64,000 nt of DNA from Candidatus Magasanikiibacteriota bacterium (GCA_016182085.1 JACOYB010000007.1:6381-70380); one strand, 5' to 3'; counted from the stretch's first letter, positions 1 through 64,000 are shown. Notes: a model not told the origin generated them from the sequence alone. Made by a program: numbers and translations.

Positions 1-11
1 AGCAGGAGACC

Positions 12-584
12 GTGACGGTCTATGCGTGTGGTGGTTGGCAGCAGCCCCAGATCGATCAGATCAAGGAGGCTATTGCCGACATCAACGCCAACGCTCGGTA
101 CGAGAACGAAAATCAGTTCTTCGCCTACGGTGGCGAAAAGCCCGGTCTCTACGGCAGCGGGGAAAATAACGGGGTCCGGTGTGTGTACTGGATCTACAGT
201 AATTATCCCACGCAAGCTGGCAGGGATATGTGGAACGGAGCGCGTTCCGCAAACGAAAGCGACTGGCTTGCCGGTGAGTATGACGGAGAGAATGTCTTCG
301 TCTATGGCAACGGCACTTGCCCTGTTGGCACCTCCTGTACGTGGATGATGCAGAACGTTGTGACCCACGAACTGGGACACGCGCTCGGCGCCGGACACCT
401 AGGAGATGACCAGGAAGGCGTACTGACTTCGCGCCCTAGTAGCGCGTACGTGACCGGAGCAGATGTGGAAGAAATCTGCGATCACGCAAGCTGTGACTCG
501 AACTACCACGGTGTGGCTGCAAAGCTCACCGAGGAAACCTACGACCGCCTCGCGGCTGTAGAATTCCACTGCCTGAACGAGTAG
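12..584 (+). CDS. Zn-metalloprotease-like protein (metzincin-type HEXXHXXGXXH motif); 5' end probably runs off the window (frame open back to nt 1)
   Basis: Translation contains HELGHALGAGH, the HExxHxxGxxH zinc-binding signature. GC-rich codon usage unlike neighbouring genes. No stop codon upstream in frame. Confidence 0.6.
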   Translation: MTVYACGGWQQPQIDQIKEAIADINANARYENENQFFAYGGEKPGLYGSGENNGVRCVYWIYSNYPTQAGRDMWNGARSANESDWLAGEYDGENVFVYGNGTCPVGTSCTWMMQNVVTHELGHALGAGHLGDDQEGVLTSRPSSAYVTGADVEEICDHASCDSNYHGVAAKLTEETYDRLAAVEFHCLNE

Positions 585-643
585 TTCAATTTCTTCTAAT
601 GATGCGACTAGTCGTCTCCGACGATCAGCCGCTCAACCAGTTA

Positions 644-676
644 ACGCACCGATTCCCATCGGTGCGTTCGTATTTT
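644..676 (+). terminator. Rho-independent terminator after the protease-like gene
   Basis: GC stem gcaccgat/atcggtgc with a 4-nt loop, followed by a T-run (ttcgtattttt). Confidence 0.5.
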
Positions 677-716
677 TATATTTAAATTCTTGCATATAGC
701 CTTTATTTTAAACTTG

Positions 717-725
717 TGTTATAAT
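717..725 (+). promoter_or_regulatory. Extended -10 promoter element (TGtTATAAT) upstream of the ABC transporter genes
   Basis: TGnTATAAT motif about 25 nt upstream of the ATG at 748 in an AT-rich spacer. Confidence 0.35.
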
Positions 726-747
726 CGCCTGTATAAATTTATTCTTT

Positions 748-1650
748 ATGCTCCCTTTAAAAATAAATAACGTCACCAAAATTTTTAAAAACCCCAAAGG
801 CCAGGAGTTCAAAGCCGTAGACGGTGTTTCTTTAGATATTGAGCCGGGGAAAATCTACGGTCTCTTGGGTCCAAACGGAGCGGGTAAGTCTACGCTTATT
901 AACATGATTGGCGGACTCTTGTTGCCAAACCAAGGAAGTATTGAATTGTTTGGTTTAGATGTGGCCAAAGAATCCAGTAAGACAAAACAACTTATCGGTG
1001 TTGTGCCGCAGGAAATCGTGATGGAAATGGCTTTTACCGTAGAAGAAGTTTTGTATTATTTTAGCGGCATGTATGGCGTGCCTAGAAGCGAACGCAAAGC
1101 CAGAATAAAAGCTGTGCTGGAAGACTTGGGGCTAGAAGATAAAACCCATGAACGCGCTCGTAATCTTTCGGGTGGTATGAAACGCAGGCTTATGGTTGCC
1201 AAAGCTATTTTACATCGTCCAAAACTCGTGATTCTAGATGAGCCGACCGCCGGAGTTGATGTAAGTTTGCGACAAAAAATTTGGAGTTTGGTGCAGCGCC
1301 TTAATGCTGAAGGCACGACTATTTTATTTACCACTCACTATTTGGAAGAAGCCGAACAATTATGCGAATCAATCGCGCTTATCAATCATGGCAAACTTAT
1401 CAAGAGCGGCCGGTTAAAAGATATTCAACAGGAATTTTCCAAAAATACTATTCATTTTGAATTGTTTGACCGAACTGCTGCGCCGCTGGCCGGAGTTTCG
1501 GAAGTGGGAGTGGAGTATGAATATCCGATTACCGCTGATTTGGCTACCGATATGGCCAAACTTACCAGCCATTACAATCATAATTTAAAATCAATCCGAT
1601 CCGAAGCGGCATCGCTGGAGCATATATTTTTGAAACTAACAAACCACTAA
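748..1650 (+). CDS. ABC transporter ATP-binding protein (ABC-2 exporter type)
   Basis: Walker A GPNGAGKST, ABC signature LSGGMKRR, Walker B LVILDEPTAG. Confidence 0.9.
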   Translation: MLPLKINNVTKIFKNPKGQEFKAVDGVSLDIEPGKIYGLLGPNGAGKSTLINMIGGLLLPNQGSIELFGLDVAKESSKTKQLIGVVPQEIVMEMAFTVEEVLYYFSGMYGVPRSERKARIKAVLEDLGLEDKTHERARNLSGGMKRRLMVAKAILHRPKLVILDEPTAGVDVSLRQKIWSLVQRLNAEGTTILFTTHYLEEAEQLCESIALINHGKLIKSGRLKDIQQEFSKNTIHFELFDRTAAPLAGVSEVGVEYEYPITADLATDMAKLTSHYNHNLKSIRSEAASLEHIFLKLTNH

Positions 1651-1740
1651 GTACTAAGTGCTAAGTTGGTAAGTGCTAGGTGTGGTAGAGCTTAGTACCT
1701 ACGAACTTAGCACTTAGTACTTACGCACTTAGCACCTAAC
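1648..1740. repeat. Long imperfect inverted repeat (GTACTAAGTGCTAAGTT arms) between the ABC ATPase and permease genes
   Basis: The left arm taagtactaagtgctaagttggtaagtgctagg is mirrored by aacttagcacttagtacttacgcacttagcacctaac. It would fold into a roughly 40-bp stem-loop. Confidence 0.5.
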
Positions 1741-1752
1741 AAACAATTAAGT

Positions 1753-2508
1753 ATGCAAACAAACATGTGGGCGCTGTACGCCAGAGAAGTAAAACGGTTT
1801 CAAAAAATTTGGATTGATACGGTGTTTAATCCGATAGTTTCCATTGGTTTGTATTTGGGTGTATTTGGAATTGTGACTTCGGGCCGTGAAATCGGCTCTT
1901 TGCCATACTTAACATTTGTATACACAGGACTACTCGCCATGCTTATTGTAAACACCAGTTTTTCTAATCCATCATTTGCGCTTGTCATCGCCAGAAATTT
2001 GGGAAATATGATAGATATACAGCTTGCGCCAATTCCAGCCTGGAGAATCGGTGTGGCCTATGCTTTTGCGGCTCTTACTCGTGGGGTAACTACGGTGCTT
2101 ATCGCAGTTGTCGGTACGGTTTGGTTTATTCCGGCCATGGGAATTCCAGCGCATCCGCTGGCGCTTGTGGCGGCATTATTTTTAACGGGCCTTGAATTTG
2201 GCATGCTTGGCGTGGCGTTTGGTTTTTTGGCGAAAAATTTTGAAGCCTTAACATTTATGAATACGTTTGTGATGCAGCCAATGATATTTTTGGCCGGGGT
2301 GTTTTATCCGGTGGCTACGCTGCCTGCCCCTTGGAATACCGTAAGTCTGTTTAACCCGATTCATCACAATGTTAATTTTTTTCGCTATGCCATTACCGGT
2401 TACAGCGATGTAAATCCGTTATTTTCTTTTTTGGTTATTCTTGGTCTTTCGGCAGTGCTATTTGCAGTGATGCAATGGACAGTTGTGCGAAATATTAAAA
2501 TGAAATAA
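1753..2508 (+). CDS. ABC-2 family transporter permease
   Basis: Six predicted hydrophobic helices. Sits immediately downstream of the ABC ATPase. Confidence 0.85.
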   Translation: MQTNMWALYAREVKRFQKIWIDTVFNPIVSIGLYLGVFGIVTSGREIGSLPYLTFVYTGLLAMLIVNTSFSNPSFALVIARNLGNMIDIQLAPIPAWRIGVAYAFAALTRGVTTVLIAVVGTVWFIPAMGIPAHPLALVAALFLTGLEFGMLGVAFGFLAKNFEALTFMNTFVMQPMIFLAGVFYPVATLPAPWNTVSLFNPIHHNVNFFRYAITGYSDVNPLFSFLVILGLSAVLFAVMQWTVVRNIKMK

Positions 2509-2586
2509 GCCCCCTTGTTGCATTTTTCTGGTAGTGTGCTATCATTATATCTAGCAATTTAACTATTTAATTCATAAACAAAGTCT

Positions 2587-2841
2587 ATGCCAAAAGCAAA
2601 TGCGGCTTTCATGAAGCCGATGACTATCAGCGCAGAACTCGCTGTAGTAGTGGGAAAAGGTCCAATGCCACGCTCTGAAGTGGTTAAAAAACTCTGGGCT
2701 TATATTAAAGAAAAGGGTCTTCAGGATGAAAAAAATAAACGCGATATCAATGCTGACGAAGCCTTGAAAGTAGTGTTTGGTGGAAAAGCCAAGGTAAACA
2801 TGTTTGAAATGACTAAACTCGTTTCCAAACACCTTTCCTAA
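2587..2841 (+). CDS. SWIB/MDM2-domain protein
   Basis: About 84 aa with the typical bacterial SWIB pattern (…KLWAYIKEKGLQDEKNKRDINADEALKVVFG…MFEMTKLVSKHL). Confidence 0.75.
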   Translation: MPKANAAFMKPMTISAELAVVVGKGPMPRSEVVKKLWAYIKEKGLQDEKNKRDINADEALKVVFGGKAKVNMFEMTKLVSKHLS

Positions 2842-2862
2842 TCAACTTCTAAACTCTTAGTA

Positions 2863-2893
2863 AAAAGCATGCCGATTGGCGTGCTTTTTATGT
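2863..2893 (+). terminator. Rho-independent terminator
   Basis: Stem aaagcatgcc/ggcgtgcttt around loop gatt, followed by ttta. Confidence 0.5.
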
Positions 2894-2900
2894 TCTAGGG

Positions 2901-2929
2901 TTGACAAAGGACTGTTTTTGTGTTATACT
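2901..2929 (+). promoter_or_regulatory. Sigma-70-like promoter (TTGACA-17nt-TATACT) for the DEAD-box helicase, with a roughly 100-nt leader
   Basis: Exact TTGACA at 2901-2906, a 17-nt spacer, then TATACT at 2924-2929. Confidence 0.5.
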
Positions 2930-3033
2930 AATTTTTCATTAAATAAGGCTGGCTGTTTGGCTAGCCACGGACTCGGATCTCTTTATGTGTCATTATGTGG
3001 CCTATAAGTTAATCGGGTCACTAACATCAATAT

Positions 3034-4296
3034 ATGATGACACACAACACACCAGCGCCAGGTCGTTTTAGCGATCTTGGCATTGCCCCAAAACTTCTTG
3101 ATAACTTGGATCGGTTGAAGTTTTTTGTACCTACACCGATCCAGCATCAGTGTATTCCTCAGGCTTTGCAAGGCAAAGATATCGTTGGCATTGCCCAAAC
3201 CGGCACTGGGAAAACCATGGCTTTTGGCATACCTATGATTCAAATTTTATCCCAAATGACAGGTCCTGGTCAGGGTTTAATTTTGCTTCCTACTCGCGAA
3301 CTTGCTTTGCAGGTTGATCAGGTGCTGCAAACTATTGGACGACCATTAGGCCTTCGCACCGCTGTACTTATTGGCGGCGCTTCGGCTTATCAGCAAAGAC
3401 AGATGCTTGCTCGCGGCCCACATGTTATAGTTTCTACTCCGGGTAGATTAATGGATCATATTGATCAAAGAAATCTTACATTAAATAGAATGAAAATTGT
3501 CGTGCTTGACGAAGCTGATCGCATGTTTGATATTGGGTTCATGCCGCAGATCAAAAAAATATTATCTTTAGTGCCAACGGATCGTCAGACACTTATGTTT
3601 TCGGCTACGATGCCAAAAGCGATCGCCGAAATTGCCAGCCGCTACATGAAAATTCCGCTTCGCATAGAAGTAGCTCCGGCCGGCACTTCTTCCAAAAATG
3701 TGGAACAAGAAATGTTTATTATAAACAAAGATGCCAAGAATCAGCTCTTGGATAAAATTTTATCCGATAATACCGGTTCGGTTTTGATTTTTTCTCGCAC
3801 CAAACATGGCGCCAAAAGAATCACCATGAACGTGCGCGGTATGGGCCACACCGCCGCCGAAATCCATTCCAATCGATCTTTGGCTCAGCGCAAAGACGCT
3901 TTGGAAGGATTTAAGAGGGGAAAATACCGAGTGCTTGTGGCAACCGATATTGCTTCCCGCGGTATAGATGTGACCGGTATTTCTTTGGTAATCAATTACG
4001 ATTTGCCGGATAACTCCGAAGATTATGTGCACCGTATTGGCCGCACCGGCAGGGCTGAAAGTTTTGGCAGGGCGATATCTTTTGCTTCTCCGGATGAACG
4101 CGGCGATATCAGGCAGATTGAAAGGCTTATTAAAAAAACAATCCCGATTATGGCTTTGCCGGTTCTGCCTCCTCGCCGAGCCAACACCGCGCCTAGCTTC
4201 TTCAAAGAACACGAAAATCAGCGCCGCGGTAATTTTCCGCCAAGACGACCGCATGGCGGTAGCGGTGGGAATAGAAATTTCCGCAGACGTTATTAA
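3034..4296 (+). CDS. DEAD-box ATP-dependent RNA helicase (RhlE/CsdA-like) with an RG-rich C-terminal tail
   Basis: Motifs AQTGTGKT, PTRELA, DEAD, SAT, HRIGRTGRA. C-terminal RRGNFPPRRPHGGSGGNRNFRRR tail. Confidence 0.9.
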   Translation: MMTHNTPAPGRFSDLGIAPKLLDNLDRLKFFVPTPIQHQCIPQALQGKDIVGIAQTGTGKTMAFGIPMIQILSQMTGPGQGLILLPTRELALQVDQVLQTIGRPLGLRTAVLIGGASAYQQRQMLARGPHVIVSTPGRLMDHIDQRNLTLNRMKIVVLDEADRMFDIGFMPQIKKILSLVPTDRQTLMFSATMPKAIAEIASRYMKIPLRIEVAPAGTSSKNVEQEMFIINKDAKNQLLDKILSDNTGSVLIFSRTKHGAKRITMNVRGMGHTAAEIHSNRSLAQRKDALEGFKRGKYRVLVATDIASRGIDVTGISLVINYDLPDNSEDYVHRIGRTGRAESFGRAISFASPDERGDIRQIERLIKKTIPIMALPVLPPRRANTAPSFFKEHENQRRGNFPPRRPHGGSGGNRNFRRRY

Positions 4297-4391
4297 TAAA
4301 TAAAAAAGTAACTGCTCGTAAGGGTAGTTATTTTTTTATTGTCGCAGGCTGATTTTTAGAGTACTATTAGTATTATTATATTTTTTTATCT

Positions 4392-4928
4392 ATGCAACAA
4401 ATAGAATCAATAATCTTAGGCGGTGGCTGTTTTTGGTGTTTGGAAGCAGCTTATTCTCATACCAAAGGCGTAGTATCGGCAGTTTCGGGATATGCTGGCG
4501 GCATGACCGTAAATCCATCTTATGAACAAGTGTGCGGCGGTAGTACCGGACACGCGGAAGTGGTAAAGATTACTTATAATCCCGAACAAATAACTCTGGA
4601 AGATATTTTGCATATTTTTTTCTTAATTCATGATCCTACGACATTAAATCGTCAGGGACACGATGTTGGCACGCAGTATCGTTCGGTAATTTTTTATGAA
4701 AACGAAAAACAAAAACAAGCGGCCGAAAATATTATAAAAGAATTAACTAAAGAAAAAGTATATAATGATCCGTTTGTAACCGAAGTCTTGCCGCTAGAGA
4801 AGTTTTATGAAGCGGAAAATTATCATCAGCATTATTTTCAAAAGAATCCGGATCAGGCATACTGCCAGGCAGTCATCGCTCCAAAACTGGCAAAGTTTAG
4901 ACAAAAGTATTCTAACTTTTACAACTAA
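4392..4928 (+). CDS. msrA: Peptide methionine sulfoxide reductase MsrA
   Basis: N-terminal GGGCFWCLEAAY active-site motif. Length about 178 aa. Confidence 0.9.
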   Translation: MQQIESIILGGGCFWCLEAAYSHTKGVVSAVSGYAGGMTVNPSYEQVCGGSTGHAEVVKITYNPEQITLEDILHIFFLIHDPTTLNRQGHDVGTQYRSVIFYENEKQKQAAENIIKELTKEKVYNDPFVTEVLPLEKFYEAENYHQHYFQKNPDQAYCQAVIAPKLAKFRQKYSNFYN

Positions 4929-4998
4929 TTTATCTTCTTTATATATTTGACATAAATTACAGGACAGTTTACCTTATATTATAAGGGGGGACAAGTCC

Positions 4999-5916
4999 AT
5001 GCACATTCGTATTCTTGCAGGGCTTCTGCTGGTAGTGTGGTACGCGACTTCGGCAATGGCCGATGAGCCAAAGCAGGAGCGCGCGCCGCCGGAGCTGGTT
5101 GAGCCAGCGCCACACCACGATCTGTTGTGTGGGATCTATACCCGTTTGGAGTTGCTGACCGGCTTTTCGCACAGCAATACCAAGGGTGACAATAGACTCG
5201 CCTTTCGTGCCAGAGCTTGGGGGTTTGAGTGCGGTTATCAGCACGGTAATTGGAAGGTGAAGTTTTCCGAGGGTCTTCGGAGCGAAGACTACAAGTTGTC
5301 TCACTGGGATTACAGATGGATGGGGAATTTGTCTGTAGCCGCCCAGGGGTTTGAGACCTTGATCGGAGTGGGCAGGGACCTCGGAAATTGGAACCTGAAC
5401 CTCAGCAATTGGTGCCTGTTTCACCGTTGCCTGGGCGATTGGCGCCTTGGCAAAGGGAGTGTTTGGGCAGAGATTGTGAGGCAGGAGGTTGATGTAGACA
5501 CATGGCGAGTGGATTGGTTGGGATTTGCTACCCGACATAGCTTTTCTGACTTTTCCGGATTCGCCAATGATCATGTCGACCTGGGTGTTTACTTGAAATC
5601 CTGGAAGTTCAGGGTCAAGGGCGAGCTGGAAGTGAACCGGAACCTTCATCTGGGTTTGGGGTTTGAATGGGGGATTCTGCGGCCTGGCGGCAATATCATT
5701 CCTGATGATGTTGCAGAGCTGGCTTTGAAGCATAACTTCATTGACTCTGAGCGAATTCTGCAAAAGCTGCGAGAGAATATTCATCTTGTTGGGGCTACGC
5801 CGGAAGCGCGGGTTGGGGGAGAAAGATGGAGTCTCTCAACAAGGGTTCTCTGGGGTAAGTTTGGCCAAGAGGATTGGGTCTGGGGGGCAGATCTAACCGT
5901 GAAGCTTAGCTTCTAA
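4999..5916 (+). CDS. Secreted outer-membrane beta-barrel-like protein on a GC-rich island
   Basis: Signal peptide MHIRILAGLLLVVWYATSAMA/DE. Trp/aromatic-rich. C-terminus LTVKLSF with alternating hydrophobics ending in Phe. Strong SD aagggggg. Codon GC clearly above the flanking genes. Confidence 0.55.
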   Translation: MHIRILAGLLLVVWYATSAMADEPKQERAPPELVEPAPHHDLLCGIYTRLELLTGFSHSNTKGDNRLAFRARAWGFECGYQHGNWKVKFSEGLRSEDYKLSHWDYRWMGNLSVAAQGFETLIGVGRDLGNWNLNLSNWCLFHRCLGDWRLGKGSVWAEIVRQEVDVDTWRVDWLGFATRHSFSDFSGFANDHVDLGVYLKSWKFRVKGELEVNRNLHLGLGFEWGILRPGGNIIPDDVAELALKHNFIDSERILQKLRENIHLVGATPEARVGGERWSLSTRVLWGKFGQEDWVWGADLTVKLSF

Positions 5917-6056
5917 GGTCGTTCGCAACGGGGGTTTAAAGAATAGAAAAGATTAAAGGTTGTGGTCGTCGGTACATTATGAGTCGTTTTTCGCTCTGCG
6001 GAACCGACTCGTTAGTTTTTTTAAGCGAATTTCAAATTTTGAAAATAATCTAAGCG

Positions 6057-6065
6057 TGATATAAT
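6057..6065 (+). promoter_or_regulatory. Extended -10 promoter (TGaTATAAT) with TTGAAA -35-like hexamer at 6039-6044, upstream of tdk
   Basis: TGnTATAAT lies 36 nt upstream of the ATG at 6101. Confidence 0.4.
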
Positions 6066-6100
6066 ATCATGTAGTTTATTTACATGACCGACAGTGTCGT

Positions 6101-6643
6101 ATGGATTTAACATTAATTCTGGGGCCAATGAAGAGTGGAAAATCTTTTGATTTGATAAGCTATTTTGCGCCGCTAAAATATACCGATATTCCCCATATTT
6201 TGTATCAATCAGCACGTAATGTCCGTGATGAGCATATTTCTTCCAGAAACGGAGTAATAATAGAAGCCAAAAAAGTTAATACCTTGGCCGATACTTTGGA
6301 TCAAGATTTTGCTGTTGTGGGTGTGGACGAAATTCATATGTTTGATCCAAAAGACGTGGCCGTAGTAGCGGAGTTATTAAATAGGGGCGTAAAAGTGGTA
6401 GCTGCCGGCTTGGATATAGATTACAAAGGCAACATGTTTGATATTGTAAAAGGTTTGCTAGAACTTGGCCCGAAAGAAGTTAAATATAAACGCGCTGTTT
6501 GCGAACTTTGTCGTCAGCCGGTCGCAGTTTACTCGCAAGTTTTTAATAAAGGCGTGCCTTTAACCGGTGGTATGCCGCCGGTTATACCGGACGATGGCAC
6601 CTTTACCTACCAGCCGGTTTGTAGAAATTGTTTTGTAACATAA
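6101..6643 (+). CDS. tdk: Thymidine kinase
   Basis: P-loop GPMKSGKS. C-terminal zinc ribbon CELCRQP…CRNCF. Confidence 0.85.
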   Translation: MDLTLILGPMKSGKSFDLISYFAPLKYTDIPHILYQSARNVRDEHISSRNGVIIEAKKVNTLADTLDQDFAVVGVDEIHMFDPKDVAVVAELLNRGVKVVAAGLDIDYKGNMFDIVKGLLELGPKEVKYKRAVCELCRQPVAVYSQVFNKGVPLTGGMPPVIPDDGTFTYQPVCRNCFVT

Positions 6644-6705
6644 TACTTAGTACTTATTAAAATTTTCCACAGTGTTGTTTGGTGTGAATTGTGATACACT
6701 AATTA

Positions 6706-6776
6706 TGTCATCTTGATCCCGAGTGCTCGGGATTTTAGCATCTATCATGAGATGCTAAAACGAGTTCAGCATGACA
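6706..6776. repeat. Dispersed palindromic element, family TGTCATCCTGAAC…GTTCAGGATGACA (copy 1)
   Basis: tgtcatcttgatcccgagtgctcggg…gagatgctaaaacgagttcagcatgaca. The ends are inverted repeats with internal sub-palindromes. The same termini recur at 24.8, 31.3, 33.9 and 61.5 kb. Confidence 0.6.
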
Positions 6777-6842
6777 GCAGAAGTTTAAATAAATTTTGAA
6801 ATTGCCTTAACCTCGTTGAGGTGAATTTCCTTTGGAAATTCT

Positions 6843-8816
6843 ATGGTTTCAGGCAGGTGTAAATGGCAGTTGTTAATATTTTTAATAGGGCTTTTTTTAG
6901 CAAAGCCTGTTTTTGCGTCCACGACAGATGGCACAATTAGTACCGGCAATGCTTGGAGCGCAAACATTGGCTGGATAAAGTTTGCGGCCACAAATGGCAA
7001 TGTACATGTTACGGATGCTGGCTTGACTGGGCATGCTTGGAGCGACCTATACGGATGGATAAAATTAAACCCAACAACCAGTGGTGTGACTAATAATGGC
7101 GAAGGAGTTTTGTCCGGAAGCGCTTGGGGGGCAAATATTGGCTGGATAAATTTTTCCGGAGTGACTATAAATTCTAATGGTGTATTTACGGGCACAGCCA
7201 CAGGCGATAATACGGGCGCCATAAATTTTAGCTGCGCTAACTGTTTGGTGCAGACCGATTGGCGTCCGGCAAGTGCCAGAAACACCGGTCAAACAAACGG
7301 AGGCACGGCCTTTCCAGTTTCCGGCAGTTCCGGAGGAGGATCTATCCCAAGTACGACCGTTGCCACTACCACTTTGCCAACTTCTACAATTACTTTTCCC
7401 GCTACCACAACCCCTGTAGTTATCAAACCGATCGCGCCAACAGTCAGAGAGGTAATTGAAAAAGTTAAAGAAGTGATTAAGCCGATTATTACCAAAATAT
7501 TTCCTGTTGAAAAGTTAGTGCCGCCGCTTGCCAAATTATATTCCGAAGCAAAACTTTGGCTGCCAAAATGGTTTAGACCGCCAGCTATAGATAATACTAT
7601 TCCCATTGAGCGGTTTGTGGCAAAAAATACGCCTTTTGTATTTAAAACACCATCTATTTTTCTTACACCTAGCGTAAATAGATTTGTTTTCGCGCCACTT
7701 CCAAAAGAATTTCTGGCTTTAGAGAACAAATTCCCGCAAGTACATAATATTTTACAGCAAGTCGGGGTAAAACGTTTTACCGATATAGAAAAAGTAAAAA
7801 CCGCGCAATTATATTTGCCCGGGCTAACTCGCACGGTCGCTTTTGATAATCCAAAAATAAAAACCAGTGAATTTGGCGTAGAGAAGGCGATTCCCGTTGG
7901 CAATTTATCTGATAATACCAAAGACAAGCTTCCCGCCAATATAGTTTTCGCGCGCACGGCCGGCCAGCTGGTAGATTTTAAAATAGCTTTGTCTTTGACG
8001 TCCAAAGGACGGCCGGAACAAAAAATTTCCACGGTTTCCGGCAAGCCATTACAACTGGTAATGAAGCCGGATTTTCCCGCAAAAAGCATCAAAGGCTATT
8101 TGGTATTTAGATCGCAAAAACCGCAAGTCAGAGCCGAGATGCCGCTTGCCGGTTTAGTAAATTCGTTATTATTTGCGGAGCCGGTTTTTGCTCACGACCA
8201 AGTTCAGCCGGTACCGGTAGAAGAAAAATTGGTTTTGTTAGAGTTTGATTATACGGACCCAGATGGCGACGGAGTTTATACCGCCGACATTCAATCGCCA
8301 GTCCCGGCCGGAGAATACGAAATTATTACGGTCATTGAATATCAGGATCCGGAATTGGGCACAAAACAAATTCGGCTTATTACGGTGATAGATCCCGAAG
8401 GGTATGTATATGAAAAAATCGGTGATAAAGAGTTAAGAATTCCAAACGCTAAGGTAACAATTTATAATTTAAATACGGAAAGTAATTCGTACGAGGAGTG
8501 GCCGGCTAAAGATTTCCAACAGGAAAATCCGCAGACTACCGGATTAAGCGGCAGCTATTCTTTCTTGGTGCCGGGCGGCATGTATTATATACAGGCGGAA
8601 GCAAGCGGCTATAAAGAATACAAGAGCGAACCGTTTTCGGTAGATAATGGCGGGGGAGTGCATATGAATATTGAGCTCAAATCAAAATATTGGTGGCTGA
8701 AAGTTTTAGATTGGAAAACAACCATGCTATTTATCGTGATAATGTTGTTATTATTTAATTTTTACAGGGATTACCGAAGAAACAAAAAACAAATTAATAA
8801 TTTAATCAATAAATAA
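6843..8816 (+). CDS. Large secreted surface protein with novel AWSxNIGWIxF triple repeat, Thr/Pro-rich linker, CarboxypepD_reg-like segment and C-terminal TM anchor
   Basis: Signal peptide LAKPVFAST. Repeats GNAWSANIGWIKF / GHAWSDLYGWIKL / GSAWGANIGWINF. C-terminal hydrophobic helix followed by RDYRRNKKQ. Confidence 0.7.
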   Translation: MVSGRCKWQLLIFLIGLFLAKPVFASTTDGTISTGNAWSANIGWIKFAATNGNVHVTDAGLTGHAWSDLYGWIKLNPTTSGVTNNGEGVLSGSAWGANIGWINFSGVTINSNGVFTGTATGDNTGAINFSCANCLVQTDWRPASARNTGQTNGGTAFPVSGSSGGGSIPSTTVATTTLPTSTITFPATTTPVVIKPIAPTVREVIEKVKEVIKPIITKIFPVEKLVPPLAKLYSEAKLWLPKWFRPPAIDNTIPIERFVAKNTPFVFKTPSIFLTPSVNRFVFAPLPKEFLALENKFPQVHNILQQVGVKRFTDIEKVKTAQLYLPGLTRTVAFDNPKIKTSEFGVEKAIPVGNLSDNTKDKLPANIVFARTAGQLVDFKIALSLTSKGRPEQKISTVSGKPLQLVMKPDFPAKSIKGYLVFRSQKPQVRAEMPLAGLVNSLLFAEPVFAHDQVQPVPVEEKLVLLEFDYTDPDGDGVYTADIQSPVPAGEYEIITVIEYQDPELGTKQIRLITVIDPEGYVYEKIGDKELRIPNAKVTIYNLNTESNSYEEWPAKDFQQENPQTTGLSGSYSFLVPGGMYYIQAEASGYKEYKSEPFSVDNGGGVHMNIELKSKYWWLKVLDWKTTMLFIVIMLLLFNFYRDYRRNKKQINNLINK

Positions 8817-8856
8817 ATTAAAAACATTTAATTTATTTCTCTCACTCATTTCAATT

Positions 8857-9234
8857 ATGAAATCAAAAGCGTTTTGGGTTGTAATTTTTTTGGTATTGTT
8901 TGGGACAAATGTTTTGTTTGCTAGCTTGTATTTGCAGGCAAAAAAAGAACTGGAAGGCACGAAGGTGATTTTGTCTTCGCAGCAGTACCGCTCCAAGTAT
9001 ATGGATTTTCTGAAAATGTTTATTAAATTGGTAATAAAATCCGATAAAGAAGTTGATTTTGAAACTAGATTGAAACTTGAAAATGCGGTTAGGGGGCTAA
9101 AAGAAGAATATAACGATCCGGAAATTTTGGCGCAGTGGCAAAAATTTGTAAATAGCGGCAATGAAGCCGAGGCGCAAGCCAATGTAAAAGAGCTGTTGGG
9201 CATGCTGGTGGATAAGGTGTACGCGTTAAAATAA
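8857..9234 (+). CDS. Small membrane-anchored hypothetical protein
   Basis: N-terminal TM helix FWVVIFLVLFGTNVLFASLYL followed by a charged coiled region. Confidence 0.5.
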   Translation: MKSKAFWVVIFLVLFGTNVLFASLYLQAKKELEGTKVILSSQQYRSKYMDFLKMFIKLVIKSDKEVDFETRLKLENAVRGLKEEYNDPEILAQWQKFVNSGNEAEAQANVKELLGMLVDKVYALK

Positions 9235-9286
9235 AAATAGGGGACAAGTTTTGAAAAAGCAGGCAATTTAGGGTATAGTATCAGGA

Positions 9287-12200
9287 GTGTTTATGCTAAA
9301 GTCGCAGAAACAAAAATTGTTTTCCGTCAAAGTTAACGCAGCTTCTGGCGAGAAAAAAGAAAGTAAATTTTTAAGAGGATTTTTAAAATTATCCCCGGTT
9401 TTTGTTGGCCTGATAATGGTTTTTTATTATTTTTACCCCGCTTTTGCTAGTCCGCCTTCTAGTCCTTACGCACCCGGAGAAACTACCGATCCTTCTTGTT
9501 CCCCCGGAGATACCAACTGTACTGTTTATCCGCCATTTACCACCACTCTTACCGGCACGACCGCTATTACCATGGGTACTTCTTCCATTAGGTTTGCTTA
9601 CGACTCCACTAACTATTCTTCTCTCACCGTGGCTGCAGACGGGGCACTGACCGTTAGCTCTACTAATTCCGCCACCACTACTTTTATAAATAAAATATAT
9701 TTTTTAAGCAACGCATATTTTAATACGATTGCGTCCGGCACCTGGAACGGAAGCGTGATTGGCATTGCTTATGGCGGCACCAATTCGTCCACCATCGCCG
9801 CCAATGGTTCTATAGTTTACTCCGATGGCACCAGATACAACGCTACCGAAGTTGGAACCCTTGGTTACTTACTTATGTCCGCTGGAGGAGGCAGACCGGT
9901 ATGGATAAATAGCACTACCTTAGGCACCGGTATAGTGGGAAGTGGCACCGCTGGACAATTTCCTTATTATGCCACTAATGGCACAGCCGTAGTAGGAACT
10001 TCAACTTTATTTATTACCCCAACCAGTTTAGTTGGCATCGGCACCACCACCCCTACTCAAAAATTAGCAGTCGTAGGAAATATTTCTAATATTCTGGATC
10101 CTAGCAATACATCGTCTATTTCTCAGGTTTCTACCGTTACGGTGGGAACTGTGCCGCGAGGACTTTTTGTTTCCGGTCGGTACTTATATGTGGCTAATTA
10201 TAATGATAATACAATATCTGTCGTTGATGTTTCTAACTCTTCTGCCCCTGTCCAAATAGCTACGACTTCCGTAGACACTAACCCTATCTCTACCTTTGTT
10301 TCCGGTCGGTACTTATATGTGGCTAATTATAATTCAAATACTGTTTCCGTTGTTGATATTTCTAACCCCTCTGCCCCTAGAAAACTTTCTAGTGTGGCGG
10401 TAGAGGCGCAACCAACCACAATTTACGTCTCCGGCCATTATGCCTATGTAGTAAACCATACTTCAAACACTATTTCCGTTGTTGATGTCTCCAATCCATA
10501 TACTCCCGTCCAAATAGCTACGACTTCCGTAGGCAATAGTCCCCGCTCAGTTTATGTATCCGGCCGTTATGCGTATGTGGCAAATTATCTTGGAAATACC
10601 ATGTCGGTGGTTGATGTCTCCAATCCCGCGACTCCTGTCGAGATAGCTACGGTGGCTGTGGGAGCTAACCCGCGAGGCGTATATGTATCCGGCCGCTATG
10701 CTTATGTGGCAAATTTTTCTGGAGCGACCGTATCTGTTGTTGATGTCTCCAATCCTGCTGTTCCCGTTCAGATTGCTACCGCTCCTGTGGGTACTAGCCC
10801 TATGGCCATTTATGTCTCCGGCCGCTATGCCTATGTGGCTAACTTTAGTTCAGCCAATATTTCTATCGTTGATGTTTCTAGTTCTTCAGCTCCCAGCCAC
10901 ATTGCCACGGTGCCTGTAGGCACAAATCCTTATTCTATTTTTGTTTCCGGCCGCAATGTTTATGTGGCTAATTATGGTTCAAATACAATTTCTATCGTAG
11001 ACATACCCGGCGCTGAAGTAAGCAGCCTTATCGCTCACTCTGCCGAAGTAGGCAACATTCAATCTAGAAATGATATTTTAGCTCAAGGAAATATTATGGC
11101 CGGTACTGGTTTGATGGTTGGAGCGGGAGGGATAATGTCACAAGGAGGGTTATCTATCTTTGCCTCTACAACCGGTTCCACTTCGTCTATATTTAGTATT
11201 GATTCGGCCGCCTCTTCCAGCATAATTAAAGTTTTGGCCAATGGCAGAGTTGGTATCGGCACTTCAAGTCCGCAAGCGCTTCTCAGTTTGGTAAATGACT
11301 CTAATACTCAACTTCACCTCAACAGGTCCGGCGCATCCGGGCAAACGGGTACTCTTAGAATCGGCAATCAAGCAGGTTTAATTTCAAATTCTCGTGGAGG
11401 AATTAACAACGGAGTTCTGCGTAATGATGGCGTTTTACATCTGACTCGCAATCTTGTCTATAACAGCGGAGACTGGGAATTAGAAGCAGCCGACACAGGC
11501 GGTTTATTGGAAGTTGGAGCCGAGGGTATTTCTTTATGGACTGCCGCTTCAGCTGCGGCGGGTACAAAAAACCTTGGCATTATTTTAATGGCTCGTGATG
11601 ATGGTGATCTGGTAATTCCGGCAAAAGTCGGTATCGGGGTTCCTTATAATGATTCCACAGTTACTACCCCTCTGTATGTACAAGGAAACACCTCAGAAAT
11701 TATGAGGTCAGTTCGTACTTCCACGCTTACCAATGTTGCGCCTACGGGTTTGCGTGTTGCGCACAACTCCACCAACTCCAGTCTTGCCGATGGTTTTGGA
11801 ATGGTGATGCAGTTTGCCATAGATAGCCCTTCAATCTCGGAAACGGCCATAGCCGAAATCGGCGGTGTTAGATCGGGAGGAGATACTTCGGGCGCCCTTG
11901 TGTTTAGTACTTACAACGCGGGAGTTAGCACAGAAAAATTAAGAATTACACCTTCGGGTTTAATTGGAATTAACTCCACCTCACCCATAGCCAGTTTTGC
12001 ATTACAAGGCACGAGTACGAGTAATCTTTTTGCCTTTTCATCTTCCACCGGCGCAAATTTATTGAGATTGACCACTGACGGTGGTTTAGGTTTTGGTACT
12101 ACCCCGGCTACTACCGGCGCTATTCGCCTTGAAAATAATACGGGTATTTATGCCAGAAGAGCTGATAATGCCGCCGATATTGGCTTGCTTAGTTTGAACA

Positions 12201-14212
12201 CATCAAACCAGATCGTAATTGGCGTCAACGCCAGCGCCGTATTATTAAGTACCGATTTAGGTTTTAGCACTGATAATACCTACGACATCGGCGGAGGCAC
12301 AAGAAGTCCGCGGCATATTTTTGCGCGTAGTAATATAGCTGCCGGTACCAGCACCGCGATTGCCAGATTGACAGTGCAAGGAGATGGAACAGCCAATCCT
12401 TTTTCGGTTGTCACTTCAACCGCCGCCGCTTCTTCCATGTTTACAATTTTGACAAATGGCAGAGTTGGTATTAACACATCTTCTCCCGTTGCTATGTTAG
12501 CATTACAGGGCAGTGATGGTATTAATCCTTTGGAAATAGCTTCATCTACCGGCGCCAGCATGTTTAGAATTTTAACAAATGGAAATATTGGCATTGGAAA
12601 CAGCGCTCCTCTAGGTGATTTAGAAATAGGCAGCACAGCAGAATCGCAGGGTTTATTGGGTATTACAGCTAGCACTGCCGGAACAAGCGATATTTTCTTT
12701 AATAACAGCTCACAAAATAGAGGTGTAATTCGCTATACGCACTCCAGTGACAGTATGGCTCTTTGGAGCGCGGGAAGCGAAAGAATGAGAATTTCAAGTA
12801 CCGGTTTGGTGGGCGTTGGCACTACTACGCCATTATCCAAATTAACCGTAGTCGGTTCCGGTAATAACAGTACTACGATTGCTTTTAATACTTATAGCGC
12901 CTCCGGCACTTCCACTTTCAAAATTGATGATGCCGGCAATGCCTTTTTTGCCAACGATGGTATTTATTACGAAGCGTCCAGTTCAGTTGCTTATATAAAT
13001 AGTTTAGAAACAGGTCCGTTAAATTTTGATGATAATGCCGGCATGGTAACTTGGGTTGATATGTTAGTTTCTTCCTCAGTGGCCGGAACGCCAAACAGTT
13101 ATACGGCCGCCATAAATGATAACCCAATGTTAATGATATATGCGGAAAGCAATGGTTCGGGCGGTATTGCCAATCAAACAATTTCCATAAACACCAGCAC
13201 GACTTCTACTTATAAATTGTATATAGACGCGGGCGCCAGCACCACCGCCGGTTTGGGCGTAAATGGTTTTATAAAAGCCTCCGGGTATATTGCCGGCACC
13301 ACTACTTTAGATATTGCCGAAACTTACCCATTGGATCCGGAATGCGAGGCCAATGGAAATTGCCCTACATATGGCGAAGTCGTTTGTTCCGGAGAAGACG
13401 CATCTTCTACTGTATTTATCAAAAAATGTTCCGCCGCTTATGCCGATAATATTATCGGTGTGATTTCAGAAAACCCCGGTTTTATTTTGGGAGGTTATGA
13501 TGTCAGTAATGTAAGAATAAAAGGTTTATACCCGACTTCATTTAGGCCGGTAGCTTTGGGCGGACGCGTGCCGGTTAAAGTTTCTAACGCTAATGGCGCT
13601 ATTAAAGAAGGGGATTATCTTACTTCTTCCGCCGAGCCGGGGTTAGCCGTAAAAGCCATAGAGCCGGGCAGAGTAATAGGTATTGCTTTGCAATCTGTGG
13701 AAGAAAACGCTGAAACCGGCACTGTGATAATGTTTGTAAATCCGCATTGGTCGGCCGGCAGCTTAACCGAAGAGAGTATAGGCGCTGATTTGCCGGATTT
13801 TGCCGATGTTGTATTAGATAAATTTACTTTGGCCATAAAAAATAGTTTAAGAAAATTAGGGCTAGCAATTAAAAACGGAATTGCCACGGTAAAAGAATTG
13901 TTTGCTGACAAAGTTACTACCCAGCAGCTTTGTGTCGGTAGCACTTGTGTAAACGAACAGCAGCTGCAAGATATTTTAAATAGAACAAATGTACAGCCGG
14001 CGCCTTCCAATCCGTCGCCAGTGATACCGGAAAATGAAGCCGTTAACGCCCAAACCGCCCCCACTTCTTCCGTATCTGCGCCAGAATCCGCTGTTTCTTC
14101 TACCACAAATATAGTTGAAACTGTTGTTAACGAAACCGTTTTGGATACTGCTTCTTCCACACCCGCTGTTTCCGATACTGCTGCAGGCTCCACCACCGCC
14201 GAATCGCAATAA
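9287..14212 (+). CDS. Giant (1641 aa) anchored surface protein: 7x YVTN/LVIVD-type beta-propeller repeats, then tail-fibre-like G-[RN]-[VI]-G-I-G-T-x-S-P repeats, with a Cys-containing C-terminal domain
   Basis: N-terminal TM anchor. Seven repeats of about 43 aa (e.g. VYVSGRYAYVANYLGNTMSVVDVSNPATPVEIATVAVGANPRG). Recurring …NGRVGIGTSSPQALLSL… units. SD aggag. Confidence 0.8.
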   Translation: MFMLKSQKQKLFSVKVNAASGEKKESKFLRGFLKLSPVFVGLIMVFYYFYPAFASPPSSPYAPGETTDPSCSPGDTNCTVYPPFTTTLTGTTAITMGTSSIRFAYDSTNYSSLTVAADGALTVSSTNSATTTFINKIYFLSNAYFNTIASGTWNGSVIGIAYGGTNSSTIAANGSIVYSDGTRYNATEVGTLGYLLMSAGGGRPVWINSTTLGTGIVGSGTAGQFPYYATNGTAVVGTSTLFITPTSLVGIGTTTPTQKLAVVGNISNILDPSNTSSISQVSTVTVGTVPRGLFVSGRYLYVANYNDNTISVVDVSNSSAPVQIATTSVDTNPISTFVSGRYLYVANYNSNTVSVVDISNPSAPRKLSSVAVEAQPTTIYVSGHYAYVVNHTSNTISVVDVSNPYTPVQIATTSVGNSPRSVYVSGRYAYVANYLGNTMSVVDVSNPATPVEIATVAVGANPRGVYVSGRYAYVANFSGATVSVVDVSNPAVPVQIATAPVGTSPMAIYVSGRYAYVANFSSANISIVDVSSSSAPSHIATVPVGTNPYSIFVSGRNVYVANYGSNTISIVDIPGAEVSSLIAHSAEVGNIQSRNDILAQGNIMAGTGLMVGAGGIMSQGGLSIFASTTGSTSSIFSIDSAASSSIIKVLANGRVGIGTSSPQALLSLVNDSNTQLHLNRSGASGQTGTLRIGNQAGLISNSRGGINNGVLRNDGVLHLTRNLVYNSGDWELEAADTGGLLEVGAEGISLWTAASAAAGTKNLGIILMARDDGDLVIPAKVGIGVPYNDSTVTTPLYVQGNTSEIMRSVRTSTLTNVAPTGLRVAHNSTNSSLADGFGMVMQFAIDSPSISETAIAEIGGVRSGGDTSGALVFSTYNAGVSTEKLRITPSGLIGINSTSPIASFALQGTSTSNLFAFSSSTGANLLRLTTDGGLGFGTTPATTGAIRLENNTGIYARRADNAADIGLLSLNTSNQIVIGVNASAVLLSTDLGFSTDNTYDIGGGTRSPRHIFARSNIAAGTSTAIARLTVQGDGTANPFSVVTSTAAASSMFTILTNGRVGINTSSPVAMLALQGSDGINPLEIASSTGASMFRILTNGNIGIGNSAPLGDLEIGSTAESQGLLGITASTAGTSDIFFNNSSQNRGVIRYTHSSDSMALWSAGSERMRISSTGLVGVGTTTPLSKLTVVGSGNNSTTIAFNTYSASGTSTFKIDDAGNAFFANDGIYYEASSSVAYINSLETGPLNFDDNAGMVTWVDMLVSSSVAGTPNSYTAAINDNPMLMIYAESNGSGGIANQTISINTSTTSTYKLYIDAGASTTAGLGVNGFIKASGYIAGTTTLDIAETYPLDPECEANGNCPTYGEVVCSGEDASSTVFIKKCSAAYADNIIGVISENPGFILGGYDVSNVRIKGLYPTSFRPVALGGRVPVKVSNANGAIKEGDYLTSSAEPGLAVKAIEPGRVIGIALQSVEENAETGTVIMFVNPHWSAGSLTEESIGADLPDFADVVLDKFTLAIKNSLRKLGLAIKNGIATVKELFADKVTTQQLCVGSTCVNEQQLQDILNRTNVQPAPSNPSPVIPENEAVNAQTAPTSSVSAPESAVSSTTNIVETVVNETVLDTASSTPAVSDTAAGSTTAESQ
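10150..11010 (+). repeat. Tandem ~129-bp coding repeats (7 copies) encoding the propeller blades inside the 1641-aa gene
   Basis: Nucleotide-level near-identical units (…gtttccggtcggtacttatatgtggctaattataat…) recur every ~129 bp. Confidence 0.7.
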
Positions 14213-14222
14213 ATAGAATCTT

Positions 14223-16370
14223 ATGAGTAAGAAAAAATTTTTACAATCAAACTTGGTGTCTATTTCCGTTTTGTCGGCTCTGTTGGTTGTATTTATTATA
14301 AATAATAATCAGGTCGAAGCGGCTGTTATTAATAAAACAAGCGACCTAAATTCTTTAAGAAACGGATTGGTCGGGTGGTGGACTTTTGATGGGGCAAATG
14401 TGACCGCAACGACAGTTACCGATAAAAGCGGCGGCGGGTTGAACGGCACAAGAAACGGCACTCTTAGGGCTGCGGGAAAAATCGGCCAAGCCTTAAAATT
14501 TAACGGCACCAGCAGCGATTATATTACTCTTCCGGCTACGGGCGATTTTAATGTTAGAGGGAATATGGGGCGTCTCTCCAGTGAAAATTGGAGTTTAAGC
14601 GCTTGGTATAAAGGCACCGACCTTAGGCAGAATGTTGATTATGGCGTATCTTTAATTGGTTGGAACAGTGGCAATCTTTTTGCTTCTTTTTCAGTGCGAA
14701 GCGGCTATGCGGAATTTGCGCATTACAATGGCGGTTGGCAGCACAATATAAAATCAGCCACTTTGGTTGCAGACGGCAAATGGCACTTGATTACGTACTC
14801 CAACTACTCGGACAACACAGGCAGTCTTTATATTGACGGTATTTTAGAAATTGATAGAGCCAGCTCCACTATCGGCAGCGGAAGTTTTTTTCAGCCGTAT
14901 CATATTGGCGCTAACTTTAATAATATATATACAATTGGAACTATTGATGATGCCCGTATTTATAACCGTTCCTTGTCATCGGTAGAAGTAACACAGCTTT
15001 ACAAAACGGGCGGAGGAAAAATAAATAAAACAGATGCAATTAGAGCGCAGTTAAGAGAGGGGTTGAAAGCGCACTGGACATTTGATGGGGCAGATATGAC
15101 CCCCAATACTAGTACCGACAAAAGTGGCCAGGGAAATCATGGTACAAGAACCGGTGTAACCACCATGGTAAGAGGTAAAGTCGGGCAAGCCATGGAATTT
15201 AACGGGGCTACTGGCAGCGATATTGTTGTTACAACCAGCGCTTCTTTAAACCCCGCTACAGCTATGACAGTTTCTGCGTGGGTGAAAACCACCGATTCTA
15301 CAGGTATTATAATAAATAAAGACGACGGTGGTTCAAATAGGCAGTATTCCTTATTGACAAATTCAGGGGTACAATTTTTTGCTTTTCAATCTGGAGCCAC
15401 TTACACAAATACTGCTGCGATAGGAATTTCCGATGGCAAATGGCATTTTGTTGTTGGTACGGTAGATGTTAATGGAGACGGTAAAGCGCGAATGTATATA
15501 GATGGAGTTTTAAGAGATACGGGTGCAGTCGCAATTACAAGTATAGCTTCCAGCAGTGTGCCTGCTACCATTGGCGACAGACCGACAAACGCCTTTCCTT
15601 TGAGCGGTACAATTGATGATGCTCGAATTTATAATCGCGCCTTATCCCATGCCGAAGCGGCTGAACTATATAAAATGGCAAATAATAAAACCAGTAAAAC
15701 AGACACAGTGAGAGTGCAGCCTAAAAACAGTTTGGTTGGGCATTGGACTTTTGATGGCGGGAATATGACATCCGTTACGAGTACCGACACAAGCGGCCAG
15801 GGAAATCATGGAACAAGCACGATAATAAGCGCGACTAGAGGAAAAATAGGACAAGGTCTAGATTTTAAAGATACCAATTATTTTATAAACCTGGGCGATC
15901 CGTCATCTTTAAGGTTAACAACTCAGTTTACGGTTTCTTCTTGGGTTAAGGTTCGCGCTCATAAAAATTATAATCAAGTTTTTATGAAAAACGACGCTAA
16001 TTCGGATTTTTATGGCCTTTTGTTGGATGCAAACGGAAAATTAACCGGACAAGTTGGCAATGGCGGTTCTAATGTTACGCTAGTGGGCAATACGGTCTTA
16101 TCAGCAGGCAAGTGGTATCATGTAGCCGCAACCTATAACTCTGCTTTAGCATCCGGCAATCTAAAATTATATATAAATGGCGTTGAAGATACGTATGTGG
16201 GCAACGGTAATTTTTCTAGCGGCGTAGGGGACACAGCCGGCGGTTATACCAATATAGCTAAAGATCCGGTGAATGGAAGAAATTTTGATGGGTTACTTGA
16301 TGATGTCCGCGTTTATAGCCGTCCTCTGGCTCCGGCCGAAATCATGGCTTTGTATAAAACGGGTAAATAA
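14223..16370 (+). CDS. Secreted protein with three LamG-like (concanavalin A-like lectin/glucanase) jelly-roll domains
   Basis: Signal peptide. Three ~230-aa modules each with W(T)FDG…D(K/T)SG(Q)GNHGT…DDARIYNR(A/S)LS…LYKTG, as in the LamG_3-type domain family. Confidence 0.75.
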   Translation: MSKKKFLQSNLVSISVLSALLVVFIINNNQVEAAVINKTSDLNSLRNGLVGWWTFDGANVTATTVTDKSGGGLNGTRNGTLRAAGKIGQALKFNGTSSDYITLPATGDFNVRGNMGRLSSENWSLSAWYKGTDLRQNVDYGVSLIGWNSGNLFASFSVRSGYAEFAHYNGGWQHNIKSATLVADGKWHLITYSNYSDNTGSLYIDGILEIDRASSTIGSGSFFQPYHIGANFNNIYTIGTIDDARIYNRSLSSVEVTQLYKTGGGKINKTDAIRAQLREGLKAHWTFDGADMTPNTSTDKSGQGNHGTRTGVTTMVRGKVGQAMEFNGATGSDIVVTTSASLNPATAMTVSAWVKTTDSTGIIINKDDGGSNRQYSLLTNSGVQFFAFQSGATYTNTAAIGISDGKWHFVVGTVDVNGDGKARMYIDGVLRDTGAVAITSIASSSVPATIGDRPTNAFPLSGTIDDARIYNRALSHAEAAELYKMANNKTSKTDTVRVQPKNSLVGHWTFDGGNMTSVTSTDTSGQGNHGTSTIISATRGKIGQGLDFKDTNYFINLGDPSSLRLTTQFTVSSWVKVRAHKNYNQVFMKNDANSDFYGLLLDANGKLTGQVGNGGSNVTLVGNTVLSAGKWYHVAATYNSALASGNLKLYINGVEDTYVGNGNFSSGVGDTAGGYTNIAKDPVNGRNFDGLLDDVRVYSRPLAPAEIMALYKTGK

Positions 16371-16372
16371 TT

Positions 16373-16687
16373 ATGCAAATAAAATTTAGTCAGAACGAAA
16401 TAAAAGATCCGGAAAAATCTATATTGCGCTGCGGTTATGCCAAAATTATAGACAGACGAATGGGTAAGACCAGTTTTGCCAAGCGAATCCATCGCGATTT
16501 TTATCCGCGTTTCCACGTCTATATAAAAGTAGAAGGGGGTAGTGTAATTTTTGATTTACATTTAGACCAAAAGCGCCCGATTTATGAAGGTGTAACAGCT
16601 CACTCCGGAGAATACGACGGCGAAGTTGTAGAAAGAGAGGCAGAGAGGATAAAAAGTATGATGCTTTTGGCTATTTCTCAGCCTTGA
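16373..16687 (+). CDS. Hypothetical protein (104 aa), translationally coupled to the LamG protein gene
   Basis: The ORF starts 2 nt after the upstream stop. No recognisable motif. Confidence 0.45.
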   Translation: MQIKFSQNEIKDPEKSILRCGYAKIIDRRMGKTSFAKRIHRDFYPRFHVYIKVEGGSVIFDLHLDQKRPIYEGVTAHSGEYDGEVVEREAERIKSMMLLAISQP

Positions 16688-16747
16688 TTATCCTTATAGT
16701 CTATGATAAAATAGGCAGACCTTACAGAGGTCTATTTTTGTAATAAT

Positions 16748-19513
16748 ATGTCTTTCCTCACTAAAATTTTCGGAGATCCAAACGTCAAAGTAATCCAAAG
16801 TATTCAGCCAATTGTAGATAAAATAAATTCTTTGGAACCGGCCATGGAAAAGCTGAGTTTGGTTGATCTGAGAAACAAAACTGATGAATTTAAAAATCGT
16901 TTAGGCGGCGGTGAAACCCTAGATGACATTTTACCTGAAGCCTTTGCGGTCGTGCGAGAGACTTCTAAGCGCATCACCGGCATGCGTCATTTTGACGTCC
17001 AGCTTATCGGCGGTATCGTTTTGCATCGTGGCAGTATTGCCGAAATGGGAACCGGTGAAGGTAAAACGCTTGTAGGAACTTTGCCAACATATTTAAATGC
17101 TTTAGCGGGCAAAGGTGTGCATGTGGTAACCGTAAACGACTATCTAGCTAAACGTGATGCCGTTTGGATGGCGCAGATTTATGAGGCGCTGGGTTTAACT
17201 GTCGGTATTATTCAACAGCAATTAATTTCTTTTAAATATAATGCTCAAAAATCAATAAAACCGGAGGAAGATTTAACCGAAGGCAGCGCCGCCGATAAAG
17301 AAAGAGATGTTAAGGGCATGTATAAAGTTGAAACAGAATTTTTAGAACGCTGTTCCCGCCAAGAGGCATATAGCTGTGATATTACCTACGGCACCAATAA
17401 TGAATTTGGTTTTGATTATTTGCGCGACAACATGGTGCAAAGCAAGCAAGAAATGTCGCAGCGGCCGTTTTTTTTCGCCATTGTAGATGAGGTAGATTCT
17501 ATTTTAATTGATGAGGCTCGAACCCCGCTTATTATTTCCGCGCCGGCCGAAGACGCCACCGACATGTATTATAAATTTGCCGATTTGGTAAGCCGCTTAA
17601 AAGAAAATGAAGATTATAATGTAGATGAAAAAATGCGGTCTTCCACGCTTACCGAAGCGGGTATAAATAAAATTGAAAAATCTTTGGGTGTAGATAATAT
17701 TTATGCTGAGGGTGGAATCGCCATGGTGCATCACGCGGAACAAGCGCTTCGTGCTCATGCTTTATTTTCGCGTGATCGCGATTATATAGTGGAAAATGGC
17801 GAAGTGATAATTGTAGACGAATTTACCGGCAGAAAAATGCCGGGCCGCCGCTATAGCGAAGGTTTGCACCAAGCCATAGAAGCCAAAGAACATGTAAAGA
17901 TTCAACAGGAAAGCCGCACCATGGCGACCGTTACTTTCCAAAATTATTTTAGATTATATCCGAAATTATCCGGTATGACCGGTACAGCGGTAACCGAAGC
18001 GGAAGAATTTGGAAAAATTTATAAATTAGAAGTTGTGGTCGTTCCGCCAAATAGAAAAAATCAACGCCATAATCATCCGGATAGAATTTATAAAACTGAA
18101 AGTACAAAGTTTAAAGCGATTGCTTTAAAAGTAAAAGAACTACAAGACAAAGGCCAGCCTGTGCTTATTGGTACCGTGGCGGTAGATAAAAATGAAGCCC
18201 TCAGTTTATTTTTGGAACGTGAAGGAATCAAGCACGAAATTTTAAATGCTAAAAACCACGAACGCGAAGGTGAAATTATTGCTCAAGCTGGCCGCGCCGG
18301 CGCGGTGACGCTTGCTACCAATATGGCCGGTCGTGGTGTGGATATTTTGTTAGGTGGAAATCCAGTTGTGTCCGAAGAAGCCAATAAAGTTCGCGAAGCG
18401 GGCGGTTTGTTTGTTATTGGCACGGAACGCCACGAAAGCCGCCGTATAGATAATCAATTGCGCGGCCGCAGCGGCCGTCAGGGAGACCCGGGCGAATCTC
18501 AGTTTTATCTATCTACCGAAGACGACCTAATGCGAATTTTTGCCGGCGATCGCATACGCTCTGTAATGGAAACCCTCAAAGTGCCGGACGATATGCCGAT
18601 AGAACAAAGAATGATAACTCGTATTTTGGAATCCGCCCAAAGAAAAGTGGAAGGAATTCATTTTGATACCCGCAAGCACTTATTGGAATATGATGACGTG
18701 CTAAATCGCCACCGAGAAGTTATTTATGGCAAGCGCCGTGAAATTTTGGATGCTTTTTCCGCCCAAGGCGGACCCGCCTCGGGCGGGGAGGGCAAAACTA
18801 AAACTCTTAGAGAAATGATTTTGGATATGGTAGAACAAGAGATTGAGCAAGTTGTTTCTTTTCATACCAACACCGAAAGCCGACACGATTGGAATGTTAA
18901 AGAAATTTTGGAAAATGTTTCCACTATTTTTGCCCTGTCAGATGAAGAAAAGAAAACCGTTACGGATCTGGCGGCTGGCGAGCGCAGTCAAAAATTGGCA
19001 GAAGTAGAAGCCCGTACCAAAATTATTGAATACCTAGTGGATTTAGCTAATAAAAAATACGATGCGCTGCTTGTTAAGGCGGTACCGGATATTGCGATGC
19101 TGCTAGAAATAGAAAAACAAGTGCTGCTTCGCGCGATGGATAATTTATGGGTAGATCATTTGGTGGCCGTGGATTACTTGCGTACCGGTATTGGTCTGCG
19201 CGGGTACGGTCAGCACGATCCGCTCGTAGAATACAAAAAAGAAACGTATCGCATGTTCAATGAACTGCTTAACTTGATTCAAAAAGAAGTGGTTTATATT
19301 ATTTACAAAGTAAACTTGGGTATTCAATTGGCGCCATCGGTAATGGGCGCAAGTAAAAATTTGAATTTCAAAGGAGCCAGCGACGCCATAGATGGCGAGG
19401 TTGAGGTTTCAAATAGTCGAAAAGAGAAGGGTGTGGACGGAAAAGAAGTTGGGCGCAATGATTTATGCCCTTGTGGAAGTGGAAAGAAGTATAAAAAGTG
19501 CCATGGGGCCTAA
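16748..19513 (+). CDS. secA: Preprotein translocase ATPase SecA
   Basis: N-terminus MSFLTKIFGDPNVK. DEAD-like motor motifs. C-terminal zinc finger CPCGSGKKYKKCHG. Confidence 0.95.
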   Translation: MSFLTKIFGDPNVKVIQSIQPIVDKINSLEPAMEKLSLVDLRNKTDEFKNRLGGGETLDDILPEAFAVVRETSKRITGMRHFDVQLIGGIVLHRGSIAEMGTGEGKTLVGTLPTYLNALAGKGVHVVTVNDYLAKRDAVWMAQIYEALGLTVGIIQQQLISFKYNAQKSIKPEEDLTEGSAADKERDVKGMYKVETEFLERCSRQEAYSCDITYGTNNEFGFDYLRDNMVQSKQEMSQRPFFFAIVDEVDSILIDEARTPLIISAPAEDATDMYYKFADLVSRLKENEDYNVDEKMRSSTLTEAGINKIEKSLGVDNIYAEGGIAMVHHAEQALRAHALFSRDRDYIVENGEVIIVDEFTGRKMPGRRYSEGLHQAIEAKEHVKIQQESRTMATVTFQNYFRLYPKLSGMTGTAVTEAEEFGKIYKLEVVVVPPNRKNQRHNHPDRIYKTESTKFKAIALKVKELQDKGQPVLIGTVAVDKNEALSLFLEREGIKHEILNAKNHEREGEIIAQAGRAGAVTLATNMAGRGVDILLGGNPVVSEEANKVREAGGLFVIGTERHESRRIDNQLRGRSGRQGDPGESQFYLSTEDDLMRIFAGDRIRSVMETLKVPDDMPIEQRMITRILESAQRKVEGIHFDTRKHLLEYDDVLNRHREVIYGKRREILDAFSAQGGPASGGEGKTKTLREMILDMVEQEIEQVVSFHTNTESRHDWNVKEILENVSTIFALSDEEKKTVTDLAAGERSQKLAEVEARTKIIEYLVDLANKKYDALLVKAVPDIAMLLEIEKQVLLRAMDNLWVDHLVAVDYLRTGIGLRGYGQHDPLVEYKKETYRMFNELLNLIQKEVVYIIYKVNLGIQLAPSVMGASKNLNFKGASDAIDGEVEVSNSRKEKGVDGKEVGRNDLCPCGSGKKYKKCHGA

Positions 19514-19525
19514 TTATTTAAATTT

Positions 19526-19768
19526 ATGGAAACACCTCCAATTTTTGAAATTAGAGAATCAATAATTGATGGATTGGTAGATGCGTTTGCTGAAAAAGAA
19601 GGTATGAATTCGGAAGACATAATGTCAGATATTATTGTTTTTGCCCCCTACGAAGGCAATGATTCAGCCAACCCCGATTATATAGAACAGGTGGCCGAAT
19701 TGATAGGTGTTTCAAACGAGGAAATGATTGAATACGCAATCAAAAAAGCGAAAGAGCATTTGAAGTGA
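19526..19768 (+). CDS. Small acidic hypothetical protein (80 aa)
   Basis: Compact ORF directly after secA. No known motif. Confidence 0.4.
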   Translation: METPPIFEIRESIIDGLVDAFAEKEGMNSEDIMSDIIVFAPYEGNDSANPDYIEQVAELIGVSNEEMIEYAIKKAKEHLK

Positions 19769-19778
19769 CCCCCCCTTC

Positions 19779-20291
19779 ATGAAACTTGTCAGAGATAAAA
19801 TACCGGAAATAATAAAAAAGAAAGGTGGAAAGCCGATTTTTTATGTTGCCGGCAAGCAAGAATATTGGAATAAGTTAAAAGAAAAATTATTGGAAAAAAC
19901 CAAAGAATTTTTTGCTGATGAAAACATGGAAGAAATGGCCGATATATTGGAAGTAGTAGAGGCGATGCGGTTGTATAAAAAATTTGATAAGAAAAAATTG
20001 GAAGCGATAAAAAAGAAAAAAGCCAAAGAACGAGGTGTTTTTAAGAAAAAAATTATTCTAGAAAAATCTAAATTACCTATGTTAAAACTTGGTAAATACA
20101 GGCATTATAAACAAAAAGAGTATGAAGTTATAGGCGTTGCCAGGCATAGTGAAACAATGGAAGACATGGTAATTTATAAACCCCTTTACAAAAGCGATTC
20201 CGAATTTTGGGTGCGTCCCTTGGCAATGTTTATAGAAAATGTAGAAGTAGACGGCAAAATCATGCCTCGTTTTGAATATATTGGCGAGTAA
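19779..20291 (+). CDS. MazG-like nucleotide pyrophosphohydrolase N-domain fused to a DUF1653-like C-domain
   Basis: MKLVRDKIPEII… start typical of the YpjD/MazG-like family. C-terminal KYRHYKQKEYEVIGVARHSETMEDMVIYKPLY…WVRPLAMF resembles DUF1653. Confidence 0.55.
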   Translation: MKLVRDKIPEIIKKKGGKPIFYVAGKQEYWNKLKEKLLEKTKEFFADENMEEMADILEVVEAMRLYKKFDKKKLEAIKKKKAKERGVFKKKIILEKSKLPMLKLGKYRHYKQKEYEVIGVARHSETMEDMVIYKPLYKSDSEFWVRPLAMFIENVEVDGKIMPRFEYIGE

Positions 20292-20412
20292 TTTATCCCC
20301 GTTTTGGTCTAGATTCAGGTCTTGCCAAAAAATCCTAAATCCTTTAAGATTAAGCAGATAAAAGGGGTATTATTGCCCGTTTCTTACATTACTCATTAAC
20401 ACGCGCGCTTGT

Positions 20413-22170
20413 ATGGCCGTAAAAAATAAAGTAAAAACTGTTTCACGGGAAAGTCTTAAATGGAGAGTTATTGGTATCTTGTTTTTAGCAGTTTTCTGTC
20501 TTTTAGTCGTATTTCCAGCGTACGCCAACAAAGGGATAGATTGGATGAATAAAAAAGCCAATATAGGGTTGCCGAATTTTCCGGCTGCCGGATTTAATTT
20601 AGGTCTTGATCTGCAGGGCGGCGCTCATTTGGTTTACCAGGCAAATACGGATGTAATTCCAGGAAGCGACAGAGCTAGCGCAGTGGAAGGTGTGCGCGAT
20701 GTCATAGAACGGCGTGTGCGCGGCGGACTTGGGGTAGCGGAACCGTTGGTACAGACAACCCGCGTTAATGATGATTATAGAATTATCGTGGAGTTGCCGG
20801 GTATAACCGATGTTAATCAAGCTATAAAAATGATCGGTGAAACTCCGATTTTGGAATTTAAGGAAGAAAGTGATGAACCGCTGCGACCGCTGACTGCCGA
20901 GGAAAAGAAAGAAATGGACGCCTATAACGCCCAAGCGCAAGCCAAGGCCAAGGAAGCGCAAAAGGCAATTATTGAAGGTATGGATTTTGCCGAGGCTGCG
21001 GCAAAATATTCTGAGGATGAAGCTACCAAAACCGATGGTGGTGATTTGACTTTTATTGATGATCAAGTTTTCCCCGAATTTTATAAATGGGCCGCAAGCC
21101 ATAAAGATGGAGAAGTGAGCAAGGAATTAATAAAGAGCTTTGACGGGTTAAATGTTTTAAAAAGATTATCTTCACAAACAACCACGACCGATACGGCCAG
21201 CAGCACGAAAGTTTATAATGTTGCCAGAATTTTAGTTAAAACAAAATCACCTACGGATATCGTGCCTCCGGCAGAGCAATGGAAGGCCTCTGGCTTATCC
21301 GGAAAACAATTAAAGAGAGCCGAAGTAACTCAGGACCCCCAAACCGGACAAGTGCATGTGTCTTTGCAGTTTGATGAAGAAGGCACGCAGTTGTTTGCGG
21401 ATTTAACCAAACGCAATGTAGGCAGGCCGGTAGCGATATTTTTGGATGGATCAGCTATTAGCATTCCACAGGTAAATGAACCTATTTTAACCGGTAATGC
21501 GGTGATTAGCGGCAGTTTTTCTGTACAAGAAGCTAGGCTGCTCTCTCAGCGCCTGAATTCCGGAGCTTTGCCCGTGCCGGTAGAGCTTATCAGCCAGCAA
21601 AAAGTTGATGCCACATTAGGCGCGGATTCTTTACAGAAGAGCTTTATGGCCGGTATTTACGGCCTCATAGCTGTGCTTATTTACATGGTTCTATATTACA
21701 GACTGCCTGGACTGCTGGCAGCGGTATCACTATGTATTTATGTGCTCATAAACTTAGTTCTATTTAAAACCATCAACGTTACTTTAACCTTGTCTGGAAT
21801 CGCCGGTTTTATTTTATCCATCGGTATGGCGGTAGATGCCAACGTGCTTGTCTTTGAAAGGCTTAAAGAAGAATTAAGGGAAGGAAGAAGTTTAAAATCT
21901 GCCGTAGAAGAAGCGTTTGTTAGAGCCTGGCCATCAATTCGCGACAGTAATATTACCACTTTAATAAGTTGTGTATTTATGGTTTGGATGGGCGGTTTTG
22001 TCAAAGGCTTTGCGGTAGTTTTGGCCATTGGTGTTTTGGTAAGTATGTTTTCCGCCATTGTTTTAACCCGCACAATTATGAGAGCTGTTTTGTTGCTTAT
22101 GAAAAGAGAAGAGGGGAATATCTTGTTTTTAGGCTACAAGAAAAAGGAAGAAGTAGTTGTTAATAAATAA
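20413..22170 (+). CDS. secD: Protein-export membrane protein SecD
   Basis: N-terminal TM, large periplasmic-type domain, six C-terminal TM helices. Followed directly by secF. Confidence 0.9.
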   Translation: MAVKNKVKTVSRESLKWRVIGILFLAVFCLLVVFPAYANKGIDWMNKKANIGLPNFPAAGFNLGLDLQGGAHLVYQANTDVIPGSDRASAVEGVRDVIERRVRGGLGVAEPLVQTTRVNDDYRIIVELPGITDVNQAIKMIGETPILEFKEESDEPLRPLTAEEKKEMDAYNAQAQAKAKEAQKAIIEGMDFAEAAAKYSEDEATKTDGGDLTFIDDQVFPEFYKWAASHKDGEVSKELIKSFDGLNVLKRLSSQTTTTDTASSTKVYNVARILVKTKSPTDIVPPAEQWKASGLSGKQLKRAEVTQDPQTGQVHVSLQFDEEGTQLFADLTKRNVGRPVAIFLDGSAISIPQVNEPILTGNAVISGSFSVQEARLLSQRLNSGALPVPVELISQQKVDATLGADSLQKSFMAGIYGLIAVLIYMVLYYRLPGLLAAVSLCIYVLINLVLFKTINVTLTLSGIAGFILSIGMAVDANVLVFERLKEELREGRSLKSAVEEAFVRAWPSIRDSNITTLISCVFMVWMGGFVKGFAVVLAIGVLVSMFSAIVLTRTIMRAVLLLMKREEGNILFLGYKKKEEVVVNK

Positions 22171-22175
22171 CGAAT

Positions 22176-23084
22176 ATGACTATACCATTTATAAAATATT
22201 CAAAATTCCTGTTAGTATTTAGCGCCCTGGTTACGATTACCTGCGTGGCATTTTTGGCAATGTGGGGTTTGAAACCGGGTATAGACTTCACCAGCGGATC
22301 TTTGATGGAAGTTACCTTTAATACCAGGCCAGAAAACGAAGAATTAAAACAAGTTTTTGATACTATCGGTTTAAAAAACACCTTTTTTCAAAAAACCGGA
22401 GATAAGGCTGTAATTATCAGAACCGATTTTCTTTCCGAAGAGGAACACCAGTCGGTTTTAGCAGGGCTGTCTAAAAAATTTGCTGTTGGCGATAATATTG
22501 TCCATGAAGATAGATTTGAAACTATCGGTCCGGCCATCAGCAAACAATTAAAATCCAGATCTTTATGGGCAATTATAATGGTAAATTTAGGTATTATTGG
22601 TTATGTAGCCTATGCTTTTAGAAAAGTTTCCCGGCCGGTAGCTAGTTGGAAGTATGGAGCCTTGGCCATCGTAGCGCTTTTTCATGATGTGCTTCTGGTA
22701 ATGGGTGTATTTTCCTTCCTAGGCAGATTTTATGGAATAGAGGTAGACACGGCCTTTGTGGTAGCTATTTTAACGGTGCTTGGCTATTCCGTAAATGATA
22801 CTATCGTAGTTTATGACCGTATTCGTGAAAATTTGCTTAGACATAGCGCGGATAGTTTTGCCGAGGTGGTAAATATTGGCTTAAATCAAACTTTAATGCG
22901 TTCTATTAACACCACCTTCAAGACCATGCTGCCGCTCTTCGCTTTATTCTTTTTAGGAGGATTCAGTATCCACTACTTTGCTTTGGCTTTGCTGATAGGT
23001 ATTGCCAGCGGCGCTTATTCTTCCGTGTTTATCGCCAGCCCGCTCTTGGTGGTGGTATATAAATGGCAAGAACGTCGGGCGTAA
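22176..23084 (+). CDS. secF: Protein-export membrane protein SecF
   Basis: SecF-like topology and conserved …DFTSGS… / …YDRIRE… segments. 6 nt downstream of secD. Confidence 0.9.
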   Translation: MTIPFIKYSKFLLVFSALVTITCVAFLAMWGLKPGIDFTSGSLMEVTFNTRPENEELKQVFDTIGLKNTFFQKTGDKAVIIRTDFLSEEEHQSVLAGLSKKFAVGDNIVHEDRFETIGPAISKQLKSRSLWAIIMVNLGIIGYVAYAFRKVSRPVASWKYGALAIVALFHDVLLVMGVFSFLGRFYGIEVDTAFVVAILTVLGYSVNDTIVVYDRIRENLLRHSADSFAEVVNIGLNQTLMRSINTTFKTMLPLFALFFLGGFSIHYFALALLIGIASGAYSSVFIASPLLVVVYKWQERRA

Positions 23085-23102
23085 CCCCAACTTCAATAAA
23101 CA

Positions 23103-23127
23103 AAAACCGCCATAATGGCGGTTTTTG
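23103..23127 (+). terminator. Rho-independent terminator after secDF
   Basis: aaaaaccgcc-ataat-ggcggttttt perfect stem with T-run. Confidence 0.65.
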
Positions 23128-23192
23128 TTTTAACTTAAAATATGTTATGATATGGTGAGTAAATTCTATTTAGAAATTAGTAATTTTATCGT

Positions 23193-23354
23193 ATGTCCGA
23201 TAATACGCTGCGCCATCTAGTCGCAATGTGCGCCACCATTATTTGTGCTTTGGCCTATTATAGCGGCTGGGTTTCCGGTCAGTTTGGCTGGTGGTGGACG
23301 ATTTTTGCCATGTTTATAGTATATGGCGGCATTATATCAATTCTTAAGCACTAG
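23193..23354 (+). CDS. Possible small two-helix membrane protein (53 aa; below the ORF-track size cut-off)
   Basis: ATG at 23193. Hydrophobic translation MSDNTLRHLVAMCATIICALAYYSGWVSGQFGWWWTIFAMFIVYGGIISILKH. Stop at 23352. Confidence 0.3.
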   Translation: MSDNTLRHLVAMCATIICALAYYSGWVSGQFGWWWTIFAMFIVYGGIISILKH

Positions 23355-23365
23355 TACTTCTAAGT

Positions 23366-24775
23366 ATGGGTTTAGAAGGTTTGCCATTTGGATTTACAAT
23401 TGATTTTTCTTTTTGGGGAATGATCCTGAATCTGCCTTCCTCGGAATTAACGCGGGTAGTTTTTGCTATGTTTGGTTGGGCATTTTTGGCTTTGGTGTTT
23501 TTTTTCGTTGGCGCGCATTTGTGGCTTGATCTACGCCAAGATTTAAATGTCCATCACTGGCAATGGGTCGTGCTGGCTGTAGATGTGCCGCCGGATACGG
23601 TACAAAGCCCAAAAGCGGTAGAACAGATATTTGCTCATTTAAGCGGTGCTTTGGATGAGCCAAATTTCGGACAAAAATATTGGGGCGGGGCAAAGCAACG
23701 CTGGTTTAGTTTGGAAATAATCAGTTTAGAAGGATATATTCAATTCTTGGTTTATACCGAAATCGCGCATCGTGATTTGGTGGAAGCAGCTGTTTACGCG
23801 CAGTATCCAATGGCAGAAATTACCGAAGTAGAAGATTACGTAAGTTTGATTCCTAGCAAGTTTCCAAACGAAACGCACAACATGTTTGGCATAGAATTTG
23901 GTCTGGTCGCGGCTGATCCGTATCCAATTCGCACCTACGAGGAATTTGAGCATAACATTATGCCCGATGAGCTTAAATTTAATGATCCGATGGCTTCTAT
24001 TTTGGAAAATTTTACCCGTATCGGCGCGGGCGAGAATTTATGGTTTCAAATTATCATTGAACCAACTTCAAGCAGCTGGAAAGAAAAAGGCATAAAACTC
24101 GTAAAAGAAATTATTGAAAATAAAGCGCCCCACCACGATCAGATCTTTGTGGTTAAAGCGATAAATGTTTTTGCCAGCGAACTGCTTAACGCGATCAAGG
24201 GTCCTTCCGAGGATCATAGTGGCAGTCATGAAGAACGCGAAACACCCGGCAAAGTTTCTGACCTGACTCCAAGAGGCCGAGATACGATCGCGGCCATAGA
24301 AGATAAAATATCCAAGGTTGGATTTAAATCAAAAATGCGTGTTATTTACGCGGCTAAAAAAGAGGTGTTTAATCCCGGCCGTTGTCTGGACGGATTTGTT
24401 GGTTCTATAAATCAGTTTAATTTTACCGGCCGAAATGCCTTGGTGCCGGTTGCGGCAACTAACGCTCACTATTTTTTTAAAAATGCTAAAATTATCGAAC
24501 TTAAAAATAAGTTCATTAAAGCCTATAAAAAACGCAAATTGAAAATGGGAAAAAACCCTTATGTTTTAAATACGGAAGAGCTGGCTACCTTATGGCACTT
24601 CCCGCTGCCGCTGGTTAAGACTCCGTTATTACAAAAGACCGGTGGCAAGAGAGCCGAGCCGCCTATCAACTTGCCTATTGAGGAACTTGCTGAAAGTCCG
24701 CTCAAGAGAAAGACGCCGCCGCCTCCGCCAGAGCCGCCGAAAGAAGAATCGCCGGCCGAATTGCCATACGCGTAA
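23366..24775 (+). CDS. Paralog of the N-terminal (non-ATPase) region of the TraD/VirD4-like protein at 33991-36549; membrane-anchored, Pro/Lys-rich tail
   Basis: Clear similarity to the 852-aa protein (AQYPMAEITEVEDY vs AQYPHAEITEETDY; YVLNTEELATLWHFPLP vs YMVFNTEEMASFWHLPIP) but no Walker A/B region. Confidence 0.6.
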   Translation: MGLEGLPFGFTIDFSFWGMILNLPSSELTRVVFAMFGWAFLALVFFFVGAHLWLDLRQDLNVHHWQWVVLAVDVPPDTVQSPKAVEQIFAHLSGALDEPNFGQKYWGGAKQRWFSLEIISLEGYIQFLVYTEIAHRDLVEAAVYAQYPMAEITEVEDYVSLIPSKFPNETHNMFGIEFGLVAADPYPIRTYEEFEHNIMPDELKFNDPMASILENFTRIGAGENLWFQIIIEPTSSSWKEKGIKLVKEIIENKAPHHDQIFVVKAINVFASELLNAIKGPSEDHSGSHEERETPGKVSDLTPRGRDTIAAIEDKISKVGFKSKMRVIYAAKKEVFNPGRCLDGFVGSINQFNFTGRNALVPVAATNAHYFFKNAKIIELKNKFIKAYKKRKLKMGKNPYVLNTEELATLWHFPLPLVKTPLLQKTGGKRAEPPINLPIEELAESPLKRKTPPPPPEPPKEESPAELPYA

Positions 24776-24777
24776 TA

Positions 24778-24823
24778 TTTGTTGTCATCCCGAACAATGT
24801 CATCCTGAACAAGTTTTCGGGAT
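24778..24823. repeat. Dispersed palindromic element (TGTCATCC…GAAC family, short copy 2)
   Basis: ttgttgtcatcccgaacaatgtcatcctgaacaagttttcgggatc carries the gtcatcctgaac motif and a cccgaa/ttcggg palindrome. Confidence 0.5.
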
Positions 24824-24854
24824 CTTGCTGTAGGGTAATGATAATTTGTAAGCA

Positions 24855-25373
24855 CTATAAAACCACGGGATTACTTTGTTTCGTTCGCAACGACAGTATG
24901 ATTTCCATACTTCCAACCAAAACTCCGGTATAAAACAAATCTCCAAGCAGGGTATTTTTAAAGAATGGCAAGGCTGCAATGTAGCTCTGCATCAGACCGT
25001 TTAGGTTATGTGGATACATGGTTCCAAAGGCCCATACCGCCCAGTTAGTGATGATAAAGAATAGGATGCTTGCCAGCAGTGTGCCGCCAAGGACGGTGTT
25101 AAGCTTTTTGTGTTTTTGAATTACTAAACCGATAATACCGGTAAGCGCAAAAGTAGCATATACAGATAGCATAACCGGCCAGAGATAAAAACCTAAAACA
25201 ATATCAGTTACAAACATGGTGGCCATAGGTATAAAAATGGCAAATTTTCTTGGTAAGTATATCCCCGAAAACAAAGCAATGGCCGCGATTGGCGCAAAGT
25301 TTGCCGGGTGAGGGAGTAGTCGGGTTGAGATGCCGAGAAGAATAAGAAGAAAGGCGGGAAGGTAGCGCTGCAT
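24855..25373 (-). CDS. Small polytopic membrane protein (5 TM), possible ECF-transporter S-component-like substrate carrier; last gene of the riboswitch operon
   Basis: 172 aa, five hydrophobic helices. Starts 17 nt after the upstream gene on the same strand. Confidence 0.55.
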   Translation of the reverse strand: MQRYLPAFLLILLGISTRLLPHPANFAPIAAIALFSGIYLPRKFAIFIPMATMFVTDIVLGFYLWPVMLSVYATFALTGIIGLVIQKHKKLNTVLGGTLLASILFFIITNWAVWAFGTMYPHNLNGLMQSYIAALPFFKNTLLGDLFYTGVLVGSMEIILSLRTKQSNPVVL

Positions 25374-25390
25374 ATGCGTTTATTAATTTA

Positions 25391-27631
25391 TTATTTTTTC
25401 TTCATTACATGGTTAAATCCAAGGTATAGGCCAGTAGCCCCGGCGGCAAGAAGACAAATTATTAGAAGTTTCTTTATCATCCACCTTACAGCAGATGAAT
25501 CAGAACCGGTATTTTTTTGATTTAGTTCTAAATTTTTGTCTGTATTCAAGTCTTCATTTGTAGATATAACTGTGCTCGTCTCAGCACTTATATTTTTATC
25601 TTCAGCTTGCGCCAAGCTCTTTGGTTTGGCGGAAATAGCGCGAGCGGTTTTTACCGGTTTAGCCGTGTTTTCAATTTTTATACCCAAGATTTCACCTTGA
25701 GGTTCTGAATCTGTATTAACTAGCTCAGAGGTAGTTGTGGCAGGGGTAGAGGTTGCTATGGTTGTAGTACTTATTATACTGGTAGTTTCAGCTGAAGTCG
25801 AGGTATTTGCTACAACAGGATTTGAACCCGAGCCTGTTGAAGCCGGAGCCGCGGGAACAACCGGAATGCTGGTAATAATCGGCCATGATTTTCCTAGTAG
25901 TGCCGGGACAGAGTGTTTGGTGGCAAACCAATCAATTCCGTCAGTACTCCAAGGAGATTGATAATAGCCCGAATCATTCACATTGTTTACGAGAACTGAC
26001 CATGGATTTTTATTTTGAGCATTTGTCCACCCTGTTTGACCTTCGCCAAGCGCGTTTAAGCCGTACATGGCCCAACTCGTAGTAAGCGGATCGGACGCAG
26101 TATCAAAGCCCCAGCCGCCATCGTTTAATTGAGTGGTATGCAGATAATTTTTTGCTTGCTGGAAAATTGTTTCATCTACGGCCGCGCCAAAGGTAGAAGC
26201 ATATTTAAGAGCGTTAATAGCGGCGCCGGTAACATCTTGTCCCGGCCATCCGTTCCAGGTAAATGCGCCATTTGCTTGCTGGTCGGCCTTAATCGTTGCC
26301 ACAGCTGCCTGTACAAGTTCATTTGAAGCGTCTTCGCCCGTAGCCAGAAGCGATAAGGTAATAAAAATATCGTCATTAATTCCGTTTTGACCGACAACGC
26401 CCTGGCTAAAGCATTCGTCTTTAATTTTATTTTTTAGTTCTGTAATCTGGCTGCTTGTTTTAGTAACACCGCTGGATAATAGGCCCAAGATATGTCTGGC
26501 GTATTCGGTGCATTTGTTTAAGGTATCAGTGGTAGAAGTTACAACCGCAGAGTTTAGATAATCGTATAGAGAAAAACTGGAAGTTCGGATATCATGAGCG
26601 TATATGCCATTTGCGCCAAATGACATAGCCGACCAATCCGAAGTAGACAAATCAACAATCGCGCCGTTATCTAGTTGCTTTGATTTCAAAAAGTTTAATA
26701 TTTTTTGCACCGCGTTGTTTATTTCGCTTGTGCTTACCGCCGCAGCCGGCCCGGAACCGCTCCCATTTTGCGGAGGTGTTACTGAATCTGTACTAGAAGA
26801 ATTTTCAAGTACAGTAAGGGTTATGGGATTGCTCCATTTGGTCCAATCTAAAGAAATAATTTTGGCATAATATGTACCGGTTGCGGAAAATTTAAAATCT
26901 ACGGTGCCGCTGGCGCTGGTTTGGGTTGTGGTAACCGTAATCGTTTGATCCCACCAGCCGGTTGAAGAAGGGTTGGGAATAGAAATATCTACCAAATTGT
27001 TTTCGTCAGATACCCATGATTCTGATAGATTATCAAATTGATAGCGCCAGGTTTGCAGAGTTGTGGTTGTGTCTAGCGGAAATGTGGTAGTGGAGGCGGA
27101 AATTTTCCAAGGAGTAGAGAAGTAGACGTATATACTTTCACCGCCAGTTAACCAGTATTTGTCCATGCCAGTACTTGGGTAGTTATTGTTTACCACATAA
27201 TTCCAGTTGTAGCAGGCATTTTGGGTAGAAGTTGGTGAGATATTTATACAAGCGAGATAGAAACTATCATAGCCCGCATTATACTGAGCATCTGAAATAG
27301 TAAAAGCATCGCTTTGTTGATCCGCTAAAACGAGAGCAGAAAATACTGTGTTAGTAGTAAGTTGATAATCCAAATTATTTATTGCGTCATGATGTAGGGT
27401 GCTTGTGAGTTCTATGCTGCCTGTCCAGATAATTTGATCTTCGTAACGAAGGGTTAGAGTAGAAGTAGGTAAAGACATGGCTGGAGTGCTCGTGGGCAGT
27501 TCCATTTCCGGAGTAGAAGTATTTATATCAGGAGTAGAGCTGGTTGTGTCGGCGAGCGCCGGTAAAGCCCAGAATAACGTTCCTAAAATTACTAAATATT
27601 TTAATCCTCCTAAACTGTTTTTTATTTGCAT
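25391..27631 (-). CDS. Secreted, C-terminally anchored protein with an alpha/alpha-toroid (prenyltransferase / squalene-cyclase-like repeat) domain
   Basis: Signal peptide. Repeats LDNGAIVDLSTSDWSAMS, QQANGAFTWNGWPGQDVTGAAINAL, LNDGGWGFDTASDPLTTSWAMYGL (QxxDGGW-type). Ser/Thr linker. C-terminal TM helix followed by MKKK. Confidence 0.75.
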   Translation of the reverse strand: MQIKNSLGGLKYLVILGTLFWALPALADTTSSTPDINTSTPEMELPTSTPAMSLPTSTLTLRYEDQIIWTGSIELTSTLHHDAINNLDYQLTTNTVFSALVLADQQSDAFTISDAQYNAGYDSFYLACINISPTSTQNACYNWNYVVNNNYPSTGMDKYWLTGGESIYVYFSTPWKISASTTTFPLDTTTTLQTWRYQFDNLSESWVSDENNLVDISIPNPSSTGWWDQTITVTTTQTSASGTVDFKFSATGTYYAKIISLDWTKWSNPITLTVLENSSSTDSVTPPQNGSGSGPAAAVSTSEINNAVQKILNFLKSKQLDNGAIVDLSTSDWSAMSFGANGIYAHDIRTSSFSLYDYLNSAVVTSTTDTLNKCTEYARHILGLLSSGVTKTSSQITELKNKIKDECFSQGVVGQNGINDDIFITLSLLATGEDASNELVQAAVATIKADQQANGAFTWNGWPGQDVTGAAINALKYASTFGAAVDETIFQQAKNYLHTTQLNDGGWGFDTASDPLTTSWAMYGLNALGEGQTGWTNAQNKNPWSVLVNNVNDSGYYQSPWSTDGIDWFATKHSVPALLGKSWPIITSIPVVPAAPASTGSGSNPVVANTSTSAETTSIISTTTIATSTPATTTSELVNTDSEPQGEILGIKIENTAKPVKTARAISAKPKSLAQAEDKNISAETSTVISTNEDLNTDKNLELNQKNTGSDSSAVRWMIKKLLIICLLAAGATGLYLGFNHVMKKK

Positions 27632-27636
27632 AAAAA

Positions 27637-28224
27637 TTATTTATTTTCGTACCTCCATGTGATTAAATCGTTTGGTTTAAGGGTATAATTTGAGATACCA
27701 ACCTTTGCTTCCTCGTTATTTATATAAAATGTCCAGTAGAAACCGGTAGACGGACTATTTTTCTGGCTATTGATTTCTTCTACGAAATGCCCCAGGCCGG
27801 AAAATACTTTGGTAGAAAACGAGATTTCGTTGCTTTCTCGTAATGCAACCATTGCTTCATAAGCGGTAGCGCCTGGTTTTACAGTTGGATTGTACTCCCT
27901 ATCTTCAATTTTGAATGTAACGGGTATAGTTTCGGTTGAGTTGGTTGGAGGTGGTGGGGACAAAGGGGAGGTGTTGGAGGCGGTATTTGTTCCTGCGGAG
28001 CTAGTTACAGTTTTTTCGTTACTATCGCTAGTTTTATTTTTTAGCACCGCCGGTTTTAAATCTGGTTCAGTTTGAAGGGCGGCGGCAGTGTTTGTGGGGG
28101 CAGTATATAAAGGCGGGGAGGCGTTATTATTATCTGGATTAAGGAATAAGTAGGTTGCGGCAAAAACCGAAATAAAAATCAGAAAAATTAATAGTCGGTG
28201 AAGGAGTTTGTTTGAATTGGGCAT
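27637..28224 (-). CDS. DUF4430-like secreted protein (beta-domain fold related to intrinsic factor/transcobalamin C-terminal domain), N-terminally anchored
   Basis: N-terminal TM, Pro/Thr/Ser linker, then VTFKIEDREYNPTVKPGATAYEAMVALRESNEISFSTKVFSGLGHFVEEINSQ…FYWTFYINNEEAKVGISNYTLKPNDLITWRY, as in DUF4430. Confidence 0.65.
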   Translation of the reverse strand: MPNSNKLLHRLLIFLIFISVFAATYLFLNPDNNNASPPLYTAPTNTAAALQTEPDLKPAVLKNKTSDSNEKTVTSSAGTNTASNTSPLSPPPPTNSTETIPVTFKIEDREYNPTVKPGATAYEAMVALRESNEISFSTKVFSGLGHFVEEINSQKNSPSTGFYWTFYINNEEAKVGISNYTLKPNDLITWRYENK

Positions 28225-28244
28225 ATGCAGTTTTAATTATCCGC

Positions 28245-28455
28245 GCTAACAAAAAAATCTTTGCCGAGCGGGAAAGATTCAAAAATATATGGGTTTTTGT
28301 TTCCTGCTCGGGACTAACCCCATATTTATGGGGCCTATATCTGAAGATCGGACTTCTCGCCCAGGGCGAGTTTACCGTTGCGGCACAGTGGAGGAATCAA
28401 ACCTCACTTCCACAGATATATTTTAGTTAAATTGTAAAGTTAGACTAGCACCTAA
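28245..28455 (-). promoter_or_regulatory. Probable cobalamin (AdoCbl) riboswitch with intrinsic-terminator expression platform, upstream of the DUF4430 gene
   Basis: Minus-strand RNA reads AGGUGCU…GGAAGUGAGGUUUGAUUCCUCCACUGUGCCGCAACGGUAAAC… This matches my recollection of the conserved GGUG…AAUCC / CCCGCAACUGUAA core. It is followed by hairpins and a CCGAGC…GCUCGG stem plus a U7 run. Confidence 0.5.
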
Positions 28456-28774
28456 ATTTTTGAGTGTCAAATAAAGGTGTGGATTATTGTTAATTAATAA
28501 ATTTATAGATTCGAGTTGACGGTGTTGAAGAGTGCCCGTCGAACTCTAACGACATTATTTGCCCCGTTTTTCTACAAGCTGCCGGTAGCTTGCAAATCCC
28601 TCCACAGTCTTTCGTTTTTTGCATGTTGGGCAAAAGACGATAACGCCGATGCGGCTTGTCGCCAGGTGTTGGAGTATTCCCGGACAGGAACCCTTGCCTT
28701 CCTTTGGGCTGATAATTCCACCGCAGTAGAGATCTTTTACTCTGAGCGTCATTGTACACCCCCTCTGTTATTTT

Positions 28775-29632
28775 TTACTCTACCTTATTTATTTTTTTCG
28801 CGCAAGTTACGGTATTTAGAAGAAGTTTGGCCACCGTAATTGGGCCAATACCGCCTGGAGTAGGAGTAATAAATTTAGTTTTTTTGGAAACACTGGCAAA
28901 ATCCACATCACCTTGCATTTTACCGTTTATATATACAATACCGGTATCAATCACAACCGCGCCTTTTTTTACCATATCGGCTTTGATTAAATTTTGTTTG
29001 CCAACGGCCGAGACAATTACATCCGCTTCCAAACATTTCTTTTTTATATCTTTAGTATAACTGTTGCAGGTCGTAACACTGGCCAGTTCATTTACAAGCA
29101 TGATGGCTAGGGGTTTGCCGACCAGCGCGCCGGCGCCTACAATCGTGACATTTTTTCCCACCAGATTAAATTTTATTTCTTTTAAGGTTTTTATGACTGC
29201 CCAAGGGGTAGGCGGTTCTATATGGTTGCTTTTCATGACTAGTTTTCCAATATTGGCATCCGTAAGGCAGTCCACATCTATAGCGGGATTAATAGCATTT
29301 AAAACATCTGGTTTATACAGTCGTTCAGGTAAGGGGAGCTGAATAATTAATCCGGTAAGCTGCGAATCTTTTTGAATGGCATGTACAGCGTCAATTAATT
29401 CTTCTTTAGAAATATTTTTTGGAAATTCATACAGAGCAAAATCCATACCTGCCCGCTGCGCTGCGGCTTTTTTTCTGCCTATATACGTGCGTGATGGTTT
29501 ATCATTTCCAACTAAAACAACTGCCAATTTTGGAGTGATGCCTTTTTTCTTCAAGGCAGCCACAGCCTTGGCAGTGCTTTTTTCAATGGTGGCCGCAATT
29601 TTTTTACCATCAATTATAGTTGTCATGGGCAA
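28775..29632 (-). CDS. folD: Bifunctional methylenetetrahydrofolate dehydrogenase/cyclohydrolase FolD
   Basis: MPMTTIIDGKKIAATI… N-terminus. Rossmann segment NVTIVGAGALVGKP. C-terminal PGGIGPITVAKLLLNTV. Confidence 0.9.
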   Translation of the reverse strand: MPMTTIIDGKKIAATIEKSTAKAVAALKKKGITPKLAVVLVGNDKPSRTYIGRKKAAAQRAGMDFALYEFPKNISKEELIDAVHAIQKDSQLTGLIIQLPLPERLYKPDVLNAINPAIDVDCLTDANIGKLVMKSNHIEPPTPWAVIKTLKEIKFNLVGKNVTIVGAGALVGKPLAIMLVNELASVTTCNSYTKDIKKKCLEADVIVSAVGKQNLIKADMVKKGAVVIDTGIVYINGKMQGDVDFASVSKKTKFITPTPGGIGPITVAKLLLNTVTCAKKINKVE

Positions 29633-29729
29633 ATAATAGCATAGTTATGGGGGTTGAGTAAAGAGGAGTCCGATTGACTGGTTGGCATATTTTTACTAAG
29701 ATATAGGCTGTATAAACTAATAATTTTTT

Positions 29730-30491
29730 GTGAAGAAAAATACTTCCTGGGGCAAAGTTGCTAATTGGTATGACAAAATGTTAGAAAAAGACAACGACTC
29801 ATTTCAGAGCCGGGTTATTTTGCCAAATATAACGCGTTTAATGAATTTGGAAAAATCGCAAACAGCTTTAGATTTGGCATGCGGCCAAGGATTTTTTTCG
29901 CGAATTTTCGCGGAAAAAGCGGACAAAGTAATAGCCAGTGATATTTCGCCGGAGTTAATAAAATTGGCGCAAAAACATTCCGTAAAAAATATAGAATACC
30001 ATGTAGCTCCGGCCGATAATCTTAATTTTTGCTCTAATCAGTCTGTAGATACGATTGTAATAATTTTGGCTTTGCAAAATATAAAAAATGTGGACGGAGT
30101 TTTAAAGGAGTGTAAAAGAGTATTAAAAGAAAAGGGGAGTGTGTGTTTGGTTTTGAACCATCCGGCTTTTAGGGTGCCAAAAATGTCCAGCTGGGGCTGG
30201 GATGAAGAAGAAAAAGTGCAGTATCGGCGCATGGACATGTATTTATCAGAATCTCAAAGTGAAATAGATATGCATCCGGGCCAAAAGAAATCCGAAAAAA
30301 CAGTTTCGTTCCACCGGTCTTTGCAGTGGTATTTTAAGATGTTTTCCAAGCATGGGTTTGGGGTAGCCAAATGCGAAGAATGGATTTCACACCGTGAACC
30401 CACCCGAGGCCCGCGATTTGCGGCCGAAGATAGAGCCAGAAAAGAGTTTCCTTTATTTTTATTTTTGGAATTAAGAAAGTTTGAGGGTTAA
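29730..30491 (+). CDS. Class I SAM-dependent methyltransferase
   Basis: Motif I LDLACGQGFFSRIF followed by an acidic-loop VIASDISPEL pattern. Confidence 0.75.
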   Translation: MKKNTSWGKVANWYDKMLEKDNDSFQSRVILPNITRLMNLEKSQTALDLACGQGFFSRIFAEKADKVIASDISPELIKLAQKHSVKNIEYHVAPADNLNFCSNQSVDTIVIILALQNIKNVDGVLKECKRVLKEKGSVCLVLNHPAFRVPKMSSWGWDEEEKVQYRRMDMYLSESQSEIDMHPGQKKSEKTVSFHRSLQWYFKMFSKHGFGVAKCEEWISHREPTRGPRFAAEDRARKEFPLFLFLELRKFEG

Positions 30492-30937
30492 AATATTTAT
30501 AAATTTTTTTATCGTGATTCTTACTAGAATCCTTTTTTTGTGATATACTTTTTCCCGAACGAAGTTTTGTAAAGACCCGACACATCTTTGGAGGGACTAT
30601 GCACGAAGAACAGGTTGTCCAACCAGACCAAGAATGCCGGGCAAAACTATGCCTGGTACAACTAACGCTTAAGCAGAAAGGAGTTAGGGGAATATCTGTT
30701 TTGTTAGGACTGCAAGACGCGGGAAAGATCAAACTGTCACCGGGGAAATGCGAGATTTATAACAGGGTGTTCTTTTTGAGCTCGGAAATTCTCGGCGAGG
30801 ACATCCGTACCACGGTGGTGCAGTTGGGGTCAGGCTATACCACAGGGCCTGCTAAATTATTTTTATTATATTATATTCAATTTTAACTAAATTTTATCAC
30901 ACTTAGTGTATCGTAATTATATTAAGCTAAGTATGGT

Positions 30938-31210
30938 ATGAAAAAATTATTAGTAATAATTGCAGGGTTAATTTTGTTAGGTGTAGGATGTAAGCAAGAA
31001 GAATGGCAAGGTTTTTATTATCCAAATGGCTGTCTTTCTTGTATGGAAGATTATATTTACAGTCCCGCTCTTTCTTCACTGGAAGAGTGCCGAAATTGGG
31101 GAAATGGAATTAGAAAAGAACGTAATAATAATCCAAGCGATCAATACGAATGCGGCCTAAATTGCAAAGCCAAAGGCGTCCTTCGGGTATGTGAGGAGAT
31201 AGTAGATTAA
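30938..31210 (+). CDS. Small Cys-rich lipoprotein
   Basis: Lipobox signal MKKLLVIIAGLILLGVGC. 90 aa with six Cys. Confidence 0.5.
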   Translation: MKKLLVIIAGLILLGVGCKQEEWQGFYYPNGCLSCMEDYIYSPALSSLEECRNWGNGIRKERNNNPSDQYECGLNCKAKGVLRVCEEIVD

Positions 31211-31228
31211 AATGTATATCCTACGTTG

Positions 31229-31299
31229 TTCCGAGGCTTGGATTCGAACCAAGATAAGCAGATTCAGAGTCTGCTGTCCTACCATTAGACCACCTCGGA
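31229..31299 (-). tRNA. tRNA-Gln (anticodon CUG)
   Basis: Minus-strand cloverleaf: acceptor TCCGAGG/CCTCGGA, D arm GTCT-AATGGTA-GGAC, anticodon stem GCAGA/TCTGC with loop CTCTGAA (CTG anticodon), T arm CTTGG-TTCGAAT-CCAAG. CCA is not encoded. Confidence 0.8.
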
Positions 31300-31302
31300 G
31301 TT

Positions 31303-31359
31303 TTGTTTAATTGTCATCCTGAGTGTAACGAAGGATCCCTTCAACGACGAGAGGGATTC
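31303..31359. repeat. Dispersed palindromic element (TGTCATCCTGAG…GAATGACA, copy 3) immediately beside tRNA-Gln, with a second small palindrome at 31383-31408
   Basis: ttgtcatcctgagtgtaacgaaggatcccttcaacgacgagagggattcttctcccgaacactcgggatcagaatgacaa has inverted termini and internal ggatccct/agggattc sub-palindromes. Confidence 0.6.
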
Positions 31360-31445
31360 TTCTCCCGAACACTCGGGATCAGAATGACAAAAATTAAATT
31401 GTCTGGATTCCCGCTATCGGGCGGGAATGACAGGCCGATGACGAG

Positions 31446-32276
31446 TTATATTGCCGCGCCGGCTTGGAATTTATCTAGCCAAGATTTTTCCACCACCATC
31501 ACAAAACTCCACCTCCATTTGCGATCTTTAAATACTTGAGGAGAAGATACGTGATATTTTTTATTATCTTTAATCAGATAAATCCGACCGCTATCTTTGG
31601 TTTTTACAAGCATTCGTTGGCTGGTAAAAAGTACGGTTGCAGGTTTTACGGTTTTACTGGTCTTATGATCGTAATCCCGTAAAGCGCCCATGATTGTATC
31701 ATATAAGTAGCGCAAGTCAAGGCCTTGTTTAAGGTCGCCATTATCATTTACGATAAATTCTTCTTTTTCATCATCAAAGCCTTTTATAACGAAGGTGTGG
31801 TAATATGATCCGTTGCGAGCGAATTGAATACGAGGGTTATTTAAAAGTTTGCCATATAGCAATGCAATCACCGGCCGTCCGGCCCCAAGTTCATCTTTTA
31901 TCTCTTCCAAAGTCGGGTTAGTTTTTATTTTAGCTTCAAAGTATTTGGAATATTCATTTATTACTTTTACCATTTCCGCCGCATCGGTATTGCCATTGTA
32001 GCCAAATAATTTATTTTCAACATCTATATAGTATAAAATGGATTGTTTGGCTTTAGCTTTAGTAACGCCCTTGTTTCGGTTGCCAAAATAATACTCATCA
32101 AGCATGGCGGTAGACGCTTCTTCGCATGAGTTATTCCATGGTTTTACCATAAGTCCTTCCGGCGCTTCGGGGATATAAGGTACGGATAAATTAATGCTTT
32201 CGGCAGCCTGGGCAGATAACACGGGAATTAATAAGAATTCAAGAGCAAATGCAAAAGTTAAGGCTGTAGTTTTCAT
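31446..32276 (-). CDS. Secreted peptidase C39-like (papain-fold) domain protein
   Basis: Signal peptide …VLSAQA. Cys in KPWNNSCEEASTAM and His in GSYYHTFVIKGFDD, spaced as in the C39_2-like family. Confidence 0.55.
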   Translation of the reverse strand: MKTTALTFAFALEFLLIPVLSAQAAESINLSVPYIPEAPEGLMVKPWNNSCEEASTAMLDEYYFGNRNKGVTKAKAKQSILYYIDVENKLFGYNGNTDAAEMVKVINEYSKYFEAKIKTNPTLEEIKDELGAGRPVIALLYGKLLNNPRIQFARNGSYYHTFVIKGFDDEKEEFIVNDNGDLKQGLDLRYLYDTIMGALRDYDHKTSKTVKPATVLFTSQRMLVKTKDSGRIYLIKDNKKYHVSSPQVFKDRKWRWSFVMVVEKSWLDKFQAGAAI

Positions 32277-32294
32277 ATTGGTGAAGGTTAAAAA

Positions 32295-33911
32295 TTAGAT
32301 TAGCTCGCCGCCAAAATCTGCGGCAAGCTTATTTAATTCAGTGTCCTCTTCGGTTTGTGGTCTGGAAGTTTCTAAAACCTCACAGGTTAAGGTAATATGT
32401 TCAGAAAAAACGTCTGATAAGGCTTGTTCTATGGTTCTCTTAACTTTGATTTCATCAATTTTATTCTTATGAAAAGAGTATGGTACCGTAATAAATAACT
32501 GTCCATTTTCCACGGTGCGTAAGCTGCTCATTTTAAGAATGAAGCTTAGTGAATGGTTGGCTTTGCCGATGGTTTCAATTATTTCATCCCATTTGGCCCG
32601 AACATCTTCTAAGGTTGTTTTTATTTCTTTATGGGTAATATGAGAAATTGTTTCCTTTATGGTTTGGGTAAAAGAAGGGGGGGTGGGTTTGTTTTCTTCT
32701 TTGGCGTTTATTTTTATTGCGTCGTCTGGAGTTGGCAAAGATTCCAAATCGCTCGGCGCAGCCGCAGTCTTAGGTTCTGCTTTTTGTTGCTCGCCATGCC
32801 GATCGGATACCGCAGCCTGTGAAGATATTGAGAATTCAATCGAAAACAGTTCAAGGGGTAGTTGAGGCAAAGGAGAAGATCTCATTTCTCTGTGACGAGC
32901 GATAAGAGATTCTATCATGCGTATGAGTTGCAGAGCGGGAATTTTTTCTGCGGTTTTTTTTAAGGTCTTTAAATCTTCATCGCTATAATCCGTATTGATA
33001 TTTTTTGCTTTGGCACTCGTTTGGGAAATCAAAGCCAGACGCAACGCTTCTATACAGTCATATGCAAATTGTTCCAAATTTACGCCGTCCTCGGTAAGTT
33101 TTTGGATCATTTCCACGGCCGCGGCGGCTTGTTTATCCAAAATTAAGTTGATAAATTCTAAAATTGATTCAATATTTGAAGTAGGCAAAATCATTTCCGC
33201 GTCTTCTACGCCGATATTTTTCAAATCCAGGCTTAAAATTTGCCCAAGCAAACTTTCGGCATCGCGCACGCAGCCGTCGCTTTTATTTATAATTCTTTCC
33301 AGAACTTTTTTATCAACTTTTACTTTTTCATTTTTACAAATGCCCTGCAATCTTTCCATCATGTTATCATAGCCGACTTTTTTGAAATTAAAACGCTGAC
33401 AGCGAGAAATGATGGTGGGCAGCAGTTTATGAATTTCGGTGGTGGCTAAAATAAAAATCGCGTGAGCCGGCGGCTCTTCCAAAGTCTTTAACAGCGCGTT
33501 AAAAGCGCTGGTAGAAAGCATGTGCACCTCATCTATGATGAAGACCTTATATTTTGATTTGGTCGGCTTAAATTGAGCGTTTTCAATGATATTTTCACGC
33601 ACGTTGTCTACGCCGGTGTGCGATGCGGCATCAACTTCAATAATATCAATACTGCTGCCGCTCATTAGTTCGTTGCAAGAAGAACACTCGTTACATGGTT
33701 CAAAGTCGCCATCCTTGCGATTTTGGCAATTTACGGCTTTGGCCATTAGTCTGGCGAGCGTAGTTTTGCCGGTGCCGCGCGGGCCGGAAAATAAATACGC
33801 GTGAGCGATTTTACCGGTCGCCACTTCGCTGGTAAGTGTTTTTATAATATGATCTTGACCGGTAACATCCGAGAACAATTGCGGGCGGTATTTTCGGTAG
33901 ATGGTGGACAT
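32295..33911 (-). CDS. dnaX: DNA polymerase III subunit gamma/tau
   Basis: YRKYRPQLFSDVTGQDHII…, GPRGTGKTT P-loop, DEVHML, zinc module CQNRKDGDFEPCNECSSC. Confidence 0.9.
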   Translation of the reverse strand: MSTIYRKYRPQLFSDVTGQDHIIKTLTSEVATGKIAHAYLFSGPRGTGKTTLARLMAKAVNCQNRKDGDFEPCNECSSCNELMSGSSIDIIEVDAASHTGVDNVRENIIENAQFKPTKSKYKVFIIDEVHMLSTSAFNALLKTLEEPPAHAIFILATTEIHKLLPTIISRCQRFNFKKVGYDNMMERLQGICKNEKVKVDKKVLERIINKSDGCVRDAESLLGQILSLDLKNIGVEDAEMILPTSNIESILEFINLILDKQAAAAVEMIQKLTEDGVNLEQFAYDCIEALRLALISQTSAKAKNINTDYSDEDLKTLKKTAEKIPALQLIRMIESLIARHREMRSSPLPQLPLELFSIEFSISSQAAVSDRHGEQQKAEPKTAAAPSDLESLPTPDDAIKINAKEENKPTPPSFTQTIKETISHITHKEIKTTLEDVRAKWDEIIETIGKANHSLSFILKMSSLRTVENGQLFITVPYSFHKNKIDEIKVKRTIEQALSDVFSEHITLTCEVLETSRPQTEEDTELNKLAADFGGELI

Positions 33912-33917
33912 ATTTAG

Positions 33918-33985
33918 GTGTCATCCTGAACCTGTTTCAGGATCTTTCATGTTTTAGGAGATGCTGAAACAAGTTCAGCATGACA
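33918..33985. repeat. Dispersed palindromic element (copy 4) between dnaX start and the TraD-like gene stop
   Basis: gtgtcatcctgaacctgtttcaggatc…gagatgctgaaacaagttcagcatgaca. The 3' half is nearly identical to copy 1 (gagatgctRaaacRagttcagcatgaca). Confidence 0.65.
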
Positions 33986-33990
33986 TTTGA

Positions 33991-36549
33991 TTAAAGACCA
34001 GCTTCACTCAATTCGGTTTTGCCTTCTTTTATTACTACGCCCAGTTGGGCCCTTTCGGCGATTTCCGCTTCCACGATTTCTCTTGGCCGTCCGTATTTAA
34101 GCCTGGACAGCTCTTTAATCGCAGCGGCCAGTTGTTTGTTGCCTGGACGTGGGGGATAGGTGAACATATTAAACGGTTTAGCGGCGGTGTTGTCAATCAG
34201 CAGTTTGGTATAAGCTGTGTATTGTTCCACGTTTACCAGATCGTAGGCGCTAAATACTGGCGCGAATTCTTTGGCCAGAATCTCCGCGTCTTCCACGCCA
34301 ATGCGGAATGATACAAGTGTGCCCGCGTTACCCAAGACCGCGTCACGCACCGTGGTTTTGCCTTTGTTATCTTCCAGTTGTTTCATGTACTGGTGGGCAA
34401 TGATAAGTTCCAAACGGTATTTTCTGGCTTCGGATAAAATGGTGGCAATGGAGTCGGTAATAAAGTTTTGGAACTCGTCAATATATAAATAAAAATCATG
34501 GCGCTGATCTTCGGGAAGCGAAGCGCGTTCCAGGGCGGCCATTTGCAGTTTGGATACGATAATAAGACCTAAGAGGTTTGAGTTTATTTCACCAACCAAA
34601 CCCTTGGCCAAATTAACCAAGAGAATTTTTTTCTTGTCCATGACCTCGCGGAAATTAAAACCCGAATGCGTTTGGCCGATAATATTACGGATCATGGCGT
34701 TTTCTACAAAACGGCCCACTTTGGAAATAAGGTACCCCAACATTTCCGATTTATGAAAGTCCGAAGTTTTGGCCATTTCTTTATCCCAGAAGGCAAGTAC
34801 CATCGGGTCGGTAAGTTTCTTCTTCCACTCTTTTACAAATTCGTCATCGGTAAACATGCGGGGGATTTCGGCGATCGTGCCCGGATTTTCGGTATCTGCC
34901 ATAAGGGTAAGCATCACGTTGCGCATGTTGTGTTCAAACATCGGGCCAATCATGGACGGATCAGTAACCAGTTTATAGAAAATAGAAATCATTTCCTGGG
35001 TTGCGAAATCTTTTTGCTCTTCGCTCTGTACGTCTATCATGTTTAAGCCGATCGGGCGTTCCACGTCTGCCGGATTAAAATAAATCACGTCTTCGGCTCG
35101 TTCTTTGGGCACATGCTGTAATACATAATCTACAAAATCTCCGTGCGGGTCTATGACGCATACGCCCTCGCCGTTAATAATATCTTGCACTGCCAAATTT
35201 TGGATAAATACGGATTTACCGCTGCCGGATTTACCGATGGTGTACAAATGACGGCGGCGATCTTCGCGTTTCATACGCACAATAGTTTCTTCGCCTCTGT
35301 ATACCGCCCGGCCCAAAATAATACCTTCTTTTGGCATATTAGTGGGCGGAGGGGCTTTGCGCGCGCCGAGCCAGTTGATATTAGGCGTTTCGGTGCTGGG
35401 AATTGGCAGGTGCCAAAAACTGGCCATTTCTTCGGTATTGAAAACCATATAATGGTTTTCTTTAATACTTCTATAGATATAATCCTGAATAAGAGTAGTG
35501 GGACGGCGGGGGACAACAGCGCTGAGAGTATTGCCGTAGCGATACAAATTATATTGACTGAAAGCATTTATAATATTTTCCAAATTGAGCACGGCTTTTT
35601 CCTTGCTGTTTGCCGAGCTTATCAAACGAATCGTGGTTTCCACGCCGCCGCGGCTGATTTTTTCTTCCATGTTTTTAACCATTTCTTCTTCCATCTGGGT
35701 AAGCTGATATTTTGGTTCAAAACTTTGTTGAGTATCTTTTTTCTTTTTTGGGAAAATATATTTGCCCCAGCCGCTGAGGAATCGTCGCAATTCGCCGCGT
35801 TTGGCCACGTCTTCAAATTTTTCGCCTTTTTTGATATCGCGAATAATATGCACGCCTTCCTTGCGCCAATGGCTGGAAGCAGGACGGATAATGTACTGAA
35901 TAATCGCGCCTTCGTCTTCGGCGATTTTGCTGAGCGGGTTGAGCAGGGCAACCAGGGGGTCGCTGTCCAGTTTTTTATATGTTTTAAGCGGGAATGAAGA
36001 TTTGTGTTTGAGCCATAAATACGCGCCCACGATATGGCTTTGCGGCTTGAACGGATTATAGTCCGTTTCTTCGGTGATTTCCGCGTGCGGGTATTGGGCA
36101 TGAACTTGCTGCTCCACAAACCCTTTTATTTTATCGGGGACAATAATATAAAAAGAAATTTTACTATCCTTAACAACGATTTCAAACGCCACATGGTCGT
36201 TGCGTCCGCGCAGCCAGGTCATGATGCCTTTTTCTTTTTTTAATCCGGCAATGGCAGAAAATAAAGTTTCGGAAACGGCGATTTCCTCGCGCACATGATT
36301 GATATTATCTTCGGCGCCGGCGGATTCCGGTTTGTCGCCCTTTTTTTCTTTGGGAACTTTTATGAGCAGTACGGTTTTATGGAATGCCTTGCTTTGGCGT
36401 CCTTTGGCCGTAACCACGGCCTTTAAAATATAAAGAAGAGAAATAAAAAATATTACGCCGAGAGCCGGCGGCAGAATATACAAAAAAAGACTATTTTCCA
36501 GCAAGCTGTTTATAAGTTCTATGATTGTATTTACAATTTCGTAGAACAC
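33991..36549 (-). CDS. TraD/VirD4/TrwB-like type IV coupling-protein-family ATPase with N-terminal membrane anchor
   Basis: Two N-terminal TM helices. Walker A GKSGSGKS. Walker B-like hydrophobic stretch then DE (…IDEFQNF…). Size and layout of conjugative coupling proteins. Confidence 0.7.
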   Translation of the reverse strand: MFYEIVNTIIELINSLLENSLFLYILPPALGVIFFISLLYILKAVVTAKGRQSKAFHKTVLLIKVPKEKKGDKPESAGAEDNINHVREEIAVSETLFSAIAGLKKEKGIMTWLRGRNDHVAFEIVVKDSKISFYIIVPDKIKGFVEQQVHAQYPHAEITEETDYNPFKPQSHIVGAYLWLKHKSSFPLKTYKKLDSDPLVALLNPLSKIAEDEGAIIQYIIRPASSHWRKEGVHIIRDIKKGEKFEDVAKRGELRRFLSGWGKYIFPKKKKDTQQSFEPKYQLTQMEEEMVKNMEEKISRGGVETTIRLISSANSKEKAVLNLENIINAFSQYNLYRYGNTLSAVVPRRPTTLIQDYIYRSIKENHYMVFNTEEMASFWHLPIPSTETPNINWLGARKAPPPTNMPKEGIILGRAVYRGEETIVRMKREDRRRHLYTIGKSGSGKSVFIQNLAVQDIINGEGVCVIDPHGDFVDYVLQHVPKERAEDVIYFNPADVERPIGLNMIDVQSEEQKDFATQEMISIFYKLVTDPSMIGPMFEHNMRNVMLTLMADTENPGTIAEIPRMFTDDEFVKEWKKKLTDPMVLAFWDKEMAKTSDFHKSEMLGYLISKVGRFVENAMIRNIIGQTHSGFNFREVMDKKKILLVNLAKGLVGEINSNLLGLIIVSKLQMAALERASLPEDQRHDFYLYIDEFQNFITDSIATILSEARKYRLELIIAHQYMKQLEDNKGKTTVRDAVLGNAGTLVSFRIGVEDAEILAKEFAPVFSAYDLVNVEQYTAYTKLLIDNTAAKPFNMFTYPPRPGNKQLAAAIKELSRLKYGRPREIVEAEIAERAQLGVVIKEGKTELSEAGL

Positions 36550-36553
36550 ATTT

Positions 36554-37045
36554 CTATTCTTTCTTTTTTAAGGCGATAATCTTGTCGGTTTTTATTTTAG
36601 CTTCTTGTTCTAAAAAAAAGCGATTTATGCCAGGCAGCATGCGCAGCCAATCTAGAATCAAACCCAGGATTTTTTTTACTTTGATATGCGTGCCTTTTAG
36701 GAGTTCTTGAATTTGGGCGGCGGTTTGTTCGCCCTTTAATTTGAATTCTTGTTTGGCAACGGGGGACAATCGCTGGTATGAATCATTCAAGTCTTCTTCC
36801 ATGATTTTTTCTATTTTTACCACGATTTCATTTTTAAGCGGCAAGGGGATAGCTGGGATTTTTTTCATTGCCGGCCTTGGTTTTTGCGGGCCTGCGGTTT
36901 CGGCAGTATGTTTTTGTTCTTCTGTTTCGGTTTCCGTTTCCGGCGCGGCTTCTTTTTCCAATTGCAAATCACGCTCCTCGCGAGCAATTTTAACTTCATC
37001 CGAAGGTTCTATTCGGGGTTTTTCTTCTAAAGGTTTAAATGCCAT
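36554..37045 (-). CDS. Charged hypothetical protein co-transcribed upstream of the TraD-like ATPase gene
   Basis: 163 aa, Glu/Lys-rich. The downstream gene starts 5 nt after its stop on the same strand. Confidence 0.5.
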   Translation of the reverse strand: MAFKPLEEKPRIEPSDEVKIAREERDLQLEKEAAPETETETEEQKHTAETAGPQKPRPAMKKIPAIPLPLKNEIVVKIEKIMEEDLNDSYQRLSPVAKQEFKLKGEQTAAQIQELLKGTHIKVKKILGLILDWLRMLPGINRFFLEQEAKIKTDKIIALKKKE

Positions 37046-37123
37046 ATATAGATATCAAGTATTATAGCATATTTCACACTCGCTCACAATATGTTATAAT
37101 GTATTTACCTTTATAAAATCAAA

Positions 37124-38053
37124 ATGAAAAATATTAACGAAATACAACAAAACGGTTTAGTTTGGATAAATGTGTCCAAACCCGAAGAAAAAGTATTGCG
37201 GACGCTGCAGAAAAGATTTCAATTGGCAGATCAGGAAATAAACGAAAGTTTGCCGTCATTTCAACGGCCGAAATTTGTTAAAAGAGCCAATTATTATTTT
37301 TTAGTTTTGCATTTTCCGATTTTTAACCGAACTACGCGCCGTATTGGCTTTACGGAAGTGGATTTTTTCCTCAGTGGCAGCAGTTTAATTACGGTTCATA
37401 ACAACAGCCTGCCGGTTATAGAGGCGTTTTTTAGGGAGTGTCAGAAAAAAGAAGAATTTAGAAGCAGCTATTTTTCGGGCACGGCCACGCATATATTTTT
37501 TGAACTCCTCAACCGGCTCCTGGAATCAATTTTCCCAATTTTAATGCACATAAACGAAGATATCAGCTCAATTGATAAGATTTTGTTTACCAGAACTCCG
37601 GATAGAAAAATGGCGGAAGAGATTTTACGCTTGAAGATGAATGTAGTTAATTTTCGCCGCGCCATGCAAAGCCACAAAACGGTTTTGGACAGATTGGTGG
37701 CCAGCGGCGGCAGGGATTTGGACATTTCTTCGTATCATACATATATTGGCATCTTGCGAGATCATACTAATGATATTTGGCATTCCTTGGAAAGCCAGAA
37801 AGAAAGCGCGGATAATTTGGATGAAACCAATGAGTCGGTGGTTGGTTTGCGCATGAATGAAATTATGAAAACGCTTACCGTTATTTCTGTTACCACTTTT
37901 CCTTTAACTTTGGTAGCCACAATTTTTGCGATTCATGCGGGTGGGACGCCGTTTATAAGCAGTCCTCTTGGTTTTTGGATAATTTCTTTCGTAATGTTAG
38001 TCGGTGCAATATCAATGCTGTTGATCTTTAAAGCCAAAAAATGGATGGATTAA
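37124..38053 (+). CDS. CorA-like divalent cation transporter family protein lacking the canonical GMN motif
   Basis: Cytoplasmic N-domain plus two C-terminal TM helices, as in CorA/ZntB. The loop motif reads AIHAGGTPF where YGMNF is expected. Confidence 0.6.
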   Translation: MKNINEIQQNGLVWINVSKPEEKVLRTLQKRFQLADQEINESLPSFQRPKFVKRANYYFLVLHFPIFNRTTRRIGFTEVDFFLSGSSLITVHNNSLPVIEAFFRECQKKEEFRSSYFSGTATHIFFELLNRLLESIFPILMHINEDISSIDKILFTRTPDRKMAEEILRLKMNVVNFRRAMQSHKTVLDRLVASGGRDLDISSYHTYIGILRDHTNDIWHSLESQKESADNLDETNESVVGLRMNEIMKTLTVISVTTFPLTLVATIFAIHAGGTPFISSPLGFWIISFVMLVGAISMLLIFKAKKWMD

Positions 38054-38070
38054 ATCAATTGTATAAACAA

Positions 38071-38098
38071 AAAACCACCGTTATTGAGGTGGTTTTTT
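38071..38098. terminator. Bidirectional rho-independent terminator
   Basis: aaaaccacc-gttattga-ggtggtttttt, with A-run and T-run on either side. Confidence 0.65.
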
Positions 38099-38106
38099 GT
38101 TCCAAT

Positions 38107-38160
38107 AAATTTCCAAGAAGTTAGAAATTTAATCAGTTGGCCACATGCGTTGTGGCCACT
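38107..38160. repeat. Conserved 3'-UTR hairpin element copy 1 (AAATTTCCAAGAAGTTAGAAATTT + TGGCCACA-tgcg-TGTGGCCA stem)
   Basis: About 80% identical to 40327-40379. Contains aaatttc/gaaattt and tggccaca/tgtggcca inverted repeats. Lies between the terminator and the stop of the minus-strand gene. Confidence 0.6.
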
Positions 38161-38228
38161 CACGTTCGCGCGCCTTGTGGCGGCGAATCTCCTTGCTCAC
38201 GTTGGGTAGGCGAGCGTAACAGGAGTGT

Positions 38229-39014
38229 TTATGGAAGGATCTGAGAACCTTCCCAGATGTCGTTATCTGGGTTGAAGTCATTCACGTGGGGTCGGGCTTC
38301 CAGACGCCAGTATGTGGTGGTTCCTTGGGGGAATACCTCTGGAGAAAAGAAGTACTGAATGTTGCCGATGTTGCTTGCAAGCGGCGTCGAATACGTGAAG
38401 GCGATTCCTCCGTAGATCCAAGGATTACCTGGATTGGTCCGATAACTAATCGTGGCCACACCTGGCTTTGTCAACTTGAAATCAATGTTGACAACTCGGT
38501 TATTGTTCCAGAGGAGGTAGATAGCGGTCCCACTGCGCACGAAGCGCAGCGGCGACATGTCCACGTACTGGGTGCAGGTCACGAGACTAGTCCCTCGGTC
38601 AAACATCAGCGACGGCGGAGAGGTGTTCTGGTCCAGGTCCACCACGCTAACATCGAGCCAGAAGTGGTCGTGGCATTGCACGCTGCACCAGCGGTCGCCA
38701 GGAATGAGATCCAGGGAGCATGACCACGACAGTTCCGATTGCTCCGTGCCGATGCAGTCGCCCCCCTCGCACCAGCAGTACCACGGGGTGTTCCGGCCGG
38801 CCCACTCGTAGGGCTGGCAGTAGGACGTGGGCTCTTCGGGCTCCACGCACACGCCATCGAGGCACACGCTAGTACCGGGACACTCCCCATCGGTCATGCA
38901 GACGCCGTAGTGTTCGTTGACGATCACTTCGGTATCAGTGCAGGCGGCCAGCGCGGTTATGGCATACAGGCAAAAAGCGGTCAGCAGCTTGTTCATTGTC
39001 GTGTTCTCCATCAA
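38229..39014 (-). CDS. GC-rich Cys-rich lipoprotein (probable true start MNKLL…LAAC about 18 nt inside the ORF)
   Basis: Lipobox ITALAAC. N-terminal Cys-rich module (CMTDGECPGTSVCLDGVC…). C-terminal beta-rich domain. Codon GC far above the backbone. Confidence 0.55.
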   Translation of the reverse strand: MMENTTMNKLLTAFCLYAITALAACTDTEVIVNEHYGVCMTDGECPGTSVCLDGVCVEPEEPTSYCQPYEWAGRNTPWYCWCEGGDCIGTEQSELSWSCSLDLIPGDRWCSVQCHDHFWLDVSVVDLDQNTSPPSLMFDRGTSLVTCTQYVDMSPLRFVRSGTAIYLLWNNNRVVNIDFKLTKPGVATISYRTNPGNPWIYGGIAFTYSTPLASNIGNIQYFFSPEVFPQGTTTYWRLEARPHVNDFNPDNDIWEGSQILP

Positions 39015-39136
39015 GGTGTTAAGACCCCTTAGGCGCCGAAAGCTTACGCTTCGACAGGGCCAATAAGAATCTCAACATTGTAAAAGAACAACATACTTTA
39101 GCATAAAAATGCCATTCTGTCAATGTAGTATAGAAG

Positions 39137-39166
39137 TGTTTAAAAATAAAAAACCCGATAGTATCA
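39137..39166. terminator. Bidirectional terminator followed by a diverged copy of the hairpin element (gccatgaatcgtcatggc, 39171-39188)
   Basis: aaaaaacccgata-gt-atcaggttttttat. The downstream hairpin shares the gccaNNN-cg-NNNtggc form with the two other copies. Confidence 0.5.
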
Positions 39167-39216
39167 GGTTTTTTATGCTTGCCATGAATCGTCATGGCGC
39201 CGTCCGCAACGCGGAT

Positions 39217-40266
39217 TTACATTTGACTATATTGTTCTTGTTCGGCCTTGGCTTCTTCCGGATCTTTGCAGTTGCCATAGTGGCAGATGTCGTCCGCGTT
39301 GCAACAATCACTATCTTCTTCGCAACCCGGCATGCACACACTTTCATCGCACACCGCCTCGCAACCACAGTCGCTATTTTTCGCGCATGTTGGCGGGAAG
39401 CACTTCTCGTAGTTACAGATTTCGTTGCCGGGGCAGTGAGAACTGTCTAGGCAATTTCCATCTTCAATTTCTTCACGAGAGTGACAGGTATCTTCGTAGT
39501 AGAAATCACCCTCGCAGCATAGTATGGGACGACCGGGGCTATAGGTGCTGCAACTATGCACTTCGTTACAAATTTCGCCGCAATCACAATCGGAATCAAA
39601 GTTGCATTCCGATTCCTGGCAGTACCCTTCTTTTACCATAAGGCCGCTGAATCTGCAGAAGTATCCAACCGGACAGTCACTGTCAGCGCAACAGCCAGGC
39701 TGGTGATCACAGCGATGGTTGATGCAATGAACTGCGCAACCTCCACCGCAATCGGCATCTGCATCGCATTCTGACTCGGTGCAGGTACCGCTAATTTCAT
39801 CACTGCTCTTATCACAAAATTCATCCGGCAGACAATCCGCATTGGCACAGCAGGAATCCGACTTGTGGCACTCGTCGTCCAAGCAGTCGTAGCCGCAACC
39901 GCAATCTTCGGCGGTGGCGCAGGTATGCTGGGTAGCATACTCGCCCCTGGAATTGTCCTCCGTACCTTCATCTAGCAAACATTTGCCACTCGCGCAGACA
40001 CTGTCCGACGGACAGTCATCATCCTTGGTGCATGTTGCAATTGCCGCGGCATTTATTGTCAAGGTGCGCGCCTTGTTTTTCTGGGCAACCGGTACTTGGC
40101 ACTGGTCGGCCGGTGAATTGTTGGATTCAACCGGAGCGCTTGGCCAAACCAGGTACGCAATTGCGAAAAACTGAATAAGCGCGATAAAAGGAAATACCCA
40201 CCCTTTCTTGTTGAACTGCATACTTCCTCCGTATAGGTAGAATACGCTAGCAAAATTGTTTGTCAA
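39217..40266 (-). CDS. GC-rich secreted protein built of tandem Cys/Asp-rich repeats (DxDC-x3-5-C-x3-5-C units); likely start MQFNKKGW…
   Basis: Signal/TM FPFIALIQFFAIAYLVWPSAP. At least ten repeats such as DDDCPSDSVCASGKC, AEDCGCGYDCLDDEC, DSDCPVGYFC, DSDCDCGEICNE, NSDCGCEAVCDESVC. Confidence 0.55.
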   Translation of the reverse strand: MTNNFASVFYLYGGSMQFNKKGWVFPFIALIQFFAIAYLVWPSAPVESNNSPADQCQVPVAQKNKARTLTINAAAIATCTKDDDCPSDSVCASGKCLLDEGTEDNSRGEYATQHTCATAEDCGCGYDCLDDECHKSDSCCANADCLPDEFCDKSSDEISGTCTESECDADADCGGGCAVHCINHRCDHQPGCCADSDCPVGYFCRFSGLMVKEGYCQESECNFDSDCDCGEICNEVHSCSTYSPGRPILCCEGDFYYEDTCHSREEIEDGNCLDSSHCPGNEICNYEKCFPPTCAKNSDCGCEAVCDESVCMPGCEEDSDCCNADDICHYGNCKDPEEAKAEQEQYSQM

Positions 40267-40289
40267 GAAAAATTAAAATTATAAAACAA

Positions 40290-40318
40290 AAAACCGCCTG
40301 AATTTTAGGCGGTTTTTT
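40290..40318. terminator. Bidirectional rho-independent terminator
   Basis: aaaaccgcc-tgaattttag-ggcggtttttt. Confidence 0.65.
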
Positions 40319-40326
40319 GTTTCTCA

Positions 40327-40379
40327 AAATTTCCAAAAGTTTTAGAAATTTAGTCAATGCCACATATCGTAGTGGCGAC
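40327..40379. repeat. Conserved 3'-UTR hairpin element copy 2
   Basis: aaatttccaaaagttttagaaatttagtcaatgccacatatcgtagtggcgac is a direct repeat of 38107-38160, about 2.2 kb away. Confidence 0.6.
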
Positions 40380-40433
40380 GCCTTGACTTGCGCCAAGGAC
40401 TCGCACAGACCCGTGAGAGGGGTCGGTGAGAGG

Positions 40434-41192
40434 TCAGGTAGGTGGAGGAGCGAAGATCGTGAGATGTTCCCGCCCAACATTTTCGTAGACCGACTGTTCG
40501 GCATCCAGTGGCGACTGGCTCCAGCGGAAACCATTCACCTTGGCGTCGATCGCGATCCCACTTGGCATCACACTGGCGCTGCAGTTGGTGCAGAACAGAC
40601 GGATGTCCTCGCCACCCACGTTTCCGCTGGGCGCAAACGGCCCACTCCAGCTGTAGAGGCGGGAATACCACTGACTCGTGATGTCACCGCCGGCAATCTC
40701 CGTAAGTGGCGCGGGTTGGCCGTTGATCATCATCCGGAACGTAGGCATGAAGTTGGTCGCGCTGGCCGACGAACGCGTGCCGTAGATCTCGTACTGAATG
40801 TACATGAGCTGCGGATTGCAACCCTCCGTACCCCCGCCGACTGGTACGGCGTTGAAGTGGCGGATTTCCACTTCGGCGGCCGGCATCTTGAGCGCGGTGC
40901 TCGACGTCGGGAAAGTGAGCTCCACCTTGCAGAGGCGGTCGAGGGCGCGCTGGTAGCACACCCCGGTATCTGCCAGGCACTCGCTGCCATCGGGGCACTG
41001 GGGGCCGCCGGGATCAGCGCAGGTCACGGGCACCTCCACTTCCCGCACGCAGGCCTCGCCTTCACGCTCGGTATCGGCCGGGCAAGTGGCGGGGCCAGCA
41101 TCGGCAAACTGCATGTTGACCCCATCACCACAGCCGGTGGCCATGATGAAGAGGGTGGTCGTGATCGCGATGATGAGCCGCATGTTGGGCAT
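40434..41192 (-). CDS. GC-rich Cys-rich lipoprotein
   Basis: Lipobox LFIMATGCGD. N-terminal Cys-rich module (CPADTEREGEACV…CADPGGPQCPDGSECLADTGVC). The C-terminal domain is loosely similar to that of 38229-39014. Confidence 0.55.
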   Translation of the reverse strand: MPNMRLIIAITTTLFIMATGCGDGVNMQFADAGPATCPADTEREGEACVREVEVPVTCADPGGPQCPDGSECLADTGVCYQRALDRLCKVELTFPTSSTALKMPAAEVEIRHFNAVPVGGGTEGCNPQLMYIQYEIYGTRSSASATNFMPTFRMMINGQPAPLTEIAGGDITSQWYSRLYSWSGPFAPSGNVGGEDIRLFCTNCSASVMPSGIAIDAKVNGFRWSQSPLDAEQSVYENVGREHLTIFAPPPT

Positions 41193-41381
41193 CGTAACGC
41201 TCCTTTGGTTTCATTGTCTTGAGATTCAGACCCCACTGACACCCCGAACATTTGTTCAGAGCAAGGGCCAGTAAGGGGCTGAATCTATTAAAAAGAACTG
41301 TATAATCTAACAAAAGACCTACTATTTGTCAATGGTAGCAAATGTATTTTGGCTAAAATAAGAGATTTTATGACCCTAAGG

Positions 41382-42056
41382 TTACGGTAGATCTTTGTTA
41401 TTTTCTCTATCCTTTTTCCACATTACTTTTTGAGTTTTGTAAATGACAACACCCAGACCGACCAGGGAAAAGATGAAAATGAAAGGCAGCAAGTTTGCCA
41501 GCGGCACCTTATCGTGAGAAAAAATAACGAGAAAATTGGTAATAATAAATCCCAGTCTAATTTCGGTGGGACCGATTTTAAAATATGAAATGCGGAATTG
41601 GTTGGTGGTGGAAAATGATAAATAAGAATTAACCATAAAGCCGCTGTATGTTGCCAAGATAAAAAACAGGGTGTTATATTTATCGGAAAAAATAAAAGAA
41701 TAACCGATAAGCAGCGCGCACAGAAAAATATAATCCAAAAAATGATCCATATAAAATCCCCAGCGCACCAAACCCATTTTTCTGTATTTCCCCAAAGATC
41801 CGTCCAAAGAATCGGTAATGTACTGAGCGACAATCATAACGGTTGTTCCCCACAGCCAGTTGATATTATATTTGCCGGCCAGATAGCCAAAAACAATAAT
41901 TAAGAAAGACCAAAGCAGCGTAGAAAGAGTAAGGTGATATGACTGAATCCAGGCGGGAATTTTTGGCACGCAAACGCCGATAAATTTTTGTTCTAATTTA
42001 TGAAATAAGGGCTTGCCAATTTTTTTATCTCCGGCAAAATTTTCTATAAATTCCAT
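41382..42056 (-). CDS. CDP-alcohol phosphatidyltransferase family membrane protein
   Basis: Polytopic protein with DSLDGSLGKYRKMGLVRWGFYMDHFLD, which fits D-G-x2-A-R…G-x3-D-x3-D with GK in place of AR. Confidence 0.55.
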   Translation of the reverse strand: MEFIENFAGDKKIGKPLFHKLEQKFIGVCVPKIPAWIQSYHLTLSTLLWSFLIIVFGYLAGKYNINWLWGTTVMIVAQYITDSLDGSLGKYRKMGLVRWGFYMDHFLDYIFLCALLIGYSFIFSDKYNTLFFILATYSGFMVNSYLSFSTTNQFRISYFKIGPTEIRLGFIITNFLVIFSHDKVPLANLLPFIFIFSLVGLGVVIYKTQKVMWKKDRENNKDLP

Positions 42057-42089
42057 ACGAATGAGTATATATGGCTTTTGTCCTATATA

Positions 42090-42620
42090 TTATTTTTTAT
42101 CGTCAAATTTATTCCATCCGGATTCAGTGATAATAGGGTACTGGTGATGAGCCAGAAGCTGTTTGAAATCTAAAAAATGAACATTATTTAACTGATATTT
42201 ATTTATTTTTTTACCGTTTCGTAATGTAAAAATTATATTTATATAATGGGTATAATGATGATGCAGGTCAAAAATAGACGGTTTAAAATTCAAGCCGAAA
42301 TTAACTTCAATATCCGCTGTATTTTCTTTTTTTATTTCCAATTTTGGTTTGCCCCAATGGGAAATTCTTAACATGCCGGACTGAACTTCCAGTTCCCGGT
42401 ATCTGTCAACAATAAAGAATATGGTAATGCCCATAAATACCACCATCGGTATTACGGCATTTAAGACCGGGTCAGTCGTATAATTAAGCACCAGGGTAAT
42501 CGTAATTGTTAAAATGAGCAGTTCTGCCAGGGAAAACAGAAAAAAATCCTTAACGGTAATTTTTCTCCGTAGAGAGAAAACATTTTTGGATAACTGATGA
42601 TGCAGATGCCACAGTGACAT
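42090..42620 (-). CDS. Hypothetical membrane protein (two TM helices + soluble domain)
   Basis: Hydrophobic helices at residues ~25-70. No known motif. Confidence 0.45.
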   Translation of the reverse strand: MSLWHLHHQLSKNVFSLRRKITVKDFFLFSLAELLILTITITLVLNYTTDPVLNAVIPMVVFMGITIFFIVDRYRELEVQSGMLRISHWGKPKLEIKKENTADIEVNFGLNFKPSIFDLHHHYTHYINIIFTLRNGKKINKYQLNNVHFLDFKQLLAHHQYPIITESGWNKFDDKK

Positions 42621-42621
42621 A

Positions 42622-43992
42622 CTATTTTTTAACTACTTTTGTCCCTTCGGGAGTATCCTCAACTGCATATCCCAAATCTTCAATTTGCTTTCTTAAATTA
42701 TCGCTTTCTTTCCAATTTTTTTCACTACGAGCCGTGTTTCTTTTTTCAATCAGTGTTTGTGTGTCTGCGGAAAGTTTAGTTTTATATTTTTTAATTTTGC
42801 CCAGTCCTAACCCCAGCACCCTGTCAAATTTTAGAATAGTTCTTTTTTTGGTGCTGGTCGGGAAAATAGGATCTTTTATCATCTCCCACATAATCGCTAA
42901 AGCCCGAGGCATATCCAAATCATCATTAACGGCTTCTAGAAAATTTTTCTCATATTCTGCGCAGCCTATTTTAGGTTTGTCCCAACTGGCGACAATATTA
43001 TAAAGGTGATTTAAACCATTTTGCGCGGCTTGTAATGCTTCCCAGGAAAAAGTGAGCTGTTTGCGGTAGTGAGTTTGCAAAAGCAGATAGCGATAGGCGA
43101 GGGGAGAAAAGCCTTTCTTTTTTATTTCTCCTAAAGTTAGAAACTCACCCGAAGATTTGGACATTTTGGCTCCGTCAAGAACCAAAAATTCCCCATGCAT
43201 CCAATAGTTTGCCAGAGGTTTGCCTTCAGCGGCTTCGCTTTGGGCGATTTCGTTGGTGTGGTGCACGGGAATATGATCTATGCCGCCACAGTGAATATCA
43301 AACGGCTGGCCCAGATATTTGGCAGCCATGGCCGAGCATTCTATGTGCCAGCCGGGGAAACCTATGCCCCAGGGGCTTTTCCACTCCATTTGTCTTTTTT
43401 GATCATGAGGGGAAAATTTCCACAGCGCGAAATCCGTAATATTTTTTTTCTCGCCCATATCCACTCTGGCCCCAGCTTTTAATTCTTGTTTATCAAGCCG
43501 CGCTAATTTTCCGTAATCAGGAAGTCTGGAGGTGTTAAAATATATGCCGTCACCGGTTTTGTAGGTAAAACCTTTTTTTTCCAACTTTTTTATTAAATTA
43601 ATTTGTTCTTTAATATTGTCTGTCGCTTTGGTAAATTTGTTTGGGAAAATAATCCCCAAATCTTCCAAATCTTTTTTAAAAATTTTTGTATATAATTTAG
43701 CGATTTGCCAAGCGGTTTTGCCTTCTCTGGCCGCGCCCTTTTCCATTTTGTCTTCACCCGTATCGGCATCGCTGGTAAGATGACCGACATCGGTAATATT
43801 CATGATATGTTTTACTTTGTAATTGTTATACAGTAAAACCCTTTTTAAAATATCTTCAAAAACATAAGTGCGCAAATTGCCGATATGTTGGTAATTATAA
43901 ACAGTCGGACCGCAGGTATATAACCCAACTTTATTTTTTTTAATAGCGTTGAACTCTTCAGTTTTTCGGGAGAGGGTATTATATATTTTCAT
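42622..43992 (-). CDS. cysS: Cysteine--tRNA ligase
   Basis: HIGH motif (…[11 protein letters not shown]…) and KMSKS ([11 protein letters not shown]). About 456 aa. Confidence 0.9.
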
Positions 43993-43996
43993 ATAT

Positions 43997-44503
43997 TTAA
44001 AGTTCTAAATCTAGTGCTTCGATATGATCGCTAATTTTACTACCGTTCAATTCAGGATTACGTTGCCATTTAAATTTAGAACACCTTCCTTCGAATTTAA
44101 TATTAGGGCAAGAATAATTTTCGGTATAAACTGAATATCCCCGTACCTCTGTATTTTCTAGCCTAGAGCAATTTTCTAATATTCCGGTATAGTCCTTTAT
44201 GTTTGGTATTGTCGCTACGCAACTGCCCTGGCACTGGTTTGAATATTTACAAGGCATGTTTTGATCGGCGTATGGAGGGATGCATCTGGCCTCAATAGTA
44301 AAATCCCAGTAGTTTGGTTCCATCCAGTAGCCACCAATTGAGTTGCACTGTCTTTTATTTTTTTCAACTTTATGTTTTGCAAAATATTCTTCAATATTTG
44401 CGCCGTATAATTCTTTGATCCCAGGGTAAAAAAGAATAATAACCGGTAAACAGGCTGCTATGAGAATTGCTACACTTAAAAATTTTGGTACCTGTCTAAA
44501 CAT
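43997..44503 (-). CDS. Membrane-anchored Cys-rich hypothetical protein
   Basis: N-terminal signal-anchor helix. Ten Cys in the extracytoplasmic part. Confidence 0.45.
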
Positions 44504-44643
44504 AATTTACCATTTATACTATTGATAATAGTACCTTATTTATCCCCAGTTATCAACCAACCTATACTAGTAAGTCCTATTATTTGCTATAATAGACGAA
44601 GTTAAAGAACGTACTGCTAAGTTTTATATTCTATATTCTCAAA

Positions 44644-45792
44644 GTGCGTCCTATGTTCGGTTTTGGTAAACCAAAGTCCTATCTTGGAATTGATATTGGG
44701 TCCGGCGGTATGAAGCTGGTTGAGTTGCGATTGGAAAAGAAAAGACCGGTGTTATTTACATATGGCCTAACTTCCACCAAACAAGATATTCATAGAATTC
44801 AAGCTCACAAGGATCAAAATGTTGCAAGTCTGCTTCAACGAGAAGAAAAAACCGAAAACGCCGCCGCAGTCGAACAGTTTACGGAAGCACAGATAGCAAG
44901 TTATAGCGATACTGTAAAAAGTTTATGCAAAGCCGCTCGGGTAACTTCAAAAAACGCGGTGGTCAGCCTGCCGGTTTCTTCAGTTTTTCACGCGGTAGTT
45001 ACGCTGCCAATCGTAAAAAAAGAAGAATTGGATCATATTGTTAAAGCCGAAGTAAAAAAATTACTCCCCATGCCGCTGGAAGAAATGGCTTTGGATTTTC
45101 AGGTATTAAACGGATCTTCCGAAAGTAAAAGCCAGCGCGTACTCGTAAATGCGGTGTCAAACAAAATTATTGAATTTTATTCCAAAGTGTTTAGCCGGGC
45201 CGGATTAACTCTGGATGCTTTAGAGCCCGAATCTACGGCCCTAACCAGATGCCTTATGGGCAAAGATCAAGCGGTGGCCATGATTATAGATATCGGTTCG
45301 GAACGAACAAATTTTTTTATTATTGACCAGGGGGTGCCAATTACTCATCAGACCATTGAATCCGGCGGAGATAAGATAGACAAAATTTTACAAAATATTT
45401 TGGGTATTGAAGCGGATTTGGTGGAACGGGTAAAATATGACTTGTTTGATTATTTGCCAACCGGCAATAATGCCGTGCTGAGCGAGCAAAAATGGCTGGA
45501 CACGCTGATGCCGGTTATAGATCCTATACTTAAGGAAATAGACGTAAGCTTGGAAATGTATTTGCGCCAAAGCGGCAACGAAGGCAAGCGACCGGAGAAA
45601 ATAATTCTTACCGGCGGTATGTCACTTATGCCATTTTTGGCAAAGTATATTGAAAATAATTTTAGGATAAAATGTTATGTCGGCGATGCCTGGGCGAGAG
45701 TCGTTTACCAAGACGGATTAAAACCTTTGTTGCGTCAAATTGCTCCTAGAATGTCAGTGGCTATTGGTTTAGCATTGCGGAGTGTGGTATAA
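44644..45792 (+). CDS. pilM: Type IV pilus assembly ATPase-fold protein PilM
   Basis: N-terminus MFGFGKPKSYLGIDIGSGGMKLVEL, typical of PilM (actin-like fold). Sits in a pilin/prepilin-peptidase cluster. Confidence 0.7.
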   Translation: MRPMFGFGKPKSYLGIDIGSGGMKLVELRLEKKRPVLFTYGLTSTKQDIHRIQAHKDQNVASLLQREEKTENAAAVEQFTEAQIASYSDTVKSLCKAARVTSKNAVVSLPVSSVFHAVVTLPIVKKEELDHIVKAEVKKLLPMPLEEMALDFQVLNGSSESKSQRVLVNAVSNKIIEFYSKVFSRAGLTLDALEPESTALTRCLMGKDQAVAMIIDIGSERTNFFIIDQGVPITHQTIESGGDKIDKILQNILGIEADLVERVKYDLFDYLPTGNNAVLSEQKWLDTLMPVIDPILKEIDVSLEMYLRQSGNEGKRPEKIILTGGMSLMPFLAKYIENNFRIKCYVGDAWARVVYQDGLKPLLRQIAPRMSVAIGLALRSVV

Positions 45793-45814
45793 TATTTAAT
45801 ACTTATTCATACAT

Positions 45815-46204
45815 TTGATTATGGCCTCAAACAAACAAACCCATATCTTGATCGTGGAGGACGATCTTTTTTTAGCGGAAATTTATCAGAAAAAATTTGA
45901 AATGGAGGGTTTTAAAGTAAGCATGGCAAACAACGGTGAAAAGGCCCTTGTGGATATCAAAAAGAAACTGCCGGATTTAGTGCTTTTAGATATTTTACTT
46001 CCAAAATTAGACGGATTTTCCGTCCTGGAAGCGTTAAAGTCTGACAAAGCCACCAAAGATATTCCCGTTATTCTTCTTACCAACTTGGGCCAGCAAGACG
46101 ATGTGCAGCGAGGCCTGGAAAAAGGCGCCGCCGATTATTTAATCAAGACTCATTTTAAACCGTCAGAGGTTGTGGATAAAGTTAGAAAGATTTTGCACCT
46201 ATAA
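45815..46204 (+). CDS. Single-domain response regulator (CheY-like receiver)
   Basis: HILIVEDD…DLVLLDILLPKLDGF…ILLTNLG…KGAADYLIK carries the conserved Asp/Lys pattern of REC domains. Confidence 0.8.
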   Translation: MIMASNKQTHILIVEDDLFLAEIYQKKFEMEGFKVSMANNGEKALVDIKKKLPDLVLLDILLPKLDGFSVLEALKSDKATKDIPVILLTNLGQQDDVQRGLEKGAADYLIKTHFKPSEVVDKVRKILHL

Positions 46205-46279
46205 TTGTGATACAATTAAGTAGCGTTTTATTATATTGCGTAAAAAATTTATGTCTTATCACAGAAAGGGGGTGAGAAT

Positions 46280-46714
46280 ATGAAGAAATTGAATGAAAAA
46301 GGTTTTACGTTGATTGAATTGTTGGTTGTAATCGCCATTATCGGTCTATTATCAACACTCGCCGTAGTGTCTTTAGGAAACGCCAGACAAAAATCTCGCG
46401 ACGCGAGACGTCTTTCCGACCTAAAACAATTACAGACCGCTTTGGAACTTTACTATACAGATCAGACCGCTTATCCAGCCGGTGCTGCAGTTACTTTGGG
46501 CGCAGGCAACTATCGTTGTCTAAACGCCAGTGGTTGGGGAGCCCCAGGTTGTACCAGTGCCTATATGGGCCAGGTTCCAGCCGATCCATTGTCAACTCAA
46601 AATTACGTTTATACCGCAGCCTCCAGTTCTTATACTGTAACTGCGACTTTGGAAACAAACATGAACGGTTTGACCGGCGGAGTAACTCTCAGCCCATCGG
46701 GTATAGCCGACTAA
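46280..46714 (+). CDS. Type IV pilin/pseudopilin (class III signal peptide)
   Basis: KGFTLIELLVVIAIIGLLSTLAVVSL prepilin cleavage/methylation motif. Confidence 0.8.
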   Translation: MKKLNEKGFTLIELLVVIAIIGLLSTLAVVSLGNARQKSRDARRLSDLKQLQTALELYYTDQTAYPAGAAVTLGAGNYRCLNASGWGAPGCTSAYMGQVPADPLSTQNYVYTAASSSYTVTATLETNMNGLTGGVTLSPSGIAD

Positions 46715-46829
46715 TGTATATACAAAAACCAAAAAGCCCTCTTCAGTTTATCTGAATGGGGTTTTTTGTTTTTTTTAGCTTTGTGATAGAATATACCCGT
46801 TATCTGCCCTTCGGCAAAACTCCAAAAAC

Positions 46830-47618
46830 ATGAATTATTTAGTGTATACCGGTTATTTTTTTTATCTTATCATTTTTCTCATCGGCCTATCCCTTGGCAG
46901 TTTTTTAAATGCTTGGGTTTGGCGCACACGGGAAAATTTTAGAATTATCAGCGGGCGCAGCATGTGTCCGAATTGTCGGCGTCAACTAAGATGGTATGAA
47001 AATATACCGGTAATAAGTTTTTTAGTATTAGGGGGAAAATGCCATACCTGCCACAATCCTATTCCAATTCATTTTATTTTTGTAGAAATAAGCACAGCCC
47101 TGATTTTTCTTTTGGCAGCTTGGTTGCATGTTCGCGCGCCGGTTTTTGATTCGCTTCATTTTATACGAGACCTGACATTTTTGGTAATTCTGATCATGGT
47201 TTTTATTTATGATTTTCTCTATCAAGAAATTTTATCGGAACTTGTTTGGTTTGGGGCGCTCGCGGCCTTGTTTTTTAATTTATACTTAGACCGTAGTCTA
47301 GGCTATATGCTTATTGGCGCGCTTGCGATTGGCGGGTTTTTTTTCTTGCAATATGTGATTTCCAAAGGGCGCTGGATTGGAGGCGGGGACGTACGTTTGG
47401 GCATTATGATGGGAATATGGCTTGGTTGGCCGGTAGTTTTAGTTGCGTTAATTATTGCGTATGTTACCGGCGCGATTGGCAGCCTCTTTTTATTGCTTTT
47501 TAAAAGAAAAACTCTGAGCAGCGCTACGCCCTTTGGCACATATTTGGCCTTGGGAACGCTGGTTTGTATTTTTTGGGGCGACCAGATTGTGAGTTGGTAT
47601 GTGGGGCTGTTGCGATGA
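46830..47618 (+). CDS. pilD: Prepilin peptidase (A24 family)
   Basis: Zn-binding CPNCRR…CHTCHNPI loop and polytopic topology typical of PilD. Confidence 0.8.
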   Translation: MNYLVYTGYFFYLIIFLIGLSLGSFLNAWVWRTRENFRIISGRSMCPNCRRQLRWYENIPVISFLVLGGKCHTCHNPIPIHFIFVEISTALIFLLAAWLHVRAPVFDSLHFIRDLTFLVILIMVFIYDFLYQEILSELVWFGALAALFFNLYLDRSLGYMLIGALAIGGFFFLQYVISKGRWIGGGDVRLGIMMGIWLGWPVVLVALIIAYVTGAIGSLFLLLFKRKTLSSATPFGTYLALGTLVCIFWGDQIVSWYVGLLR

Positions 47619-49737
<2,119 letters not shown>

Positions 49738-50526
49738 TTATTTTATTGTCATGCCGTCGTAAGCCACGTCGGTATTTTTGTATTTATTTTTAACAAAGAC
49801 ACGAAGTTCTTTGTATGGCAGAGTAGAATGGCCAATGTGCGTGAATAGCACGCTTTTAATCCTCCATTTTTTATAAGTTTTTAACTGGCTGATTATGGCC
49901 AGATGTCCGCCAAAACTTCGTTTTAAAATAGAACCGTCAACGAGCGCCATGTTGGCTTGTTGGAAATATTTTTTTAATCCGCCAAGTGAAGACATGTCTG
50001 TGGCGTAGATTATTTTTTTGCCATTGGGAAAGCGTACAAGAAATCCAACAGTTGGTGTGTTGCGGGCGTGGTGAACGCGAAAAGGCAGTATTTTAATGCC
50101 AAAAAGATTTACCGGATGGCCGGCCCGCATAGTTTTGGCGGATTCGCTGTATAACAGCGCGTTGGCAAGATATTTAACGCCGTAATTAGCGTCCGGGTGG
50201 TTGTGGGTGATAAAAATAGCGTCCGGTTTTGGCAGCTTGGCGCGCCGCAGTTGATAAAGTATGTCCGGTCCGGAATCAAGCAAAATTAAATAGCCATTGT
50301 GTTGTATGGCGAGGCACGAACGGGTGCGACGATTTTTTTCGCCTTTTTTTGCTTCATTACACAATGAGTCATCGTGCAAAGGAAAATTTTTTTGGTAGTG
50401 TTCAATATCCAAATAATCTTCAAAAAGATTTGATTGCGTGCGGGGAAAAGGAAAAATGGACGAAGATCCGAGTACGGTAAGTTTAGTCATGGGGAGGCAA
50501 ATTATTAATAAACCACTGCCGGGCAA
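49738..50526 (-). CDS. MBL-fold metallo-hydrolase (likely start MTKLTVLG…)
   Basis: HxHxD motif THNHPD and downstream His/Asp ligands spaced as in the beta-lactamase-fold family. Confidence 0.6.
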   Translation of the reverse strand: MPGSGLLIICLPMTKLTVLGSSSIFPFPRTQSNLFEDYLDIEHYQKNFPLHDDSLCNEAKKGEKNRRTRSCLAIQHNGYLILLDSGPDILYQLRRAKLPKPDAIFITHNHPDANYGVKYLANALLYSESAKTMRAGHPVNLFGIKILPFRVHHARNTPTVGFLVRFPNGKKIIYATDMSSLGGLKKYFQQANMALVDGSILKRSFGGHLAIISQLKTYKKWRIKSVLFTHIGHSTLPYKELRVFVKNKYKNTDVAYDGMTIK

Positions 50527-51145
50527 GCCGGGCTACCTGTTCAAGAGCTCCCGCTTCTTCAAATAAATGAGTGGCGCCCGGAATTACACTAAGTTCTTTT
50601 TTACAGGAAAGCAACTCCAACGCTTGGCGATTCAGCTCCAAAACATCCTCATCCGCTCCACCCACAATAAGCAAAGTGGGGGCGTGCACGCGCGGCAAAA
50701 AATCGCCGGCCATGTCGGGTCGTCCGCCGCGTGAAACCACGGCAAAAATATTATCGGGAAATTTAGCCGCCGCCTGCAGAGCCGCGGCTGCTCCGGTGCT
50801 GGCTCCAAAATAACCTATTGGCTGTGAAGAAAGTTCGGGTTGATTTTTAACCCAATTAGCGGCATCAATTAGGCGGTTCGCTAAAAAATCAATGTTAAAT
50901 ACCAGCGCCCGGTTATTTGCGCTCTCTTCTTCATCCGTTAAAAGATCAAAGAGAAAAGTAGCAAAATTTATTTTTTCTAAAGCGGCGGCTACCAGCCTGT
51001 TTCGCGGACTAAGACGGCTGCTGCCGCTGCCATGAGCAAAAAGAATTAAACCGCGCGCGTTGGACGGACAAGCAACCGTTCCCGGAAGGTTTTTTCCGTC
51101 CGCGGTGAGAATATTTGCGGAATAATTGCGAAATGAATTTGGCAT
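50483..51145 (-). CDS. Alpha/beta hydrolase (dienelactone-hydrolase-like)
   Basis: Nucleophile elbow GYFGASTGAAAAL (GxSxG). About 220 aa. Confidence 0.6.
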   Translation of the reverse strand: MPNSFRNYSANILTADGKNLPGTVACPSNARGLILFAHGSGSSRLSPRNRLVAAALEKINFATFLFDLLTDEEESANNRALVFNIDFLANRLIDAANWVKNQPELSSQPIGYFGASTGAAAALQAAAKFPDNIFAVVSRGGRPDMAGDFLPRVHAPTLLIVGGADEDVLELNRQALELLSCKKELSVIPGATHLFEEAGALEQVARLARQWFINNLPPHD

Positions 51146-51147
51146 AC

Positions 51148-52038
51148 TTATTCAACAGTCAAATAATCGCTTAATAGTGAATTTAAAGAAACAATTTTTA
51201 TTTTTTTACTTTTTTGTGTCATAGCCGAGGGCAGGGAATTGGTGGTATAAATTTTTCTTACTCCTAATTTCCAAAGTTGGTTCCATTTAGCGCCGGTAAA
51301 TACTCCGTGGGTGACGGCGATTATAATTTCCTCGGCTCCGGCGCGGCGCGCGGCTTGGCAAGCGGCAATTAGCGTGCCGCCCGTATCCAAAATATCATCA
51401 TGAATAAGAATTCGCGGTCCGCGTAATTTGCCGATAATACCCGAGACAGATACGCCTTCCGGTCCGCGCGTTTTCCGGCAATAAACAATCTGGTCAGTAA
51501 AATTTAAAGCTTTACCCAACTCGCCGCAACGCTCTAGCGCGCCTTCATCCGGGGCCAAAATGGAATCAAATTTAATTTTATCTTTTAAAATAGCCGAAGC
51601 AAACAAAACGTTGCTTTTTAAAAAAATAACGGGCGTTTTAAGCAAGGGAACGCTTCGTGGATTATGCAAATCAACGGTTATAATTTTGTCTATTCCCGAG
51701 GCGGCCAGCAGATTGCCCATCCAAGCCAGTCCCAGACTTTCCATCTCGTCGGCTTTGTCCTGTCGGCCATAGCCTAAGTATGGAACCACCGCAATTACTT
51801 CACGCGCGCCCTCTTTTTTTAAAGTGTGGCTAAGCAGGAGCAATTTAAGCAAATTTTCATCCGGAGGAGCAAAAGTGCCGAGAGCATAGCATTTTTGGCC
51901 GTCAACTTTATTTTTTACGGTTAAAAACAATTCGTTATTAGAAAACCGCCGCATTTTAAAGATGCCGATTTCAAGTTTGGGAGCGCGCAGAAGCGGACGA
52001 GCGAGGTAATTGAATTTTTCCAATGAAAATAACAACAT
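51148..52038 (-). CDS. prs: Ribose-phosphate pyrophosphokinase
   Basis: PRPP-binding loop HDDILDTGGTLIAAC. N-terminal …KMRRFSNNELFLTV… aligns with Prs KRFSDGEI. Confidence 0.85.
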   Translation of the reverse strand: MLLFSLEKFNYLARPLLRAPKLEIGIFKMRRFSNNELFLTVKNKVDGQKCYALGTFAPPDENLLKLLLLSHTLKKEGAREVIAVVPYLGYGRQDKADEMESLGLAWMGNLLAASGIDKIITVDLHNPRSVPLLKTPVIFLKSNVLFASAILKDKIKFDSILAPDEGALERCGELGKALNFTDQIVYCRKTRGPEGVSVSGIIGKLRGPRILIHDDILDTGGTLIAACQAARRAGAEEIIIAVTHGVFTGAKWNQLWKLGVRKIYTTNSLPSAMTQKSKKIKIVSLNSLLSDYLTVE

Positions 52039-52041
52039 ATA

Positions 52042-52794
52042 TTAAAATTTCTTGTCTGTTATTTCATTTAGCAGTTTAACAACCTCTCCATCTTCAATCT
52101 GGGGAAAATTTTCGTAGTAATTTCCCACGGCTCCCGCGTAAATTACCGGCGCGTGCAGTAGGACCAGTTTATCCACAGAAGCTTCAATTTGTTTGGCCGT
52201 ATCGGCCGGTGCCACCGGAACGGCTACAATAATTTTTTTTGGATTTAAATGTTTTAATTCATCAATACCCAAACGAATGGTCAGGCCGGTGGCAATGCCG
52301 TCATCAACCAGAATAGCCGTTTTTCCGGTCACGTCGGGAATTTTTAAACCCGAATGATAAGTTTCCCGCCGTCGTTTGGCTTCCCCCCGCTGTTTTTGCT
52401 TGGCATTCACAAACCACTGATTTTCCACTCCCGCCCGCTCTACCTCATTACATAATTCGTGGCCATCTTCAGCCACGGCGCAAATTGCATATTCCGGCTG
52501 AGTAGGATGGCCAATTTTTCTGGTAACAATAATATCCAGCGGCAGTTTTAATGCTTTGGCGATTTCATAGCCCAACGCGACACCGCCTCGCGGTAAAGCA
52601 TAGACCACGGTTTCCTTATCTATTAGCGGAGCAAGCGCGCGGGCAAGTTTTTTCCCCGCGTCGTAACGATCTTTAAATTTCATAAAGCTAAAAAAACATA
52701 GCAATATCAGTATAGCATTTATCAATTTTTTTGTTAACAATTTACCCACTCCATGTTTCCAAAAATTGCTTATTTGTGTTATAATAAACGTCAA
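52042..52794 (-). CDS. Type I phosphoribosyltransferase-family protein (N-terminal extension of the ORF may be spurious)
   Basis: PRPP motif AILVDDGIATGLT. Confidence 0.65.
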   Translation of the reverse strand: MTFIITQISNFWKHGVGKLLTKKLINAILILLCFFSFMKFKDRYDAGKKLARALAPLIDKETVVYALPRGGVALGYEIAKALKLPLDIIVTRKIGHPTQPEYAICAVAEDGHELCNEVERAGVENQWFVNAKQKQRGEAKRRRETYHSGLKIPDVTGKTAILVDDGIATGLTIRLGIDELKHLNPKKIIVAVPVAPADTAKQIEASVDKLVLLHAPVIYAGAVGNYYENFPQIEDGEVVKLLNEITDKKF

Positions 52795-52799
52795 CTAGT

Positions 52800-53207
52800 T
52801 TGATTTATTTTAATGAAATTATGAAGGAAAAATATTTGGAGTGGGTTTTGCGCGTAGCCGTGGCCGGAGAGTTCCTTGGGCACGGAGTCTTCGCTCTACA
52901 AGGCAAGCCGCAGTGGGTTGGCTGGTTTGCAAAATTAGGAGTGACAGATGCGGCTTTAGCGACTAAATTACTGTTCGCTCTTGGTGTTTTGGATATTATC
53001 CTCGCCTTACTAGTACTCATTAAACCCATACGCCCGTTACTTTTATTGATGACCTTTTGGGGTTTCTTTACCGCCCTGCTCCGCCCCCTAGTTGGCGAAT
53101 CATTTTGGGATTTTATTGAACGCTGGGCAAACTGGGGCGCGCCGCTTACCCTATATTTTTTATTGGGAATGAAAAAAAATAGTATTAAGATTGACGGTAG
53201 AAATTAG
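52800..53207 (+). CDS. Small four-helix membrane protein (DoxX-like?)
   Basis: Four hydrophobic helices in 135 aa. Confidence 0.45.
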   Translation: MIYFNEIMKEKYLEWVLRVAVAGEFLGHGVFALQGKPQWVGWFAKLGVTDAALATKLLFALGVLDIILALLVLIKPIRPLLLLMTFWGFFTALLRPLVGESFWDFIERWANWGAPLTLYFLLGMKKNSIKIDGRN

Positions 53208-53214
53208 GTAGTTA

Positions 53215-53279
53215 GGTAATTTGATATTTGGATTTAGGATTTGATTTGAAATTGGAAATTTGGATTTTGAAATTATAAT
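53215..53279 (+). promoter_or_regulatory. AT-rich degenerate tandem repeat tract (TTGAAATTGGAAATTTGGATTTTGAAATT) immediately upstream of the PEP synthase gene
   Basis: ggatttaggatttgatttgaaattggaaatttggattttgaaatt. UP-element-like or binding-site array; no clear -10/-35 resolved. Confidence 0.3.
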
Positions 53280-56200
53280 ATGTACATCTCCTGGTTTAAA
53301 GACCTCACCATCAAAGACATTCCCTCCGTGGGCGGAAAAAACGCTTCATTGGGAGAAATGTACGCGAAATTAAAATCTAAAGGAATTCCGGTGCCAAACG
53401 GTTTTGCGTTAACAGCCGACGTGTACTGGTCTTTTTTGCGTGAAAATAAATTGGATAAAAAAATCAAGGAAACATTAAAGGGTTTAGATAAGAAAGACAT
53501 CAACGAATTAAAAAGAGTGGGCGATAAGGTGCGTAAAATGATTTTGGCCGCCACATTTCCCAAAGACATAGAAAAAGATATCAGAAATGCTTACAAGCAA
53601 CTTTGTAAAACAAGTAAAAAAGGCCGCGTTTCAAAGGACGGTACGCGGCATGATTCCGTTGAATCAAATAATGTAGACGTGGCCGTACGTTCTAGCGCCA
53701 CGGCCGAGGATTTGCCCGATGCCAGTTTTGCGGGCCAGCAGGAAACTTATTTAAATGTTCGCGGCGAAGAAGAATTAATGATAGCCAGCAAAAAATGTAT
53801 TGCGTCATTATTTACCGACCGAGCTATTTCCTACCGCGAAGACAAGGGCTATGAACACACGGCCATTGCCTTATCCGTGGGCGTGCAAGAAATGGTGCGT
53901 TCCGACGTTGGCGCCAGCGGGGTAATGTTTACCTTAGACACCGAATCCGGTTTTAGGGGCGTGGTTTTAATCAATGCGGCTTATGGGCTGGGAGAATACG
54001 TTGTAAAAGGCCAAGTTATTCCGGATCAATTTTATATTTTTAAAGACGGTTTAAAAAACGGTTTTAAATCTATTATCAGCAAGCGTTTAGGAAGCAAAGA
54101 AGTAAAATTGGTGTATAACAAAGTAGGCACAAAGCAAGAAAAAGTAAAAATGCCGGATCAAAAAAAGTATTGCTTAACCGACGACGAAGTTTTGCAATTG
54201 GCCAAGTGGGGCGTAATTATAGAAGAACATTATGGCCACCCCATGGATATGGAATGGGCTAAAGACGGTCTTACCGGTCAGTTGTTTATCGTGCAGGCTC
54301 GTTCCGAAACCGTTCGTTCAAAAATAGTAAATGTTATTGAGCAATACCAGCTTAAGCAAAAAGAAAAAGGCAAAGTTTTACTTACAGGAACCAGTGTTGG
54401 GCAAAAAATCGGCCAGGGGCGCGCCAGAGTTATCAATTCTCCTAAGCAAATGAAGCAGTTTAAGCCGGGTGAAGTGCTGGTTACCAGAATCACCGATCCG
54501 GATTGGGAACCCATTATGCGTATGGCCAGCGCGATTGTAACAGAGCAGGGCGGCAAAACTTCGCATGCGGCCATTGTCAGCCGTGAACTGGGAACGCCGG
54601 CGATTGTTGGCGCGGCCAAAGCCAGGCAGATTATAAAAAATGGCCAGGAAATTACGGTGTCGTGCGCCGAAGGCGAAGCCGGTTATGTGTATAAAGGACT
54701 TTTGCCATTTGAAGTTACAAAAACAGAAATAAAATCCGTCCCAAACACTCGCACCAAAATCATGATGAACGTGGGCGACCCAAGTAGCGCTTTTTCACTT
54801 TCGGCTCTGCCAAATGACGGTGTGGGTCTGGCCAGAGAAGAATTTATCTTCACTAATTTTGTAAAAATTCATCCGCTCGCATTAGTTAATTATAAAGATC
54901 AGCCCAAAGAAGTAAAAATAAAAATAGATGAACTCACCGTTGGTTATAAAGATAAATCCAAATATTGCGTAGACAAACTTGCCGAAGGCATTGCTTTTAT
55001 CACCTCCGCGTTTTCTCCGAGCGATGTTATTGTTCGTTTGTCTGATTTCAAAACCAACGAGTATGCCACTCTTATCGGCGGAGGCCAATACGAACCAAAA
55101 GAAGAAAATCCCATGATCGGTTGGCGCGGCGCTTCTCGTTATTATGATGAAAAATTCAAACCTGGCTTTAAATTGGAATGTGAAGCCATAAAAAAAGTGC
55201 GTAATGAGTGGGGGATGAAGAACTTGATTGTGATGGTGCCATTTTGCCGTACGATAGAAGAAGGAAAAAAAGTTTTGGCAACCATGAAAGAGTTTGGCCT
55301 AGAGCGAGGCAAAGACGGCTTACAAGTATATGTAATGTGTGAAATTCCGGCCAATGTCATTTTAGCCAAAGAATTTTGCGAGATTTTTGATGGGTTTAGT
55401 ATTGGCTCCAATGATTTAACCCAATTAACGCTTGGTGTGGATCGCGATTCGGCTTTGGTAAGTCATGTGTACGACGAGAAAAACGAAGCGGTAAAAACAT
55501 TAATCAGGCAGGTAATAAAAGTAGCTCATGAAAATAAAAGAAAAGTTGGTATTTGCGGACAAGCGCCAAGCGACTATCCGGAATTTGCCGAATTTTTGGT
55601 GCAGGAGGGGATAGATAGTATTTCGCTTAATCCGGATACGGTTTTAAAGACTCGCGAGCGTATTGCGGCTATGGAGAAAAAAGTGGCTGCCAAACCGGCC
55701 AGCAGATTTAAGGTGGGCGTGGCTTCCAAAATGCTTCTGATCTTTGGCGTTTTGGGGCTGGCTACCAGTTTGGGAGGGTATACGTGCCAGAGCAACAGCG
55801 TTAACCGGATTTCCGCTCCGGAAATGCAAGTTGAAATTGCCAACCAAGTAGCTTTGGCAAAATCCAATTTGAAAAAAGAATTGATTAAAGAATTTGAAGA
55901 AAAACAGGCGCAACAGACATCAGAATATCAAGAAAATAGTTTTGTTAAATTTACTATTAAATACCCTTCAGCATGGTCGGTATTTCATATGGAAGATAGT
56001 ATATCTTTTTATGCGGGAAAAGAATCGTTGCCGCAGGGATATTTTAATATTTTTAAACAAAGTGCGTCGTTGTCAGAGCAACACGATCCTATTCCAGAAA
56101 AAAATAAAACAACCTCAACCTTTTTTGGTTACTCGGCTAAAGTATATGATTTTATAAATCCTGAAGCTGTTTTTAATGGCGCAGCTACAACAGGTACCCC

Positions 56201-56324
56201 TATCAGCGTTATAGAAATATATCCGCAAGGCTATAAAAAATCAAAAAGCATTATTAAAATTTCAGGAAATAAGGAACAGTTTAACAATATTTTAACGAGT
56301 ATAGTTGATTTTAAAATAAAATAA
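53280..56324 (+). CDS. ppsA: Phosphoenolpyruvate synthase (pyruvate, water dikinase)-like enzyme with an unusual ~220-aa C-terminal extension containing a TM helix
   Basis: N-terminus MYISWFKDLTIKDIPSVGGKNASLGEMY. Phospho-His domain GGKTSHAAIVSRELGTPAIVG. PEP-utilising C-domain. Then MLLIFGVLGLATSLGG helix and an extra domain up to 1014 aa. Confidence 0.85.
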   Translation: MYISWFKDLTIKDIPSVGGKNASLGEMYAKLKSKGIPVPNGFALTADVYWSFLRENKLDKKIKETLKGLDKKDINELKRVGDKVRKMILAATFPKDIEKDIRNAYKQLCKTSKKGRVSKDGTRHDSVESNNVDVAVRSSATAEDLPDASFAGQQETYLNVRGEEELMIASKKCIASLFTDRAISYREDKGYEHTAIALSVGVQEMVRSDVGASGVMFTLDTESGFRGVVLINAAYGLGEYVVKGQVIPDQFYIFKDGLKNGFKSIISKRLGSKEVKLVYNKVGTKQEKVKMPDQKKYCLTDDEVLQLAKWGVIIEEHYGHPMDMEWAKDGLTGQLFIVQARSETVRSKIVNVIEQYQLKQKEKGKVLLTGTSVGQKIGQGRARVINSPKQMKQFKPGEVLVTRITDPDWEPIMRMASAIVTEQGGKTSHAAIVSRELGTPAIVGAAKARQIIKNGQEITVSCAEGEAGYVYKGLLPFEVTKTEIKSVPNTRTKIMMNVGDPSSAFSLSALPNDGVGLAREEFIFTNFVKIHPLALVNYKDQPKEVKIKIDELTVGYKDKSKYCVDKLAEGIAFITSAFSPSDVIVRLSDFKTNEYATLIGGGQYEPKEENPMIGWRGASRYYDEKFKPGFKLECEAIKKVRNEWGMKNLIVMVPFCRTIEEGKKVLATMKEFGLERGKDGLQVYVMCEIPANVILAKEFCEIFDGFSIGSNDLTQLTLGVDRDSALVSHVYDEKNEAVKTLIRQVIKVAHENKRKVGICGQAPSDYPEFAEFLVQEGIDSISLNPDTVLKTRERIAAMEKKVAAKPASRFKVGVASKMLLIFGVLGLATSLGGYTCQSNSVNRISAPEMQVEIANQVALAKSNLKKELIKEFEEKQAQQTSEYQENSFVKFTIKYPSAWSVFHMEDSISFYAGKESLPQGYFNIFKQSASLSEQHDPIPEKNKTTSTFFGYSAKVYDFINPEAVFNGAATTGTPISVIEIYPQGYKKSKSIIKISGNKEQFNNILTSIVDFKIK

Positions 56325-56334
56325 TCAAAATAAA

Positions 56335-56362
56335 AATACCCCGGCTTAGTCGGGGTATTTTT
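56335..56362. terminator. Bidirectional rho-independent terminator
   Basis: aaaataccccg-gcttagtc-ggggtattttt. Confidence 0.6.
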
Positions 56363-56364
56363 AT

Positions 56365-56961
56365 TTAAGTTTTTTGTTTTCCGTACAAGATTTCGTCTAT
56401 AATTTCCTTTGCTTTTTTTATACGAGTGCGCGCTGTCGGATATGGAATATTAAGTTCTTTAGCAATGTCCACAGGTCGCTTTCCTTGAGTAACTAACTCC
56501 ATTACAGCGCGATATAAAGGGGGCAGTTTTGCTATATCTGATTTTAAATTTTTTATTTCTTCTTCTCTAATATCTAGAGCCTCTTGCTCTATTAGTTTTT
56601 GCTCTGCGATTGGTTCTTCGTCCTTTGTTTCTTGATATTCAGGCGCCGCATCAACAAATCCTTTACGGCGTTTCATAGTATCATGTCTCAGAATGCCTAT
56701 TATGAGGCGTTCTACTATTGTATATAGCCATGTTTTTAAATTTGATTGATATTTAAACTGCCCCTTTTCAATCTCTTGGTTGGCTTTAAGCATTGCATTT
56801 TGCGCCACTTCTTCAGCGTCTGCATTAGAAATTTTATTGTTTATATTTTTGGCAATACTTATAATATAATTTCGAGTTTTGTCTGAGTTTAACTCAGCTA
56901 AAGTCGCTTCTTTTTTATTATTTAACTGAGCCTCTGGCGGCGTAAATGTGATTTCTGGCAT
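56365..56961 (-). CDS. ECF-type (sigma-70 family) RNA polymerase sigma factor
   Basis: Region 2 LKTWLYTIVERLIIGILRHDTMKRRKG. Region 4 HTH LPPLYRAVMELVTQGKRPVDIAKELNIPYPTARTRIKKAKEII. Confidence 0.75.
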   Translation of the reverse strand: MPEITFTPPEAQLNNKKEATLAELNSDKTRNYIISIAKNINNKISNADAEEVAQNAMLKANQEIEKGQFKYQSNLKTWLYTIVERLIIGILRHDTMKRRKGFVDAAPEYQETKDEEPIAEQKLIEQEALDIREEEIKNLKSDIAKLPPLYRAVMELVTQGKRPVDIAKELNIPYPTARTRIKKAKEIIDEILYGKQKT

Positions 56962-57018
56962 ATATTAATTATATCTTAACAGTATAAGCATATAATAAAA
57001 AATATATTATGTAAACAA

Positions 57019-57093
57019 AAAACCCGTTCGCTATTCCTCCTGATTTATTTCCAGTTTTTGGGAACAAATCAGGTGTTGCGAACGGGTTTTTTC
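57019..57093. terminator. Long nested hairpin / bidirectional terminator
   Basis: aaaaaacccgttcgc…cctgatttattt…aacaaatcagg…gcgaacgggtttttt. Confidence 0.5.
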
Positions 57094-57108
57094 GCTTGGC
57101 ACCTTAGC

Positions 57109-57615
57109 TTACGAAATCACTTCGCAGATACTCGCCGGTAGAAGCATCGTACCAACAACTTCGGTAGAACTGCCCATGTAGTGCGAGCAAGCGTGAGGGC
57201 TGTGAAGCGCCAAGGCCATCAGAGCATAGGTCCTACTGAGACAGAAACAGCTCAGAAAAGGATCAAACGCGCTTGCCACCACCTCAATTTCCACTCCGAT
57301 CCACGCTTCACGGATTCCAGGCGGATCTTCTCCTGGCAGGGCGGTTACGACCTTGACTTTCTTCACTTCCGAGCAGTTGTTTTTGGACAGATAGATGGGA
57401 GAAGCACCCCACCCGAAAGTGTCCTTCCAGTGGTTGAAGACTCCGGCGGGCCTCTGTTTACCAATAGCATCCAAGAAGTCACGGCGTGCTACGATAAAGC
57501 AGTTGTCATCCTCTTGGGCCCAGAGGATCATGCCCACCAAAGAATTACACATGTCCTTGGTACAATCCCGATCTTGGGGATGGGGAGCCACGGTAATGCA
57601 AATTGCTTTGTGCAT
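57109..57615 (-). CDS. GC-rich hypothetical protein (169 aa; start MHKAICITV preceded by AAGGAGA SD)
   Basis: Strong SD gtaaggagagttgtcATG. Codon GC well above the backbone. No motif recognised. Confidence 0.5.
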   Translation of the reverse strand: MHKAICITVAPHPQDRDCTKDMCNSLVGMILWAQEDDNCFIVARRDFLDAIGKQRPAGVFNHWKDTFGWGASPIYLSKNNCSEVKKVKVVTALPGEDPPGIREAWIGVEIEVVASAFDPFLSCFCLSRTYALMALALHSPHACSHYMGSSTEVVGTMLLPASICEVIS

Positions 57616-57755
57616 GACAACTCTCCTTACAGCTGAAGTTGTAGTTAGTATAGATAGCCTATGCATTTTTGACAAGGTGTAGTTATGGCTAATTATTCAA
57701 GCTAAGCTTAAAGTTGACATATTGTTATTTTTTTTGTATACTTTTTCTACAATTT

Positions 57756-57829
57756 GGGTCGGTAGTTCAACTGGTTAGAGCACTGCCCTGTCACGGCAGA
57801 AGTTGCGGGTTCGAGTCCCGTCCGACCCG
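57756..57829 (+). tRNA. tRNA-Asp (anticodon GUC)
   Basis: Acceptor GGGTCGG/CCGACCC, D arm GTTC-AACTGGTTA-GAGC, anticodon stem CTGCC/GGCAG with loop CTGTCAC, T arm GCGGG-TTCGAGT-CCCGT, discriminator G. Confidence 0.85.
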
Positions 57830-57832
57830 CGA

Positions 57833-57860
57833 AAAAAGAAGGCGAAAGCCTTCTTTTTGC
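57833..57860 (+). terminator. Rho-independent terminator after tRNA-Asp
   Basis: aaaaagaaggc-gaaa-gccttcttttt. Confidence 0.55.
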
Positions 57861-57996
57861 GTGGGCGGAAGCGAGCAAATAGTTTTGCTCACGTCGGGGC
57901 GAGAACGCCGGAGCGATGTCGCACGACGCAGGTGGGCGAGTGCGACCGCGAGGAGGTGGCTAACCCGAACGAATGGAAGTGAGTGAGAGGTGAAGC

Positions 57997-58015
57997 CGAG
58001 TCCCGTCCGACCCGC
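57997..58015 (+). repeat. 19-nt direct repeat of the tRNA-Asp 3' end (cgagtcccgtccgacccgc), att-site-like
   Basis: Exact copy of 57812-57830, about 165 bp downstream. The intervening DNA is GC-rich and non-coding. Confidence 0.6.
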
Positions 58016-58116
58016 TCACAAAAACGTGGCTTATCCTAGCTACTTTTTGTTGCCCCTGCCTGGTGTGGTGTAGAACTTTATGATAAAGTATTGGGGGGAT
58101 TTATAAACTTGATTAT

Positions 58117-58374
58117 ATGAAGAACATTCGTCGTGGTTTGGACATACTTACCGAAGAAGCTCGATCGCGTTGCATTAAAGAAATTATCGGATATTTTCAA
58201 GATGAGCGGAACGAAACTATAGGGATAATTGCCGCTGAGGATGTGTTGGATTTTTTCTTACAAAATATAGCACCCGATGTTTATAATAAAGCTGTTGAAG
58301 ACACAAAGACCCTTCTCAAGAAACAATTGGAAGGATTAGATTTTGAACTTGATTTGTTAAAGAAACAAAAATAA
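58117..58374 (+). CDS. DUF2164-like small protein
   Basis: 85 aa. …IGIIAAEDVLDFFLQNIAPDVYNKAVEDTK… resembles the DUF2164 family as I recall it. AT-rich, host-like codon usage. Confidence 0.5.
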   Translation: MKNIRRGLDILTEEARSRCIKEIIGYFQDERNETIGIIAAEDVLDFFLQNIAPDVYNKAVEDTKTLLKKQLEGLDFELDLLKKQK

Positions 58375-58491
58375 CTGACCGCCAATAAAAACAGCTACAC
58401 CTTAAGTAGTTGTTTTTAAATATATTTATATATTGACTTTTTACTATTTTGATAGTAGAGTTTCGGCTAGTTTCCCAGAGAGGGGGTTTCA

Positions 58492-58827
58492 ATGTCGGAA
58501 ATTGAAGGGCTCATTGAGTCTTTTATGAAAGATGTGCGGACTAGCGCTTTGTCAGTGATGGCGGTAAGCATCAACTCAAAAGATGTGGAGAAGTTGTGCG
58601 AAAAGCCACGCCTGGCTTTCCCCAGTATTCTTCAGCGCTTTGAAAGGCTGAAGCCCGCAGCTAACGGAATAGGGCTTCGTATTGAAGAAGGTCATGTAGT
58701 GTTGCTGCGTCGGTTGGGAGCATGCCTCGGCGCTGCTGTGCCAGGTTATGGACTCAAGGAGCGAGGAAAGTGGCTCGGTTGGGCTCGCCAAATCCTTCAG
58801 CATATAACCCCTCGCCCCAAGAAGTAA
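58492..58827 (+). CDS. GC-rich hypothetical protein (111 aa)
   Basis: SD gagggggtttcaATG. No motif. Confidence 0.45.
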   Translation: MSEIEGLIESFMKDVRTSALSVMAVSINSKDVEKLCEKPRLAFPSILQRFERLKPAANGIGLRIEEGHVVLLRRLGACLGAAVPGYGLKERGKWLGWARQILQHITPRPKK

Positions 58828-58989
58828 GTGCTCGGATCTCGTGTGAGGGCGAGCAAAGAAAGTCACCACCACACCAATTATATTTGCACTCAGTGAAAGT
58901 ATGATTGGTTGGTGGCTTTTTTGTTTTCTTTAACCTTTGACAAAATTGTTAAAAAATGGTACCTATGTAATTAGTAAAGGAGGTTTGCA

Positions 58990-59307
58990 ATGAAAATTTT
59001 CGTTCGGCGTTGTCCGACTTTTGGCAACATTGCCTCTGGAATTCTGGATGTGCTGCGCGGTATGTGCCTCGAAGCTGATGAGCGTTCGATCATTCCCGCT
59101 CCGGAAGACAGCATCTGCAATGTGGATGCTGCTGGCGATGGCGGGTACATGGTGTCTGGCGAGGAGATGTTCAACGTGTTGTATGGCGACCGTGAGGCGG
59201 ACGATTTGATGTGGGAGCTTGCCAGGAGATTCGGTCAGTGGCGCAAGCGTATGTTTGTCTTCCATTTCGATGACGTTGCAACGCTGCCACTGCTGCCTCC
59301 CGAGTAG
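58990..59307 (+). CDS. GC-rich acidic hypothetical protein (105 aa)
   Basis: Canonical SD aaaggaggtttgcaATG. Followed by a palindromic site and a terminator (59430-59459). Confidence 0.5.
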   Translation: MKIFVRRCPTFGNIASGILDVLRGMCLEADERSIIPAPEDSICNVDAAGDGGYMVSGEEMFNVLYGDREADDLMWELARRFGQWRKRMFVFHFDDVATLPLLPPE

Positions 59308-59584
59308 ACATCAACCAGGTGCTACGGCAGAACAAAATCCTGTTCGCAACACCTGATTTGTTTCTGAAATATTCAGAACCAGGTCAGGGAGGATAGCGAG
59401 CAGGATTTTTGTTTTAGAAATAAAAAATAAGACAGCCGCTGGGCCGTCTTATTTTTGGTTACATTATAAATTTTTTGTGAATAGACACACAACGCCGAAC
59501 AAATGTCCCTTCAATTTAGTCTACACGGTACAGGTGTATGAAATTACACCCGTATTTAGGTTAAAAATATCATTTAAAAATGCG

Positions 59585-59609
59585 AAGACCCTCGAGTTTC
59601 GAGGGTCTT
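59585..59609 (-). terminator. Perfect-palindrome rho-independent terminator for the minus-strand gene 59652-60170
   Basis: aagaccctcgag-t-ttcgagggtctt, with a T-run on the minus strand. Confidence 0.6.
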
Positions 59610-59651
59610 GCTGTTCATGTGGCCGCGTGGCGGCCGGTAGAGAAGTTGTGG

Positions 59652-60170
59652 CTAGATGCTCAGTCCGGTCGGACTTGTGTCGTTGGGACTGGAACGGTTG
59701 TGTCCGGCGGGTTTGTAGTGAGGTCGGAGGTCGCGTCCGTTGGGCTTGTTGACTTGCGGCGAGCACATGCACATGGGCAGCGGAGTGGCCTGCGGTTCTT
59801 GTTGCATGATGAGCTTGTCCGGGTCATCCAGGTTCACGTAGCCGCGCGCGACAGGTGTGCCGCGCCAGGAACAAGATCCACCCTGGCTACAAATGCGGGC
59901 CTTGTAGATGATCATGGCCTCGCAGATGATACCGGACTCGGTGCAAGAGCAGTTGTTGTTCCGTACCGTCTGCAGGCCCTCCTCCGAGATCAGGAAGCCA
60001 GTAGGAGCGTTGTCCTGTTTGGGTACCGTCGGCTGGTTGACGACGCTCGTCGCCAGGGGGCTGTTGCTGTTGAAGCAGTAGCGGTAGCCGAAGATCAGAC
60101 CCAGAACCAGGAGCATGCAGATCGCGAGACCGCGAGTACTCAGACCGGGACTTGCCAGTTTTTTCTCCAT
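59652..60170 (-). CDS. GC-rich membrane-anchored Cys-rich secreted protein (172 aa)
   Basis: SD gagggggaaaaacagtcATG. N-terminal TM LAICMLLVLGLIFGY. Twelve Cys (CSCTESGIICEAM…CSQGGSCSW…CMCSP). Confidence 0.5.
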   Translation of the reverse strand: MEKKLASPGLSTRGLAICMLLVLGLIFGYRYCFNSNSPLATSVVNQPTVPKQDNAPTGFLISEEGLQTVRNNNCSCTESGIICEAMIIYKARICSQGGSCSWRGTPVARGYVNLDDPDKLIMQQEPQATPLPMCMCSPQVNKPNGRDLRPHYKPAGHNRSSPNDTSPTGLSI

Positions 60171-60236
60171 GACTGTTTTTCCCCCTCATTACCCACTTGT
60201 GGCGGGGTAGTTGCCAGCGCATGGAAACCCTCACTC

Positions 60237-60284
60237 CAACGCGCGTATCAATAATAATCAATATTATTACTCATACGCGCGTTG
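60237..60284. promoter_or_regulatory. Perfect 12-bp inverted repeat (CAACGCGCGTAT…ATACGCGCGTTG) around an AT-rich palindromic core, in the divergent promoter region between 59652-60170(-) and 60478-60807(+)
   Basis: caacgcgcgtat-caataataatcaatattattactc-atacgcgcgttg. A second 7-bp IR (atgattt…aaatcat) lies at 60368-60389. Confidence 0.4.
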
Positions 60285-60477
60285 GCTTCTCTAGTTTATA
60301 AAATGAACAGCGTAATTTAGTAGATTATCACGGTCTTTTTATGGACCATTTAATCATGTTATATAAAATGATTTAGTCAAATCATATATTTTTACACTAC
60401 CATAAAAATGTGTTTTTGTCAATCCGGGTCTTGTGCTTTTTATTTTTGATGGGTATATTGAATGAAGGAGGATCACC

Positions 60478-60807
60478 ATGACTTCAACACCCAGGAGAGA
60501 GTATCGTCCGTATGAGTTTCCCGAAGTGCTTCGCTTGCGCGAGCGCGCCAAAGGGTTAGAGTTTTCTGAACTCTTACAACAATATCTTTTTGAACGAGAT
60601 CGACTCACCAGCGAAGGTGGCGATCCGGACAATTCAAACTGTGTCTTTATCCGAGAAGATGAAGACAATCTCATGCTTAGCCGACAGTACCAGTGGTGCC
60701 AAGTACTGAAGGAAGAAATGAGCCGGCGAGGGATGCTCGCTGATATTGTTGAGAAGGGCGGGATAGTGAATGCAGAGTCCCTCTTGCGATACAAGTGTTG
60801 GTGGTAG
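60478..60807 (+). CDS. GC-rich hypothetical protein (109 aa)
   Basis: Strong SD gaaggaggatcaccATG. No motif recognised. Confidence 0.5.
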   Translation: MTSTPRREYRPYEFPEVLRLRERAKGLEFSELLQQYLFERDRLTSEGGDPDNSNCVFIREDEDNLMLSRQYQWCQVLKEEMSRRGMLADIVEKGGIVNAESLLRYKCWW

Positions 60808-61113
60808 GTGCACATGACGAAGCGCGCAAAATATTACCCTTGTAGCTTCGTCTCCGTTCCATAGCAACTTAATTATTTTAAGTTATTATGGAACGCGGAA
60901 ATGCTCAAAATACTCACGTTAACCTGACAAAAAAAGACCCAGACAATGTGTGGCAAGAGGAGAGGAAACGAAGGAGGGTACGTTTCCTCCTTATACCACA
61001 CACTGTCGGGGCCTTAAGGAGTTTTGTATATTTGTATACTACTGGTTTTTTTTATTTTGTCAAGAGTCCGACTGTGGATGATTGCTGTTTGCGCCCGTAA
61101 TGAAATGAAGGGC

Positions 61114-61461
61114 TTATTTTTTAACAGATTCAACCACTTTGGCGAAGATAGCTTTGTGATTTTCAGCTAAATTTGCCAAAATTTTTCTATCAATCGCAAC
61201 ATTGTTTTTCTTGAGCGCGTCTATAAAGCGGCTGTAGCTAAGACCGTATTCACGTACGGCAGCATTGATTTTAATATTCCAGATGCCGCGATTGGTGCGC
61301 TTTTTTATCTTGCGATCATTGAAAGCGTATTGACCGGCCTTCATTTTAGCCGGTTTGGCTAATTTAATTTTTGATTTTCGGCCCCAGCGGAAACCGCGAG
61401 TATGTTTTAATATGCCGCGGCGGCGTTTGGCGTGAAGTAGTCCACCTTTAATACGTGTCAT
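61114..61461 (-). CDS. rplT: 50S ribosomal protein L20
   Basis: MTRIKGGLLHAKRRRGILKHTRGFRWGRKSK… Canonical L20 N-terminus. Confidence 0.9.
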   Translation of the reverse strand: MTRIKGGLLHAKRRRGILKHTRGFRWGRKSKIKLAKPAKMKAGQYAFNDRKIKKRTNRGIWNIKINAAVREYGLSYSRFIDALKKNNVAIDRKILANLAENHKAIFAKVVESVKK

Positions 61462-61477
61462 ACAATTTTATTTTATT

Positions 61478-61538
61478 TGTCATGCTGAATATATTGCAGC
61501 ATCTTTGTCCGTAGATCCCAAATCAAGTTCAGGATGAC
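61478..61538. repeat. Dispersed palindromic element (copy 5) between rplT and rpmI
   Basis: tgtcatgctgaatatattgcagcatctttgtccgtagatcccaaatcaagttcaggatgaca has inverted termini. Confidence 0.55.
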
Positions 61539-61545
61539 AGGTAAA

Positions 61546-61743
61546 TTAGTTATTTGGTAAGTTAGTGCCCATTACACGATTAAGCGTGGTGCTGGCAATT
61601 ACGTCTGATTTTTTGTTGCGGCCAACTTTGCCACTTTCACGGGAATTGAAATGGTTTTGTCCGGCCGTGCGTTTTATAATTTTTCCGGTTCTGGTGAGTT
61701 TGTATCTTTTGGATGTAGCTTTATGTGTTTTCATTTTTGGCAT
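61546..61743 (-). CDS. rpmI: 50S ribosomal protein L35
   Basis: MPKMKTHKATSKRYKLTRTGKIIKRTAGQNH…. Confidence 0.85.
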   Translation of the reverse strand: MPKMKTHKATSKRYKLTRTGKIIKRTAGQNHFNSRESGKVGRNKKSDVIASTTLNRVMGTNLPNN

Positions 61744-61831
61744 ATGTTTTATTTATATTGATAATCTCTGCTAAGTGAGATTGGTGGTTATTCTTAAAGA
61801 TCCTTCGGTTTATAACCTTAGGATGACCGTA

Positions 61832-62377
61832 TTATTGCTTGGCGATAATGGCGGTCACTTTATTAAATTGAAATTCTACGCCTTGGTCTTTTCTGATTGG
61901 TAACGCGGTATTGACGTTGCTCACGAATCTTTCAATTACTTCGGCAGCCATCGGTTTTTGCTGCATTTCCCGGCCTTTTAAAATTATTTCCACTTTTACT
62001 TTATCGCCCTCATTTAAAAATTTAATTGTTTGATTTTGTCTAATCTCCATATCATGCGGAGAAATACGGAGCGATAGGCGAATGCCCTTTACTTCCGTAA
62101 CGTGAGCGTGGGCCTGTTTTAAACGCTCTTCTTTTTCTTGTTGATATTTAAATTGGCCGAAATCAATAATTTTAGCTACCGGCGGACTTGACTTAGGGTT
62201 GATAAGCACCAAATCTAACTCTTGCTCTTTGGCAATTGCCATGGCTTTGTTTGGCGGCATAACGCCTAAATTTTTTCCGTCACTATCCAAAACCATTACT
62301 TCCGGCACGGTGATTCCTAAATTAAAAAAATAGGTTCGTTTTGGCTCGGGTTTATGTTTTTTGTGTGATATACGCAT
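61832..62377 (-). CDS. infC: Translation initiation factor IF-3
   Basis: …LGITVPEVMVLDSDGKNLGVMPPNKAMAIAKEQELDLVLINP… aligns with IF-3. infC-rpmI-rplT order conserved. Confidence 0.85.
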   Translation of the reverse strand: MRISHKKHKPEPKRTYFFNLGITVPEVMVLDSDGKNLGVMPPNKAMAIAKEQELDLVLINPKSSPPVAKIIDFGQFKYQQEKEERLKQAHAHVTEVKGIRLSLRISPHDMEIRQNQTIKFLNEGDKVKVEIILKGREMQQKPMAAEVIERFVSNVNTALPIRKDQGVEFQFNKVTAIIAKQ

Positions 62378-62382
62378 AACTC

Positions 62383-62780
62383 TGGTGGAGGTGGCGAGAG
62401 TTGAACTCGCGTGTAGATAACTTTGACTAAACCTTCTACATACTTAGTGTCTCTTGGTATTTAATCAACCCGATAAAAGAGGACGAAAATCGGATTGACG
62501 AGCCGAGTAACTTCGTTGTGCGTCAGTCGGCGCTAACACATAACTACTCTCAGTTAATGACACCGCGGATCGGTTACTGAGTATTGCCGGCGCGATGGGT
62601 AACAGGCTATTAAGCCATTACCGGAGCCAAAGCGCGGGAACCAAACAAGTTGGCTACAGCTACTTTAGCTTTTGATAACAAGTTTACACTTATTATGGCG
62701 CTCTTTGTGATTTACGAGGATCAGAGCTTCCTCGGTATGCCGGTGTAGCCAGGAATTTCTATCGAAAGCCCGGCACCCCC
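62383..62780 (-). ncRNA. ssrA: tmRNA (ssrA), one-piece, starting immediately after the smpB stop codon
   Basis: Minus strand reads 5' GGGGGUGCCGGGCUUUCGAUAG…3'. Tag ORF …GCUUUGGCUCCGGUAAUGGCUUAAUAGCCUG (…ALAPVMA**) resembles E. coli GCUUUAGCAGCUUAAUAACCUG. 3' end GCGAG-UUCAACU-CUCGC-CACCUCC-ACCA pairs with the 5' GGGGGUG. Confidence 0.8.
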
Positions 62781-63221
62781 TTAATTTTTTCTGGCTCTAT
62801 CCAGTTCTCGCTTCAAGTCTCTATTTTTTATAGACTCTCGTTTATCGTATAATTTCTTTCCTTTAGCTACAGCGAGTTCTATCTTAACTAATCGTCCCTT
62901 AGTATACACGCGTAAGGGGATGATTGTCAAGCCCTTTTCCACCGATTTTCCCTGTAAATAAGTGATTTGTTTTTTATGCAGTAATAGCCGGCGAGAGTGG
63001 GTGGGGTCATAGTCGGGCATAGGTCCGGCCGGTTTATATTTATTTATATGCATGTTAAGTATATAAGGTTGGCTGTCGTAAAAAGTAACGTAGGTCCCTT
63101 TTAGGTCTATTTGGCCAAGTTTAGCGGATTTGGTTTCTTGTCCGGTGAGCACCAAACCAGCCTCTAGTTTTTCCAGAATTTCATATTCAAAAAATGCTTT
63201 TTTGTTTTCGGCAAGTGACAT
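62781..63221 (-). CDS. smpB: SsrA-binding protein SmpB
   Basis: MSLAENKKAFFEYEILEKLEAGLVLTGQE…TYLQGK… typical SmpB. Confidence 0.9.
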   Translation of the reverse strand: MSLAENKKAFFEYEILEKLEAGLVLTGQETKSAKLGQIDLKGTYVTFYDSQPYILNMHINKYKPAGPMPDYDPTHSRRLLLHKKQITYLQGKSVEKGLTIIPLRVYTKGRLVKIELAVAKGKKLYDKRESIKNRDLKRELDRARKN

Positions 63222-63311
63222 AAGTTTTCTAAATCTTAGCAGAAACAGGAGTAATTGACAAACGTACAGGTTTACTTTTTCTCTTAAAAAGAGTAGAATG
63301 ATAAAAAGATT

Positions 63312-64000
63312 ATGATTAAATCAATATCACTCCATCCAAAATTAGCCGCAGTGCTTGATTTGATGATCAACTTATTCATGTTATGGTGGGTGCGGCAGTT
63401 CGGCGCTTGGTGGATGGTATGGACATGGCTTTGGCTCCGGGTAATAATTTGGGGTGTGTTTACCTGGATGGTATATTACCCCAAAGAAATCAGCAGGTGG
63501 AAGCATTTGCTGTCACTTGTAGTTATGACAGTTGGAACACTCGCATTTCTTTTGTTCATAGAATGGAAATTTGCGTGGTATTTATTCGGACTATTCTTTT
63601 CATTTTTTTCCTTTTATAGTTTTTGGCTGTTGCCGACATCCACCGTAAGTTTAGGCGTATTTTTAAAACCGCACTTGCGCTGGCGTTTTATCATGGCAGT
63701 CATTGGCCTGGCCGGCATCTTTGAAGGCGCGCAAGCCATTATTTCCTTTCAGATCGTTACTTCGGTCAGCACACTCACATGGTCCGTCATATCATCGGTT
63801 TTTGCGGCCGTATTTGCCGGTTGGTGGTGGTGGGAATATGGCACACCGATAAATAAACGATTTTGGATATGGGTGGCGCTCTGGTTTGTCTTGATGTTTG
63901 AATTATTCTGGGTGGTAAACTTTCTGCCGCTTGGTTATTTGGTAAGCAGTTTGATTTTAACGTGGTGCTGGTATGCGCTCTGGCTTCTGGCCAGGTTTAA
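63312..64000 (+). CDS. Trp-rich polytopic membrane protein, 3'-truncated by window end (not in ORF track because no stop is reached)
   Basis: ATG at 63312. Frame stays open to nt 64000. Translation MIKSISLHPKLAAVLDLMINLFMLWWVRQFGAWWMVWTWLWLRVIIWGVFTWMVYYPKEI… has several TM helices. Confidence 0.45.
   Translation, partial: MIKSISLHPKLAAVLDLMINLFMLWWVRQFGAWWMVWTWLWLRVIIWGVFTWMVYYPKEISRWKHLLSLVVMTVGTLAFLLFIEWKFAWYLFGLFFSFFSFYSFWLLPTSTVSLGVFLKPHLRWRFIMAVIGLAGIFEGAQAIISFQIVTSVSTLTWSVISSVFAAVFAGWWWWEYGTPINKRFWIWVALWFVLMFELFWVVNFLPLGYLVSSLILTWCWYALWLLARF

Follow-up and report, generated by a model that had tools for sequence, protein, structure and literature searches.

The GC-rich DNA behind the tRNA-Asp gene of a Candidatus Magasanikiibacteriota genome (GCA_016182085.1), together with the copy of the tRNA 3' end that follows it, probably forms a single RtT-like tRNA-trailer element at positions 57861-58015 on the tRNA strand. 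Positions are those of the window, meaning the whole 64,000-nt stretch that was analysed (JACOYB010000007.1:6381-70380). The element is ~155 nt long, starts 31 nt past tRNA-Asp on the same strand, and is present in the window as one unit with no tandem repetition. The 5' arm is complementary to the last third of tRNA-Asp (T stem and acceptor 3' strand), and the 3' tail repeats the tRNA in sense orientation, from C56 in the T-loop up to the base past the discriminator. Arm and tail pair, with a break at hairpin P1, into a helix resembling an acceptor/T-stem stack. The helix forms the closing stem of a three-way junction whose two arms are conserved (Table 1). The same core was found behind at least 11 tRNA identities, with arm and tail always matching the local tRNA.

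The repeated tRNA-Asp 3' end

An earlier note on this DNA had reported an exact 19-nt copy of the tRNA-Asp end beyond a GC-rich spacer, and had taken the locus for a decayed or miniature mobile element with five small ORFs as cargo. The copy is real: the 19-mer CGAGTCCCGTCCGACCCGC occurs at 57812-57830 and 57997-58015 and at no other site in the window, whereas shuffled sequences gave an expectation of 0.01 matches and none of 100 shuffles contained two. Even with as many as 3 mismatches allowed, the window contained no third, more distant copy of the tRNA-Asp end. The spacer is GC-rich as described (GC 0.57-0.60 vs ~0.41 for the backbone), and the repeats enclose 166 bp containing no ORF. The locus was 100% identical in two separate Logan run assemblies, SRR12113430 (9.3 kb) and SRR12113420 (975 bp), both probably from the study that also yielded the MAG. 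Because of this identity the repeat region is not an assembly artefact, a concern that the note itself had raised. The hairpin and U-run between tRNA and element occurred in every complete member of the tRNA-Asp lineage examined, and an inverted repeat (I8, 57826-57865) also pairs the 3' end of tRNA-Asp with the 5' arm of the element.

Table 1. Features of the tRNA-Asp locus, in window coordinates
Feature	Position	Strand	Remarks
ORF1	57109..57615	-	168 aa, GC 0.52; outside element
sigma-70-like promoter ahead of tRNA-Asp	57714..57742	+	TTGACA-17-TATACT; 11/12 consensus matches
tRNA-Asp(GTC)	57756-57829/30	+	ARAGORN; Rfam 66.8 bits
Proximal repeat copy	57812-57830	+	last 19 nt of tRNA-Asp
Terminator-like hairpin and U-run	57831..57859	+	separates tRNA-Asp from element
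5' arm, part 1	57861..57868	+	GUGGGCGG; antisense to acceptor 3' strand, discriminator and next tail base
Hairpin P1	57871..57892	+	97-99% paired; 7-9 covarying pairs
5' arm, part 2	57895..57900	+	CGGGGC; partner is tail 58000-58005
Arm 1 of three-way junction	57901..57957	+	ACGCC/GGAGGU, GGA/GA internal loop, GCG/CGC, variable hairpin P2
Arm 2 of three-way junction	57958..57997	+	GGCU/AGCC, ACC/GGU, tandem G.A pairs, hairpin P3 with GGAA loop
Tail (distal 19-mer)	57997..58015	+	exact tRNA-Asp C56 to G73 plus next C
Intrinsic-terminator-like hairpin and T-run	58026..58052	+	end of element
DUF2164 gene	58117-58374		AT-rich, host-like; amid GC-rich ORFs
ORF3	58492..58827	+	111 aa, GC 0.51, dN/dS 0.34; outside element
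ORF4	58990..59307	+	105 aa, GC 0.54, dN/dS 0.38; sole relative in sister genome
~80-nt hairpin	59330-59413		-46 kcal/mol, z -7.9
ORF5	59652..60170	-	172 aa, GC 0.59, dN/dS 0.73; membrane helix, Cys-rich
Inverted repeat	60236..60285	.	23-nt arms 91% complementary; between divergent ORF5 and ORF6; kept in sister genome
ORF6	60478..60807	+	109 aa, GC 0.49, dN/dS 0.19; sole relative in sister genome

A family of elements with a covarying fold

One metagenome scan, followed by nhmmer and a covariance model, recovered at least ~30 relatives, all in low-GC metagenome contigs. Where enough upstream sequence was available, nearly every member stood 16-80 nt 3' of a same-strand tRNA gene, and the tails copy the 3' end of their own local tRNA, starting at C56 or G57. 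Across all loci collected, a 3'-end copy was found downstream of 19 of 62 tRNAs and upstream of none of the 62. Searched against 1.2 Mb of unrelated loci, the covariance model gave not a single false hit. No Rfam family matched the element, and there was no tmRNA or YrlA hit either. The trailer reading does not account for the spread of one core, with arms to match, over such a variety of tRNA genes.

The element is 84% identical to that of a second Magasanikbacteria locus (L004) although PpsA is only 61% identical between the two, and this pair alone contains 5 compensatory pairs. The spacer is under structural constraint and is not decaying filler. Among the relatives, L004, L165, L094 and L123 carry the element, the sister genome L208 has a variant of it, and L003 and L005 (PpsA 63-66% identical) lack it. 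In a plain MAFFT alignment of the family 89.5% of cells were paired compared with 33-43% in slid controls, double-sided change was seen in 32 of 50 pairs, and none of 500 shuffles did as well. A model-fitted alignment gave 90.5% paired cells and 44 covarying pairs out of 50. The family alignment was ascertained through one exact 18-mer, so invariance across that stretch is built in. The stems contain 27 G.U and 11 A.C, plus 31 G.A, and the excess of G.U over A.C points to the tRNA strand as the one that folds; covariation by itself fits an RNA fold and folded single-stranded DNA alike.

The tRNA-derived parts of the fold change with the tRNA. Helix 1, in the window 57861-57868 with 58007-58015, shows double-sided changes in all 7 of its pairs across the family, with 60-71% of cells paired. 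The tail segment bound by the second part of the 5' arm corresponds to T-loop G59-U60 plus the 3' strand of the T stem, and both the 5' arm and this T-like helix change in step with the local tRNA, the helix with its T stem. Within the Asp lineage, tail and arm follow changes in the acceptor stem (GACCC in the window, GGUCC in L004, GCUCC in L173). The CGGGGC arm is followed by a conserved GAGAAC, the P1 loop is AAUAGUUU in the window and AACUGCUU in most members, and arm 2, whose final base (57997) is base 1 of the 19-nt repeat, has 11-13 covarying pairs. CCA is encoded in only some members. Because pairing of the 5' arm in the window extends over the discriminator and one base beyond, the 3' end there has no free NCCA, and in L129 the 5' arm, as read by eye, pairs through part of the CCA.

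A possible route to a functional RNA

The favored model is that the element is transcribed as RNA. The promoter of tRNA-Asp, presumed to drive the element as well, would be read through past the hairpin at 57831-57859, and the transcript would end at the terminator at 58026-58052. The nucleases of tRNA maturation may then trim it. The conserved two-arm domain would be the working part, and the tRNA-derived helix could be a handle for processing or stability, or a mimic of that tRNA's 3' end; either role would tie the output of the element to one tRNA gene. Members in L147, L161 and L162 lie between tRNAs inside tRNA operons and are thus presumably co-transcribed with them. The hairpin that separates tRNA-Asp from the element is itself terminator-like, which speaks against the transcription step, and read-through is assumed.

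The fold resembles the tRNA-like domains of tmRNA and YrlA in that the paired ends form an acceptor-like stem on a T-stem-like helix, the remaining RNA is inserted between those ends, and some members encode CCA. However, the T-loop of the family is replaced by a ~95-nt two-arm insertion, leaving no intact T arm, and the window arm pairs through the discriminator in place of a single-stranded NCCA 3' end. The ends of the family also copy the neighbouring tRNA, whereas those of tmRNA and YrlA are a fixed alanine- or Ro-related module.

Comparison with E. coli RtT RNA

RtT RNA (RF00391), or rttR, is encoded in the tyrT operon of E. coli (Bosl and Kersten 1991, cited in PMC3318445). Its function is described as poorly understood, and modulation of the stringent response has been proposed (10.1101/2024.07.17.603846). 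Both the RtT unit and the window element lie directly behind a tRNA gene and share its strand, and both end in the last 19 nt of that tRNA from the T-loop on, which in E. coli is AAUCCUUCCCCCACCACCA of tRNA-Tyr. In both, the outer helix joins the tail to an antisense arm that precedes it; for RtT this pairing is part of the Rfam consensus. The order of parts in the E. coli unit is antisense arm (GGGGAAGGAU), GAGAA, hairpins, GAGU and tail; the GAGAA past the arm, a CGCC/GGCG helix and a GCAGGC-loop hairpin inside, and the GAGU ahead of the tail are shared with the family. The annotated rttR of E. coli begins 8 nt past tyrV, and its 3' end coincides exactly with the first tail's CCA; for rttR this annotation supports release of a stable RNA with that end.

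The family model aligned the RtT units in register, and RtT units took two of the three top places in a search of 49 kb of E. coli DNA, at ~10 bits (E ~0.2 in those 49 kb). With a score of just ~10 bits, common descent of the family with RtT is unproven. RF00391 (gathering threshold 45 bits) in turn gave no hit at E<=10 in the window or in 13 other member loci, and it scored all three RtT units of E. coli at 134-138 bits. RtT comes as about three tandem repeats, shares sequence with the tiny tpr ORF, and is not known from sites other than behind tRNA-Tyr in enterobacteria. Members of the family, unlike RtT, are usually single-copy, have a second long arm (P4/P3) and hairpin P1, follow many tRNA species and occur in Patescibacteria-like genomes.

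Mobility and duplication as alternative origins

An alternative, unlikely but by no means negligible, is that the unit is a miniature mobile element, non-autonomous and aimed at tRNA T-loops, with the arm as a guide or as the folded single-stranded att strand. The tail would then be the att core, a recombinase encoded elsewhere would insert the unit beside or within a tRNA gene with a matching 3' end, and the observed fold would be part of the mobility machinery. The range of tRNA identities behind which the core stands fits this idea, as do two copies per contig or tandem copies in L167, L116 and L184. Nor does similarity between cores track tRNA identity, the Asp-linked core of L151 being nearest to Thr- and Tyr-linked ones. 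In the sister genome (L208), whose flanks are 91-97% identical to the window, the frame behind this tRNA-Asp encloses a different interior; the more distant L165 holds a 93% identical copy of the element. In L208, L007 and L167 the arm is antisense across the C56 junction for 11-15 contiguous nt, a span that includes the conserved GAAC without a partner in the cis tail, and in 5 members CCA is present in the distal copy but absent from the gene copy. IS110/IS1111 elements use bridge or seek RNAs, and CTX phage and integron attC use folded single-stranded DNA sites; the complement of a target beside a copy of it recalls both, as a resemblance only. In contrast to those systems, the family has no linked recombinase and no ends of a larger element, and its guide would be one continuous ~20-nt antisense arm where bridge and seek RNAs use short loop segments.

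Several observations favor a trailer RNA over such mobility. No integrase, reverse transcriptase, transposase or TnpB was found linked to the family, the 103 ORFs adjoining members gave 1 integrase-domain hit and were otherwise mostly housekeeping, and no members were found in viral contigs. The Asp lineage looks vertically inherited and selected, and no occupied/empty pair was seen between close relatives. The exchange in L208 takes in the adjacent gene and so looks like ordinary homologous replacement. Finally, tandem G.A pairs and GNRA-type loops suit RNA better than att-site DNA.

A broader proposal, which must be called quite unlikely, is that the family, counting the RtT of E. coli as a degenerate relative, constitutes a programmable insertion module that targets tRNA genes. 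If this is true, the antisense arm would read the intact sequence from T-loop to acceptor, as RNA or folded single-stranded DNA, and the copy would be placed behind the gene by host tRNA/DNA-processing enzymes or by a recombinase encoded at another locus. Such a module would explain why each member has both a complement and a copy of its own tRNA end.

A functionless, slowly decaying partial tandem tRNA duplication, made by slippage or unequal crossing-over, is very improbable: L090 does have three tandem ~79-nt partial tRNA-Arg copies and a short duplicate of a tRNA-His T arm, and tails have drifted or bear insertions in L147, L151 and L174, but a shared non-tRNA core with 32-44 covarying pairs in many tRNA contexts and distant genomes would be unexpected, and in the Asp lineage tail and arm change along with the acceptor stem of the tRNA.

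Neighbouring small ORFs and hairpins

The five small ORFs of the earlier note were recovered, with GC of 0.49-0.59 and a strong Shine-Dalgarno sequence each (AAGGAGG- or GAGGGGG-type, 6-9 nt ahead of ATG). All five regions are also present in L208, mostly under purifying selection (dN/dS 0.19-0.73). The family of ORF1 is rare (5 representatives in 1.8 billion). ORF5 is weakly constrained and has no called protein relatives; its minus frame is likelier given a GC3 of 0.76, an N-terminal membrane helix and an NCBI call on the same strand.

It is scarcely credible that these ORFs are the surviving cargo of a decayed tRNA-integrating island with the two repeats as attL and attR. T-loop-type tRNA attachment sites, as reportedly described by Williams in 2002, run from T-loop C56 to the 3' end and go with P4-type tyrosine integrases. 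That part of the proposed signature holds, since the window too has a direct repeat of the tRNA 3' end from T-loop to gene end. The ORFs are also 8-18 GC points above the backbone with few or no relatives, and the segment varies between relatives. However, the island reading is contradicted by the ORF-free DNA between the repeats, which are only 185 bp apart: all five ORFs lie outside, on both sides, and the enclosed DNA, free of cargo genes, is a conserved, covarying fold that includes antisense of the same tRNA segment. A Pfam search of the six proteins of the locus, and those six only, found no integrase domain, in agreement with the note, and one gene amid the ORFs is host-like (DUF2164). 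GC-rich ORFs are also not peculiar to this locus: five further ones are scattered in the window away from its two tRNA genes and tmRNA gene.

The five ORFs and the long hairpins are best regarded as separate from the trailer element, as fast-evolving lineage-specific genes in a recombining variable segment; no mark of the ORFs as one mobile unit was found. The stretch between the sigma factor gene and rplT carries different small ORFs in L165, and a 2-kb insertion and a replaced gene in L208. An inverted repeat had been noted at 60237-60284 with perfect 12-bp arms; it is present, but its arms are longer and imperfect (Table 1). Two palindromes placed at 59328-59390 likewise exist, not as separate sites but as inner parts of the ~80-nt hairpin, which is itself an ~80% identical copy of a hairpin at 57017-57092 behind ORF1.

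A copied tRNA end bounds a conserved fold

The genome studied here belongs to Candidatus Magasanikbacteria (NCBI proteins HYT15_04230 to HYT15_04260, 73-kb contig), as do the nearest relatives of its PpsA. As the earlier note had reported, the last 19 nt of tRNA-Asp are repeated exactly at 57997-58015 (two matches in 0 of 100 shuffles), and this stretch of the window is identical in two separate run assemblies. The GC-rich character of the DNA behind the tRNA was also borne out, with a GC content of 0.57-0.60 3' of the tRNA-Asp hairpin compared to about 0.41 in the backbone. The DNA between the two 19-mers is not decaying filler. In the Magasanikbacteria bacterium GW2011_GWC2_37_14 (L004), whose PpsA is 61% identical to that of the window, the stretch downstream of tRNA-Asp is 84% identical while the flanks cannot be aligned, and five compensatory base-pair changes are found among the differences between the two elements. 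The copy of the tRNA end in L004 tracks the acceptor sequence of that genome (CCGGUCC, compared to CCGACCC in the window). The element is absent from two further relatives (L003 and L005).

Features of the window and parts of the element fold, the latter in 5' to 3' order
Feature	Window position	Description
tRNA-Asp(GTC)	57756-57830	proximal 19-mer at 57812-57830
Hairpin with U-run (GC-rich DNA follows)	57831-57859	
RtT-like structured unit	57861-58015 (+)	parts in the next eight lines
Element 5' strand		complement of the tail's acceptor 3' strand; frequently close to tRNA positions 1-7 in sequence
Two unpaired bases		between 5' strand and hairpin P1
Hairpin P1		loop usually AACUGCUU
Strand NNGGAC		pairs with GUCCNN (T-loop bases 59-60 and T-stem 3' strand)
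GAGAAC		after NNGGAC strand, before arm 1
Arm 1		ACGCC/GGCG-GU, GGA/GA internal loop, GCG/CGC, variable hairpin, commonly with CAGCAGG closing it
Arm 2		GGCY/RGCC, 3-bp helix, tandem G.A pairs, variable hairpin
GA, then tail		3' end of element, after arm 2
ORF1	57109-57615 (-)	
ORF3	58492-58827	
ORF4	58990-59307	
ORF5	59652-60170 (-)	
ORF6	60478-60807	
Inverted repeat	60236-60285	
Long imperfect hairpins, 75-90 nt	57017-57092 (-), 58845-58934, 59330-59413, 60929-61017	behind GC-rich ORFs
Five further GC-rich ORFs	228-584, 4999-5916, 38229-39011, 39217-40221, 40434-41192	GC 0.51-0.63, compared to 0.41

In a plain MAFFT alignment of the family, 89.5% of cells were paired compared to 33-43% in slid-partner controls, both sides had changed in 32 of 50 pairs, and 0 shuffles matched any of these measures. 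The model-fitted alignment of 33 hits, which is biased toward covariance model R1, gave 90.5% paired cells and 44 of 50 pairs covarying. Covariation with the local tRNA is seen in both of the helices formed with the tail. The stems contain 27 G.U versus 11 A.C oppositions along with 31 of G.A, which suggests that the strand that folds is the tRNA strand; this bias fits an RNA, with folded single-stranded DNA also possible. The repeat is part of a conserved RtT-like structured element, and this element is rather likely to be a transcribed tRNA-trailer RNA in which a tRNA-derived helix frames a functional two-arm domain.

One family behind many tRNAs

A metagenome collection was scanned once with an 18-mer common to the window and L004, which returned at least 120 loci. 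Among the matches listed, 92 were chance pattern matches inside high-GC coding DNA and 29 were in low-GC contigs that carry the element. R1, trained on 19 members, had 33 hits among the metagenome loci listed, and in 1.2 Mb of unrelated loci it found the window and L004 only. Nearly all members with enough upstream sequence have a tRNA gene 16-80 nt upstream on the same strand; the tRNAs are Asp, Leu (five isoacceptor genes), Lys, Arg, Ser, Tyr, Asn, Thr, Gln and Glu; tRNA-His has a short partial duplicate only. Every member closes with a copy of its own tRNA's 3' portion, and the first base of that copy is in all cases C56 or G57 of the T-loop. Across all loci examined, a 3'-end copy lies within 450 nt downstream of 19 of 62 tRNAs and upstream of none, although the manner in which the loci were collected enriches this sample; L004 and the tRNA-Lys locus L007 came from an independent protein-based search.

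In L116 (1-300 and 756-4062), one complete and one truncated element lie in tandem just 5' of a 23S rRNA gene, where group I intron-like hits were also obtained. In L090, the first ~700 nt of the reverse strand contain three tandem partial copies (~79 nt) of tRNA-Arg(TCT) with the T-loop altered to UUGUUU, a change also present in the short duplicate of the tRNA-His T arm there. These partial copies are a simpler tRNA-end duplication on a contig that also carries a full element.

The tail-pairing strand goes beyond a T-stem half, and in some members it complements the whole T-loop. In the sister genome (L208) CGGGACUCGAAC is complementary to GUUCGAGUCCCG over 12 nt, and the arms of L007 and L167 (tRNA-Glu) are complementary to the T-loop region over 15 and 11 nt, respectively. 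In L150, which lacks P1, a 13-nt run (CUCAGGAGAGGAC) extends through the T stem and acceptor, and together with the following GAGAAC about 19 of 21 positions are complementary (partly read by eye). Elements of the class present in the window are mismatched (GA/GA) at G57-A58. The conserved GAAC is partnerless in the element's own tail and could pair with G53-C56 of any tRNA. Pairing of the arm includes the discriminator and next base in the window and part of the CCA in L129, another member, and therefore the 3' end is not a free NCCA.

In five members (L112, L120, L162, L174 and L178), CCA follows the distal copy but not the tRNA gene, and the reverse case was not seen, a pattern judged against few other tRNA genes from those five genomes. 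The distal CCA is possibly selected as an encoded CCA, inherited from a mature tRNA, or a sign that the gene originally ended at the distal copy. The five cases suggest, but do not prove, a reverse-transcribed mature tRNA, as the gene may originally have encoded CCA.

Likeness to RtT

At both the gathering score and E<=10, Rfam searches of this DNA, including one confined to the element (211 nt searched), found tRNA and no family on the element. Searching the literature brought up neither a structured RNA next to tRNA genes in Patescibacteria nor the 15-mer. The closest likeness is to the E. coli tyrT operon, which contains 178-bp repeats that include the last 19 nt of the tRNA. There, the RtT unit begins with a spacer, GGGGAAGGAU antisense to AUCCUUCCCC, and GAGAAGC, continues through a stretch like the tRNA's T arm and CGCC ... 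GUUGCC-GCA-GGCAAC ... GGCG, and ends with a short hairpin, GAGU and the tail AAUCCUUCCCCCACCACCA. The arm-tail pairing is also part of Rfam's RtT model (RF00391), and the annotated E. coli rttR RNA runs from 8 nt past tyrV to the CCA of the tail. R1 aligns in register with the E. coli RtT units, albeit weakly (~10 bits, E ~0.2 in 49 kb). In those 49 kb, RtT units were two of the three best hits and tyrT-trailer segments four of the 20 best. Because of the shared layout and the in-register alignment, the window element is built like RtT and would work likewise. It is outside RF00391 by Rfam's criterion, and common ancestry with RtT is unproven.

Since 1981-1991, RtT has stood as an unexplained peculiarity of a single E. 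coli operon. Published accounts describe RtT as taking part in processing of the tyrT transcript and possibly in the stringent response (10.1101/2024.07.17.603846; Bosl and Kersten 1991 via PMC3318445). If the element is of the RtT type, then an antisense arm, a structured core and a tRNA-end tail would be a widespread design rather than an accident of tyrT, occurring after many kinds of tRNA gene in uncultured bacteria with small genomes and under clear structural selection. Through helices that covary, conserved bases at the junction and two or more interior classes, it would give a comparative handle on the function of RtT-type RNA. It also raises the question of how a single RNA core is adapted to acceptor and T stems from a dozen different tRNAs.

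The tyrT-tyrV spacer (L209/L210; E. coli NC_000913 1287329-1287537) was the fifth-best R1 hit in the 49 kb (8.1 bits, correct strand) and may be a degenerate RtT-like unit.

Several other identities were weighed. None of SRP, 6S, RNase P and 5S rRNA was adopted; the likeness to E. coli 5S (GAAACGCCGUAGCG versus GAGAACGCCGGAGCG) is local and lies within a variable helix of 5S, and the two differ in topology. A group I intron does not fit, as tRNA-Asp is intact and the element has no Intron_gpI hit; published cases of such introns in Patescibacteria tRNAs lie at position 35/36 in the anticodon loop (PMC13011429). Integron cassettes, as modules of an ORF and a long hairpin, were also rejected: by eye, the hairpin ends lack RYYYAAC/GTTRRRY core sites, the six local proteins include no integrase, and the ORFs have their own promoters and run in both directions.

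Interior exchange and possible mobility

An unlikely alternative to a trailer RNA is a miniature mobile element that targets tRNAs. In L165, a more distant relative, the tRNA-plus-element block is 93% identical while the surrounding DNA is otherwise unalignable, and similarity of the core follows tRNA identity only partly. The sister genome L208 (GCA_964619625.1; flanks 91-97% identical; rplT, infC and smpB 94-97%) has the same frame at tRNA-Asp as the window (5' arm, P1, GGGAC...GUCCC, tail GUCCGACCCGC), with an interior that differs from the window's yet also folds as a three-way junction. This second interior class is also found in L007, 3' of tRNA-Lys. The block replaced in L208 corresponds to window 57908-58378, from the element's GAAC to where the next gene ends, and this swap could be ordinary homologous replacement. 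Pfam searches of 103 neighbouring ORFs, one of which has an integrase domain, found no recombinase, reverse transcriptase or TnpB-like gene linked to the element and no linked protein partner, only unrelated and mostly housekeeping families. A viral origin was rejected, as 18-mer hits in viral contigs were chance matches in high-GC phage genes.

Small weight is given to an island remnant, the reading in the earlier note, which took the 19-nt repeats as attachment sites and the small ORFs as cargo; for the ORFs this reading is not supported. The absence of an integrase noted there was confirmed by Pfam in the six local proteins. The repeats enclose only 166 bp with no ORF, and the presence of GC-rich ORFs at five other places in the window shows that high GC is a trait of this genome's lineage-specific genes and does not mark one island. 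In genome annotation, a tRNA 3' end that recurs as a short direct repeat should not on its own be read as a sign of an integrated island. A functionless duplication is likewise given small weight beside the covarying stems.

Other differences were seen in L208. Its class 2 interior at tRNA-Asp (8747-8905) has no Rfam hit and contains GAGGAAAGUCC and AGGGUGAAA, identical to the two conserved strings for which bacterial RNase P RNA is best known, in reversed order. At 8413-8643, a 100-N assembly gap, a second copy of the tRNA-Asp promoter with the first 8 nt of the tRNA, and a 76-nt GC-rich insert lie ahead of the actual tRNA, reflecting either a scaffolding error or a further small insertion at the tRNA 5' end. 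A 2-kb insertion (10420-12443, relative to window 59467/59476) carries a 609-aa gene (weak DUF5666), and an unrelated 110-aa AT-rich ORF replaces the window's DUF2164 gene (58117-58374). Divergence from the window is mosaic, with nucleotide identities of 79% for ppsA, 69% for the sigma factor, 96% for ORF1 and 97% for smpB.

Neighbouring small genes and hairpins

The five small ORFs with Shine-Dalgarno sequences and the inverted repeat were found as described in the earlier note. The ORFs had no hits in Pfam or PHROGs and no paralogy among them. All five regions are intact in L208, where dN/dS was 0.49 for ORF1, 0.34 for ORF3, 0.38 for ORF4, 0.73 for ORF5 and 0.19 for ORF6, compared to 0.04-0.09 for rplT, infC and smpB. 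By these ratios, four of them (ORF1, ORF3, ORF4 and ORF6) are genuine genes whose constraint is relaxed, and ORF5 is doubtful. ORF1 belongs to a rare family (5 representatives in 1.8 billion) with apparent tandem paralogues in L165, and has a confident but unmatched predicted fold. The only relative of ORF4 and of ORF6 is in the sister genome. ORF3 has no cluster-mate at 90% identity (DNA 74% identical in L208), and ORF5 has no called protein relative (DNA 93% conserved in L208). The small ORFs in the corresponding interval of L165 are mostly different from the window's.

The four long hairpins are more conserved than the ORFs they terminate (78-88% in L165, 87-94% in L208). Those at 57017-57092 and 59330-59413 are ~80% identical copies with compensatory changes, and the hairpins serve as terminators at the least. 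Several of the five further GC-rich ORFs are Cys-rich with signal-peptide-like N termini. The window also contains an ordinary AdoCbl riboswitch (28280-28438, minus strand, 54 bits) and an ordinary standard tmRNA (62383-62780, minus strand) with the tag VANLFGSRALAPVMA.
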